From the NCBI GenBank assembly GCA_021432655.1, contig MU271181.1, positions 77,189 through 141,188 on the forward strand: DNA of 64,000 bases, in the 5' to 3' direction. The notes beneath the pieces were generated by a model, which ran no database searches, was not told the origin of the DNA, and saw only the letters and a program-made list of their open reading frames with translations. The stretch comes from Atractiella rhizophila (taxonomy: Eukaryota). Every line of letters begins with the position of its first letter. The stretch's first letter is position 1. The translations under genes and the position numbers were made by a program. Below are positions 1 through 64,000 of the stretch, piece after piece.

Positions 1-180
1 TTGTCACGTGAACCTTGACTAAACTGATACCAAAGTTGCAGTGCTGAGTGGCAAGGAAAGCACAGTACACAGATTGCACAGGTACCAACAAAGGGTAATA
101 ACAGATTGTCTATGGAAGCAGCACACATTTTCTGTTTTGCCATGAAGTATAGAGCATTATGACTTAGATCTTATAACCAA

Positions 181-462
181 CAAGTATGTCAACGGCCTTT
201 GTCCCTCAGGCCCCCCAACCCACTTGCAAGGGGTATGGCCCCTTAAAGCCTACTGTGACCCTTGTAAGGGTTTGAGTCCAGTACAAAACACAATTTTCAA
301 CCCTCTCAGAATAAATTTCCTTGCAGGTTCCAAAAGGGGGAAGCATATGGGATATGATGGTATAATACATTTCATTCTATTGTGCATGGTGAGGAAGGTG
401 TGAGGGCTCAAAAGAGCATCTTATGACTCATACCAAGAACTGATGAATCTTAGAGGATAGGA
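181..462 (-). mobile_element. Non-autonomous mini-Helitron (282 bp)
   Basis: The minus strand begins A|TCCTATCCTCTAAG at 462 and ends ...GACATACTTG|T at 181, giving an AT target and no TSD. The 5' ~150 bp match the Helitron 5' ends at 25710-25865 and 29905-30021. The 3' end resembles the GAGGGAC..GGC..TGACA.ACTTG tail at 4843-4868. Confidence 0.8.
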
Positions 463-1371
463 TTCTAATTCTGGATGCACCTTGAAGGCCATACCTGTGT
501 AATATCTACTTAGAGGTATTGATCTAATATTAAGATGAGTTGTGTACTATCCAGCTCCAAAAAGATAACCACTATTATACTGCCATTGCTTGTCAGATAA
601 TTGTGTCCATAGGAATTGATGGACATTTGCACATTCTCACTTCTCACATCCTACATCACTTTAGTCATATGACCTTTTCCCCTTTCTCTTTCTTCTTCTA
701 TCGCTGATATTTGGCTCAAGGAACAGAAATGGGCTACAGTGATAATTTCTTGCAGATATACAAAACCCCTGCAGTGTGAGATCATGAGTGCATAGCGACA
801 TACGAGACTGCAAGGTGCGAGACCAAAATAAGCGGTGGGTCTCGTACTTGCAAGACAATTCTTCTTATAGCAAAGAGAGTTGAATAATAAGAAAGTACAA
901 CCACAAGTGACATAAAGGCTTAAGGCACACCACGGGTGATGGAAGGAGGAGGCACACAATGCTCCTATGGCCCATCACATTGCAAGTCCTGTCACTTTTG
1001 TGGCTTGCATTTGTGTTGTACCATCTTCAATGTCACTAATGCAGTTTGTGGTGGAAGAATGTTCTCATGCTAATCAATCATTCGGAACCTTGAATCCAAA
1101 ATGGGTACATCATCTCTTGCCTTCCCGACAAATGCTCCGTTCCATACACACCGTACCCTATCCATGCCCGGAGGCATCTCCCAGTTCTGTACCACAGTAA
1201 CCCCATGACCTTCTATCATATTCTTCATATTCTATTCCCTGAGTTGAATATCTGTATTCTTGGTTGAAAGAAAGAATCTACTTATCCTTATATATAAAGC
1301 ACGACGGGTTTTGACCATGACTCACACATGTACTTTTGAGCCCTTATATCACAGCCCACAACAGTCCTTTC

Positions 1372-1627
1372 AAAATTCTGAGCATACAGCAAGAATACAC
1401 GTGTCGGCGCCCTTCGAACCGTATACAGCAAAGCCCATTTGAAAGACGAAAAAAAAATTGTTTTCCCCAACTGACTCATGTGACTTCTTGGTCCACAACA
1501 ACCCCCTTAAAATTCTGAGCATACCACCAGAATACGCGTGTCAGCGCCTTTCCAACCGTATACAATAAAGCTTATTTAAAGGACAAAAAATAGTTGTCTT
1601 CCATGACTGAGTCAAGTGACTGACTTC
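1372..1627 (+). repeat. Degenerate direct repeat (~115-bp unit, period 137) in the Helitron-1 5' region
   Basis: AAAATTCTGAGCATAC..AGAATAC.CGTGTC.GCGCC..AACCGTATACA occurs at 1372 and again at 1509. Confidence 0.8.
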
Positions 1628-1683
1628 GGCACTTTGACAAAAATTTCCTTACGTACTCAAATAAGGCAACAACGTACAGAGGT

Positions 1684-1774
1684 TGCGCGATGGTGTAGTT
1701 GGTGTATGGTTGGGTAGTTGAGTTTTAGCTGATTGGTGTTGGTGTGGGTTCGATTCTCGGTCATGTCACATTTT
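1684..1774 (+). pseudogene. tRNA-derived sequence with Pol III A/B boxes inside Helitron-1
   Basis: A-box TGGTGTAGTTGGT (1691-1703), B-box/T-loop GGGTTCGATTCTC (1746-1758), a decayed acceptor pairing GCGCGA/TCATGT, and TTTT at 1771-1774. No recognisable anticodon arm. Confidence 0.55.
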
Positions 1775-2080
1775 GTCACTGCCAAATCCTATTGTGTGCA
1801 AACTGCGTGCCTGCAATTTCTAATTTCTTCAGAGCTTTCTGAGACTTCTCATGTCATGCGCCAAAAACTGTTGTTTGCCAACTATGAGGGAAAGTGAGCA
1901 AGCATTCATGCAAGTGAAACAGTTTCTTTCACCACAAATATGCTTCCTAACAGTCTACTATAATATCCCTCAGCCTGTTAACATCAAATCAAATCAAGCA
2001 AAAAAAGCATAGGTGTGTGGACTCTGGCTTATATATTCTTCACTCATATCATTTTGTTAACTGCAGCAAGCTACACTCTC

Positions 2081-4651
2081 ATGCCACGTGCAATTCAGAG
2101 AAATCAAACAAGAAATCGAGAGCGTCGATCCAAACGGCATCAATGTCTGCAGCAGGAGGCATCACTACACCAAGGTCGACCTGTAAGAGAGAGGCAACGC
2201 CCTGCACGTTTTAATCCTACTCCACCTACTCCACCTCAACATGAGACAAGATCAACTAGGGCTCCACGTCAGTGTCTGCAGCGCCGTCGAAGCTCTTCAC
2301 TATCTATATCGTCATGACCAGCTCGACGATATCGGAGACAGCGTTCACCCTCCCCTGAGGAGTACAGTGAAGAAGAAGCCCAATGATACCCATCCTCTCC
2401 TGATCCTGATGGTGTGGACAGTAATGAGGATAGGGTATTAATCCCGTTGTTGTGAGGCAAAATAAGGCAACATCACTATCCTGCATTCAACTACTCACCT
2501 GATATGGATCTTGGGGCACACCACCTCTCTACTTGGGGATTACTTTGTACATATTCCAAAGCCTTTCATTGGATGGAAGAGAAGATCGTTAACAGCCCAC
2601 AACGAAATCCAAAGTTTGCATTGTGCTGTCTCCACGGCAAGGTGCTGCTACCTGTTCCACCGCCTCTGCCTGAAGAGCTACGAAAGCTTTTTACACATCA
2701 CAATACAACAGGTAAGTATTTCTATTCAATTTATTGTGTATACATATCTGAGAGGAACAATCATTATAGAGTCAATGGCATTTCGAGAGCATATCAGGAT
2801 ATTCAATAATGCTTTTGCATTTACATCCTTAGGCGTCCGCTAGGTATCAATTCCTGGACATGGTCTCTACTCCTTCAAAATTTAGGGAGAGCTGTGCCAC
2901 CTTATTGGCACTCTTTTACCACAACAAGAAGGGTGTGAAACATTTGCACCAGGTCTACATTACAGATTCAGCTGTACAGACTGAACGAAGAGTTGGCAGC
3001 ACTTCAATATCACTGAATCGTAGGACGCTTGACGACCTTCAGGCTATGCTCTTCTGTGTCAACCCATATCACAGGATCTACAAATTTGCAAAAGAAAGAA
3101 TGGAACAGGATCCCACTACAACACCACATCTTCGCACAGTCACCCCACAAGATAGGGACCCAAGACGCTACAACATTCCTGTAGCCAGTGAAGTTGCTGT
3201 AGTGAGGTAGGAGACGGTAACAGAGAAGAATATGGAGTGGCCAGAGATATTGTCATCCAGCTCAGGGCAACCAGAACCGGTAGCAACTTACAGTGTGTCA
3301 ATGAGCTCAACTCAAATTATCTTCCACTTCGTTTTCCTCTTCTGTTTCCATATGGGGACCAAGGATGGCATCCACAGATTCCATATCGAGACCTGCCTGC
3401 AGATCTTCCTCCTTGCGAGCGAGAGCACTTCAATGATGACGGCATGCAAGTTGGTAATTCTGGGGTTCGACAACGTGTCAGCCAAATGGAGTTCTATTCT
3501 TACATGTTGCATCAATGAAATGATATATTCTCACTCCCTCTCTACGGTGGTCGGCTACTGCAAGAATTGGTAGTCGATGCTTAAGCTCAAATTGAGGCGA
3601 ATCGACTCCGCTATCTGCTGTTCAATCAAGTCTATTCTTCGAGCCGAGGTGTATCAAGGTCTTACGGATGCCCTTGCAGAAGGCTATTCTTTAGAAGATA
3701 TCGGGAGGCGGACTATATTACCATCAAGTTTCACTGGCAGTCCACGTTCAATGAATCAGCTGTTCCAGGATGCAATGACTATAGTTGGTGCCAAAGGACC
3801 CCCAAATATCTTTACAACCTTCACTTGCAACCCACACTGGGCAGAGATCACGGAAGCCGTCCTACCAGGACAACAACCAGAGGATCAACCAGATTTGGTT
3901 TCAAGGGTTTTTCGACTGAAGGCTCTGGAGTACATCAAGGATTTAGTGGTACGACAGATCTTTGGAAGGGTTATCAGATATGTCTGGGTCATTGAATGTC
4001 AGAAGATAGGTCTACCACATGCCCACATCATGTGGATGGCATCAACGATCACTTGATTCAGTGGTTCGAATCCACAGGAGATCGGGTATATTATAGTACA
4101 GATCAAATTATAGATGACGAGGGAGATCTCAGAAATCGCTTCTCTGTCGAGTACCTGAATACCCTGGAGATCTCTGTATTCCCTCCGCATTGTTTACACC
4201 TCAAGACCAGTGCACCCATCATTCTTCTGTGAAATCTCAATCCATCTGCTGGCCTGTGCAATGGCATGCGGTTCATTGTTACCAGCTTCTCCGACGAGTC
4301 ATCGAAGCAACCATCATTACAGGTACACACAGTGGCGAATCAGTTCTCATTCCTCGAATTGGCATGGACAGTGCAGTATCAAACCAGCCTACTTTTCAAT
4401 TCTGGCACTTTCAATTCCCTGTGCGCTTAGCGTTTGCCCTAACTCTGAATAAAGCACAAGGACAATCTGTTGGAGATGTGGGTTTGTACTTAGCGTCTTC
4501 TCCTTTCTCTCATGGGCAGCTTTATGTTGGTCTTTCATGGGTTTCAAACGCAAACAATTTACGAGTATTGGTCAAAACAAAGCAAGGAGAAGAAAACAAG
4601 CAAACAGATAATGTAGTTTACAAGGAAGTGTTACGAGTACTCAATCACTGA
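2081..4651 (+). pseudogene. Helitron RepHel (HUH Rep + PIF1 helicase) pseudogene with a central deletion
   Basis: CCLHGKV, PLRFPLLFPYGDQGW, ILPSSFTGSPR, FTTFTCNPHW and VIECQKIGLPHAHI (Rep motif 2) are joined directly to the helicase C-terminus (QFPVRLAFALTLNKAQGQS, FSHGQLYVGLS). Multiple stops and frameshifts. Confidence 0.92.
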
Positions 4652-4868
4652 TCATCTCTCAGCATGTTCCTAACAGTATAGTCAACTTTCATTGTTTTTT
4701 GAAGACAGTAGAGTACATATGGTGAGTCTTTGCTCGCCGAAGGCGAGGCCCCACGCAGTGGCTGCCAGAGGCAAGAGCTCCACACAGTGGCCGCCGGAGG
4801 CTGGGGTCCAAGGGGCGAAGCCCCTGGCGGGGGGGGATGCCCGAGGGACGAGGGCACTGACACACTTG

Positions 4869-5900
4869 TTGCATATACATAGTAAGGAGAGAGATCTGAG
4901 CAATAATGATAGTCACTCAACTTGTAATAACAGTCGTGAAGAGCCTGGAGGAGATATTCCTTATCCACAGCTGTGTCCATAAGGTCTCTCCCTTCAGAAA
5001 TCCGAGGAGAGAATGTTATACTGCAAGTGTTTGAGAGAGACAAGATGTCTGGCTCGTTGACATGTCATATGTCGCTTGTCGGAAAACTGTGAGCCATTTG
5101 CACACCTGAGCAGTAGTCAGAATTAGAACGTCTGGCATGTAGAAATGTTAAGAGTAGGACAGGTTACACACCCGTTCAACCGAATTCCACTCCTTGTCAC
5201 TCAGATGCAGCATGAACGGAAGCTCATGGTGATCTGAATAAGTTTCAATGACATCATTGTATCGAATTCCAAGGTCCAGCATATCGTGGGTTGATCTCCA
5301 GCATGTCTGAACATCAAGGATGATCATGCATAGGGATTCATCGGAAAGGCTCTTGTAGGTCTTCAAAGTATCCTCCAAAAGATCTAATCAGCTCTTTTGA
5401 TGTTGAGGAGATCCACAAAACGTGTTTGAGGATGGCTTGGAGCTATCAGACGATTGAGAAAGTACAGCAGCATCATAGGAGCAACAAGCATACCTTTGGT
5501 ATCGCTCCATTGACTTTGCTCAAATCCAATTCTACTTTGTTCAATTCCTCCTCACCCAGCTGTGCAGCATTGTCTTGTATGACTGTAGGATCCTCCATCA
5601 CACACTCTTGGTACAATGCATCCTTAGTGAAATCTCTTCAGGCTCAGGTTCCATCCTCATATCTTCTTCTTCTCCATCCTCATCTTGATCGGGCAGAAAT
5701 AGCTGGTCAGGACCTGGCCAATCCACAGGACCTTCCGGTAGGAGAATGGCATGAATGTGCTTGGCTGTAGCACAGAGATATGCTTTGTGGGCATGCAGTG
5801 TTACCTCAGGAATGGAAGTGACGTGCTGAAGGGGTTTCCACAGGGTTGAAAACATCTTGAGCCTGTCTCGATATCCAACATCGTTGAGGGAGGAAGGGCG
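4869..5900 (-). pseudogene. hAT transposase relic, interrupted by Helitron-1
   Basis: ILDVQTCWRSTHDML corresponds to the hAT xDVxTRWNST motif; also LSDKEW and KLSDYHYCSDLSPYYVYA. It probably continues left of 1277 (xxPRI-like remnant). Confidence 0.7.
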
Positions 5901-6241
5901 CCATCCTGAGATGCTGCATGAAAGGGATCATCGTTATCCTCTGCCTGAGAGTGGAGTTGAGTGAGGAGGACAAGGGTCTTGCCATATAAATCTGAGGTTT
6001 TCTATATGCCCAAGTTCAGCATCAGATCGAACCAGTTCTCTGCTCTGTCAACCATCATCCGAGCTCTACTACCCTACTCGGGCTAGTGCCATACCTGTAG
6101 GGCTAGCCTCATGCTCATCAGTACAGCTGACAAGTGGTTGGATGCGGACAAGGTGCTCAATTTTGAGTGGCGGAAATAAATTCCGGAGTGAACGTTACCT
6201 GTCGTAAAATCTTGCCTTAGCCGTTCGCCTTAGTTTGCCTA

Positions 6242-9096
6242 TGGTGCGAAGCACCTAGTCCTAACCAAAGTGTCCAATTCTGAGACTCAAAATGCAATAC
6301 TAACCTTATGGACTATCCCTCTTGTAAATATGTTGCTTTAAGGGTCTAGATGGAAACTACAAGGCAGATTTTCAATTGCGGTTCTTCTTGCTGAGAAGTT
6401 CTTTTTTTCTGCTCAGAAATTGGAACAGAAATCAGGTGCCTACCGTCCCCATCATTGTACGTGCCGTTGTATGCCGGAACCTACAGCTCCAAGGCAAGAA
6501 CCTTAACTTTATGTGAAACATTTGCCCCACCATGCGGCGTTATATCTGTCTGTCCGTCCATCCCAGTCTTTTCCCAGCTTTTCACTCCCACATCTCTCCT
6601 GTTGCTTCTTTGCCACTTTGCCTTTGTAATCTTCTTCCTGAGCTCAGGGTCAATTCACAGGATGTACCAATGGCTGCAGGCCCAGTGATTGGTTCGTCCT
6701 TCTCTGCTTAAGTATGAAATTGATTGTCAACACCTCCCTGTGTCTTCATCACCTAATTCCCCATCTGCTTGCACTCATCTGCATTCCGCCTTGGCTTCTC
6801 TCTTCCGTTCCACCTTGACTCAAGGCATGATAACAGATGGAAAAGCGGTCGAGAACTAAAGATGATGAAGACCTGACACCGCCTTGCTACAGAGGTCGCC
6901 GTTGTAATAAGCACACAAAGGAAGAGAGTGAGATGGAAGGAGCAAGAGATGGAGCAGTACAGGAAGCAAGGAGCAGCAATCCAGAAGTGTCGAGGGAAGG
7001 GAAAGTTTGATACGGAGCTGCAGGTGAGGAGAGTGAGTGCACTGGGATCATTTTATAATCTGATGAAGAGTGGGAAGAGAGGGTGTGTTGAGGCATCAAA
7101 GTATGCAGCAAGTGCAACTCATTTCGGTGAGGTGTATGGAGCAAGATGTATTTGGGTGTGGGCAAGACATTATGAGGAGACAGGAGAGCTTCCAGTCTCA
7201 GACAGAGGTCTGTCTTTAACTTTGACCTTCATTCCTTTACTGATGTGACTACAGGACGGCATGTAAAGACCTACAGCCTGCTGAAAAGCTTTGTGCTGAT
7301 ATGTGTGCAAGGCTCCGTGAGCAGAAATGGAACATGGACCCAACAAAGATCTGCAACTGTACTCTCTCTACACTTATCCCACAGGAGCACCATAAATATG
7401 TTCAACGGAGCTGGAACAACAGATGTCGAAAGGACTGGAAGCATTACCTTGAAATCTCTGTTTTCCCTCATATTCAATACAAACCAGGGAAGCAAGGAAT
7501 TGCTTCGAGCACTGCTTGCCAATGGTTGAAAAGGGAAGGTTTTAAGTGGACCAATTATAAAAAAGGTCTTTATATTGAGTCAGTGGCTTTATGTCTGTGC
7601 TGTCAAAAGAGAACCAGACATTTTTTGCAGTGGCCATGAACGACCAGATGTTGTTCATTACCGTCAGAACATCTTCATTCAGACATGGGAAAGCTTCCTT
7701 CCTCGTATGTGTCAATACAACATTGATGATATTGAGAAAGAGATCAATAAAGACCTCCCTTCTGGTGTTACCGAGGTTGTTGCTGTTTTCCATGATGAGT
7801 CCACCTTCACTGCCAATGACAGTCAGCACCATTCACAGTGCTTGGATGGTCAGTCAAGGCTTCGGAAGAAAGATGCAGGAAGGGAGATTCATCGGTTTGA
7901 TTTTATCTGTCCAACTTATGGCTAGCTAGATGATGCAGGAGAGCAGTTGGAATATGGGAAGACCCATGAGAGAAGCTTATTGAACAGGTATGCTTTTCAG
8001 GTTCGTCCCTTTGAAGGTGATTTTTTTGCAGGTGGAGAAAAGTTTATACCAGTTTTGGAGAGACTGCATCCTTGGGCACACAGCTCTTGTTGTCTTTGAT
8101 AATTCCACAGGGCACAGCGCAATGGCAAGTGATGCACTCAATGTAAGGAACATGAACTTGGGGGCAGATCAGTTGGTTCTCTTCTTAGCAAATCAATGTT
8201 GATGGAATCTTTTGACAGGTGGGAAGCAGCCGGTGATGTGTGAAAGGTAGTGGTGCAAGGATGATATAAAGGTACCTCAACCAATGATGGATGTACAAGG
8301 AGTCCCAAAAGGGATGAGAGCAGTATTGCAGGAGCAAGGTCTCTGGAGGCCAGGCCTATGGGCAAAATGCAAGCACGTTGTGGATCACACTGATGACAAC
8401 ATGTGCTGTGCAGGCAAGTTTTGCTTATCACAGTTTGAAGAAGATATCTGAAGTTGTCACAGAGAGATTGTTGGGCTCTCAACCTGATTTTCTTGAACAG
8501 AAACCTCAATTGCAGGAGTTGCTTGAGCATAAAGGACATCATGCCATCTTCCTACCAAAATTTCACTGTGAAATCAATTGTATTGAGTTTGTATGGGGCC
8601 ATGCAAAGCGATATACACATGGTAAGCACATTGGGCTCCTTATGGTTGATTAATGCTGAAGCTGTTTCCAGCACACTGTGATTACACTTTCGAAGGATTA
8701 CGTCGTACAGTTCCAGAAGCCCCAAAGTCTATCAAACTCTCCAAAATCAGAAAGTTTGAGCATCACTCTCATGGCTGGATCAGAGTTTACAAGGAGGGGA
8801 AGAATGTTATTGATGCTGGATACCAGGTAAAGGAGTAAGCCTCACATTGAAGAATTCCGGAGGCATGAGCTTCGACCGGGGATATTTCTTTCATTTGAAT
8901 CATACTGCCTTCTTGTTCTTTGCCAAATTAATAATACATATGTGCATACATTTGTGCTTCTAAGAATATCAAACTCTTGCAGGTCTGCACTCAGCTTGCA
9001 AGCAAGAAGGGGAAAAATTACGCTCAAAAAAAATTGGGACATGTGAGTCATGATGAGTCATGGTTGGACACTGGGGTTACCTCGCGCTTCGCACCA
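6242..9096 (+). mobile_element. IS630/Tc1/mariner-superfamily DNA transposon, decayed
   Basis: Imperfect TIRs: TGGTGCGAAGC...TAACC..AGTGTCCAA at 6242-6277, with the reverse complement at 9064-9096. TA precedes the left end. Confidence 0.7.
6828..8838 (+). pseudogene. DDE transposase of fungal IS630/Tc1-like type, intron-containing and disrupted
   Basis: GHERPDVVHYRQ, FHDESTFTAND, VFDNSTGH and FLPKFHCEINCIEFVWGHAK. Several stops. Confidence 0.85.
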
Positions 9097-10813
9097 AAAA
9101 GTGCATGGGCATGACTCACACTAAGCCCCTTGGCCCATTGGGGGCCACTGTTTGATAGATTTTTTTTCATGCATGGTTCGGGCACTCCATATCTTGTTTC
9201 TTTCACCTTGCTGGATCCGACAGGTCTTACAGAGTGTTTGGGGATGGCAAGGTGCTTTTAAATCCCATTTACTTCGGTGACGCCGTCAGGCCGCGATTTT
9301 TTTTGCTCTCAGCATCCGGTGGACTCAACGCAGCCAATTCAAGTCCCGACGAGGGAGGAAGGAAAGAGCCAAGGGACAGCTACGGTGCGTCGCCTGTTCA
9401 GGTAAGAGTTAGGGTTGTGGTCATTGGGGCAAAGGACAGAAAAGTGCCACCCATAATCTGTTATTGCTATTGCATGGCAGGCTTGCGCTATAAGCGCCTT
9501 TGCTCGGTCATCTTCCATTGTCGAGTTGTTGTTAATAGGGAATGAAATCCTTGCCTGTGCGTAATAGAAGATGCTGGCCACACGCATCCTTAAACAGGAA
9601 CTTCGCAGTTTGAGGAGCTGGGCTGACCGGGTTCCAGAGGGTCAGACCCGACTCAGGGTTATGGATCGATGTTGCTGGAACCATCGTGGACTGGTTTGAC
9701 GGAGTCGCACCATGACAGGCCAACTGCCTAGGGGGCGGGTGAACCGCCAACCGTGGAATACCGCTCTCCCGTTTTAATGCCCCCCCTAAATTTGAGGCGC
9801 CTGCAAGAAGCGAAGTCGCCTTTAAATGGTGCTCCAAAGAATGACCATCAACCTGCTCTGGCTCACCTTCCGGACACCTGGATATAGAGGAAGTAGAAGA
9901 GATGCTGAATGGCAATGCCAGACGTGAACCCTGGACCAACCTCGCAGCCACACGAGTCCATCACTCAATGAAGGAAAGTGCTCTACACGATTCATGTCCA
10001 ATACCCTTCGATACGACGTGGAGAGATCTTTGTGTGAATGGCGGTGCTTCGACTAACTCACAAACCTGCGGGTAAAACTAAGAGGACAGGTATGAGCTAG
10101 CTTACAAGAGTAGATCGAGTTACTTACGGATTACTATTAGTCTGGAGAACTAAACCCGTGTAGACCGTACAATCTGCAAGAGAATAAATCTTGCTCGTTG
10201 CCTACCTCCAGACCTAAATTTCCCCTTGTTGCATTCATCAAGGCGTTTCAATGATAGCGATCAGCGACCTGATTCATTAGCTCGATCGCAAAGTTTGGAG
10301 CCCCTGTCTCAGACAATGACATGGAACTGGATCTCCAAATTCAGATGTGAAGGGCTCGATCAAAGGATTCCAACATTAGAAAGCGGGTTGTTTTAGCTTT
10401 CAACAAACCAAGATTGTTCAAAGCGGGCCGAATGCGACAACTACATCACAGTCCGGCAAGAAGCCTGGAGAGTTGGAAGAGAAGAACACAAGAGCTGACT
10501 ACCGGAAAGGGGTCACAACAACCCTAAAACAGATGACGAGGTTGAGGCCCTAAACGCAGCTGGAATGAAGTGAGGCAGTTCGCCCACCAGTGAAAACTCA
10601 GCCTGGTCGCTCTCATAGATAGAGCCAGCCAGGGTTTTTGCTGTTCATAACCACTGATCTGAAGCATTGTTCCGATGTGAAGATCGGATTCATCCGTGGC
10701 CTCGATTCCTCCATGGCTGCGCCAGTAGGGGGCGAGGACAGGAGTTCAGACGAGAGCATGGAAGAACAGACGCCCCATGTCGATGCTGCTAACATCTTCC
10801 CCCACCTCCTTAA

Positions 10814-11188
10814 TCACGAGCCGAGATAACAGAACGAGCTCGCTCTTCCGTCACGTCGTGTCAAGTCTGTTTCCCCCTCCCACCTCCTCTCTCTGCGGAG
10901 GAAACGAGCAATATCACCAACGTCAACATCTGTAATTCGACTTGGACCTTCCAGCCGTTCCTTGCGCACCGAATCTTTCATCGGCTGCATCCCCTGCTCG
11001 GTCCGAAGATTGCGAGCCCTCAATTCCCTGAAAGTAATAAACCCAAATCCTCTGCTTTTGGTCGTGTCTACCTTATCCATCATGATGTGACAATCTTGAA
11101 TCGGTCCATATTGTACGAAGCGGGCTCGAAGTCTGTCCTGCTCGCGCTGGTAAGGAAGATTTCCAACGTATAGTTTCCTGGGTGTCAT
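10814..11188 (-). CDS. RRM-containing protein, partial or divergent; possible further exons toward ~9350
   Basis: RNP2 KLYVGNL and RNP1 SRGFGFITF are present; similarity is lost after beta-3. A GTAAGT...TTAG intron-like segment lies on the same strand at ~10080-10128. Confidence 0.6.
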   Translation of the reverse strand: MTPRKLYVGNLPYQREQDRLRARFVQYGPIQDCHIMMDKVDTTKSRGFGFITFRELRARNLRTEQGMQPMKDSVRKERLEGPSRITDVDVGDIARFLRRERRWEGETDLTRRDGRASSFCYLGS

Positions 11189-12094
11189 TTGGTAGCGATG
11201 ACAGAAGACAGAGCGGTAAGAAATGATGTGACAGTGGGAGAAAGAACTCGACGAACCGACGAACCCATTTTTGTAACAACTGGGCAGTCAACAATGGATG
11301 GCAATTCCGCCCTCACGAATTTGACCTCAGTACCTTGCCAAGAAAGGGACGAAGTTTCAGCGGAGGCCGATTTCCGCTGCGAGAGCAAGATTCTGAGGAG
11401 GCAGGTCGAAGGACCTCTGCGCCAGCGCGGGATTTCGGTATCCGTGGGAGCTGCGTCCTGACATCGGATATCGGCATCCGCGCCGGGCTTTCAAATCCTT
11501 CTTTTCCTCCACTGCTATTCACACCAACACCGGTTGGTTTGATCTCTTGCTAACTTATGTGACGACATTTCGATCAAACTCTGCATTTGACTGTGCAGGG
11601 CACAGCTCATTTCAGATAATTTTCCAACGGCAGTATAGAGAGGAGGTGATGGGCTGAGTTTCCGTGTCCGTGAGTAGTTCGTGTTCCCGTCTTTGCGCAA
11701 AGCATTCCATGCATCCACCATCCAATCTTCCATCCTGATTCCAGTCATTGCAACAGAGCTCCAACATCGTCATGAAGCAGCGACGAAGTTCTCTCATCCT
11801 GTACTTGGAGTGGCCTCATTTACCTTGATTCTTCCATACTGCGCCACCGTCAACGTTCCCTTCCATTGCAATCACCACGATTCACGAAAGTTCATGTTCG
11901 TTAGCATTGTGCTGGCAATGGTTTGTGAGGTGAGTCCTTTGGTTCTTTGAGGACATGAGGGTTCATCATGGGTACTGCCGCTGCATGATGGTCTTGGAGC
12001 CAGAGACCCAAAAGTTACCGTCAAAGTCTCGCTGCTTTTGCAACTCTCCTGTATAAAAGCAGCCTGCCTTTTCAAGCTTTCCTCAATCAGAAAA

Positions 12095-15000
12095 ATGGCA
12101 GAAAATAATCCCAACATTCGTAAAAGCATTCGGGCAAAAAAACCTGTTGACTTGGAGGCTAGGAATAATGAAAATGCGACCGCTCTATCTCAACGCAATC
12201 AGGGGGCTGCTTTGCATGCGAAGTATGCTTTTTTTTGTTTTCATTCAATTTTAGTTGTGCTAAACGGATGTGCAAGGCTTCTAAAGGACGCAAAAAGAAA
12301 TGGATACGCTGCTACGAAGTATCTCCTGTCCGAAGGAGACAATCTCAGCAAGAATTTGCTGAAGCTTTCGGTATGTCGTGTCCTTTTGTTATAGATGGCC
12401 TACATTTGCTAAATTTCAGATCAGGATGAAAATGCTACCCTGCCTATTGGCGTTCGGCTCCTCCTCGATATCGCTGTGAAAACGACTGCAGACGAGAACC
12501 AACCTCTCGATGACGATGACGAGTTCACCCAGTTCAGCAAGAAGAGCAAAGAGTTCACTGTGGACGACATTGGCGGCTGGGCGGGTGTCAAGATCTTCAG
12601 CAAGCTCTGGTCTTCGCTTTGGAACCAACTTGGTCGCTTTCCGCTTATCTCGGAGCAGCGTTTGTGCCAGCTACATATCGTCGGAGCAGCTGTTGTCCGC
12701 ATGCTTATCCAAGCTGGAGAACTCGACGATCCCATGCAAGATGCCCAAGATTTAGACTACCTACCTCCGGCTGCTGAGGAGAGGCTGAGCATGGAGCCAG
12801 AGGAGGAGATAAGCGATGAAGGAGAGAGAGAGATGAACCGAGCTGCCGCAGATGCATTGAAGGAGATGCGGAAAGGGGATGGCGGGAACGGAAAGACTAG
12901 GAGTCAGAGGAAGAGGGAGAAGGGGAAGGATAAGAAGAAAAAGCGGAAGAGTACTGCTATTGAAACAGTAGAGGTGAGTGATTCTTTCGCTGCCTTGACT
13001 CTGGCTCAAGGGATTGCAGATGTGTCCGGATGAAGAAAATTCAACTGTGAATGAAGAGACAAATCGGGACGGAAAACGGAAGGTATGCTGTGTGCCTGTG
13101 CTCTTCTACCCACCTGGTGCTGATGCCATGACACTGTGCGCAGAGAATCGGAGTCGTACGAGGGAAAGCAACCATCAAATTTTACTACGAGGCTATTCAA
13201 GATCCTTCTAAACTTGCTAAGACCAGTCTCTCGCTTAGCTTCGGTGACGGTGCAAAGCTCCACCCTGGCAACCGTGTTTTCCAATGCCACAAATGCAAGC
13301 GACTCCTCTGTCAAACGCCGGCACAAAAGTACAATTGTGACGGTCTCATCAGGCACTGGTCCAGCCATGGTTCTGCTTACCAGACCTGCTTCACGCACCT
13401 TTGTGAAGTTAAACCCGGTGAACCCTTCAACGAGCTTGATTTATCCTTTGCGAAAGGGAACATGGCTCCCGGAGACTACAGTCGGGAGAGGGGACTCAAC
13501 ACCCCTATTCCTGCATGGGCACAACCGAAGCAAGTTGTCTCAAAGATGACTCACAAAGGAGATCAGGCATGCACCCATCTGCTTAATCCATGCCGAGAAG
13601 GCTGATCCAATATTTGTTTTGGAAACAGGCGGTCGACCCAGAACGGCTGAAGTATCTTATCTCCAGATGGACTGCATCCTCTGCTCAATCGTTCACGGAA
13701 GTTGACTGTCCCGAACTTCGTGACTTGCTCACATATATTCACGGTACTCCACTCTCAATTCCGAGCTCTTGGACCATCCGAAGAACAGCTCTCGAATGTG
13801 CGGCTCACCTCACCGCAAATCTTTCCTTCTTTTTCAAGGTATGTGCTTTCTGTTTTTGAGACACAGCTCTGAGCACGGGATGATAGGACCACATTGGTGA
13901 CGGCGAGATCGCACTGTCTCTTGACAGTTGGACATCGAGCAATCTCATCGCTTTTCATGCAATCTGTGCACACTTCATCGATAAGGAAGGACACCTTGTC
14001 AATGCTCTGCTAGATTTTGTTGAGCTGAAGGGAAAACATTCGGGGGAGAGGATGGCAAAAAGTGGTTTACGGAGTGCTCAAGAAGCATAGATTGTTGGGA
14101 AAGGTAGCCTTTTCTGATATCTATTGTGAATGTTGCTGAATAATCTTGCTCTTAGATCTCGATTATAATGTCGGACAATGCGACTTGAATGATACGATGA
14201 TGACCATGCTGGAGGATCTTTTCAATGCTGACAACATCGATTTCCCCGTAAAGGAACGACGAGGCAGATGTCTCCCCCACATCATCCATCTCGCCGCCTT
14301 GTCTCTGTTGAATGCACTCGGTGCATGGCCAGCATCCACAAAAGCTGGCCGCGACGTCACTCCCAAGAACCCTCCCGAGTCCAGTGGCATTCCTCCTCAA
14401 GTTTCTGATGAATAACAACGAACCCCCTCCTCTTGTTCCCATCGATGATGACGATGAATCCGCATTGCCGTGTCAGTGTCAGCTCCCAACCCTGCTTAAT
14501 GCAGATGGGACTGTTTTTGTGGAAGAAGATCCCAAACTGGATGAAATGATGCATGGAATGGGATTGGGTGACAACGTAATGTCAGACATGAATGCTGATG
14601 TTGGAACAGCTATCCAGCGGGTAAGTTTCCTCTTGCTTTCTCCCTGTTAACATTGAACTGATGGATTGACAGCTCCGAGCGATCCTAAAATGTGCTCGCT
14701 CATCTCCGCAGAAGAAGGAGATGTGGTTCAAGCTTCCCGGTGCCACCTTAGTCGAGAGTGAAGAGTCCGAAAAAGTTCTTATCCTTGACGTTCGAACGCG
14801 GTGGTCCTCAACTTGCAGCATGCTGCAGCGCGCGCTTCTCTTTCGCTCCGTTGTCGACCACTTTGCTCAATATTACTCCCAAGATCTGAAAGGTGTGCGG
14901 TTGAGTGAGGAAGACTGGGATGCAATCAAGCTCGTCTTATCGTGGTTGGAGGAGTTTGCCGAAGTAACTGCTCTTATGTCTTCGGCCTCCGATGTCACCA

Positions 15001-15941
15001 TCAGCAGCGTTGTTCTGATATTCCTCAGCTTATTTGAAAAGTTGGAAGAGGCCTTTGCCTCTCTGCCACTCCGGACTCGGAAAAAGGTAAAGGATGGGCT
15101 CTCCAAGGCACATCAAAAGTTGGCAAAGTATTATGATAAATCTGATGCTTTCCCGTACTACTTTTGGGCTATTTGTGAGCTCTATCTTTCTTCCACATTC
15201 TTCTCATCCGGCTGCATATGTCTGTTTGCTGATTTGGATGGAGGGAATAGTACTCGACCCTAATGCTGGTCCTGCAACTTTGGAGGATCCGCGTTACGCT
15301 TTCGATCCCTTCTGGGTGGAGCGTGCCAAGGACAACCTGAAGAGGAAGTTCGACAGCGACTACGGCCACTTAACCCCACCACTCGCAACTCCTATCTCTG
15401 TGAAGGTCAACAACTCAAAGCCCGCATTGAGTGCACAGCAGAAGCTCAATGAGCGGATCGGTCGCCAAAACAACGTTCAGACAGCAGCGTCGCCAACGCA
15501 TATCCTCGATCGCTACTGGAAGCATATCCGCAAACTGCAAGATCCCGATGACGGAGAGCCTGATGTCGGCAGCTTGGATCCTCTCCAGTGGTGGCAAGCA
15601 CAGGCTGCGGGTGGTAGATTCCAAGCTCTGGTCCCTTTAGCGCAAAGTGTGCTTTGCATCCCTGGTGAGTCCTTTCTTATTTTCCCTTCTTGCTTTGACG
15701 TTAATATCGCATTGTGGTGGCAGCATCTGCAGTAGCTGTTGAACGAGTGTTTTCCTCTGGCAGAGATGTCATCTCATTGCGCCGAGCTTCCCTGAAGGCC
15801 GAAACAATCCAAAAACTCATGATGTTACGCTCTTGGTGGATGTTAGATAGGAAGAAGAACGGGGGTTTGTCTTGGCTGTTTGAACCTGTCAAGTTGTCTT
15901 CTTCTTCGAAGGATTTTGTTATGAACATTGATAGTGACTAG
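12095..15941 (+). pseudogene. hAT-A transposase (multi-exon: N-terminal extension, BED finger, DDE core, dimerisation domain) with frameshifts
   Basis: BED: FYY..FQCHKC..LIRHWSSH (13180-13370). Core motifs SLDSWTS, SDNA, RCLPHIIHLAA, LDVRTRWSST and DPLQWW, then VERVFSSGRDVISLRRASLKAETI. Frameshifts at ~14060 and ~14186. Confidence 0.9.
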
Positions 15942-15999
15942 TGCTTCATTCAAGCTTGCTTGCTCATGTAGTCTACATACGCCAACTGACGATTAATCC

Positions 16000-16173
16000 A
16001 CACCGTCTACACCATCCAACCCGTCCGCCAACCGCTTTTTTTCACCCGTCAACCGCACCGTCACCGTCAGAGGTGGTTTGTTGCTGATGACGGTGCGGGT
16101 GACGGTGCGGGTTCACCCGTCCCGTCACCGTCCCAGCCCAAAAAATCGACGGACGGGACGGTGCAAAGCCCTA
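16000..16173 (+). repeat. Right terminus of hAT-A: TIR GCAAAGCCCTA plus CCGTC/GACGG subterminal repeats
   Basis: Nearly identical to the right end of the MITE at 56210-56298. The matching left TIR was not found. Confidence 0.85.
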
Positions 16174-16477
16174 CTCAACCAAAAGCTCCAGTGTGATGAA
16201 ACGTAAACAGGTTTTCAAACATGCTCAAAGAATACAAACTTCATCGAACGCTGATAAATCCGCATGAATAACTGGGTTATCTTTGTCTAATTCACATGTT
16301 AGACAGAGTCCAGTTGCGAATGCCACCTTCAGCATGACAATGTTCCAGATCACCGGGATTCCATAACACCCTATACCAGCCTTCGTCATTGAAGGCGGCT
16401 CTCTTGAAAGTTCTGTCCTAACGGAAGGCCTCGAAGCAGAGAATGTCCTCCTGGACAAAGGGAAGCGCCCTAAACAA

Positions 16478-19400
16478 GTGGCAGAGCCCGTCCCCCCACG
16501 CCGTAGGAACTCGGGCTCCTGCCAAATGGCAAACGAGGGCTTGGAAGAGGATGTTTCGACAAGTACCCGATTCGAGGAAGCACTGGTGGAAACCTTCCGT
16601 CGCGACCTCTCTCAAGACCAATTCGAATCATGGCTTCATGAGTGGAAGGAGTCCCAAAGGTGGCTTTGGAACGTCTTCTGGCTTGTGAAAGCAAGTTTCA
16701 TGAGGGAAACAGACACAGTATCCAGGAATAGTAGCGCCTTCGACTCCGGGGTCGAGACTTGTCACCGGGCGGAAAGACGAGTAGGAGAGCTGCAGAGGGA
16801 GGTGGACAAGCTGAAGATGGAAAAGATGTCCTTGAGGAGGAGACAAGAACAATAACGGACGAACGTAATGAACTGCATAACTAGCTCGTCAGCTTAAATG
16901 TCCCTACCAGGAGCCACCCACCTCCGCACGATCGACCCTTCGTTTCCTCCCTACACCACCCACCCCCGATTGAACCCTTTGATCCTGCTCCCCAGCCCCA
17001 GCACCTCCATCAGAACTTTGGACCGCAACCTACCCAACCCCAGAAGTGGCCACAGGAGGAAGATGGAGAGACGGAACTCATTCAGCTGGCCAAGGACAGG
17101 AGCGCTGCCATGAAAGACCGCATTAACATGCTTTTCGACCAAAGCATGGACCTCGACTTCGAAAACACACCGCCCAGAACTCAATGGAAGTCCCCAATGT
17201 ACAAAGTATTCTGCAATGCATCAACGTACAACTGGGCACAACCCTCTGACCTCAAAGCTCAAGGTTGCCAAAGCAACTCAAAGTACCAATGTACGGCAGA
17301 GCTCTACGCTCCAAGCTATAATGTCCCCCAAAGTACCAAAGTGTGGCAGAGCCTTGTGCTCCTCGCCATAATGTACTCCAAAGTAGGGCGGCAGAACCTT
17401 TGTGTTTCTCGCCTTAATGTACCCAAAGTACCAAACTGCGGCAGAGTTGCATGCTCTATGCCACAATGTGTCTCAAAGTAATAAATTCACAGGTCAAACC
17501 CTTTACGAAACAAAGGCCTATTCCCAAATTGTGGGATAGAATACACCGCGATTCCTTGCAGTTATCACATGACGGAGTACAGTGTACTAACGTTGTCCCT
17601 TCCACCATATTGTCCCAAACAAGATGGAGAAGTGGATCCTCTCCAACTGACACAGTTACGTTCCAGCAATCTGCTTCACTTCACCAGGTCGATCAAGGAG
17701 GAAATCGAGCAGAAATTCAGAACCACCAACACAGTAATAAACTCCAGCGAGGCCTCTGTACGCTCCAGTGCTTTCAATAGCCTCGGAGACGACATAATCT
17801 TCAAGATCATGAAGGAGGGAAAGGACCTTAACATCGACCGTGGTGAATGGGACTTAGCAATGACCAGTTACCTCCAGCTTCTTTCGAAAGCCAACAAGCC
17901 AAACCTTTCAAGGGGCTTACGCCGCTTCATCAACTTCATCAAGGATGCCCACGACACCTTGCGCCTCCGTGCGGTTTCCAACAGTTCAGTGGCCTGGTTC
18001 GATGACTGGCCAATCTGGCTACTTGTAGCCATTAAATGCCAAAACATCCACCAAAGCAATCCCTCAAGTCATTTTGGTTCCCCAGATCAGATACGTGCTC
18101 AATATTTGCAGAGCAGGAACAATGGATGCTCCTTGAAGTCGATAGCAAGTTGAGGAGCCACGCACCACCTGCAACTCACGTACATGCTCAAAAGCCCTTT
18201 CGTACAAAGTCGAGAACCACTCCTCAAACAAGCCATCCGCACCTACCACAGCCAGTCCCCCCATTGATCGCGAGCAAGAAAAGATGATCAGTGTGTCCGG
18301 CGCCTGTACAATGGTCACAAATACAACGACTGCTACTCCACCAGAACCATTTCTGAAGCCGGAGGAAAGAATCTGGCTGCTGAAGGTCAGGGACGAGGAA
18401 AGCTCATCGTCAAAGGAAGTAGTGATAGGATATGCTTCTTCCATCAACTGCATCTGGATGCAAATGGGGAGACCGCTGCAGCGCCGGCAAGCATGTCTGC
18501 AGCGGTTGTGACAAGCCAGATTGCAGGTCTGCTTTAGCATCATGTTCTTTTAATTCAGCTAACATACCTCCGCAGGCAACTAAGCATGCTCCACCAACCC
18601 GTTGAAGTCCCACTCCCCAACATCTTTGAGCCTACGATCAAAATCGCCTATGCCAACGACCCTTTACAACAAATCATTACAACATACAACGCAGACATAT
18701 TTGAATACATCAACCGCTTCGGACTGCATGACTTATATCTCAACTCCGAAATTCACATCCATAACTGGATCCACAATGGCTTCCCAGCTTACATTGCTGA
18801 CACTGACTTTGTTAAATTCACCCCCCGAACATTTCTACCTCCGAAGCGAAGAAAGCCTTCGTACGCAGTTGGTGCCAGGAGGAACGTCTGCTGAACCGTC
18901 TCCCCGGCCCATTCACAGAGTCAACCCTGGACATAGTCTTCGATGGAGTCTGGAGGACTAGCCCAATCTCCGTAGTCGAGAAGGCAGGAGCACCCAGCGA
19001 GTTCCGCCTCATTGTTGATTTCTCCCAGAAACCCCACTCTCAAAACTCCCCCCCTCTCAAGTCAATTAATGAGCATATCGACACTACCTTCTTCAGCAAC
19101 AGGTGGGATGGTTTCCCTACCATGCGGCACTTATTCCTCTCAGTTCCACAAGACACCAAGGTTATGACTCTGGACGTCAAAGGTGCCTTCAGGACTTTTT
19201 CAACTAGCCCGGATTCAAGGCGCTATTTCGTTTTCCAGGACTTCGAAGGTCAGTTCTGGGTAGATACACTGGCCTCCTTTGGTTGTGCTTCTTGCCCCGG
19301 CAATTACGGGCTCTTGAACGACTGCTGGATCGACTTTGTCTCCTCGCTCTTCTGGATTGCCATTCACTGGGTCGACCACAACCTGTTCTTCAGATCTCAC

Positions 19401-20454
19401 TCTGCCTCTCAGTGGTACAACCCGAGAGGATGTCCTGAATATCCTAGAAGAGCTAGGTGTTCATGTTAACAGAAAGAAGGCCTTTGATTTCTCTCACACA
19501 TTCAAGTACATTGGTTTCACTTGGAGCTTCGTCGACCGTTCCGTGTCCCTTCCCCGCCTGAAACTCCTCAAAGCTGTCACCCTTCTAGAACTCTGGCTCA
19601 CCCCCACCTTCGGTTCCTTTCCTTGCTCCGAACTCATGTATCTCCTGGGGTTTCTTCAGCATGTCGTCCTTATCTTCCCATATCTTCACGCTTACATGCG
19701 GTCACTATATGTGGAGAGCGCTTGATTCGATGAGATCGAACACAGACTCGGCCCCAAGGTAGCCTCCTCTGTACGACACCACTCCTTGGAACCCCTCCAC
19801 AAGGATTTAGAGAAGTGGCTATCCCACTTATCTACAGCAACCCTATAGTACCTACCATGTGACACTGAGAACCCAATCGACTTCCAGTGGCATGGAGATG
19901 CAAGTACGGACTGGGGAATCGCAGCGATCCAAGGGTACTGGTCTGTCGGGAAGTGGAAGACTAGCTTGTCACGCTTGAACAAGGAGATAGGCTTTGGCGA
20001 GATGCTGGCATACGAGCTGGAGACTTATCTTCTCTAACACCTATTCTCCATGCCGCCCTCTAAATTCAACGTCCCCTCACCGCACCGCTGTTCCATCATC
20101 ATTCACACCAATAACACAGGCATCCAGTTTATCCTTGATGAAGGTTGGACTTCCAATGTCAGCTCCAATTCCTCTCTGAAGCGCATTTACACCATCTGCC
20201 AACAGCTTACTATCGAACTCTCTTCGCGCATTGGCTAGCCTTCGCTTGTAATCCTACTGACTCGCTGTTGTGTGGTACCTTCTCGTCCTTAGACCCTTTG
20301 TTATTCAACCAATCCCCCCTCCACCGCCAATCTCCCATTTAGTATCTTATTTCTGCACCTATCCACACCTCTTACATAGCGTTTCTTCTTCAGAACCCAG
20401 TTTCGAACCCTTCAATCAGTACTTCACCATGGATACTTTCTTCATCTCTACTTA
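16478..20454 (+). mobile_element. DIRS/Ngaro-like retroelement B, decayed (gag-like, RT, RNase H); cut off by Helitron-2
   Basis: RT: FRLIVDFS, TLDVKGAFR, SFGCASCPG, HWVDH, FKYIGFTWS. RNase H: WHGDASTDWGIA, IGFGEMLA. Clearly homologous to 48079-49890. No YR catalytic domain seen. Confidence 0.85.
17279..17480 (+). repeat. Degenerate ~50-bp minisatellite, 4+ copies
   Basis: Units CAAAGTA(CCAA)..GGCAGA....GCCATAATGT start at 17279, 17329, 17379, 17424 and 17474. Confidence 0.8.
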
Positions 20455-23400
20455 CCAGTGTGTCAGTGCCCTCGTCCCTCGGGCATCCCCCCGCCAGGGG
20501 CTTCGCCCCTTGGACCCCAGCCTCTGGCGGCCACTGCGTGGGCCTCGCCTTCGGCGAGCACATGTAGACATGGGTTTTGGTATGAATCTACATGCATCCG
20601 ATTGTGAAAATTCAAAACTTCTCTGTACACTATATTTTCCATCCTCTTATTCTCTATCCCTTGTACTTGGTGTAAATAAACTCGAAGATTCTTAGCGTTC
20701 AAAACTCTAGAAAGTCCTACGGAAAGTTATCCATGTGCAAAAACTAGTATGTCCAAATACAATCCAACAGTCTCCACCGACTGGCCTTGTGACTTGTTGA
20801 TGGTCAGACAGAAAGCCAATTTAACAGGGAATTGAAACCGCCATAAGGTAAACGGGAATGAATTGGAGACCTTGCTATCCAATTCAATGCGTGGGATGAG
20901 GACCAAAGTGCCTGTGAATCCGCCTGTAATGATGGTAGCCTCAATGACACGGGAGAGCAGCTGGGTGATGATCAACCGTGTACCATTACAGAGCCCAGCT
21001 GAAGGATTGAGGTTTCGTATCAGAATGATAGGGGCTCCAACTTTGAGATGAAGACGATGAAGAGGGACACCCATCATATTGAGAGTATTGAGGTATTCAA
21101 CTGTGAAGCCTTGTTGAATGTTCTCACTATCGTCCATCAATCGGTCAGCACTAAGGTAGATACGTTCCTGTCAGGAGACAAATTGTCGAATAAGCTGATC
21201 GTTTATCATGTCAACATCAACATTCCGGGCTGTAAGGACCATGCGCTCTTGAAAGTATTTCCTCAACTCGAGTGGGTTGACATCTTGCGTTATGGTGCTC
21301 AGTCCAGGGTATATGTCAGTCAGGAGACCGTCCAGACCACAGGGTCACTGGACTATTGTTTGGTCGTTCATAGTTAATGGACTATGGCCACAGTCTTCTG
21401 GGTTATCTGTTCTGCCCTTACCAACTGACAACAACCATTCAGCAAAGCCAGAGGCAATAGCAAAGTCTCGGCTACTCATTTCGGCCTGATGACGGAGCAG
21501 GCGCATATTTACTGTGAGTAGGAGGACTCGAACTGCTGTCCAAACGGACTGTTGATGACACACGCATCGACGATCTGCGCACGTGAAGCTTTGGGGATGA
21601 CTGAGTGGCATTGTCACATGTCGCCTAATTATTTATCAGACATGAACTCTTTGACTTGATTCACTTACCACCAAGAACCAAAATAACTCCACCGAAAGGC
21701 ATATCCACCTTACGTATATCTCTCAGCATCCAGTCAACTGCTTCAAAGCACCATCAATGACTCATTCCCACTTCGTCCCATATTATCAATTCTGCCTCTC
21801 AACAAAGTCAACCGTCATCACTTTGAGCCGTAACACCACAGATGGAATCAGCTTCAATGTCCAATGGGATCTGGAAGCGAGTATGGGCTGTTTGTCCACA
21901 TTCCAGCAGAATAGCAGCAATACCAGAAGAGGGCACTGCCAGCGCAATTTTCCCCGCTGAATGTACTGTGGCGAGTAATAGGTTTTCAACAAAAGTCTTT
22001 CCAGTCCCTCCTAGGCCATCGATAAAAAATAATCCACTATTTCCACTTTGCCATGCTTCTACAACCGTGTCATAAGCATGACGTTGGTCCAGATTTAATA
22101 ACGGTAACTCTGTCTGAATACGTGCGTGAAGTAGTGGTCGATCATATGCAAGTTCTTCCCCAATAATCCTTGTCTCGCCTCCCCATCTTTGTAGTCGCTC
22201 TGCGGGTTGTGGTAGTCCAAAGTCACTTAGGGATTTCCAATGAGCCTGGAGGAGATCTTCAATTTCGAGGAGACAGAGGCTGATAATTTGCTCGTTCATC
22301 GGATCGGGTACACCATATTTTGTCCGTAGAACGTGTTTACAATCGTCACTGAGTTGCTCATGATGGCTGTCCCATAATCTTCTGGGTTCACTGGCGACTC
22401 CGAAGAGCAGGATGTAGACAAACAGAGATCGCATCGCAAAGCCATTCTTGACGGTGCTGGCTTCATTGAGACAATAATCCCATTCTTCGTCACTTTCTAA
22501 TAGCCCAAGAGCCACACATGTAGCCTTGAAAGTCTCATAGACAGTTCCCTCTACTGTTCGGATATCCTCAAAAGATTTCAGACTGGCAACCTGATGCAGA
22601 AGCATTCGGAGATAGAATAACTCCCCTTGTGAGGGCGCAACATAGTAGATACGGCCGATAGCTTCTTGTTTCTCCCGGATTTTCCAAGAGCATGAGCCTG
22701 ACTTCCAGGTAAAGAATTGAGGAACCTTAGGATAGGTAAGGTCTTCAGTAATGTTGGGGTTTTCCCGACAGTAGGTGAAGAACTCTGTCAACATTGTTTT
22801 GGCAATGTTGTTCCTGCCGAGAATGTCACCCAAGGACTCATCCTGAGGATTAAAGGTCACAGAATGCCGATCAGGAAGGTGTACTGCCAAGCGAATAACC
22901 ACAAGAAAATGCTGGTGTAAAGTAACGTGGAAAATCCGGTAATAGGCTGTAAAATTGTATCAAATAAGCCCTGACATCATCTCAGAGTAGTTCTAAACAC
23001 TTACCTTCAGAAGATCCGATGAATCTAGCATCCAAGTACTCTTGAATCTCATCCACTACCCTAACATCACCTCAGGCACTATGAAGGACAGCTTGTGCCC
23101 GATCATTTCCTTTGTAGACGTATTTGAACAGGTATTTGACTGATTTGATGGAGATGCAGAGTTTCACATTGATATGAGCTGTAAACTGACAAAGGACATA
23201 AGCATTGAACGACACGACCCATCGATTGTCGTAAATGAATCCATTCCGCGATTTCTGAAAGGTACGTCCAATGTTACGGCGACGATAGGTGGGATAGCCA
23301 TCCTCATTGATGCCTGTTTCTTCTATGAATGGCTTTGGAAACCCTTTGCCACAGATCTTTCTTCCAGGATTTTTAGGATCATCTATCATGCATGGAGCAT

Positions 23401-25865
23401 CTGGGTTGATATCTCCACAGGTCCATGAAGCATATGATTGCAGACAATCTCGAACAATTCAGGGTCTGTATCCTTGTCAGGCAATTCAGCAGATACTATG
23501 CGGTCGATTGCCTCGACATCCCTGATGGTATCTTCAGGATTGAGGATGATGAGGATGTGAGCATGGGGGAGACCGCATTTCTGAAATTCAATCACCCAGA
23601 CGAAGCTGACCGACCGACCAAAGATTGAGCTATCCTTGATGTCCTGCATGTAAGCCTTCACCTTTGCGTTGAAACTCTAGAGACCAAGTCTGGTCGATCA
23701 GCAGCTGTTTGCCCAGGAAGTAGAGCTTCTGTGATTTCTGGCCACCGTGGATTTCAAGTGAAAGTTGTGAAGATAGCAGGTGAACCTTGGTTCCCAACAA
23801 TTGCCATAGCATCTTGGAATTGCTGGTTCATCTGGCGGGGACTTCCTGTGTGTGACGATGGTAGAATGGTCCGCTTCCCAACATCTGCAGCATCTCGACC
23901 ATCTTCTAATGCATCGCCAAGTCCAGCATAAGACTCAGTTCGGAGAAGTTCTTGATTGTACCTCAGGAACCTCAATCGTCCACTTTCTATCTGAGCATAA
24001 GCATCACAAACCAATTCTTGAAACAGCCGGCCACCATGGTGAATTAGAGAGAATTTGTCCTTCTTTAGGTGTAGCAGGTAAGGGTAATAGTTCATCTGAG
24101 TAAGGTGTTTCTGTTCTCCTATTACTAACTATTCGTCCTTCATCGATATTCTTCTCATGGACCCCGTAGAAGCAGATCTTCATGACTAAGGGGGATGTAT
24201 GCGTGCCAACCTTGCTCGCCGTAGGGGAACAAAAGTGGGAAGCGTAGAGGAAGATAGTTGGCATTCTGATCACTAACTCTCTCAAAGAAATTCTGACCAT
24301 CAGGACGTCGAAGTTTAACCACAATGTCCCTTGTGATACCTGCCGTAGCTCCTGACTGTTTGCCAATGAGAAGCACTGCAATTTCTCTTATGCCATGACC
24401 TGTTGCCCTATTGTATCGTCAAGGGTCCTGATCAGTAGGATCAATAGTTTGAAGGTGGAGGTTCAAAATCGGATTATCCCCCATGTGCTCTCTTGCTGTT
24501 TTATAAATTTCTGGCCAGGGATTGACTTGCCACATCATTTCTTGTAACTTCCTCAAAGTCCCTTCCTTGAGTTTGTGCTGTCCAACAGTCTCTACCCTTT
24601 GTTGAATCTGCTCTTCAGAATCCAGCATATAGATTTGTGCGAACTGTTCATCTCCATCAGAATCAGGTAGCAAAGCTCCAATGCAATGGCACAGCTCCCC
24701 TTGAATTGGGAAAGAGTAAACTCCTTGCCCAGGAATAGGTGGCCACTTGACTCCAAGAGAAGTAAAGGAAAGAGCATTATTGTAGGGCCGGATATTTTCT
24801 CGAAACTGCTTTGATTCTTGGGTATCTGGGTTGATTAATAGCTGATGTAATTCTGCTGGTGGTTCTTCATAAGCTGGAAGAATAATCTTTCCCAGAGAAC
24901 AACAGTTAGAAAACTTTGGATTCCACTTAGAGCTCCTAGCTATCCGTTCCTCCAGCCAATGAAAGGCACCACATTCTGAGCAAAAGGATTCATTCCAGCC
25001 CGAAAGTCGGATTGCCTCCACTGTGTCTGGTAAGTAGTTGAATGCGAGAAAAGGATGCTGATCTCGTCTTACATCCCGAGGAGCTACCACTGTTTGATCA
25101 GGCAGATCAGTATTCTCAAATACCCCCACTTGTTGTCCATCAGAGGAACCGTCGTTGAATTCTTCACATAAAGGTTGAGGGTCTGGCTGCCATCGGTGTC
25201 GGCGTCCTCTAGGAGGTTCATCCTCCTGCTGTTGCTGCATATGAATTTGATGGGTCAAATGCTGAGGTGGTGTTCGTTGTGTAACCTGGAAGCGCTGTGG
25301 TAATCCTGCATGACGTCTTTCTGAGCAACGTGGAGCAACCTGAGGTGTATCTGATCGGCGCTCCTCCCGCCTTTGTTGCTGAGCATGGATGTGTTGGTTT
25401 ATACCATTTTTTTTTCTTAGGATGGGGCATGATGATTCCAAGATGGCATGAGAACATAATGCAAGGGAGTATATTCCAACTCACATGTGTTCACTTTCTT
25501 CCCCTCATGGTAGGCAAACATATTCTCCTGGCGCACAACCTGAGAAAACCCAAAACGCGCTGTAGAAATCTTGTGCGGCGCTTCCGGCTTGTGCGGTGCT
25601 TCCGGCACGGCATGAAATTTGCAGGGCTCCTGCACACGGCATTATCGGTTTTGTGGGCCTCTTCACTGGTTCAAATCCAGGAGGGAACTCTTTTTTTCAT
25701 GACTTTAAAATAAAATTTCCTTGCACTTTCAGAAAGGTGCAAACATAGGCAGTAAGATGGTGTACTTCATTTCATTTCAATGTGCCTGGTGAGGGAGGTA
25801 TGAGGGCTCAAAAGTGGTTTTATGACTCACGCTAAGAACTGATGAATCTATAGATGATTTTAGGA
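20455..25865 (-). mobile_element. Helitron-2, full length (5411 bp), inactivated
   Basis: 5' end A|TCCTAAAATCATC at 25865. 3' hairpins followed by CACACTGG|T at 20455 (CTRR end). AT target, no TSD. Confidence 0.92.
20600..25441 (-). pseudogene. RepHel pseudogene with complete domain order
   Basis: CSECGAFHW..CCSLGKI, PLRFPLLFPYGEQGW, ILPSSHTGSPR, VIEFQKCGLPHAHIL, KYLFKYVYKG, FIDGLGGTGKTF and TINKSQGQS. Stops and frameshifts throughout. Confidence 0.93.
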
Positions 25866-26050
25866 TACCAAAGCTCGACATAGCTACCATCTTCATTCCC
25901 GAGGGGGATCAGGATTGCACCTATGGAATAAAAGGTGGTAAAGGACATCAACGCCTCCAGCCCATTTAATGTAAGAACGGGAGGACTCACTAAACGATGC
26001 AAGTGTGTACCCTGAGACTGACTTTGCTTTGGTGGAGGGGAGGCGAGCAC

Positions 26051-26287
26051 AAGGTGAGCAGGGGCGGAGTCCGTCGGAGTTAAAACTGGTCCACCTAGCT
26101 TTGAGCAAAGCACGAAATTGCCCAAAACGGAAGCGCAAAACTATTTGGACCTTGCGGTCTTCGGCCGCTTTCGCAAAACCCTGGCGGCGGCCTTGCCCCG
26201 TTTTGTCAAGATTTGCAGTCACCCATAAGCCACAAGGCCAACTAGGTCAACCAGTTTTAATTTCCACTGACTCCGACCCTACACCTT
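26051..26287. mobile_element. MITE-like element with ~40-bp imperfect TIRs
   Basis: Left end CAGGGGCGGAGTCCGTCGGAGTTAAAACTGGTCCACCTA versus right end (reverse complement) TAGGGTCGGAGTCAGTGGAAATTAAAACTGGTTGACCTA. No clear TSD. A related sequence occurs at ~57485-57640. Confidence 0.6.
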
Positions 26288-26342
26288 TCTGGCTTTCTGC
26301 ATTTAATCTGCAACCATCTCCATCATTCAATAACTTCACAAC

Positions 26343-28538
26343 ATGGCGGCTCCCTCCCCCAAAGCTGATCCTACTAACCTTCCCGTACAAGACACCCCAG
26401 CGAAGCCTAGCACTGGCTCTTCCCACAGAAATGTAGCCAATCCACTGACGGAGAACCCAGTTGCCTTCGAGTTTGCTTCCGATGACATGAAGGGGAAATA
26501 CGCCAAAGTGGATGTGGAAACACTTCTCCACAGGTTACCAAGGCCACGGGGACGTTTACCTGAACCGCCATCTGAACCACCGGATATGTCAGGGATTGAA
26601 ACCACGCATTACAACAATTTTGTGAGCACATTTGTCCGGTCTTAAAAGCGTTCTTATGTATCCTTGTAACATCTAGATAGAGTACATGGCTCCCTTTATC
26701 AATCCACCTTGGCAGCTCGTCAACACGAGTACCAAACTTGGCAGCGATTTCGTTGATGTGAGAGGCGTGAATGCTGTCAAACCAGACGTCACCCTCTATC
26801 ATTACCCTGGAGAGGAGAAGACTGTCATGAAGAAAGCCGAAATGTTCGGAGAGTTCAAGACGGAGTCGGAACCTGAGCCGTTTCGCGATGAGGACGATGG
26901 AGGGGTGACAGAAAATGAAGCGAGCGGAGCTAGATTGTCGCGAGGACAAATCATCATTTACAGCACCATCATTCTTTCTGCCCAAGAAAGAACGAGATCG
27001 TACTCGTTCTTTATTCGAGGGCACACCGCTCGCCTTTTTTCTCACTCCCGCGGAGGTTTCGAAGTGACGCCGTCTTTCAACTACGTCGAGACCTCCCATC
27101 TCCGCGAGTTCTTATGGCGCTATACGAACGCGTCTGCTGAACACAGAGGCCATGACACGACGATCCAGGACATTGCCGCGAACGACGAAGGCGTAGAGGA
27201 CGCCAAGGTAAAGCTCGGGGTCAGGATAGGCAGGCCACTCTTCAAGGTCGAAGTGGAAAACAGGACTTTCTACATTTCTCAGCCGTTTCTCTTTCGCCAC
27301 AACCAACCTGTTGGCCGAGGAACGAGGTGTTTTGAAGCCTACGACGTAGTCGACAAACGCCTCGTCCTTCTCAAGGATACCTGGCGACACGCTGAATACG
27401 ATTCGGAAGGCGAAATCTATAAGATCTTGCATAAGCGAGGCATCCCTAACATCCTGGGAGTTGTTGTCGAAGGTAATGTAGCTGGCGAACTTCAAAGCAC
27501 GCATCGATTGGCGAACGGCAAAGAAGATGGAAAGAAGTTCGTACATTATCGAATCGTTTTGGATAAAGTTGGAAGGCCGCTCAGCGAATTTAGCTCTAGC
27601 TATGAGCTCGTCAAAGGATGTGCAGATGCCTTCGAAGGTGAGCCGATCCAATCCTCCCCAGCACTGAATCTGATCCGTTGTGCACAGCTCACAGGGTCGC
27701 TTGGGACAAGCTCAACATGCTCCATCGAGATATCTCTTCCGGGAACATCATTCTTGGTCCTATTGAAGAAGGACCGAAGGGATATTTGATCGATTGGGAG
27801 TTTGCAAAGAAGGCAGGCGGCAGCATGAAATCCCAAGAGCGAACAGTGCATGCCTCTTCGATGAGTTCCAACGCGTCACTAACAGTGGAACAGGGCACCT
27901 ACGAGTTCATGTCTGCTCGACTCTTGAGCGCAATCCTCTCCGATTCCAAAATCGAACACAAACCAGAAGACGACATCGAGTCCTTCGTTTATGTTTTAGC
28001 CTGGACCATCATATCGCACGCACCAAGCAGTATGGACCAATCAACACGTCAGAGTCTCCTGGATAACTTCAGGAGAAGCCCTCAGAACGACATACGGACG
28101 ACGATTGACAATCGGACTGGGGTCATAACGCGGGGTGCGATTCCACTCGGACTCACTACGTTCCAAGTGAATGAGCTACTCGACGAACTCTTCGACGCCC
28201 TTTCTTCCCGTCTACTCCCCCGCACAACGTTGGAGATTCGGCTTCGTACTTTTATTCGAGATCTCAATAAGATGCGCAAGTTGGAGGTATCAGCAATGGA
28301 AGTGGAAAAGGAGGTTAAAAGGATTGCCAAGGATAAGATTGCAAAAATGGAGACTCACGACTTTATGCGGCAGGTGTTACAGAATGCTCTTGAGGATGAG
28401 CAACGAAGGTGGCGAGATCTGCAGGATGCGGCAGTTCCCCTAGAGGCTCAGCCACGGGGCAGTGGCAAGAGGAGAGGAGTGGCAATGGATTCAGGCAGAA
28501 GGAAGATGGCGAAGAGTTCTCTGTCTGCTACTGTTTAA
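26343..28538 (+). CDS. Fungal-type protein kinase (FunK1 / Pkinase_fungal), ~680 aa, 4 exons
   Basis: Predicted GT-AG introns at 26622-26676, 27638-27687 and 27846-27893 give one open frame. Motifs GRGTRCF, LLKDTW, LHRDISSGNII, GYLIDWEFA, RTGTYEFMS and HKPEDDIESF. Confidence 0.9.
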
Positions 28539-28821
28539 TAATACCTTGCAAACACGCCGCTGTAGAGCGAGTACTCGAGTATATTCGCAACAACTGGTAA
28601 GCGTGACACCACCGAGACTCATCATAATATAGGCGAATTTGATCGCAAGGCAAGGACGATTGTCGGATTCCACTGATTCCAGTGTGGGAGATGAATGATT
28701 TGGAGCCACGCCATGAGAATTTCAGTTCGTTCTTCCTACTATCTGGATAAACGTGAGGGAAGAAAGGTGAACCTGCAAATGGAAAGGGATCTTTTGGAAC
28801 GAAGTTCGGAGTATGTGTCAT

Positions 28822-30021
28822 GTTTCCTTGTAGGTTCAGGAAGGGGCAAGCATATAGGGTACAATGGGCCCTAGGGATGGCTATCGTACTGTATCGTCGT
28901 CTCAGCACCACTTCCGGAAGGTACGTGTCCCTGTCTCGGCTCGTATCGTACCGTAACAAATTTCCATTGTCAGATACGTACGAGTACGGCGGAAAACGGG
29001 AGAATACGACGGATTACGGGTTATATGGCACATAGCAATTTCATCACGTCTTAAGTATCACGTGTCACACTTTCGTCGCTTCTGACCAGCTCTGCAACGT
29101 CATCCTCCAATGTCATCAGCTCTATTTGCAAACTCTGTAAGCTGAGATTTCCAAAGGAAGCGCGCAATGTGATCCTGAGCATGATAAGGTCGTGTATCTC
29201 AGTATCTAGACAATGACAGCAAATACCTATGGTATCACAAGCACCAGAGAAGATGTGCTTGACTCCCACAGCACAACATATAGCACTGAAAAACCTGAAA
29301 ACAAGTGAGAACACTTTGGGGAGACACGTTCTGAAATAGCCAGAATATCTCGAGCCAGAAAAGACAAGTTGTGCAAGTTGTGCAAGTTGTGCTTTAACTC
29401 TTACTTCCAAAAGGAAAGTGGATCAGCTCCCAAGCCAGGGTTACATGCTTGAAGAGATGGTTAATTTCCTTCATTACTCTATTTTAATCTGCTCCCGCCT
29501 TTGGACCATGACCGATAGAAGCCAGATAATCGAGAATGGAGAGAGTCGAAGACGTTTATATGTTTGAGGAGAGGAAGGATGTGTTATCGGTGCGAGCGCT
29601 CGTCTTGTTTCATAAGCTGCAGCCTCAATGTGTCAGTTTTGTTGAAGAATCTAAGAACACTGAAAAGGAAGCACGGACCATCGCCTCCACTGTCCTCCTT
29701 TGTAACCCATTGCTCCAGCTGCAAATTGCCTTCCGCCACCGTAACCCGTAATACAACAGATTTTCTGGATGAAAACGGACGGGATGTGGAGGATGGCGTA
29801 TCGTATCGTATCGTCCCGAAGAACAGTCAAGCAGGACGGACGGGTACGGTACACATATCGGACACGTACGTCTGGGACGGTGCGATCCGATTGCCATCCC
29901 TAACAATGGCATAATTTATTTCATTCTGTTGTGCATGGTGAGGGAGGTGTGAGGGCTCAAAAGTGCGTCTTATGACTCATGCCAAGAGCTGATCAATCTT
30001 AGAGGATAGGATAGGATAGGA
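28822..30021 (-). mobile_element. Helitron 5'-terminal fragment split by a hAT MITE
   Basis: Starts TCCTATCCTATCCTATCCTCTAAG at 30021. Segments 29903-30021 and 28822-28870 together match mini-Helitron 316-462. Confidence 0.8.
28872..29902. mobile_element. Non-autonomous hAT element (~1030 bp), TIR TAGGGATGGC(T/A)ATCG
   Basis: 14/15 TIR match and CGTAT/ATACG subterminal repeats. ACAATGG flanks both sides as an imperfect TSD. Same TIR family as the terminus at 60737. Confidence 0.82.
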
Positions 30022-30758
30022 CAAGTGTGTCAGTGCCCTTGTCCCTTGGACCCCAGCCTCTGGTAGCCACTTCATGGGGCTCGCCTTCGGTGAGCACTGA
30101 CTCACCATATGTATCTGTGTTTTGGTATGACTCTTTCTATATGATTTCATGATAGGTCCACATGCATCCAAATGTGAAAACTTCTCTGTACACTATATTT
30201 TCTGTCCTCTTATTCTCTATCCCTTGCACTTGGTGTAAATAAACTCGAAGCAAAGTTGTCCATATGGAAAAGCTGGTATGTCCAAATACAATCCAAAAGT
30301 CTCCACTGACTGGCCTTGTGACTTGTTGATGGTGAGACAGAAGCCAATTTGACAGGGAATTGAAAATGTCGTAAGGTAAACAGAAATGAATTGGAGACCT
30401 TGCTATCCAATGTAATGCATGGGATGAGGACGAAGATGCCTGAATGTACTGTGATGATGGTAACCTCAATGATGTGGGAGAGCTGCCAGGTGATGATCAA
30501 CCATGTACCATGATAGAGCCCAGCTAAAGGATTGAGGCTTCATATTAGGATGATAGGACTCCAACTGTGAGATGAAGATGATGAAGAGTGAGACCCATTA
30601 TCTTGAGAGTATTAAGGTATTCAACTGTGAAGCCTCATTGAATGTTCTCACTGTTGCCATCAATCGGTCAGCACTAAGGTAGATTTGTTCCTGTAAGGAG
30701 ACAAAATGTGAAATAAGCTGATCATTTATCATGTCAACATCAACATTCTGGGCCATAA

Positions 30759-33700
30759 TAGGGAATGTATACGGGGTCCCCGTGACCCCATGGGGAAATC
30801 CGTCGCGGGTAAGAGTACAAAATCCCATCCCTACCCCGCCCCCTACCCACGAAGGATTCACCCGTACTCCCCTTGGGTGTACGGGGTTTCCCATGGGTAA
30901 CCCGTGGATGTTCGTGGGGGAAAGGGTACGGGTTAGACCTGTGGATGTCATGAGCAGAACCAAGGCTTTTAAATAAATTTCAAGCCAGGCATGTAAATAT
31001 TTAAATCACAGGCAGTTGTCAATCAATCAATAACAATTTCAGCAACATCAGCCGCCCTCTTCCGCTGTTGCCTCGCCTCCTTTCGCTCGCTGTCACTGTT
31101 CTCAAGGAGGTTCACCAACTCCTTCACATCTGCCAAGAGCCCATCCTCATCCCAAAGCTTCAGCATCAACAATGCACGGAATCTGGCATCCGAAAGTCGG
31201 TGACGAAGGTGAGTAACAGTGAGACGTCCATCCGAAAAAGCCCTCTCAACGTCGGTCGAAGAACCTTCAGGAAAGTTGTCAGAGTAATCACGAATGACTT
31301 CGGAGGAGAGACTAACACGGAATGGCGGAAATGTCCATGGCAAGCTCCCTGAACTTTTTCTCCTGCTCCGACCCAGCTGCCTTCCAAGCCTTGTAGTGGT
31401 AGCTCAAAGCATCTAGCTCATTTGTTAACCCGTCCTCTCGCAGGACAATGGCTTCTGGTTTCGCTTCCAGAAACTCTGTGAGGAAGTCCACTTCCACAGG
31501 AGCTCCGTTCAATTGCTGAATCATCGGATCGTAGGATGCCATCTTCATCTTCTTTTGTGGATGTTGGTCCTAAACATACTTCAGTCTGGATTTGTTGATA
31601 ATCAGGACATACTTTATGGCTCATATCAGCCTCTGCTGTATTGGTTACCGTGTAATACTTCTGATAGTACTCTTTCAGGCCGTTGACTGCTTCGGCAATC
31701 CATGCTGTTTCCCAATCCAACAGCTTCAAATAAGCCGTCCTTCGGTTTGGGTGAAGAACTATGAGCAAAATTGAGCAAGCCAGGCAATGGCACCAACGAA
31801 ACTAGATGCATACGAAGAGCCCAAGTGCAGATATGTGCCTCATCTGTTACCTTTGAGAAATACTTGTCGAGCAGCTTGTGGGCACGCTCTGCACCATTCT
31901 GAATAGCCATATGCGCGTCGGCGAAATGCCACTCACCATCCAACTGATAATCTTCATACAACCGGGAAAGGTGAATGCCTATGTTGTTAAACATTGGTAT
32001 CACACGGGCCAGATTTGGGCTGTCGGATTGTGACATCTTGTCGCTCGTCTCCTGAAAGAGCTAGAGTAGAATCCATTTCAGCACATTGCTTCATGCTTGT
32101 CATAAAGGACAAACGACTCACATCAAACGACGGAACAAGTTCATCCAAGATCGACCACTCCATCCCTGTCAGTCGGCATTTCTCCAGCTTCAGCCTTGGC
32201 TTTCCGCAGACATTTGCAATCGGCTCCCTCAGCTGCAGAGCACGATTGACCATTGCACCTTCACCGTTCCATCGAGTGGGGCAAGCACGAACAAGGTGAA
32301 TTGGCGGCTTGAAGTGCTTGAGCAATCCGGCTGGGTCGTCTTTCTGCGCTTGGAGAACTTCGGTTTCCAGGCTTGTGCGTATTGCATCACTATCCTCAAC
32401 CCTCTTGGCCAGATTAGTGATCTGATCCAACGGAATGTCAGTCAGAAGTTCAGTTGTAAGTCAGAACAACTGGGCAAACCTTGGTGAGTGTGAAGCGAGC
32501 TTCGCATTCCTGTTTCGCGGAGCATTCTGTTGCCATGATTTGGTTATCAATTGCCATGATGGCAGCTTCATCAGCCTGTGCTTCGTCCGAAGTGCCTGTA
32601 ATCTGGTAAGCACTGATGAACCAGACTCTATGGGACTCTCACCAATGATGTCTGCTTCATCCCCAAACCCCGACTCATTGATTTCGCGATCCAGTTCTGC
32701 TAATGCAGCTTCATCCAGAGCAACAGATGTCCCAACTCCGTCAACTGAGGACTTCTTGGTTACGGGACGCTTAAAGCGTGAGATGAATGCCTATGATCAC
32801 GCTATTAGTTCAATAGTGACACAAAAGGGATTAGTAAAACAGCTAACCTTTGCAATGAGGTTTAAGATATGCGGAAAGCATCTAACACGCATAGGCAATC
32901 CTCCCCAGCGCACCATCCGAGGGAACTTGTTGAGGTCAGCAAGGGCTTTCGTGAAGGTGTCGTTGTTTGAGGCATTGTCAGCGACGGGAAGGATGACCTT
33001 GTCGGAACACGTTGAGCAGACAGTGAAAGATAAAGGTCAGAAACATGAAGTCACCTTTTCACAGACATCAAACTCCTCAAGCACCTTGTAAACCTTCTCC
33101 GCAATGGTGATGCCCGTATGTGATTCTGTGATGCTGCCGAGCAGTTATTGGTTGCACATTTTAAGTGAGCAGTGCTAACCGGATCATAGCAAGGCCCGCC
33201 TTCTTCATTCTGCCCTTTTCATGATAATGGAGGTAAACAAGGACGTAGGAGAAGGACTGCGGCGACGTCCAGCCGTCGAGGCTGATGCTGCACATTCCCT
33301 TGATCAGCTGCGCCACTCATTAGTCACATTGGAGTGTTAGAGAAAAAGGTACTAACTTGCAGCTTCTGCCTGACCTTTCCCTTCACGTAGTCGTTGATCA
33401 CGGAGCAGTCATCCGCAACTTTATGAGGATCCAGGTTGGCAACACGGTCTGCTCCTCCATTTCCCACCTTAAGTACATCTCGATAGTACTTATCTTGCGT
33501 GATGTTGAACGGACGAGCTGATGTGGCACACCACAACGCTGTGTAAACCCGTCGAAGAAGAGCACGGCGCTCCGGAGTAAGGGTTTGTACCCAAAGCTCC
33601 TTTGCGCCGCTGGCAATCAGAACTGCTTGTTTCTCCTTTGCCGACTTGTTTGCGTCGTGACGCTATTCTCCAAACAATCAGACATTAGTGGCATAGAAGA

Positions 33701-34772
33701 AACCAGTGCGGACCTTGAGACATTCATCAACGCTTTTTTGCATCGTTCCCGTTGAAAGATCATCTCACGCCCACTCAAACCGATGCTCTTCAGGGTGCTC
33801 CTTGCAGAGAAGGGTATAGAAGACCCGAAAGTCACCAATAGCACCGTTCTTCGTCTTCTTCGCACATGTTCCCCGACGAAGGATAGGTCGCTCCTCGAAG
33901 TGAGAGTAGGAGCTGGGCTGCGTCGAATTCTTCTTCGTAATGGATTTGCCCCAGCGTTGGAGATCAAAATCTAGTTGTGGGAACGATCAAAAAATGATAC
34001 AAAAGCATGCCAGGGCTCACCAATGATCTCGTCATCCGTCCAAGACTTGAAATTCTCATCATTGCTTTGACTTTTTCCACTATCAAGCTTTCGAGGAGAT
34101 CGACGAGGCGAGCCACCTTCATCCTCGAACACGTCGAGGGCAACAGGCTGCAAAGTAGGAGTGATGTCTCGCCTTCGAGGCTCTCTCAAATTTTCCAGTG
34201 ACATCTTAATGCCTAAAGAATCTTTGAAGTGTGGCCAGGCTCCTCTCTTTATATGCCAGCTTCAGATGAGCTTTCATGCTTGTCCGTAACTCTTTGCAAG
34301 CCACTCATTGGAGTTACTGACATTCCAGTGAGACTACTAGCACTCTTGCAATTGCTTTTCGCATAGATTTCGCAAAGCTCTTTGGCCTTCAAGGAACTTT
34401 GTTCCAGACACGTAGTTTGAACAGGTCCTTACGCGCTCACCGTATTTGCGCCGTGAAGAATATTTAGAAGATATTGGTTCACATTGCATGGCCAGCTATT
34501 GCAAGCTCGCACCACCTCTTCAATCCATCCCTGTACATTTCGTTTCTTTTCCTAGTTCCCAGTTCCGAAACCGTTGGAGGTGGTCAGAACAGCCTTTGAG
34601 TGCACGGGTAAACAAGGGGAAACCCACGGGTTCCTGACCTTTGAGGAGCTTCCCCTACCCCACCCCGTGCCCATGAAGGGTGAACCCTTGCCACCTAAGG
34701 GTGACCCCCTACGGGTAGGGGGTGGGGAGGGTTGAGGGTTTGACGGATTTCGAAATCCGTATACATTCCCTA
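30759..34772 (-). mobile_element. hAT-B transposon, full length (4014 bp)
   Basis: Perfect 16-bp TIR TAGGGAATGTATACGG and perfect 8-bp TSD GGCCATAA (30751-30758 and 34773-34780). Confidence 0.95.
31023..34204 (-). pseudogene. hAT-B transposase, multi-exon, with at least one nonsense codon
   Basis: WCATSARPFNI, SLDGWTS, ADNASNND, RCFPHILNL, RACPTRWN, VLHPNRR and SSTDVERAFSDGRLTVTHLRHRLS. TGA at ~33765. Confidence 0.88.
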
Positions 34773-35474
34773 GGCCATAAGGACCACAAGCTCTTGAAAG
34801 TATGCCTCAACACGACTGGGTTGACATCTTGTGTTATGGTGCTCAGTCTAGGGTATATGTCAGTCAGGAGACCGTCCAGACCACAGGGTCGCTGGACTAT
34901 TGTTTGGTCGTTCATAGTTAATGGACTACGGCCACAGTCTTCTGGGTTATCTGTTCTGCCATTACCAACTGACAACAACCATTCAGCAAAGCCAGAGGCA
35001 ATAGCAAAGTCTCGGCTACTCATTTCGGCCTGATGACGGAGCAGGCGCATATTTACTGTGAGTAGGAGGACTCGAACTGCTGGCCAAAACGGACTGTTGA
35101 TGACACACGCATCGACGATCTGCGCACGTGAAGCTTTGGGGATGACTGAGTGGCATTGTCACATGTCGCCTAATTATTTATCAGACATGAACTCTTTGAC
35201 TTGATGCACTTACCACCAAGAACCAAATAACTCCACCGAAAGGTACAACCACCTCACACATATCTCTCAGCATCTGGTCAACTGCTTCAAAGCACCATCG
35301 ATGACTCATTCCCACTTCATCTCAAATTATCAATTCTGCCTCTCGGCAAAGTCAACCGTGGTCACTTTGAGCCGTAACGCTGCAGACAGAAGCAGCTTCA
35401 ATGTCCAATGGGATCTGTGGGCCGTTCGTCCTCCTTCCAGCAGAATAGCAAACAATACCGGAAGAGGCCATGAT

Positions 35475-35729
35475 GATTGAAACAGTGGTAGGGCTGATAC
35501 TCTTCTTGTTGTAAGGGGGAAGCTGCCAACTAGAGTGGATATCCTAAGAGAACCAATCTGGATATCTCACTCTATTGGCAGGGGTATTTATATACAGACA
35601 GCCACAAGTTCCAGAATGTTCCAGCATATTCCACCATTAACTCTATTTGCCACATGCTTGACAGAACCTTCTAGACCATTTGCCACATATACCAGAACAT
35701 AAGTCATCCTCCTGAAGCGAACCCTGACA
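35475..35729 (-). repeat. Possible solo-LTR relic
   Basis: The minus strand starts TGTCAGGGTTCG (the same 12-mer occurs at 39420) and contains TATATAAA. The other end and any TSD were not identified. Confidence 0.3.
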
Positions 35730-35759
35730 GCATGGCAGATGACCGAGCATTGCAACTCC

Positions 35760-37016
35760 ACATTTGAACTAGTAAAGTAGTAATCCTGCAGACCTCGGTC
35801 CCCAATGATATAACAGGCTAACAGGTCATGGCATGGGAGAAATTGCAGTGCTTCTTATAGGTGAACAATCAGGAGGTATGGCAGGTATCACAAGAGACAT
35901 TGTGGATAAACTTTGACGTCCTGATATGCTTTCCATCAATGTTTGCATCATATAGTCCCTTTTTGGCCAGCAGTTCAGTTCAAATCCTCTCTCTCACAGC
36001 AAATATGTGCCTGAGCTGTTGTCAGGCTGAAAGGACTAGCCAAGACTTTGCTACTGCCTCTGGCTTTGCTGAATGGTTGTTGTCAGTTGGTAATGGTACA
36101 ACTGATAATCCAGAACACTGTAGCCATGGTTCATTGACTATGACGGATCAAACAATAGTCCGGCAACCCCGTGGTCTGGATGGTCTCCTGACTGACATAT
36201 ACCCTGGACTGAGCACCATAATGCAAGATGTCAACCCAGTCGTGTTGAGGCAATACTTTCAAGAGCTTGTGGTCCTTATGGCCCAAAATGTTGATGTTGA
36301 CATGATAAATGATCAGCTTATTTCACCTTTTGTCTCCTTACAGGAACGAATCTACCTTAGTGCTGACCGATTGATGGTAACAGTGAGAACATTCAATGAG
36401 GCTTCACAGTTGAATACCTTAAAACTCTCAAGATGATGGGTCTCACTCTTCATCATCTTCATCTCACAGTTGGAGTCCTATCATCCTAATATGAAGCCTC
36501 AATCCTTCAGCTGGGCTCTATCATGGTACATGGTTGATCATCACCCGGCTGCTCTCCCATGTCATTGGCTACCATTATTACAGGCACATTCATAGGCACC
36601 TCAGCCCTCATCCCACGCATTGCATTGGATAGCAAGGTCTCCAATTCATTTCCTTTCACCTTATGCCAGTTTCAATTCCCCATCAAGTTGGCTTTCTGCC
36701 TCACCATCAACAAGTCACAGCCCCAGTCAGAGGAGACTGTTGGATTGTATTTGGACACACCAGTTGTTGTGCATGAATCACTTTATACAGGACTTCTCCA
36801 GGGTTTCTGACACTAAGAATCTTTAAGTTCATTTACACCAAGTACAAGGGATAGCGAATAACAAGATGGAAAATTGGTGTATAGAGAAGTTTGTTTTTCA
36901 CAATCGGATACATGTAGATCTATAATGAAATCATATCGATTCATACCAACACCCATGCACATACTTGTGAGTCTGTGCTTGCCAAAGGCGAGGCCCTATG
37001 CAGTGGCTGCCAGAGT
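35760..37016 (+). mobile_element. Helitron-4, internally deleted fragment
   Basis: 35770-35925 matches Helitron-2 ~24300-24450. The sequence then jumps to the helicase C-terminus (QFPIKLAFCLTINKSQ) and the start of the 3' hairpin module, and is truncated before CTRR. Confidence 0.85.
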
Positions 37017-40000
37017 CAAGAGATTGAGCCAAAGTGGTTGGAGACTCCCCAGAGTACCACTACTGTGATATCCTGTATTGAGGGCGACCATTGACGGCTT
37101 CCTCCCAAGCTGCAAGTGGATAGGGATCATCCTGAAAAAGATGTTCAACACTGAAGATGAAAGATTGGTCCTTGTTGCTGTAGATCGTTCCAGAGCCTTG
37201 TGCCATCAACATCTCCCTCTTATGCCCAGTTCGTCCGCTCTTCAGGGGAACGAAATGGCAGAAAGAGTAGATCACACAGGAAAGAATACACTCCGCGTCC
37301 TCCATAATGTTCTGTTGGTACATAACTCAGGCAGGCTTGGGAGGCTGCGGGTAAGGCTTAACATCCGGGGATTTGTTATTTTCTGCCACATTGTCCTCGG
37401 TGTCATTGGCATGTTCTCCCACCTTATCCTCAGCCTTCACTTTGTTGTGGTCCATGAAGGTGCCTTCATCGCTGACCTCATCATCACCATCTTGTGGTAA
37501 GAAGTGCCAACAACAGACCGGAGGGTGAGTAAAGCGACTTGCTGTTCGTTGCATTCCCTGTTGTACTCTTGGAGACATCCTTGCTAATGGGAATTTGAAG
37601 AGGGTTCATTTAGAGTGGAGCTGCAAATGGAAAGCTAGCAGGAGAGGTAACAGCTATTTGACATGCTCAATATTACGTGTGTTTGCGGCATACTGACCTG
37701 CACTTGACCTTTCAGCTAGATTGGATGAGAATGAAATGGGAAGTGATACCTAGTATCCTGCCTTGCATTATGATTTTTGCTACTTCGATGTGACTTATTT
37801 GTTTGCTTGGCCTGGTAACAGTTAGCAAACTCTTGTTTGATGTTAGAAAGCACTTATACCGAGGTGGACAAATCTTCAACGACCTCTGTAGAATCAGTAA
37901 TAATCCTCATCTTAGCATCCCCATTCAAATTGTCATCTGTCATGATAGGCTGAGTATCAGCCTCTTCTTGTACAGATTGAACCTCATCCATGAATGAAGA
38001 TATGGTAGAGTTATCAAGCCAATTAGTGTGTGACCATAGAATAGAAGAGAAGAGAAGATAATGTGCATTACTTGTGCACGCTTGGACTTCCGCCTATAAA
38101 CAAAGAAATACAGATTCCCTTTGCACACTAATGGTATAGAAGTGCCTTTGGAATATCCACATCCACACAAGAAAGGGTTGACAACCGAGTTGTAGGTTGA
38201 GAAGTTTCTGGTGCAGAAAATGCATCCACTGCCTCTGCTTTCATTCTTGTAAACTTTCGCTCCAACCTATCCTCCTCTCTCCAAAGCTCATGAACTTCAT
38301 TCAGCTGTTCCTGTAAGCAAATTGAGCTTTAAAATGGTCCACACAGAGCTTGAGCTCACAGTGAAGTGATTCCATGACACCAATCATCGCTTCTTTCCCG
38401 CTTTGACGGACATTTTTCTACACTGACCGGCGATAGCTTCAGTAGACCCATACATGCACTCGTCCCAATGAACGATTCAGTGGAGATGCGAACTCCCTCC
38501 TCATTGACAAGTCAAGTCAGCTTCTCACGCGGTTTGTTACCTGATTCTACTTGAATCTTCTTCCAATGACTCCAAACTGTCTCCATCCATAAATGTTCAG
38601 GAATTGTGTTGGGACACGTAGGAGAAATCGACTCATATACACACTCTGGTGGTTGCCATCTGGCAGAGATGTCAATGTTTCCAGTGCCCCGTAGAACTGG
38701 TTGACATGCGCCAGAGAGTACTGGAGGGAAGAGATGGAGTGGATGAATTTGTTGTAACCGCTGGGGAGTAGAGTGAGAGAGCAGTTGTAGTATTTTCCCT
38801 GAAACTCATGTTCAGATGGGCCCGATAAGATTAAAACACTCACAAGTTCTCTATCTTTCCTTGTATTGATCCTCAGTAAAAGTTGCATCACAGTAGTATT
38901 ACCCACTTCAAAAAGTGTACCTTGGTTAGCTTTTCGAATTGCAGTCATCTCAGTGAGGGAAAAAGGTCTGTGGCAACGCAGTCTCTGTCTCAAGATTGAC
39001 AAAATGATGCCTTGAAAGAAAATTGATCAGAAAGAATTGCAGTTTTCCAGAAACCAACTTGCTCCATTATAACATTGGATGGTCATCAGTATGGCCCAAG
39101 TGATTGTGACCTCTGGGGAAAAGAAAATCACTTATAGGATGAAAAGGAGGCTGAGATTTGTTTATTTTGAAAGAGGTTGGGAAGCAAATTTGTGGAGGTA
39201 ATGGCTTCACATGGCATTCACTCAGAAGTGAACTATATAATAACAACATGTATCAATGTATGATAAAATGATGAAATAAGGGAGAATGAGCATAACAGGA
39301 AGTGAGGAAGCCTACTATTATGCTTGCAAGATCTTTGTGGAGCAGCTGGATACAGATCAAGCAGCTCAACAGCATTTAAGCATGAAGGACATGGGACAAG
39401 CAGGAGAAGATAGTGTGGATGTCAGGGTTCGAGCCCCTGATATACCTTAAGTACAGACCATTTAGTTCAGTTGGTTAGCTGTTGGTCTGCAGCCATCCTG
39501 GCAGTAGACTGGCCAAGTGGATCAAATGATCACAGACAAGGCGAGATAAATCCGTTGAGACTAGTTTGTTATCTATGTGTTGATGTGGATTAGTACTGAT
39601 ATCCCTTTCACAGACAGCACAGTTTGAGAGATAAACTGAGACATCTGCATCCATCGAGCTGTGCCAGAATTCAGATAATTTTCCGGATAGAGTGGTTGGG
39701 ACAGATTTCGCAATGAGTTCAAAGAGGTTTCGAGAAGAGCAAGATGAAGAGAAAGATGTCAAAGAGGCCGATGAGGTTCATTCTTCGGTGCATGAAGAAG
39801 ACTCGGAGTCTGATGGAAAAGGACTAAGTGGCAATGATATGGATCCTAGGGACAGTAAAAAGGAGGGAGATATAAGAAATAGTGAGATGGGATATGAGAG
39901 GGAAGATTGGCTTGAACCAGATGATTGTGGGTATTTGCTCTGACATGATCAAACTTTGTGACTTTCTTGATAATTCCCAGGCAGTAGATTTGAGGCTTGT

Positions 40001-40449
40001 ACGAGATGTCTGGGAACCTGACCGCTTCATTCAAGAGCAATCCAAGTTATATGAAGCGATGGGTTCTATACAAGTTGTCTCCCCAGAATACCACCTTCTG
40101 ACAGAAGAGGATTATCATTATCCCCAGAGGAGATGATATCAGTAGAGCTTTAAATGACTTGTCATGGTCAAGCAGCAGGTGAGGTCTATAGGGACCTACG
40201 ACAACTCCACCTCAAGCAATTCCATACTGGGACAATTAGACTCGAAGCTGTTCAGAAGCGGTAGGGAACAAAGTTGTATTATCCCAAAATGTTTTGACAT
40301 GTGCTCTCAATCCCACATGGTATACACCGGCTCTGGAAGGATTGAACAGATTGTCCTAAATGTGACGAGTCTTGATATATTTCACCAAGCGTGAAAGACC
40401 AACATAAAGCTACCCATGAGAGGAAGGAGAAGACTCTAAGTACAAACCC

Positions 40450-43208
40450 ACATGTCCTACAGATTGTCCTTGCACTTTATTCAGAGTTAAGGCAAACGCT
40501 AAGCACACAAGGAATTGAAAGCGCTGGAATTGAAAAGGAAGCTGGTTTGATACTACACTGTCAATGCCGATTCGAGGCTACTGCTGGTGCAATCTTCTTA
40601 GATGATCTTACTCTTACCAGTATAAGATTCTGAACAAAAGTCTTTCCAGTTCCTCCAGGCCCATCAAGAAAGAAGAGTCCTCAGGTGCCATTCTGCCAGG
40701 CTTCGATGATTGTATCGTATGCGTGTCGTTGATCCTCATTCATAAGAGGAAGATCCCTATCAAGACGTTGCTCTAACTCCGTAACGTTGTACGCCAGCTC
40801 TTCTCCAATTATTCTTGTCTCTCCACCCCATCGTGCAAACCTGTGAGCAGGTAACGGCAACCTATACTCCTCTAGTGTCTTGCCTAGACCATGTAGCAGG
40901 TCCTCTAGCTCAATAAGGCATAAGTCTCGGATCTGGTCTTCAGAAGGTGCAGCGATTCCATAAACTGTTTGCAGAAGATGTGCACAATCGTCATTGAGCT
41001 TGTCATAGTGTCTTCGAAACAGTTGCAATGGTTCGCTTGCAACTCCAAAGACCAAAATGTAGACAAAAAGAGAACGAATTGCTGATCCTCGTTTGATTGC
41101 GTTTGCATCTTCCAGACACAAATCCCATTCTTCGTCACTTTCCAGTAGACCTGATGCCACACAGGCTGCTTTGAATGTTTCGTAAACTTAACCGTCAATG
41201 GTACGAATGTCCTCAAAAGATTTAGGACTTAGGATCTTGTGAAGAAGTAGTCGAAGATAAAAGAGCTCCCCTTGTGACGGCGCAATGTAAAATATCAGAC
41301 CAATAGCATCGCCTTTCTCACGTATCTTCCAGCGCTTTGAATTACTCTGCCAGACCAAATGTCGAGGGGCTTGAGAGGATCGGGAGACCTGGGGAGAATC
41401 ATGGCAGAATTAGAAAAATTCGCTAAGCATTGTTTTTCCGACATTTCTTCGTGAAAGTATATCTTCAGGTTAATCGTCTTCTGCATTAAAAATGACCATC
41501 TGTTGATTTGGAAGATAAATGCTGAGTCGAATCACAGTTGGAGAGTGATCATGAAGCTTGAAGTGGAAAATCCGCCAGCATGCTATAATCATACTTAAAC
41601 CTTAACCTTTGAGGAATGGACTGAACAAACCTTCTGAAGCACCCACATATCGTGCATCTAAATACTCTTTAATCTCATCCACTGGCTCTCTTGCTCCACT
41701 GAAATCTGATTCTATGACTAATTGTGCTCTATCCGGCCCTTTGTATACGTATTTGAATATATACTTGACTGAGCGAATTGAGATGCAGATCTCAGTGTTG
41801 ATGTGAGCCAGAAACTTCCTCAGGACCCAAGCGTTAAAAGGCACTACCCATCGATTATCATATATAAACTCTTTGCCACGTATCATCTTGCGAAAAACCC
41901 GGCCATCGTTACGCCGCCGATAGGTAGGGTAGCCATTATCGTTGATTCTCCTTTCCTCAATAAACGGCTTGGGATACCCTTTGCCACACTTTCCATCGAC
42001 CATGCAAGGTGCAAGCGGATTATGTTCACCACATGGACCAAGTAGCATATGTTTGGTGACTATTTCAAACAATACAGGGTTCTTGTCTGGAGCAAACAGC
42101 TCTGCTGGAATTACTCGATTAATGGCTACCTCATCCCTGATAAGATCTTCAGGATGAAGAATCAACAAGATATGCACATATGGTAGACCTCTCTTCTGAA
42201 ATTCAATGATCCAGACATATCCGATAACCTTTCCAAAAATCTGTTGCACCACTAAACCTTGATGTACTCCAGAGGCTTCAGTCGAAAAACCCTTGAGACC
42301 AAGTCTGGCCGATCCTCTGGTTTTTGTCTGGGTAGGAGGGCTTCCACGATCTCTGTCCAGTTTGGGTCACAAGAACAGCTGATTCATTGAACGTGGACTG
42401 CCAGTGAAGCTTGATGGTAATATAGTCTGCCTTCCAATATCTTCTAAAGGATAGCCTTCTGCAAGGACATCTGTAAGACCTTGATACACCTCAGCTCGAA
42501 GAATAGATTGATTGAACCGCAGATAGCGGAGTCGATATGCCTCAATTTGAGCATAAGCATTGATTACCAATTCTTGCAGTAGCCAACCATCGTAGAGAGG
42601 GAGTGAGAATATATCATTTCGTTGATGCAACATGTAAGAATAGAACTCCATTTGGCTGACATGTTGTCGAACCCCGGAATTACCAACTTGCATGCCGTCA
42701 TCGTTGAAGTGCTCTCGCTTGCGAGGAGGAAGATCTGCAGGCAGGTCTCAATATGGAATCTGCGGATGCCATCCTTGGTCCCCATATGGAAAAAGAAGTG
42801 GAAGATAATTTGAGTTGAGCTTGTTGACATGCTGTAAGTTGCTACCGGTCGTGGTTGCCTGAGCTGGATGATGATATCTCTGACCACACCATATTCTTCT
42901 CTGTTGCCCTCTCCTACCATCATCACAGCAACTTCACTGGCTAGAGGAATGTTGTAGCGTCTTGGGTCCCTATCTTGTGGAGCTACTGTGCGAACTGTAG
43001 TGTGGTGGTGGGATCGTGTTCCATTCTTTCTTTCGCAAATTTGTAGATCCTTGGAGATCCTTGGATCAGGGTATTCAATAATGCTTTTGCCTTTACATCC
43101 TTAGGCGTCCGCCAGGTATCGAACGAAGAGTTGGCAACACTTCAGTCTCACTGAATCACAGTATGCTTGAAGACCTTCAGGCTATGCTCTTCCATGTCAA
43201 TCTATATC
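40450..43208 (-). mobile_element. Helitron-5 internal fragment (Helitron-1 family) with a short inverted piece at 43066-43208
   Basis: 42250-43050 closely matches Helitron-1 3075-3960. Motifs IIEFQKRGLPYVHIL, KYIFKYVYKG and DGPGGTGKTF. No termini found. Confidence 0.88.
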
Positions 43209-44246
43209 CTGACCTGTCGGCGCACTTTACCTTTTTGATACTCTCTACTATCAATACTTTAGGGTTCAACCATGCCTCTGTCAGGAACTGGATCCTGGCT
43301 AAATCCTTGCCTCCTGGCCAACCAGGGTATGACCCTGCTTCTGATAAAGAAAGGATCCTAGCCAAAGTGACGCCTCCTGGCCCACCAGCGGACAGCCCTG
43401 CCTTAGTTAGGAACAGGATTGTAACCAAAACCTCATGTTCTGTTCAGCACCATCAGGCACAGTCATGGTCGTCTTGAAAACACACACATCCAATCTCTGT
43501 ATCAATTGCATTCTTTGCCACAGTGGACTACCCTGGCGGATGTTCATGGTCGTTCTACAGTGAATGCATTGCATTCAAAATTACACAAATTAATTTATGG
43601 CAGTTGAGATATGTAGTGTCTATACAGTGTCCACATGTTTTATATCTCTTTCTGTTCCTCTATGTCAATGTATGGACACCAGCCATTTGATCTAATACCC
43701 CGATTTCAAGGAAAACATATTACACGGCCGGATATCAAAAACACTTCCAAAGGAGGCAGCAGATTGGTGAATTTTAAGTGAAAACATCCTATGCTCATAG
43801 GTGATTGACAACAGCTCAAGAGGGATTATTATAGACAGCAACAGCGTTATAACGTATAGAAAATAAGAATGTACCAAATTTAATATATCCTTGAGCAATA
43901 CAAGGTGAGAAATATTTGTGGAATGGTCTTCGTATATTTACAAACCTGAAAGTATGACTTACATGCAGTGATAAGAATTGCTGCAATCAAATTTAAAACC
44001 TAATATCACCATGATAACTGTGAAGGTTTAAGTACCCTATCGTTCATTAAGTATAAATCGAGATGATGACAAGTACTAGCATTGAGAATGACGTTGGATT
44101 TTCAGCCTTTCAACAGAAGGCAGGGTCAGAAATATTGAAACAAGGCAACTTTACAACTAGTTTTTCTGTAAAAGATTTAGTTGTTAAAAATTTTTGTACA
44201 GTTATTATCACTTTCTTGTGACGAAAGTGACTGTAATGATGGCCTG

Positions 44247-44435
44247 TAATTTCATTGAAAGTGTCACCAGCGAGTTGATAGGTTATTGACAGAGGTAGAA
44301 AGGGGCCACTGCCTACAATTTCATAGAAAACGTACCCAGTCGATAGGTTATCGACAAAGGTGGAAAGGGGGTGTAGAGAGCACAATTTCACTCATATGGT
44401 CCCATTTGATAGGTTATCCATACAGATAGAGAATG
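44247..44435. repeat. Degenerate ~66-70-bp tandem repeat, 3 copies
   Basis: AATTTCA...GATAGGTTAT..AC..AGGT.GAAAGGGG units start near 44247, 44317 and 44383. Confidence 0.55.
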
Positions 44436-46478
44436 TGGATGATGTTTCAGATGAGGATGACAGATGAAACAGATTGAAGGCATTCAATTACATATTGAAA
44501 GGCGCTTCTGAACATGCAAGTTGATCAATGAAGTTGTTCCACATTGGAACTTCTCTTGAGCCTGAATGGGAAAATTGAAGGAACAAAGCAGCAATAATGT
44601 GAGATGAAGGGTACTAGAAAATGCTTTTGAAGACTGAAAACTGAATTAGGGGATCCAATGAATTGTGAACGTTACACGTCAACAGCTCAACTGGTCATTA
44701 TCATGATGCATGAAAGAATCACAAGTTCTCCAACAAGTTTAGTACGAAGAATTTAGGGTTAGCCCTTTCGTTTTATTCATAGGTGTAGCAACCAGCTTGC
44801 CAACTGATAGGTGCTATCACTAGCAAATAACTAGATTGATTTTGAAGGGTTTGAGAATCACCATGTAATGTGCCTTCTTCTCAGTTTGGGAAGGGAAGGT
44901 CGTGAATGAAAAAAATGTGCATCTGGTGGGGAGCATACTCTATGGGCTCTGCAGGGTCTGAGGAGAGAAGTGGTTTCATGTCTGGATCCGCGTCCCGCTT
45001 AGGCGCTGAATATTGAGTGCTCGAGGAATACGCCGTGGATGCTGGAGAGTACTGTACGGAAGTTGGAGGGCATGTTTGAGACAAGGGATGAGGATACCAC
45101 GAAGAAAAGCATGTAGTGGCGATTTGTTCTGAAGTGCCACCACAGACATACATAAATGTTTTGTGCGTCTTCCCTTCATCCCATTGTCACTGTTCTGTTG
45201 CGAGATAGTTTCAGAAAGATACTAACCGCTGGAGTCAATGTAGTTCTCCATCGGGTAGTTCGTTAAATGAGAATCGCATGCACCATCTGCAAGTAGTAAA
45301 CCCAAAGCGTGCCAGATGGGGGAGTCGATGCTGGAAATGTAGATTCAGGACTGGTGCATGAATTGGCCATGATGGCGGCGAGACGAATAGAGCATTTAGA
45401 GGCTTGAGGAGTTTCCGCACATCGAGCTGCATGCCAAACTTTGCCGTATCAGAAGACGATCTAGACCATGCGAAGGAAGTCCGCGCTCACCACAAGCTCC
45501 TCCTTGATGTGACAATACGCATTTCACTTTCAGCCTGCCCAGAATGAAAGAAAGTCAAAGCTGCCCTGCGATCCAGAACAAAGAGAACAAAAGGGGGATT
45601 TCAACTTTCCTACGGCATTGAGTGCAAGCTGTGCTACGTCGTAGCCGTCGTGGTTTAGGCTGTGTTGGAGCAACAATCATGTATTTGTGCGTTAAGAGAC
45701 CTTGAGACATGATGCCTACTGTTTACGTCTCATTTCAATGCCGCCGGCGATGGACAGTGGTTGGCGAGAGCATTTTATAGTTAAGAGTTGCAGAAGTTTG
45801 GGTGTAGTCAGTATGAAATGTGTACCCAAAGAAGATTGAGTGAGAAAATGGCATCTATCTGATCAAGCGATCGCGCGGAACACCACCCATCTCTTGTTGG
45901 GCAAAAAGTTGGAGGACGAAGCTCGCAGCATCCAATATCGCAACAGTGCCACGCAAACCTAGGAAGCAAAATAGTGCAGTGTTTCCTCAAAACACCTTTT
46001 CCGCAAACATAATGTTCTAAATTCTCAGCTCTCGAGATCTCAACGATCTCAACCTTGGGCCCCTGTAGCCTGGAAGCCCTGCAGATATCCGATTTTAAGA
46101 TTCTGAACATAGCCAATTGTAGGTACAAATCTTGCTCGTCACCATTTCAAGCAACGCCGATGCAAATTGTCCAAGCACGCTGATCCAGTTCTGGTATCGC
46201 TCTGACTGGATGTGCATTCGAAGGTGTGAGTCGGGGTCTATATGAAATTCGAACGCATTTTGTCTTTTATGCCAACACTTCGGGCACTCAGGTGTTCAAA
46301 CTGCTCTGTGGTTGTGTTTGGTTTCTAGGCTCATGCGTTGAGGTTTGGCTTGCGAGGGTTCTGCGAGCCAACGAGAGCTTGTGAGCTTTGAAAGGACCCC
46401 AAATGAGGTGGTAAGCAAGACGAAAGGCTCACCCCAAAAGCAGTTCCGAAGTCCTAACAGGAGGAGAAACTAGCCGTT

Positions 46479-47940
46479 TCATCCTGATGCTGTACCGACC
46501 ACCACACCGCGACGAGGAGCGGCTTTGGCAACTGGTTTGCCTCTTTTTGGTTGATTGAATTCGTGTTCATGGATGTCTGAGTGTTGGCGGTTATTTGGGG
46601 CCTCAAAGCTGCGGTGGGTTATCTCGTTTACCACGACCTGTGCCTTCATTCTGATGTAGAGTTCCCAGGAGATCGATTTCCATCTGCCCGCCATCATTAT
46701 GAATTCTATACCTACCTTAAGGGCCCATAGTCTGCTTGCGCCGCCAATTCTGAAGCTATGGCCCGACACGTTGTCAATACCTCCTGATACTTCCGCGTCC
46801 TGAGACCATACGTTCTTGCATCTGTCCAGGAAGGCTCTTTTCGTGAGCGGGAGAATGATGTGTTCCTTATGGGACCAGTAGGCGAACAATGGGTCTGAGT
46901 CGCTAAGCGCGCAGTTGATGCGGAGGTGGTTGAGAATGGCTTCGAGCGAGAGTGTGTTCCCTATTCTCGCTTGGAGGACACTGATGTCGACTGGTGTCCC
47001 TTTGGACACTTTGTCTTTTGGCAGGCGGAGGCGGATGTAGGGGAGTCCTTCCAAGTCGAATTCTGGGAAAATCTTGTCCCGCATCATGTGCGTTTTGGGT
47101 GAGAACGAAGGTTTCGATTTCGGTAAGAGTTCGCCGAGTCTGCAGAGCCCGTACAGCCCTGTGACGGCAGCAGCCCAGACGCAAGTGTCAAAAGGGTTTG
47201 AGAGGTCCAGATTCCGTTCTAGGGACACCATCATCTCTTGGAAGACAGGTGCTCGCGGTCTGCCCGGAACATGAGTCTTTGACTTTGGGTGGGAGTTACT
47301 CTTTTTTGTGGGATTGTCCCATGATATTGCTTATTCCTCGTAGCCATTTCGTTTTGACTACGGGCTTATCCTTCTCCCAGGGTCATGGAGCAGCGTGCAG
47401 ATCATGCCATGATCTGAGCGAGCTGATGTAGTTCTCAAGGGTTTGGTTCCTGATGGTTGAGAGGGGACGGAACGCTTGGGGATAGAGATCTGGAGGGCCT
47501 GTTGCCCAGAGGCAGAAGGATACGAGGTGTTGCTGGGATTTAATGGGAAATCTGTCCTCGAAGGGTATACAAAACTTGTTGCAAAAATCGTTCCATTTGG
47601 CCAGTGCCGAGCCGTAAGAATTCCAGGTGGATTCGGCGAAGAAGGCCTCGTTTGCGGCGTACGCTATGGCCCTGAACACCGGCATGTCGAGTAGGAGATG
47701 GGAAAACTTGTCGACGCCACGCCATAAGCGTAGTCGGTCTCCTGCTCGGCAAGGGATGAACCTATCCTCCAAGTCTTGGTTGAACGAAGCGTTTTGTCTA
47801 GCAAAGGTCTCGTAGGCTATGAGATCTCTGTCCAGTTCTTCTCGCGTTCGCCATGGTGGAGGGTTAGGCTTTTTCGCTCTCCTGGGGCCACATTCCTTGG
47901 GTTTGCGTTTGGAGTTGCTTGCCCTTCGTTTATTGTTCAT
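46479..47940 (-). pseudogene. Tyrosine recombinase, with one nonsense codon and one +1 frameshift
   Basis: N-terminal SYGSALAKWNDFC..TLENYISSLRSWH; catalytic GLCRLGEL, GHSFRIGGAS and GRWKS..LYIR. TGA at 47383-47385 (probably from TGG) and an extra A in the run at ~47302-47307. Confidence 0.9.
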
Positions 47941-48078
47941 GGTGATTTCAAAGATAGGCGTTCTTGCACGTGCCTATTCGCGTTCTTTTCTCCTCGTTCT
48001 TGGAGGTTTCATTCTACACTCATGAATTGGATGATTAACCATTGATGCTATGTCAGATAGATACATGAAATGTGATTG

Positions 48079-49890
48079 CTATGCTAAACTATTGGGTACT
48101 GGAAGAGAAGAAGGATTAGAGTGACTTGTAACGAACTGGGATACTGGTTGTGGAACCGGTATAGAGACGAAAAGTTGGTATTTGAGATGGGAAAAGGAGC
48201 CTCTTGAGGGTCGGTCTGCTGGGTTCTCTTCGGAAGGCATCCATGTGGGTATTAGGGTGACGGTGAGTAGTTGTGTAACTTCGCTCAGTCTCTTGAGTGA
48301 CTGGTTTTGTTCACGGTTCCTCGCTCGCCACTTATGGAGAATTCCTTCGACTCCCTGGTTGTCCGTGTTGAAGATGACAGCTCGATGGTCGTTCTTGAGA
48401 GGGATTCTGTTCCTGCTCAGGAGCCATTCGAGCAGGAGTACCCCTAGTTCTACGGCCAGCATTTCGCCCCAGCCTATCTTCCTTTCCTCTTTGGTGGTTT
48501 CGGTCCAAGTCCAGACGCTCCAGTGTTCGTGTATCTGGACCGCTATGCCGTACGCAAGGGAGGCGTCTCCGAACCAGGTTAATGAGACCGGTTTGTCCAT
48601 TCTGGTGACCTTGCGGATGGGTGGTTCCTTCGTTAGTTGTTCGTGCCAGTAAAGAAGATCCTTTCGGACTCCTTTGGGGAGATGTAGTGAACCGCGCTTG
48701 AGGAGCCAGGTATTGTCTTCCCCTAAGGCATGTGGGAACGAGGCGATGAATTTTATTAGATTCGTGAGATATGGCTTGCACTGGAACATGACGAAGGCGA
48801 CATGTTGGAGGTAGCCGTGGAGGTGGGTGGCTTCTGCTAAGGTGGCTCGGAAGTTGGGTTGGAGCCATGTTTGGACCGTGAGGAGTGTTTTGAGGAATTT
48901 CTCTCGTGGGAGTAAGATGGTGTGTTCACGGAAGTCCCAAACGAAGCCGATGAACTTGATGAGGTGAGAGAACTTCGCCCATTTCTTGAGGTGCCACGGT
49001 ATCCCCAGGCCGTCGAGGTCGTTGAAGAAGTCTTCCTCTGTTCCCCAGACCTTGAGTGATTTCGACCGGATTGCTTCATGGTCGTCTACCCACTTCCAGA
49101 TCTTCTTCCACCTCTTTTTCCTGGCTATGGCTACCCAAGCATCGTCTACACTGCCGAATACCCCTGGTAGGGATGAGGTTCCGAACGATCCTACCACATT
49201 GATCCAGAAGTTGCCGTCATAGTCTTGTATGACGAAGGCCCGCCTTGACTCTTCGTCGAGAGGGATAGTCTTGAAGGCTTCCGCTATGTCGATCGTCATT
49301 GCTTCGGCGTCTTTCGGGAGCTGTGCAAAGTCGAGGAGCGCTTGTGAGAAGGCGGTCCATTCTGTGGGGAAGTCGTCAGAGTCGATGAGGTCGTTCACCG
49401 AGGGCCAGTCTTCTCCGGATTCGTCTAGGCCGCCTTTGGAGGCATTCTCTATGAGCCTAAACTCGTCCATGGCCCCCGCCTTTGGGACGGTGTTGAGCGG
49501 ATTCGACCTCCAGCCCTTGCCCCCGAATATTTCAGAGACCTCTTCCCGGTTGTAGGGTCCGAAATTTCTCTTCTTGGCGTTCTCCTCCTGGATGTAGCCG
49601 TGGATGAAGTGTTTCGTAGCGTCGTCAACTGTGGCGTTGGGAGGGGTGTATGTGTGTTGTTCGGGTAGTTTTGCGATGCCGACGTTGAAGCCGTTTCGGA
49701 TGCCGTGCACGACGTGTTGGAATTCATTTAGGAGATTGTACTTCTTTGGTTGCTTGCGGAAATTAGATGCGTTGTAGGGGGTGATAATTGTTCGTGCTGG
49801 GTCAAAGATTGTGCAAATCTGTTCACCGCTTGAAGCGACGACGAGTGCCTTGGGTCTCTGATGCCCTCCTGAGAGGCCGGTGGGGAGCAT
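48079..49890 (-). CDS. Reverse transcriptase-RNase H (603 aa, open)
   Basis: FRLIENAS, TIDIAEAFK, SFGTSSLPG, KWVDD, KFIGFVWD, WFGDAS, WGEMLAVE, FNTDNQGV and NPADRPSRG. Confidence 0.93.
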   Translation of the reverse strand: MLPTGLSGGHQRPKALVVASSGEQICTIFDPARTIITPYNASNFRKQPKKYNLLNEFQHVVHGIRNGFNVGIAKLPEQHTYTPPNATVDDATKHFIHGYIQEENAKKRNFGPYNREEVSEIFGGKGWRSNPLNTVPKAGAMDEFRLIENASKGGLDESGEDWPSVNDLIDSDDFPTEWTAFSQALLDFAQLPKDAEAMTIDIAEAFKTIPLDEESRRAFVIQDYDGNFWINVVGSFGTSSLPGVFGSVDDAWVAIARKKRWKKIWKWVDDHEAIRSKSLKVWGTEEDFFNDLDGLGIPWHLKKWAKFSHLIKFIGFVWDFREHTILLPREKFLKTLLTVQTWLQPNFRATLAEATHLHGYLQHVAFVMFQCKPYLTNLIKFIASFPHALGEDNTWLLKRGSLHLPKGVRKDLLYWHEQLTKEPPIRKVTRMDKPVSLTWFGDASLAYGIAVQIHEHWSVWTWTETTKEERKIGWGEMLAVELGVLLLEWLLSRNRIPLKNDHRAVIFNTDNQGVEGILHKWRARNREQNQSLKRLSEVTQLLTVTLIPTWMPSEENPADRPSRGSFSHLKYQLFVSIPVPQPVSQFVTSHSNPSSLPVPNSLA

Positions 49891-49923
49891 GTGAGTGAGT
49901 GCCGTGTGGGTTGAAGCTGTGAC

Positions 49924-51543
49924 CTACCGCTTGGAGCCTCCGACAACTGTTCCCTCCTCTTCGCACTTGTTCCAACCGTGGTTGGATGGGGCTCTGCCGC
50001 ACCTGGCGCAGAAGTCGTGTTTGGAGGGTCGACCTCCTTCTCTAGGTCTCGATGGTTGGTCGCTGTCTGGTCGCTTGCTGGCATTTCTGGGTCTGGGGAA
50101 ATCTGATGGTCCTGCCTGCTTCATGAGGTCCTCGAACGCTCTGAGTCTAGCGTCCAGGGAGTCGCCTTGCCATAGTCGAAACTGCTCAGTCACCTGGGTG
50201 TAGATGGTGTCGAGGTATTCCCAGGCACCGAAGTCGGACGTTGCTTCGTGCCTAGTCTCATGGTCCCTTCTGGCCTTTTCCTGGGTAGCCATGATGAGAT
50301 CCCAGTTGTTGTAGTCGGAGGCTCTGTTTAGGGCGTACTTCCTCTTGCACCAGTCCTTCATGGATTGGAGCGCTCCAGCGGTGTTCATCGGGAATGTTCT
50401 GTCTTCCCATTCTTGCACGGCTTTGATGTACCAGTCCATGCCTTTCTCGAAGTCGGAGTATGACGGCCTGTCGTCTCTCGCTCTGGCGCGTTCCATAATC
50501 TTGCGAGTTTTGTCGTCGGACAAGATGAGCCGGTCTCCTGAGTCGAACTTGATTTCCTTTGACTCGTCCAGCCCGTACTCTGCGGAGAGTTGTTTCCACG
50601 CCGTTGGTAAGTGGGCAGGGATGTAGGCGTGCGGATTCTCGTGTATTTTCTTTTTGAGCTCCAGTACAATGGTGGGGACGGATTTCTTGTTGATGACCGA
50701 ATACTTCCAGTCTTTCTGAGATTTCGCCTCCTTGATTAGTCTCTTCTGGCGCGAACGCTCTGACTCTGTCGATGTGTCTGAGTTAGAGGAGTGGTCTGAT
50801 GCGTCTGGTCCTCGGCTGGCGTGCCGTGTGCTCTTTCTCCTCTTCTTCCGTCGTCTTTTCCTCCCTTCCCCTTCATCCCCACTAGAAGAGGAGTCAGGAG
50901 CTCGATGCTTCCTCCTTGCTGCGGGCTTTCCCTTTGAAGCCATTGCTTCTGGCTGGTCTATTGTTTCTCTCGTTCTTCCACTGTCGCCCACAGGGTGCCC
51001 CGGCTGCTCCTGCGGCTGGGCGGTCGCGCTGGCTGAGGGGGGGCATGTGGGTGTCTGTCGCCCCTTTGCCGGATGAGGCGCTTCTGGACCTATACCGGGG
51101 GGGTTGGCTTGAGCAAAGTTCTGGTAGGCATGGAGAAATTGGGCTCTGGTTGGGGGGGTGTTGCCGGGATTCGCGAAAGGTGGGATGGTGCCCGCTGCTT
51201 GCACGAAGCTTGCAGGGAATCCCCTGATGGGGGTGTGCGGCGACCGCAAGGGCTGTATGGGTTGCATGGGTACTGCCGTGTCTCCCCACCCACCCTGGGG
51301 CTGTTGGTGTCCCGGGTCTTGGTGATTTGGTGGGTTGACGGGTGTGGGGTTTTGATGGTTTCCCTGGCCAGCGTTAGCTCCTGGTAGCTGTGTTCGGAGG
51401 TGGTTAACTGCAGTCCCTTCTTGGGGATGCCAGGTGGACTTAAGGGTGGCTGGGAGGGGGCCTCCCCAGCTATGGGGGGTTCTTGGTGGTCGTGGTGGAG
51501 CGCTGTCGTGGAACCTTTCGCTAGGAAAAGGGTTCGCTGTCAT
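49924..51543 (-). CDS. Gag-like ORF1 (539 aa)
   Basis: Pro/Gln-rich N-terminus, a basic/Ser-rich tract, a helical core and a C-terminal CARCGRAPSNHGWNKC knuckle. Lies immediately upstream of RT. Confidence 0.8.
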   Translation of the reverse strand: MTANPFPSERFHDSAPPRPPRTPHSWGGPLPATLKSTWHPQEGTAVNHLRTQLPGANAGQGNHQNPTPVNPPNHQDPGHQQPQGGWGDTAVPMQPIQPLRSPHTPIRGFPASFVQAAGTIPPFANPGNTPPTRAQFLHAYQNFAQANPPGIGPEAPHPAKGRQTPTCPPSASATAQPQEQPGHPVGDSGRTRETIDQPEAMASKGKPAARRKHRAPDSSSSGDEGEGRKRRRKKRRKSTRHASRGPDASDHSSNSDTSTESERSRQKRLIKEAKSQKDWKYSVINKKSVPTIVLELKKKIHENPHAYIPAHLPTAWKQLSAEYGLDESKEIKFDSGDRLILSDDKTRKIMERARARDDRPSYSDFEKGMDWYIKAVQEWEDRTFPMNTAGALQSMKDWCKRKYALNRASDYNNWDLIMATQEKARRDHETRHEATSDFGAWEYLDTIYTQVTEQFRLWQGDSLDARLRAFEDLMKQAGPSDFPRPRNASKRPDSDQPSRPREGGRPSKHDFCARCGRAPSNHGWNKCEEEGTVVGGSKR

Positions 51544-51631
51544 TTGTGCAGCTGAGTTTGGGGGTTAGCTGAGTAATTCTCCCCCAGTGTGAGGGTTTGC
51601 GATTGGGTGTACTGCACTGCAACCCTCACGT

Positions 51632-51895
51632 CTTAGTACGGGCACTCCCACCACGTGGAGCTGCTCACGATGTTATAGGGATGTTGAGAGGTCCCTCCCT
51701 AATAAGAGGGTTTCCGACAGGTTGTACGGTATTATAGCCGTCACACCTTAGTAGAGGCACTCCCACCACGTGGAGCTGCTCACGATGTTATAGGGATGTT
51801 GAGAGGTCCCTCCCTAATAAGAGGGTTTCCGTCAGGTTGTACGGTACTATAGCCGTCACACCTTAGTAGAGGCACTCCCACCACGTGGAGCTGCT
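51632..51895. repeat. 115-bp tandem repeat, 2.3 near-identical copies
   Basis: CTTAGTA..GGCACTCCCACCACGTGGAGCTGCT starts at 51632, 51747 and 51862. Confidence 0.95.
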
Positions 51896-53054
51896 TACTG
51901 GTTGAAGGCGTCGTTGCGAAGACACCCCCCCCCCCCAGGGGGGGGGCCCCCCGACCCGCCCTGGAGAATGGCCTGTATGTGAGTCCGGCATTGGAGAAGT
52001 GATGGGAGGATAGGGTTGGCTCTTCTTGCCTCCCCTTCCCCTTCTGAATCCTCCGGTAGCTCTTGTCGAAGGAGATGCGTAGGACTTGGATCTGTTGCAC
52101 CGATAAGTTGCGCTCCTCGATGCGACGGTTGAATTCTTCCGGTTCAGTGGCTTCGAGGACGTATTGGATTGCTTCTACTGCGTTCTGCTGTTCCTCCTCC
52201 AGTTCCTCCTCCCTCTCTTCTTCCCGTCTTGCATCTTCCATTGCTTCCCTCTTTACTTCCAAGCCCAGCTCTTCTGGTGTATGCCAGGTGTAGAATACTG
52301 GCATGCCCAATTCCGTCCATGCTACTTAAGCCGTCTCCGCCGCTGGTGGTCTAAAGTTGACTCCTTCGTGGGGTTTCTGGCGCCAGCGAGAACTGCTGTA
52401 GAACAGGCAGTCGGTGGTGTCTTGCCAGGACATGACGTTGACAAGATGGACCCATTCTCTGGCAAATTTATTGTAGGCGTAGATTCGAGTGAATTCGCGG
52501 AGGGGGAGGCCTGATCTGAGGACGTAGCACCAGATATCAATGGCTCGCAATATGAGTTGGGGGCGAAACTTCGAGGTGCATGGCGTGCCGGTTCTGCAAG
52601 CCACAAAGGTTAGGATGTGTTCTGCTTGCTCCTCGACATGGAGTGGGGAATAAACGTTGTCCCCAAACTTGGAGGCGTCCGAAGGGTCAGAGAGAACGTC
52701 TGCAAACTTGTAAGGTAGAGAGGGAAGTACGGCATCCGCGAAGTCTTTCTGATTCAGACTGGAGAAAGGTTTCCAAAGTTTGTCAAAGGTATCAAAGAAA
52801 TGCGTCGTTTTGGCCTCGTTCACGTCCACGCCGTCCCTTTCCGCCACCTCTATGAGACCCTTGTAGCAAGTGTCCATGAGAGACCCGGGTTCAGCAGAAT
52901 ACGGAACGTTGGCCAAGACTGAAAGCTCGTAGAGAAAATGAGAGTGTGGATTGGAAGTTTCCGGAACGAAGAAAGAGAGACCCAAATTCATGTCTAGCAA
53001 GGTGTTGCTACTCATCCGACCGCCCTCTGGTGCCATTTCCTTCAAGAAGGTCAT
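51780..53054 (-). pseudogene. ORF0: protein of unknown function interrupted by a single in-frame TAA
   Basis: ORFs 52326-53054 and 51780-52310 are in the same frame (ETA*VAWTELGMP). The C-terminus is acidic and coiled-coil-like and runs into the repeats. Confidence 0.6.
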
Positions 53055-53349
53055 GCGTTGGCTTGATGGGTGTGGCTCCAGGGAATGTGTTCTCGGGTTG
53101 GAGAGTTGGTGGCAAAGAGAGGATGCAATCGAAGAGCGTTGAAAGGAGAGCTCTGAGTGAGCTTGGGAGAGCGGTTGGTTGATGAGTTTTGGTGATCACC
53201 GCGCGACTCAGTGACTTACTCACGTGCGTTGGACTAGGACCAGAACTTTGTTTTCAGGGCTTTTAAATTTGCCGGTCGCCAAGGGGCATTTCTTTGTCGC
53301 AACTATTTATTATCACGATCACAAAACAACCAAATGTTCAGATTGTAAA

Positions 53350-55250
53350 ATTATTTCTGACAGCCGAGTTCGTCCTGATTTCACTTCGTCCTCGCGGATT
53401 TGGTCCATAAGCATCTTTGGTTTCGTTGAAATCCAACCAGCTAAAACCATGCGATCAAAACACGCAGATATCCAGCGATACTTTTACCTTGCAAATATCA
53501 GTATAATGTTTCCAGATTAATGCGGACATACATCTTGTGCGTTTGAAGCTTCCAACCCTGCCAAAAGCAAACACCAAGGCAAGATATGATATGATGGGTC
53601 TTCGGCAGATTGAGTGATTGTCACTGCAATCGTTATGATTTTTGAGCTGTAATAACTTTCCGGTCGACAGTGGATGATTCGGCCAAGGTAAATGATGAGA
53701 GAATTGACAAAAGCAGATTTGTACATGAGGTTGAGCAGGTCAGGGGCAAGGCTGATGAAAATGGTTGGTGGCAGATCGATGAAAGAAAACTGGTGAAAAT
53801 TATCCCCGTCATCCAGTCGCTCCTTGAACGAAATCAAGCGCTGAAGAATCGCCTTCCCTCCTTGGGATGCAGTGTCAAATTGTTCTGCTGTAGCAAGGGA
53901 GGTGCGAAAGGACTGCAGTTCTCGGTCTAGCGTTGACACTTGGGCGGCAAACTCATACAATCTACGCCGCAGCCCTTGTATCCAGGTTAGCGGAAGAGAA
54001 AGAAAGGCTCACTGCAGCCAGTCCACATACACAGAAGGAATCTTCATACCGGGGCTGTTTCCAACGGAAGACCCAAACGTGGATTGCAGAAGCCAGTTCG
54101 CAAATGTTGGAACCCTAGCTCCGAAGGAAGCAGAGTGAAAGCAAAGTCGAGCGAGGACGATGGCGCAGGATTGCCCTGTAGAAGGTAAACTCGCAAAGGT
54201 CTGGTTGGCAGAGGCCAGCGCTTGCTGTGCCATGTCGAAGACGAAGTTCATCCTTTGAGAAGTCGTCCCGTGACTGACCTCCCACAGAGAGTAAATAACC
54301 AAGGTGGAAAGGACAAGTTCGACATCGAGGAACACAACGGAGCTAACCCAAGAAGACTCAAGAAGCATCAGGGATCTTTGATGTTTGGAATGTGCGATAG
54401 TAAGAAGATCAGGTCGATCAATTCGTCTACTCAGATGGAGGGCAGAATAAGCCATGATGCCTATTCCAAGGTTCAGCAATGGCAGAAAGGTGTTCAAAAC
54501 TTTCTCTCACCGTCATAGAGTGGGGCACAATAGAGGGACTTTACGAACAAATCGAGCAGAAAGTTTGGTTGTTGAGGTTCAATGGCTTTGGACGTTGGGG
54601 CCAGAACGTCCAGAAAGTGTCGGATGAGACTCTCATCCTGGACCGCTAACTGGATCGGGCGATGCTGAGGGAACATAGTTGCTTGCTTGCGAATTTCCGA
54701 CGTAGGTTGATGTAACGACAAATAGGGTCCTGATGAGGTCTCCGGTTGGTTTGCTGTGGAAGTCATTGCCAAGGGAAGGCAGTCTGGTTGCGCATTTGTG
54801 GGACTGCACCGTCCTACCTCTGCTGTTGAGGAGTGAACACTGGGCGGCGTTGCTCGAAATGATGAGGAATGGGGTTGCAGTTGAGGAGATGCCGTAGATG
54901 GCTGAGAATTCGATCTAGGATAAGGCTGCTCTCGATCTTGGGGTGGCGTGGCTTTCGGGTTGTTACCGTAGACACAATCGAGGTACAGTCGAGCACAATT
55001 AATACAATCAGGCTTCTCTTCGCCACATTTCACATGTCGTTTTCGGCAAGTCGAACAACCTGAAGTCCTCACTTGTCAACAGCTACTTCAGGCAATCATT
55101 AGGGCCAGAAACCGACCTTTCTTACTGCGAGAAAATCGTGGTTTCGGCCCTCGTCTCGAAGAGAGTGTCGAACTTTGTTGGAAATCGACGGGCTGAGGAG
55201 CGGAGCTAAGTACGACTTGGTTACGTTTGGCTGAGCTCTTGCAAACGCAT
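53350..55250 (-). CDS. Zn2Cys6 binuclear-cluster transcription factor with a C-terminal fungal TF domain, multi-exon; ends approximate
   Basis: RSKKG|CSTCRKRHVKCGEEKPDCINCARLYLDC reads across the intron at 55060-55116. Further GT-AG introns at ~54461-54510 and ~53962-54010. Motif LPWCLLLAGLEA. Confidence 0.82.
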
Positions 55251-55624
55251 GAGCACCAGGAAATGGAATTCTATGTGTTTATATAGCTTACAGCAGTGGC
55301 AACTAGAAAATAGTAGAACATTCCAGAAAACTAAAGGACTTTGCCACTGGGTGGCATGAAACTAGACTGCAAAATCCAACAAACTTTCTCTGCCGCCCTT
55401 CCGCATCAATGTTGGCAACGTTGGGAGATAACGAGGATGCTGTCGAGGTATATGATCGACGCTTGGTGACCAGAAAAGTTCAATATTGCGTTGTGCGTCA
55501 TTGACGTCAAGTGACAATTCCCTCATCTGTAAGGTTGTGTCTTCAGATAAGTTAAGGCTTTGTTGCTCGTCGTAGGGTCAGGGTCAAGCCCTGTAGTTTG
55601 GGACATTTTGGGATGATTCTGGCA

Positions 55625-56298
55625 TAGGGCTTTGCTTGACGGGTGACGGGTCCGGGACGGACGGCATTTTTGGCCACCCGTCCCGTCACCGTTACAACTT
55701 TGATTTTTTGACGACGGACGGTATAAACGGACGGGTTCTACGCGTCCGTCAGCCCTCTTGCGCTTGCATGACGGGTCAGACGGGGAACAACGGGTGTTAT
55801 ATATGAATTTTAAGTTTTAAACCTGTTTTTACCGGTTTTTTGCTTGTTTTGCTGCAAGCTTTTCGTAATTTCATATTTTATTGTTTGCAGCAGAGCAAAC
55901 ATTCCTTTGCATGGCCCCAAAACGGCCAGAAAGGGAATTCCGGGTCGGTACAAACCTAACCTTAGGTGGACCGGCTGCTTGCGGGCCATAGCCGGCGCAA
56001 CCAAATCACCTTTCCGCCCAGCCAAACAGGCCTGGACTTGCCGGCATTAGTAGTTAGTGGCTAGAACATGGCGTGAATGACATATTCCGGTGGTGCCGGA
56101 CAGAATAAAGGAACATTTTGTTGAACACCCGTGTTCACTGTCAAACCCGTCCGTCTGCACCCCTTTTCTTGCCGTCACAGTCCCGTCACCGTCAGACAGT
56201 CCTCGTGTTCAGTGACGGTGCGGGTGACGGGACCGGGTCACCCGTCCCGTCGCCGTCTCAGGCACAAAAATCGACGGACGGGATGGTGCAAAGCCCTA
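55625..56298. mobile_element. hAT-A-family MITE (674 bp)
   Basis: TIR TAGGGCTTTGC at both ends, perfect 8-bp TSD TTCTGGCA, and GACGG/CCGTC subterminal arrays. Confidence 0.95.
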
Positions 56299-59094
56299 TT
56301 CTGGCAGGATTAGGGGAAAGTGGGAAGCCGCCCGCTCGCAAGTGAACTGGCTGAGTGGCTGCGCAAACAACAACGACTGATTGTGAGATTTGGGACAGGA
56401 TTTGGAGCGGAATGGGACTTTTGGGACTATTTCGTTCTCATTCGCTAGGCGTGCTGAGATCGACCCGACGTGGTGAGCATTTCTGTGGTCAAGTACAGGT
56501 ACTCACTGAAGCAGCTTGAGAGGCAGCATTCCGATGCAGACTGGGACTTGCATGGCAACACTTTTTCTTTCCAGCTCGCCAGTTTGGGCTAGCTTGTCTT
56601 CTGGCATAGGCGGAATGGAAGTCTTAGACAAGATTGTATGCTTAGGCTTGTTCCTTCCATTGTGAGTGATTTAGCTAGTTCCATCTGTCCTCGTCCTGAC
56701 CTGAGCGGGCTTGTGGGTCAGGAAGATATCCTGGAACCCTTGCGTAAAGGCATGAGTGAGCGATCTTCTTTGTCCCCAACAAGCATGAGTCTTCCCTTGG
56801 TCTTCTATCTATTCATCTCTCGTCACCCTGTTGTTGCAGCTATCTCTCACCTACCATCACAGCATCACAGAATGTCCCTCGTCGAAGGACGGTCATGTTG
56901 GTAAACGGGTAGAGCAGTAGGCACATGCTTGACTTGTCAGTTCCTTACTTTCTATTTCCTTGTATCATTGATATGAATGAATGCATCTGACAGGTATGAT
57001 GCTGGTGGAAGCAATCCATGATACCCATGGCTGAACAAGCCGACCTGAAATCTGGCATCTCCACACCGTGACATCCTCCTTGCCAAACAACATCACCATT
57101 CACATCCTCCAATACCTCTGCTGACCCGCTCGGGATGCAGAGGGACTGACATGGTACCTGAGATATCTTTCTGGGTGAGTTCTACTTTGCCTATTCGCCG
57201 CATTGCTGACCATATGTCGTAGAAGGGAGAAAGGTCTTTCTACCATCAGGTATTCTACTAATGTCCGTGTCAACCATCATCGATTCGACACCATGCATGC
57301 ATATCCCGCTGCCATTCGGCCACCTCGATCATCATTACCACCAACGTCAACCCACTGTCATGCCTTAAGCTCTCCTTACAACCAGTATACCATCCAAGCA
57401 TAGCCTTGATCTTATCTTGAGAAGATATCTAGTAACCTAGGTCTCGACTGTATTGGTAGGTTGGGAAGCAGACCTGTTGCCCAGAGGGTCGGCGTCCGTC
57501 GGCGTTAAAACTAGTCCAAAAGTTAGTAGACCACTTTTTTGGGCAAATCTCCTCAAAATCAGATGGCAAAACTTTTGTCTCTTTACGGCCTCTGGCCGCT
57601 TTCGCATAACCCTCGCGGTGACCAGTTTGCCCGGCCCGGTACGAAAGCTATCGGACCAGTACGGCACAAAATTTCCGGACGCATAGCCATCCCAACCAGT
57701 CAGCCAGGCCAGCTCTCTGGGACCAGATCGGCGTGCTACGAAGAGGGTTAAAATGGAAGTGCTTGAAGGAGAAGATCTTGAGCAGATTCCAGATCCTCCT
57801 GATCCTCCTCGACACACCCGTAACTTGACCATCACGGTTTCTTGGTCAATTCGTGCTCTTGAAGGAGCCAAATTTATTTTTGGGCAGGGTGTCAATGAAG
57901 AGCTCAGATCTAATGTTGCTGCTCCTGTGCTTCACAGTGAGCAGGCTTGCTCCCATTTTTTTCCACTACGCTAACGTCATTGTTCCGTCTTGCAAGAGCT
58001 TTCAGTTGATGCTCAATCATCAGCAGTTTCAGTAATGAGTGTTTCCTCCTCCAGAGCAGGCTCTGTGCACCGGTCAGTCAGGAAGGGGAAGAGGGCAGAG
58101 AACCTGCATGGTAAGGTTTCCAGCTGTGAGTGAGTTTTGAGACTCAGTCTCAAGTATATCTTCCAGATGCAGTCCTAAGCAATGACTCTATCATTCCTAT
58201 TTTCTGCTAAGCAGAGCACTAAAGATGTCATAATGTGTGGGTGCACATCGTCCTTCTTGCTCAGCTTACATTAGAACTTTAGCCTTGAATGAGAGCAACC
58301 CAATGATACAGCGACAAGAAGACCAGATTGCTCTACACATTAATGTCCAAGAAGGCAGGTACCTTTGTAAAGCTCCATATGCCTCATCATGTGTGGGTTC
58401 AGCACTAGTAGTCGAACTTCCATTTCACCTACAAGAAAAAGAGTTGGCTGTGCATTGCGTTGCATCCACAGGTTTGTCTTAGCATACACATTCTAATTTC
58501 TTAACATCATATGGCAGTATCAATGTTTCCTCAACCTCTGGAAAAGCTCACTCCTGTCGCTGATAGTTCATAGCCTTTATTCCTCCAAGTCGGTACAAGC
58601 TCATGGCATTATAGTTTCAACATTTGCCTCCTCCCCTCTTGAACCTACTGAGTTAGAGAACCGTCGCCTTCTTAACGACAATCAACTCCTCAGTTGTCAG
58701 GTCGAACAGCTCACTAGTTTAGTTAGAGGCCTACTTCTTCAACAGCAGGAACAACTTCGTCATAGCCAGGAGAATAATGCAAGCCCTGCAACAAGTGACC
58801 AGCGAATGAATGCAACAGATTCTTCTTCGGTGCCAAGTTCAGGTTCACAGTTTCGGCCAATTGTAGAAGAAGGTCGAGAGTCTATGGAGGGAATTGAAGA
58901 AGGTACTTATTGCCTACACCAGAATCATCTCCACGCTCTGCTCGTACCAGATCTGCTCGAACACACAGGCACTCACAAACATTTGCAGTACATCAGGTGC
59001 AGATGCAAATTGCCAAATATCCTCTCTCAGCTCACCCGGATATCTTAGGTGGCTGAGGACGAGCTTCTGCAACTGCATGTGTCTCACATATCTC

Positions 59095-60737
59095 TCATAT
59101 AAATATCTCAAGTAGTAAGTGTAAAAGATAAAGATAGACAGGGGTATGATTCATTGCCATCTTCCGTTTGTCCTCCGTGATAGCCACCTTATCTTCATAT
59201 TTCTTCCTCAGCAACTTAAAGAACCGACCAGTCTTCTTGAAATGACGTGGTGATCTGGTAAGATGGTTCTCGAGGTGCGTGAGCTTTCCATTGCTGCTTT
59301 TGGTGATCCAGTGAGTCCAACGGCAGTGATTACACTTAACGTAGGTGGTTCCGGCTATGTGACCGTTTTGCACATCAGGGTATGCTTCCGACTTCGAGAT
59401 AACTGTGTAGAAGAGCCAGACTGGGCTTCGTTTCTTTGATAACACCTACAGCGGACTCAGAATACCACAGATGAATGGTCAGCATACTCACATGGTTCTG
59501 AACTTGATCAGCATTCATGGTGCTAGTTGAATCCTGTAGGAGAGGATCGAGTGTGGAGACTGGTACCTGGCGGCTCATAGAGTTCTGTTGCAATAATGAG
59601 TTCTACCATAAATAAGACAACAAAACGAAATGAACTATTGTTCTTGTACTCTTCTTGCCCTTTGGATCCATCTTCTTGTTCTGCTCCAATGACTCCGCCA
59701 ACTCATCACCATCAATATCCATCCCTAACGGATCTTCCTCATCGTCCCCTAAAGCAATGCTCTGGTCCCTTGTAGGATCATAGTCAGGGTCTATCTCTCC
59801 CACTTCACCACCATGGCCTTCAGCCACAAGAACGGAATGTATCCATGAGGCAATCACACAGCTGGAGCTTTTCCGTGTGTCAAGGAGAGGAGCCACTATG
59901 AGAGATGTGTCGATCTGAAGGAGTTTGTGCCAGAGGGCTTGAATAGCAACTAGGCCTTGTTTCCCTCCGATGTCGGTAACTGTTGGGGTCCAGAGAGAAA
60001 AGGCACGATGAACAAGCTCCTCATCGTCCTTGAGAAGTGATGCAACTTGATGAATGAGTTGTTGACATTTGACAAAAAGTGAAGCAGTGCTCTGAACTCG
60101 TCTGAGCGAAGCAAATGAGAAAACTTTTGTAAACATACGTGATTTGGGTCTGGTTGGAATGTATGTGGCATTACATGCAGGGCCTTTAGTTCTGCATATC
60201 CCAGGAATCTTTCTAAGCCTTCTGTACATCTCAGCAGCATCCACTGCGAAACAAACGAAAAGCTCACTCGTACTCTTGATCCTTTCGCGTCTTGAACTGA
60301 CTTAGTGCAGTTCCATCCTCATTGTTCCTTTTCGCAATATCCACTGAAGTTCGTGTCCTCTTTCCTAGCCCGAGAAAGCTCTCCATTGTTGCCATGGTTG
60401 AAATCAATTGCGATCAAGACGTGGGAGAGACAGCATGATGCCGATGCCATGGCTTATATGGTGATGGGAGGACCGGAGGACTGAAGAGAGTTTTTAGCTT
60501 GTGCTCCTTCTGGGAGGTGGAACGTCTTACTATTGGTGCTGTTCCCCCAAAACGGGGTATGCAGAATCGTATATCGTATCGGAGTCGTAAAAAACACCTT
60601 CCAGCGATTCGATACACCTTTGGGGCCGTATTCGAGTCGAACCGTCAGTCGTAGCCTTTTCTCCTCAGTTGACCAACATACGATAGGTATCTGAGGCGGC
60701 GTACCCTGGTACCGCTCGACTCTGATAGCCATCCCTA
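59095..60737 (-). mobile_element. hAT-C 5' portion: TIR, N-terminal extension exons and BED finger; DDE core absent
   Basis: TIR TAGGGATGGCTATC at 60737 and ATG at 60395. BED motif RSPVWLFY..VKCNHC..LENHL..H. Confidence 0.8.
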
Positions 60738-62550
60738 CCTCCAAGTATTCCATCATAAGGTGTTCGACTTCTTCGATCCACTCGTCAGGCCACTTTTGAG
60801 ACTTGAAGTACTGGAGTTTGAAGTTTGAGGCAAGAACTAGACATATTAAATCCGTATCTTGTACATGAAGATAATGAAGAACCTACACATTGCCATATGA
60901 TAAAATGGGGAATCATCAGTAATACTTGTTGAGGATCTTCATTGCCAGCAACCACAGCATGGCGCATGATCTTCAAGATCTTCTCATCCGAACGAATCCT
61001 GTCGAGGTGTGCTTGCAGTTTATCCATGATTGGAATGACAAAGATGTGTAAAAGGAACTCCTTTCTGGGAGATAAAGAGAGTTGCGTCATAGAATGGCTA
61101 TTCATAACCCCACAGCATATTAGATTGTAATCAGACAACTAATGAGGTTACTCACCTTTCTCAACTTCTTCAGATCATCTAAGACCATCCATTCCTCGTC
61201 CATGACGTCCCATTTCATAAGACCATGTTCCTTGTATTTTCGGCCCGTGATCTCGTTGATGGCTTTGCGAAGGTGGATAACGGAGGTAAGACACAGGTGA
61301 TAGGCAGTGGAGCAAGTGGGACATACCTTACAGCTCATACCCGCTCTTTGTATTCAATGTTATTCTCCTTTGCTAGAGTCTTGAGCAGCTCAGCCTTCGG
61401 TGTGGAGAAGTGGATCACTTTTGCCATTTGCACAATCTATAGCGGACATCATTCAGCATCAGTATGAGGAAATGAATTAGAGAGGACAAACATACCTTAG
61501 TCAAAAGAAACTTAGGCACTTTTCTTTCCTCCTCCATCAACTTAGCCAAAACCTCGAAGGTATCGCTGATGCTATCCATACCCTCTTCACTATCCTCCAT
61601 CCCATGCAACACGTCGTCCATCTGATTGAGCAGAGCTTCAGTATCAGCATCATCCTCCCCCTCGTCGACTTCATTTTCAGGAACCGTGCCGAAGAGAGCC
61701 TCTTCATCAACGTCATCTTCGCCCTTGCCACGTGTAGCATGATGACAAATGAACTAAGGGAAATAAATACTTACTCTTTACAATAGTATGCAAGATACAA
61801 CTCTCCTGAGAAGGTATGCCGCTTGTACCCCTTCAAATCCTGCACAATCTCAATGTGAAATTGGGCGTAAAGCTCTCTCGCCTTCTCTGAAACCCAACTG
61901 TGCTTGCGGCGGCCTGTCACATAAATGCACATTAACAAAATGAGATCTTGTCATCAAAAGAGCTTAATGGTTGTACGGAAGTGATTTTCATCGTCAGAAA
62001 GGTCCGAATCAGACTCAAGTGAAGGGTCATAAGCCTTCTTCAACATTTGCCTTTATGGAGTAGGAGCGCAGGCTTTGATTTGATCTGAGGGCCGGGAATA
62101 GCGTGACATGTAAGAGAAGTGGCATCTTCTGAAGATTGAGTGTCAGTTTCTTCAAGAGAAGACATGATAACAACGTAGAAGCACTGATTAAGTTGCAAGT
62201 TAGGCACAGCACGTCGAAGCTTTTGTGCAAGAGACATACCACTACATAATGGAACAGAAGGGCCAGAAATTTCAAGCGAATATGTGTGCTGTCCAACAGC
62301 ATGAACTGCAATGGGACTCGAAAAACTTGCCCAAGTTCGAAAGATGAACCACCCAGGGGCTCGAAAAGCAGCTCGTTGGTGATGAGAGAAAGCGCTGTCA
62401 GTGGGAGAAAACTGGAGGTTGAGTTGCTGTGGCCTAAGTTCTTGGTGACGTGCGTTTGTGAAAATGATGGTGCTTCCATCCTGGCATTGTCGTTTCATGC
62501 ACGACCGTCGTTCTACAAAGAAGACAGGAGCTCTGCAAAGCTGCAAGAAG
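60738..62550 (-). pseudogene. Older hAT transposase relic (hAT-D), interrupted by hAT-C; probable C-terminal remnant at ~58400-58900
   Basis: KVCPTC (decayed PTRW), WDVMDEEWMVLDDL, VIPIMDKL and DEWIEEV. Confidence 0.6.
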
Positions 62551-62759
62551 GCTGCAAGGCTTGAAAACTAACCTTGACGTGAAGGTACCTTCACAAGTAC
62601 CCAGACAAACGGCGGCCTTGCTTCAGGCAGAGCTTTTGCACGGCACGACAAGTATCCGTCCCGCAAGATAGCCAAAGATTGCTGCTCCATAACTCGTTGT
62701 GTGCGAATACCCGTGGCTCGAGTACCTGCGAATACCGAACTCATCGACAACTCTAGTGT

Positions 62760-63290
62760 CACCGGACATTCGTGTCAAAAGAGCCCTCTTTCCAGTTGTT
62801 GTTCACAGTGTTCCAACCACGTTTAATCCATCCTCTGAAGATCACATTGAACAATTAGCGGCCTTGATGGGGACACTTATCCCATCCTATATACATGACG
62901 GCTCAAACCCAATGGCCTACATCCAAAGAATGTATCCCGAAAACCCACTCTCCCCTAGTCCTCTTCTTCGAAGATGAACGACCAGCCAAGCACTTCCTTA
63001 CCCACCAAGCAAGCCTCAACGTAGCGCTCCTCCAAACCGAAAAATACCGATATCCCACAATTCAGTGCTTCAACTGCCAAGGTCTCAGACATCTCGCATG
63101 TTCCTACAACAAACCAACTCCCACATGTGCTGTTTGTGGGGAAAGCCACCATATCTCTGAGTGTGATCAACATTGCAACCGCCCTCACCATGTCAAGATC
63201 GATCAAAGTGCTCACACATCAACCTAAAGTGTGCACTCTGCTCTGGAGCACACCGTTCAACCAGCAAAAGGTATGCCAAATTTAGAAGAA
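62760..63290 (+). pseudogene. Non-LTR (LINE, Tad/I-like) ORF1 fragment with zinc knuckles
   Basis: VVVHSVP, QCFNCQGLRHLA, CAVCGESHHISEC and KCALCSGAHRSTS. Confidence 0.8.
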
Positions 63291-64000
63291 GGAATTAGAA
63301 ACCACAGCAGTGTTGGCCTGAAGGGCAAAGGCCTTAAATTCTTTAAGGGTTAATAAGGTTTAGCTTAAGACCATTGCAAAATCGACAATGTCAAGCCTTC
63401 CTTTAATAAGGCTTAACCAGCTCTATATGTATGTAGAACCTTTCAGGAATTGTTTTCAAGATCATATGTCTGGATTTCTGTCACAGCAAAAGCCTTTGAA
63501 AGCAGTTTTTCTCCCAAAGTTGATCATTAAAGAAATTTAGGCAAACTTTGATCAAAGCTTGCACATTGGATTTCCCAAACTCACTTCTTTCCATGCTGTA
63601 GGGATCAGGTGGAGATTTGGTGGTTTGGCCGATTTTGTGCGACACCACCCTCTCATCAAAGAGCTTTATTTCGTGGGATGCAATTTCTACCGTCCCCGTG
63701 TGGGCACGATTCAGAATAAAGTTGCGACAAATGTACAGCGTTTTGGAAATCAGTTGGAATGCCTTGACCTAAGCGTGACCGCTCCTAGTGTCATTTTGGA
63801 CGGCTTGTTGCCTCACTCTCCGGTTGGTAGTCTCGCAACTCTTAGGCTTACAGATCCCTTTCATAATGCCCGGACTGGAAGCAAGACGATCTTCTTGCTC
63901 TTCAGAACTTCTTTGGTCGACAACGTACCTCGTTGCTCTAGCTCCTCGCATCGCAAACAGGATCTAGCAGTTTCGAAGAAATTGGTTGGTTTTCACATTT

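Follow-up and report, generated by a model that had tools for sequence, protein, structure and literature searches.

Results

hAT elements within the window that carry the N-terminal module

The window, which is the whole stretch of 64,000 nucleotides of Atractiella rhizophila DNA that was analysed, contains three copies of a coding module that precedes hAT transposase sequence; all three are located inside hAT elements, and all three are damaged. From the N-terminus the module consists of a basic arm, a helical domain, an acidic tract, a helix and a basic tract, after which come the BED-like finger and the predicted DDE core, and its coding sequence occupies the first three to four exons of the element itself. 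The features of the most complete element, hAT-A, are as follows.

12095 to 12222, forward strand: exon 1, basic arm and NNE(D/N)(G/A)T-x-LS motif; 128 nt, ending in phase 2
12277 to 12370, forward strand: exon 2, first domain helices (GY-x-x-x-K-x-LL region); one bound from an RNA joint, one a loose end
12425 to 12973, forward strand: exon 3, helical core, acidic tract with D-L-D-Y, basic NLS-like tract
13020 to 13082, forward strand: exon 4, short linker exon; RNA joints 12974|13021 and 13080|13142, in frame
13144 to 13566, forward strand: exon 5, BED-like zinc finger (C-x2-C ... H-x4-H) and following region, assigned by pattern
13629 to 15941, forward strand: remaining transposase, six more exons, from RNA joints
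16163 to 16173, reverse strand: right terminal inverted repeat (TIR), with GACGG-type subterminal repeats internal to it

The second element, hAT-C, and the third copy lie on the reverse strand.

60728 to 60737, reverse strand: hAT-C left TIR
60268 to 60395, reverse strand: hAT-C exon 1, basic arm and NNEDGTALS motif, from the module HMM
60139 to 60221, reverse strand: hAT-C exon 2, bounds approximate; residues 45-69 of P0003/P0007 match 60213-60139 by tblastn
59650 to 60091, reverse strand: hAT-C exon 3, helical core, acidic tract and short basic tract, from the module HMM
59137 to 59445, reverse strand: hAT-C BED-like exon, 93% identical to P0002 residues 229-331
5601 to 6001, reverse strand: third module copy, decayed, P0015-like, frameshifted
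4645 to 5637, reverse strand: hAT-like middle and C-terminal remnants downstream of the third copy, from ORFs

The hAT-C copy matched the database protein P0002 at 98% identity in exon 1 (residues 1-43) and 87% in exon 3, and the frames of its exons 1 and 2 fail to join cleanly; behind its BED-like exon no transposase was matched by tblastn in the window. The third copy, 70% identical to P0015, is internally deleted, and a BED-like exon is absent between its module and the hAT remnants.

Transcripts and ends of hAT-A

The runs from which the joints were read are labelled "RNA?" or "?", and they were taken as RNA because their contigs skip introns; GT..AG joints were present in contigs of all four. 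Within the module region hAT-A has two introns (12223-12276 and 12371-12424), each present in RNA contigs, the joint 12222|12277 being seen in runs X17 and X1. The first-pass annotation had placed the first intron after about 42-43 codons, which holds for hAT-A (42 codons plus 2 nt), with the addition of the second intron. Exon 2 has an open frame and can be aligned with P0010 and P0008, and exon 3 is covered by RNA contig from 12457 to 12974. A single 897-nt contig (X1 record 1) spans 12515-12974 and 13142-13518 and so connects the exon of the domain core with that of the BED-like finger; the predicted splicing of the module in frame to the BED-like exon was in this way seen in RNA contigs of hAT-A. 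The spliced window copy keeps its frame open for 556 aa across four RNA-supported introns and then reaches a stop, and compared with an expressed sister copy it shows frame breaks, from 1-nt differences, near 14057, 14186 and 14411. Window and expressed copies differ within the module by 4 synonymous and 5 non-synonymous changes, so that at the depth of this comparison recent constraint on the module is not visible.

An alternative joint, 11927|12161, was present in RNA contigs of three runs and takes out the ATG at 12095; since the window copy of hAT-A has no in-frame ATG upstream of 12095, the start at 12095 is a putative N-terminus for the expressed protein. Both observations would suit a reading in which the upstream exons are untranslated or non-productive and translation begins near the BED-like finger, so that the module falls outside the working protein. 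We consider this extremely unlikely, given the frame of 556 aa over four RNA-supported introns, the confident predicted fold described below, and the 25-48% protein identity across branches, which would not be expected to persist in untranslated sequence.

At the right end of hAT-A, RNA and DNA contigs part ways at 16173-16174. The left TIR of hAT-C shares 14 nt with the ends of a 1,031-bp element at 28872-29902. Searches with the TIR words, for inverted repeats and with a pattern of target-site duplication (TSD) plus TIR recovered neither the left end of hAT-A nor the right end of hAT-C; the distinct TIR words reported earlier for the two elements were confirmed at one end of each, the hAT-A right end and the hAT-C left end. 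Both hAT-A-type ends are present on a 674-bp derivative at 55625-56298, together with an 8-bp duplication, TTCTGGCA.

Homology of the module among the window copies

In hAT-A (12095-13143, forward strand) and hAT-C (60395-59650, reverse strand) the stretches upstream of the BED-like finger are homologous. For exon 1 the Smith-Waterman score between the two elements was 60 (shuffles: mean 19.5, sd 3.8), and for the exon 3 core it was 54 (shuffles: mean 25.9, sd 4.4); none of 2000 shuffles reached the observed score in either case, and the claimed similarity is therefore significant against shuffled sequences. When only the two exon 3 ORFs were compared, BLASTP gave E = 7e-4 with 14/38 identities, and homology of exon 2 was based upon the family alignment. 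Three matching blocks had been quoted as aligning free of gaps: all three were found in their places, while small gaps are needed in the family alignment.

An HMM of the module, built from the family alignment, was run on all window ORFs of at least 25 aa and matched at three sites only: hAT-C (7.5e-61 for exon 3, 3.5e-18 for exon 1), hAT-A (9e-48 for exon 3, and 9.7e-7 for exons 1 and 2, from ORF 11951-12391, which spans both) and the third copy at 5601-6001 (5.6e-23 and 4.5e-5). No ORF of this set matched in hAT-B, which agrees with the earlier statement that hAT-B lacks the module. We considered whether acidic and basic low-complexity regions might resemble each other by chance or through their composition, since the tails are of this kind and a sub-threshold YL1 match falls there in one member; the significant likeness, however, sits in the helical core and in the exon 1 motif, which is not repetitive, and the shuffle tests, profile search and window HMM refute this explanation, to which we allow next to no probability.

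The hAT-A core gave weak tblastx matches only with the rest of the window, the best (E = 1.5e-5, 35% over 40-46 aa) being to 5068-5345 in the third element, with E = 0.048 for hAT-B at 32146-33298; the window elements cannot, on matches so weak, be placed in a tree.

Assignment of the elements to the hAT superfamily

The C-terminal hAT dimerisation domain PF05699 was matched by the hAT-A ORF at 15705-15941 (E = 9.1e-7, 29.0 bits, cut-off 21.4), and an adjoining ORF gave 19.6 bits, under the same cut-off. The 197-aa ORF at 14670-15263 aligns over 85% of its length, with 33% identity (E = 3.6e-11), to P0018, a Spongospora protein of 737 aa annotated as a HAT dimerisation domain protein with PF27041, PF27039 and PF05699, and tblastn with P0018 gave further matches at 13908-14057 and 15741-15833. 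From these similarities the hAT-A core would be of DDE/RNase H-like type with an insertion domain, and would resemble the hAT transposases already known. In both hAT-A exon 5 and hAT-C the finger named BED by the first-pass annotation shows a C-x2-C ... H-x3/4-H pattern preceded by aromatic residues; none of 8 sequences gave a Pfam zf-BED match, even with the threshold relaxed to E <= 5, and the finger is called BED-like here because it was assigned by pattern alone.

Predicted fold of the module

The basic arm is disordered and contains a nearly invariant NNEDGT-x-LS motif. It is followed by a compact, net acidic helical domain of about 125 residues and seven helices, by an acidic tract in which an aromatic residue is conserved (D-x-D-Y/F), and by a lysine/arginine-rich tract that is nuclear-localisation-like; in hAT-A the net charges are -7 for the helical part, -8 for the acidic tract and +8 for the basic tract. 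AlphaFold2 predicted the same order of seven helices for the C-type protein P0003 and the A-type protein P0010, with pLDDT of about 85-95 over residues ~40-165 and 30-160, respectively. A two-copy homodimer prediction for residues 27-176 of the P0003 piece, in which the alignment was unused, scored 0.00 and speaks neither for nor against a dimer.

Pfam-A (models to 2025), searched with the exon pieces at E <= 0.1, returned no family except DUF1281 at chance level (E = 0.082, 12.9 bits, cut-off 27.3), and none of 16 members reached a Pfam-A gathering score in the module. The YL1 N-terminal region, PF05764, was rejected as a candidate: it matched one of the 16 members, P0010 at residues 137-227 (E = 5.2e-4), at 20.6 bits against a cut-off of 29.2, within the compositionally biased region formed by the domain end and the acidic-aromatic and basic tracts. 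The module profile run against PDB sequences produced two chance rows (E = 0.071) in the C-terminal part of the alignment. Neither the C-type nor the A-type model had a Foldseek match in the PDB at E <= 0.001, and the ESM Atlas gave no usable feature match for either type; the model in the Atlas itself was poor (pLDDT 0.40), and its structure neighbours, of TPR or squalene-cyclase-like type, had TM <= 0.46.

Comparison with 48,161 chains by VIA-align gave best Z values of 5.3 and 5.0 to generic helical proteins. The TSC2 N-terminus (5hiu) was a weak match to both models (Z 5.1, 79 aligned, rmsd 2.8; Z 5.0, 82 aligned, rmsd 2.9), the condensin HEAT structure 5oqr recurred weakly with both, and the TFIIS LW structure 7cnf matched the C-type model at Z 5.3 (92/96 residues, rmsd 3.7) and the A-type model at Z 4.2 (88, rmsd 4.7), with Z 4.2 (80 aligned, rmsd 3.0) for 8h6r. 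The 7cnf and 8h6r scores are tied with many unrelated helical proteins, and all of these values lie in the range usual for unrelated helical proteins and come with no sequence similarity; they are not evidence of a relationship. The first-pass annotation had called the region an unrecognised domain, and this description fits a module whose predicted fold is confident and for which neither a Pfam family nor a clear match in fold was found. By sequence comparison, the module appears to be an undescribed domain family and an addition to the catalogue.

Relatives in databases

A profile made from two sequences found 11 proteins among 1.84 billion representatives, namely nine Atractiella rhizophila hypothetical proteins, one read-derived fragment and one spurious repeat protein; with a profile of two sequences only, distant relatives in other fungi may be missed. 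Word-based searches added one and five more Atractiella proteins. A BED-like finger or other hAT parts were present in 10 of the 16 module-bearing database proteins, the others being truncated models, one of which is preceded by a fused, unrelated sequence. The protein, profile and window searches brought up neither a host paralogue nor any other architecture with the module, and among the sequences covered the module occurred in hAT context only, with no homologue unlinked to hATs. In JGI metagenome contigs the pattern NNEDGT[AS][LM] gave 146 matches and six hAT-A exon 3 patterns gave 436, with no relative among them.

The suggestion that the module may define a fungal hAT subgroup was not upheld at that breadth: all database relatives are from Atractiella rhizophila except the read-derived fragment, and the subgroup is so far confined to a single lineage. 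The Spongospora protein P0018, the closest of the relatives retrieved from outside Atractiella, has no similarity to the module. We found no publication on Atractiella rhizophila transposable elements, and the titles and opening abstract lines of the literature on hATs (N-terminal/BED/fungi, Pucciniomycotina) mention no such domain.

Conservation and common descent

Between P0003 and P0017 identity was 48% in the module, 32% in the BED region and 31% in the linker, and for closer pairs it was 62-77% in the module and 76-77% in the BED region; between subfamilies the module is thus conserved to the same degree as the BED region. A-type and C-type proteins are collinear across their whole comparable length, with 25-30% identity in the module and 25-36% behind BED, and in the family alignment at least four further branches connect them. 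This collinearity, together with divergence that is alike on either side of BED, makes common descent within what would be one Atractiella-restricted hAT clade the best explanation for the shared module. The two elements had been assigned to two different hAT families; they are better regarded as diverged branches of one clade.

The family alignment also bears upon the proposal that an ancestral hAT took up host exons, the module then being a transduplicated piece that plays no part in transposition. Retention in at least six diverged branches, with conservation like that of the BED region, a constant position, splicing in frame, and the failure to find a homologue outside hAT context among the 1.84 billion representatives all speak against such a capture, which we hold to be very unlikely.

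Discussion

The reading that we somewhat favour is that the module is the N-terminal accessory part of one Atractiella rhizophila hAT clade, inherited with the transposase and serving as an interaction or regulatory handle. A single clade of hAT transposases would have diversified in this fungus, and the module would have been passed along with the transposase and not acquired twice. It would be non-catalytic, and probably not DNA-binding because its helical part and acidic tract are both net negative; it may dock a host nuclear factor, or control import and assembly of the transposase, with the basic tract supplying nuclear import. Selection on transposition would then keep conservation of the module level with that of the BED region. 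What we infer from these features is a function in protein interaction or regulation, non-catalytic and beside a nuclear-localisation-like tract.

A more specific and rather improbable version is that the module is a device for docking on chromatin or a host factor: the NNEDGT-x-LS motif and a HEAT/TFIIS-LW-like domain would bind a nuclear partner, and the acidic-aromatic tract would bind histones, steering integration or shielding the element from silencing, while truncated module-only copies would regulate the family. Tethering domains are known from retroelement integrases, and if the docking reading were true the module would be their hAT counterpart.

Alternatively, the handle may act upon the transposase itself, the helical domain multimerising it, or the acidic tract folding onto the basic tract and the BED-like finger so that the enzyme is inactive until a signal is received. 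Autoinhibition by N-terminal regions is seen in some other transposases, and in the hAT-A protein the acidic tract adjoins both the oppositely charged basic tract and the finger. Hermes is reported to need higher-order assembly, driven via its N-terminal region (PMC10368747), and a preprint reports inhibition of piggyBac through N-terminal phosphorylation (10.1101/2022.09.26.509586). The conserved short motif in a disordered arm, on the other hand, resembles a partner-docking motif more than an oligomer interface, and we regard self-regulation or assembly as possible but on balance unlikely.

What was obtained is an extra N-terminal domain with a predicted fold, conserved in a hAT clade, for which spliced transcripts are present in several public runs. 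The reach of the result is limited to one fungal lineage, it is a modest addition to a well-known kind of transposon, and the function is inferred. The conserved, folded domain and the spliced transcripts nevertheless make this a tractable case for asking how a handle for host interaction or regulation is gained and put to use by a transposase.

The hAT elements, which serve as gene-transfer tools, belong to the most thoroughly studied cut-and-paste transposons of eukaryotes. Their transposase is described as starting with the BED finger, and Ac has a sizeable, mostly dispensable stretch before its DNA-binding region. Accessory domains of other cut-and-paste transposases belong to named families, whereas the Atractiella module has neither a family nor a clear fold relative. 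With PF05699 and GACGG-type subterminal repeats, hAT-A resembles the hAT superfamily (Hermes, Ac, Tol2); a CCHH-pattern finger ahead of the core, ends that begin TAGGG and an 8-bp target duplication (on the small derivative with hAT-A-type ends) would be further likenesses. The elements described here differ from Hermes, Ac and Tol2 in the approximately 285 residues that precede the finger, which include the predicted seven-helix domain.

N-terminal regions of hAT-A and hAT-C are homologous

Two chains of ORFs were followed in this fungal DNA rich in transposons, one on the + strand beginning at the ATG at 12095 and one on the - strand beginning at the ATG at 60395. They carry the module, i.e., the region N-terminal to the BED-like finger in the hAT-A and hAT-C transposases. 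Search of the window with an HMM of the module gave three places, hAT-A, hAT-C and a third copy:

12095-12973, + strand, module exons of hAT-A
60395-59650, - strand, module exons of hAT-C
5601-6001, - strand, third module copy, frameshifted, resembling database protein P0015 (HMM of module)

The first-pass annotation had proposed a domain shared by two hAT families; the three sequence blocks it quoted are all present, and the pairwise similarity exceeded that of every shuffled sequence in both exons compared. The exon 1 pair scored 60 (shuffled, 19.5 +/- 3.8) and the exon 3 cores scored 54 (shuffled, 25.9 +/- 4.4), with 0/2000 shuffles reaching the observed score in each case; the exon 3 ORFs matched by BLASTP head to head at E = 7e-4. 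Identity between hAT-A and hAT-C is 25-31%, a gap bridged by intermediate branches of the family. 3' of the third copy, on the same strand, lie ORFs resembling hAT middle and C-terminal regions with the finger absent between, and this copy is therefore an internally deleted hAT. The hAT at ~31000-34000 (-), presumably the hAT-B that was said to lack the region, indeed gave no HMM match.

Relatives and branches of the family

Of 1.84 billion representative proteins, 11 matched a profile built from both exon 3 cores (alignment A2) at E <= 0.001: nine from Atractiella rhizophila, the read-derived fragment P0009, and P0014, which was rejected as an unrelated repeat protein. Word-based searches with each exon 3 provided one and five further Atractiella proteins, and P0017 was added by cluster look-up. 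The close protein relatives are all hypothetical proteins of A. rhizophila. The family alignment of retrieved proteins and window copies has at least six branches:

window C type (hAT-C-like) and P0002
P0003, P0004, P0005, P0007
P0012, P0017
P0015 and the third window copy
P0013, P0016
P0010, P0008, P0011, P0009, P0001 and window A type (hAT-A-like)

The motif NNEDGT-x-LS is invariant across a six-sequence alignment (A4) and is present in diverged form in hAT-A of the window. In ten of the 16 module-bearing database proteins (P0001-P0008, P0011, P0017) the module is accompanied by a BED-like finger or by further portions of a hAT; the remainder are truncated gene models, including P0016 with unrelated sequence fused in front. 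P0008, P0010, P0012 and P0015 are among the deposited models coding for the module alone or for the module and the last transposase residues; they look like internally deleted elements, which could still yield module-only proteins.

The module is spliced to the finger in hAT-A RNA

Contigs of four public runs were aligned to 11900-16300 (likeness >= 90%). Joints skipping introns with GT..AG ends were found in contigs of 4/4 runs; spliced RNA of the hAT-A family is therefore present in these runs. Most contigs show a few percent divergence from the window copy, along with 1-nt indels, and thus derive mainly from a sister copy. The introns on hAT-A were:

12223-12276, + strand, intron 1 (RNA contig joint)
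12371-12424, + strand, intron 2 (loose end in RNA contig)
12974-13019, + strand, intron 3 (RNA contig joint)
13083-13143, + strand, intron 4 (RNA contig joint)
13567-13628, + strand, intron 5, apparently GC-AG not GT-AG (joint 13563|13626 with 5 ambiguous letters, runs X17 and X1)

Downstream of intron 4, six further introns are fixed by RNA joints. A single 897-nt contig from run X1 spans 12515-12974 and 13142-13518, so that the module exon is physically linked to the BED-like exon; the predicted in-frame splicing of the N-terminal region to BED is thereby supported by RNA junctions. Spliced at these junctions, the window copy keeps an open frame of 556 residues that begins at ATG 12095, crosses the module and finger and reaches the first core region; near 14057, at a one-base difference from the expressed copy, the frame is lost. 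A joint at 11927|12161 (233 nt skipped, GT..AG), seen in three runs (X17, X1 and X4), cuts out the predicted start ATG 12095 and leads into the reading frame immediately before the NNE motif. Upstream of 12095 no further ATG lies in frame in the window copy, so that the N-terminus given here for the expressed hAT-A protein is provisional; this joint may belong to a regulatory isoform or to an alternative 5' exon.

For the C type, the join of module to finger is predicted by the gene models deposited for sister copies P0003, P0004, P0005 and P0017. The window copy of hAT-C is decayed, with no clean in-frame join of exon 1 to exon 2, and tblastn with P0002, P0003 and P0007 found nothing behind its BED-like exon. 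The hAT-C end at 60737 interrupts an ORF within 60740-63000 (-), which may be hAT-like, judging from an LDP-x-FKL-like stretch; ORFs of this interval gave no Pfam family, and a hAT protein used as tblastn query had no match there.

Other elements in the window

A 674-bp non-autonomous element (55625-56298) is flanked by a perfect 8-bp target duplication, TTCTGGCA; both of its ends are of the hAT-A type, and its subterminal repeats are of the GACGG type. The ends of a 1,031-bp element (28872-29902) have 14 nt in common with the hAT-C end; its flanks show a 7/8 direct match, offset 3 nt on the left side. The Helitron fragments are partly long inverted and direct repeats of one another, a 3 x 115-nt tandem repeat (51582-51926) adjoins two long open frames, and apparent host-type genes sit among the transposons:

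3574-4053 (+), 20730-25480 (-), 34712-35158 (-), 41605-42747 (-), Helitron fragments (Helitron_like_N, PIF1 helicase, Pif1 2B domain)
48082-51564, - strand, two adjoining long open frames, 614 and 546 residues, no Pfam family
26677-28535, + strand, fungal-specific protein kinase (PF17667), apparent host-type gene
53520-55075, - strand, Zn2Cys6 transcription factor (PF00172, PF11951), apparent host-type gene
10817-11287, - strand, RRM-domain ORF, apparent host-type gene

Predicted fold and conservation

AlphaFold2 with the family alignment modelled residues 1-215 of C-type P0003 at a mean pLDDT of 70.6 (~85-95 over residues ~40-165) and A-type P0010 at ~85-93 over residues ~30-160. Both models have an identical succession of seven helices with low-confidence flanking arms, and are not independent because each input alignment holds both types. 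The extension had been called unrecognised, and it stayed so: Pfam assigned neither the exon pieces nor 16 aligned members to a family, Foldseek against PDB gave no match to either model at E <= 0.001, and a PDB-sequence profile search and two ESM Atlas look-ups found no relative. The Pfam rows were YL1, below threshold, within P0010's charged tail, and DUF1281, at chance level (E = 0.082), on an exon 1/2 piece. Exhaustive structure alignment against 48,161 chains gave best Z values of 5.3 and 5.0 for the two models, which the alignment tool rates as common among unrelated helical proteins; the matches that recurred were helical-repeat or bundle proteins (TSC2 N-terminus, condensin HEAT, TFIIS LW domain).

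Proteins of the A and C types are collinear; they share 25-30% identity across the module and 25-36% C-terminal to the finger. P0003 and P0017 are 48% identical in the module, 32% in the BED region and 31% in the linker; closer pairs are 62-77% (module) and 76-77% (BED region) identical, values for P0002 being lowered by a partly mis-modelled module. Between branches, conservation of the module equals or exceeds that of the finger region, and this long-term pattern speaks for a functional module that descended vertically together with the transposase. The window and expressed hAT-A copies have at least 64 differences, 40 of them listed; the 12 behind the first frame break were dropped and the 28 ahead of it classified as 13 synonymous and 15 not (inside the module, 4 and 5), counts too small to indicate anything.

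Proposed role and comparison with known hATs

The module belongs to the transposase reading frame, is conserved and expressed, and is confidently predicted to fold. It is probably non-catalytic, because the alignment shows no conspicuous set of conserved catalytic-type residues. In hAT-A the helical part has a net charge of -7, the next tract -8 with a conserved aromatic residue, and the following lysine/arginine-rich tract +8; DNA binding by the module is unlikely because it is net acidic. The disordered arm carries a short invariant motif, the helical-repeat-like domain is small, and the acidic-aromatic tract adjoins one that resembles a nuclear-localisation signal. Such a combination is typical of protein-interaction and regulatory regions, and we therefore favour a role in which the module would act as a docking or regulatory handle for a putative partner. 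The main rival is self-assembly or autoinhibition of the transposase through the module; for piggyBac, an inhibitory N-terminal region is reported in a preprint (10.1101/2022.09.26.509586).

Assignment to hAT is by the dimerisation domain and core similarity; the 8-bp duplication was seen on a small derivative with hAT-A-type ends, and only its residue pattern marks the finger as BED-like. P0018 of Spongospora, the nearest non-Atractiella hAT retrieved, resembles hAT-A in the core regions only. A limited search of the open-access literature found no report of such an N-terminal domain in hATs. We conclude that a hAT clade carries, in the module, a genuine N-terminal domain that had not been described; of the suggested fungal hAT subgroup, the shared domain stands, and its range so far is A. 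rhizophila only. As described in PMC10368747, hAT transposases generally have an N-terminal BED, that of Hermes lying within the first 78 residues. Transposases with accessory decorations are a known phenomenon (PMC5751038).
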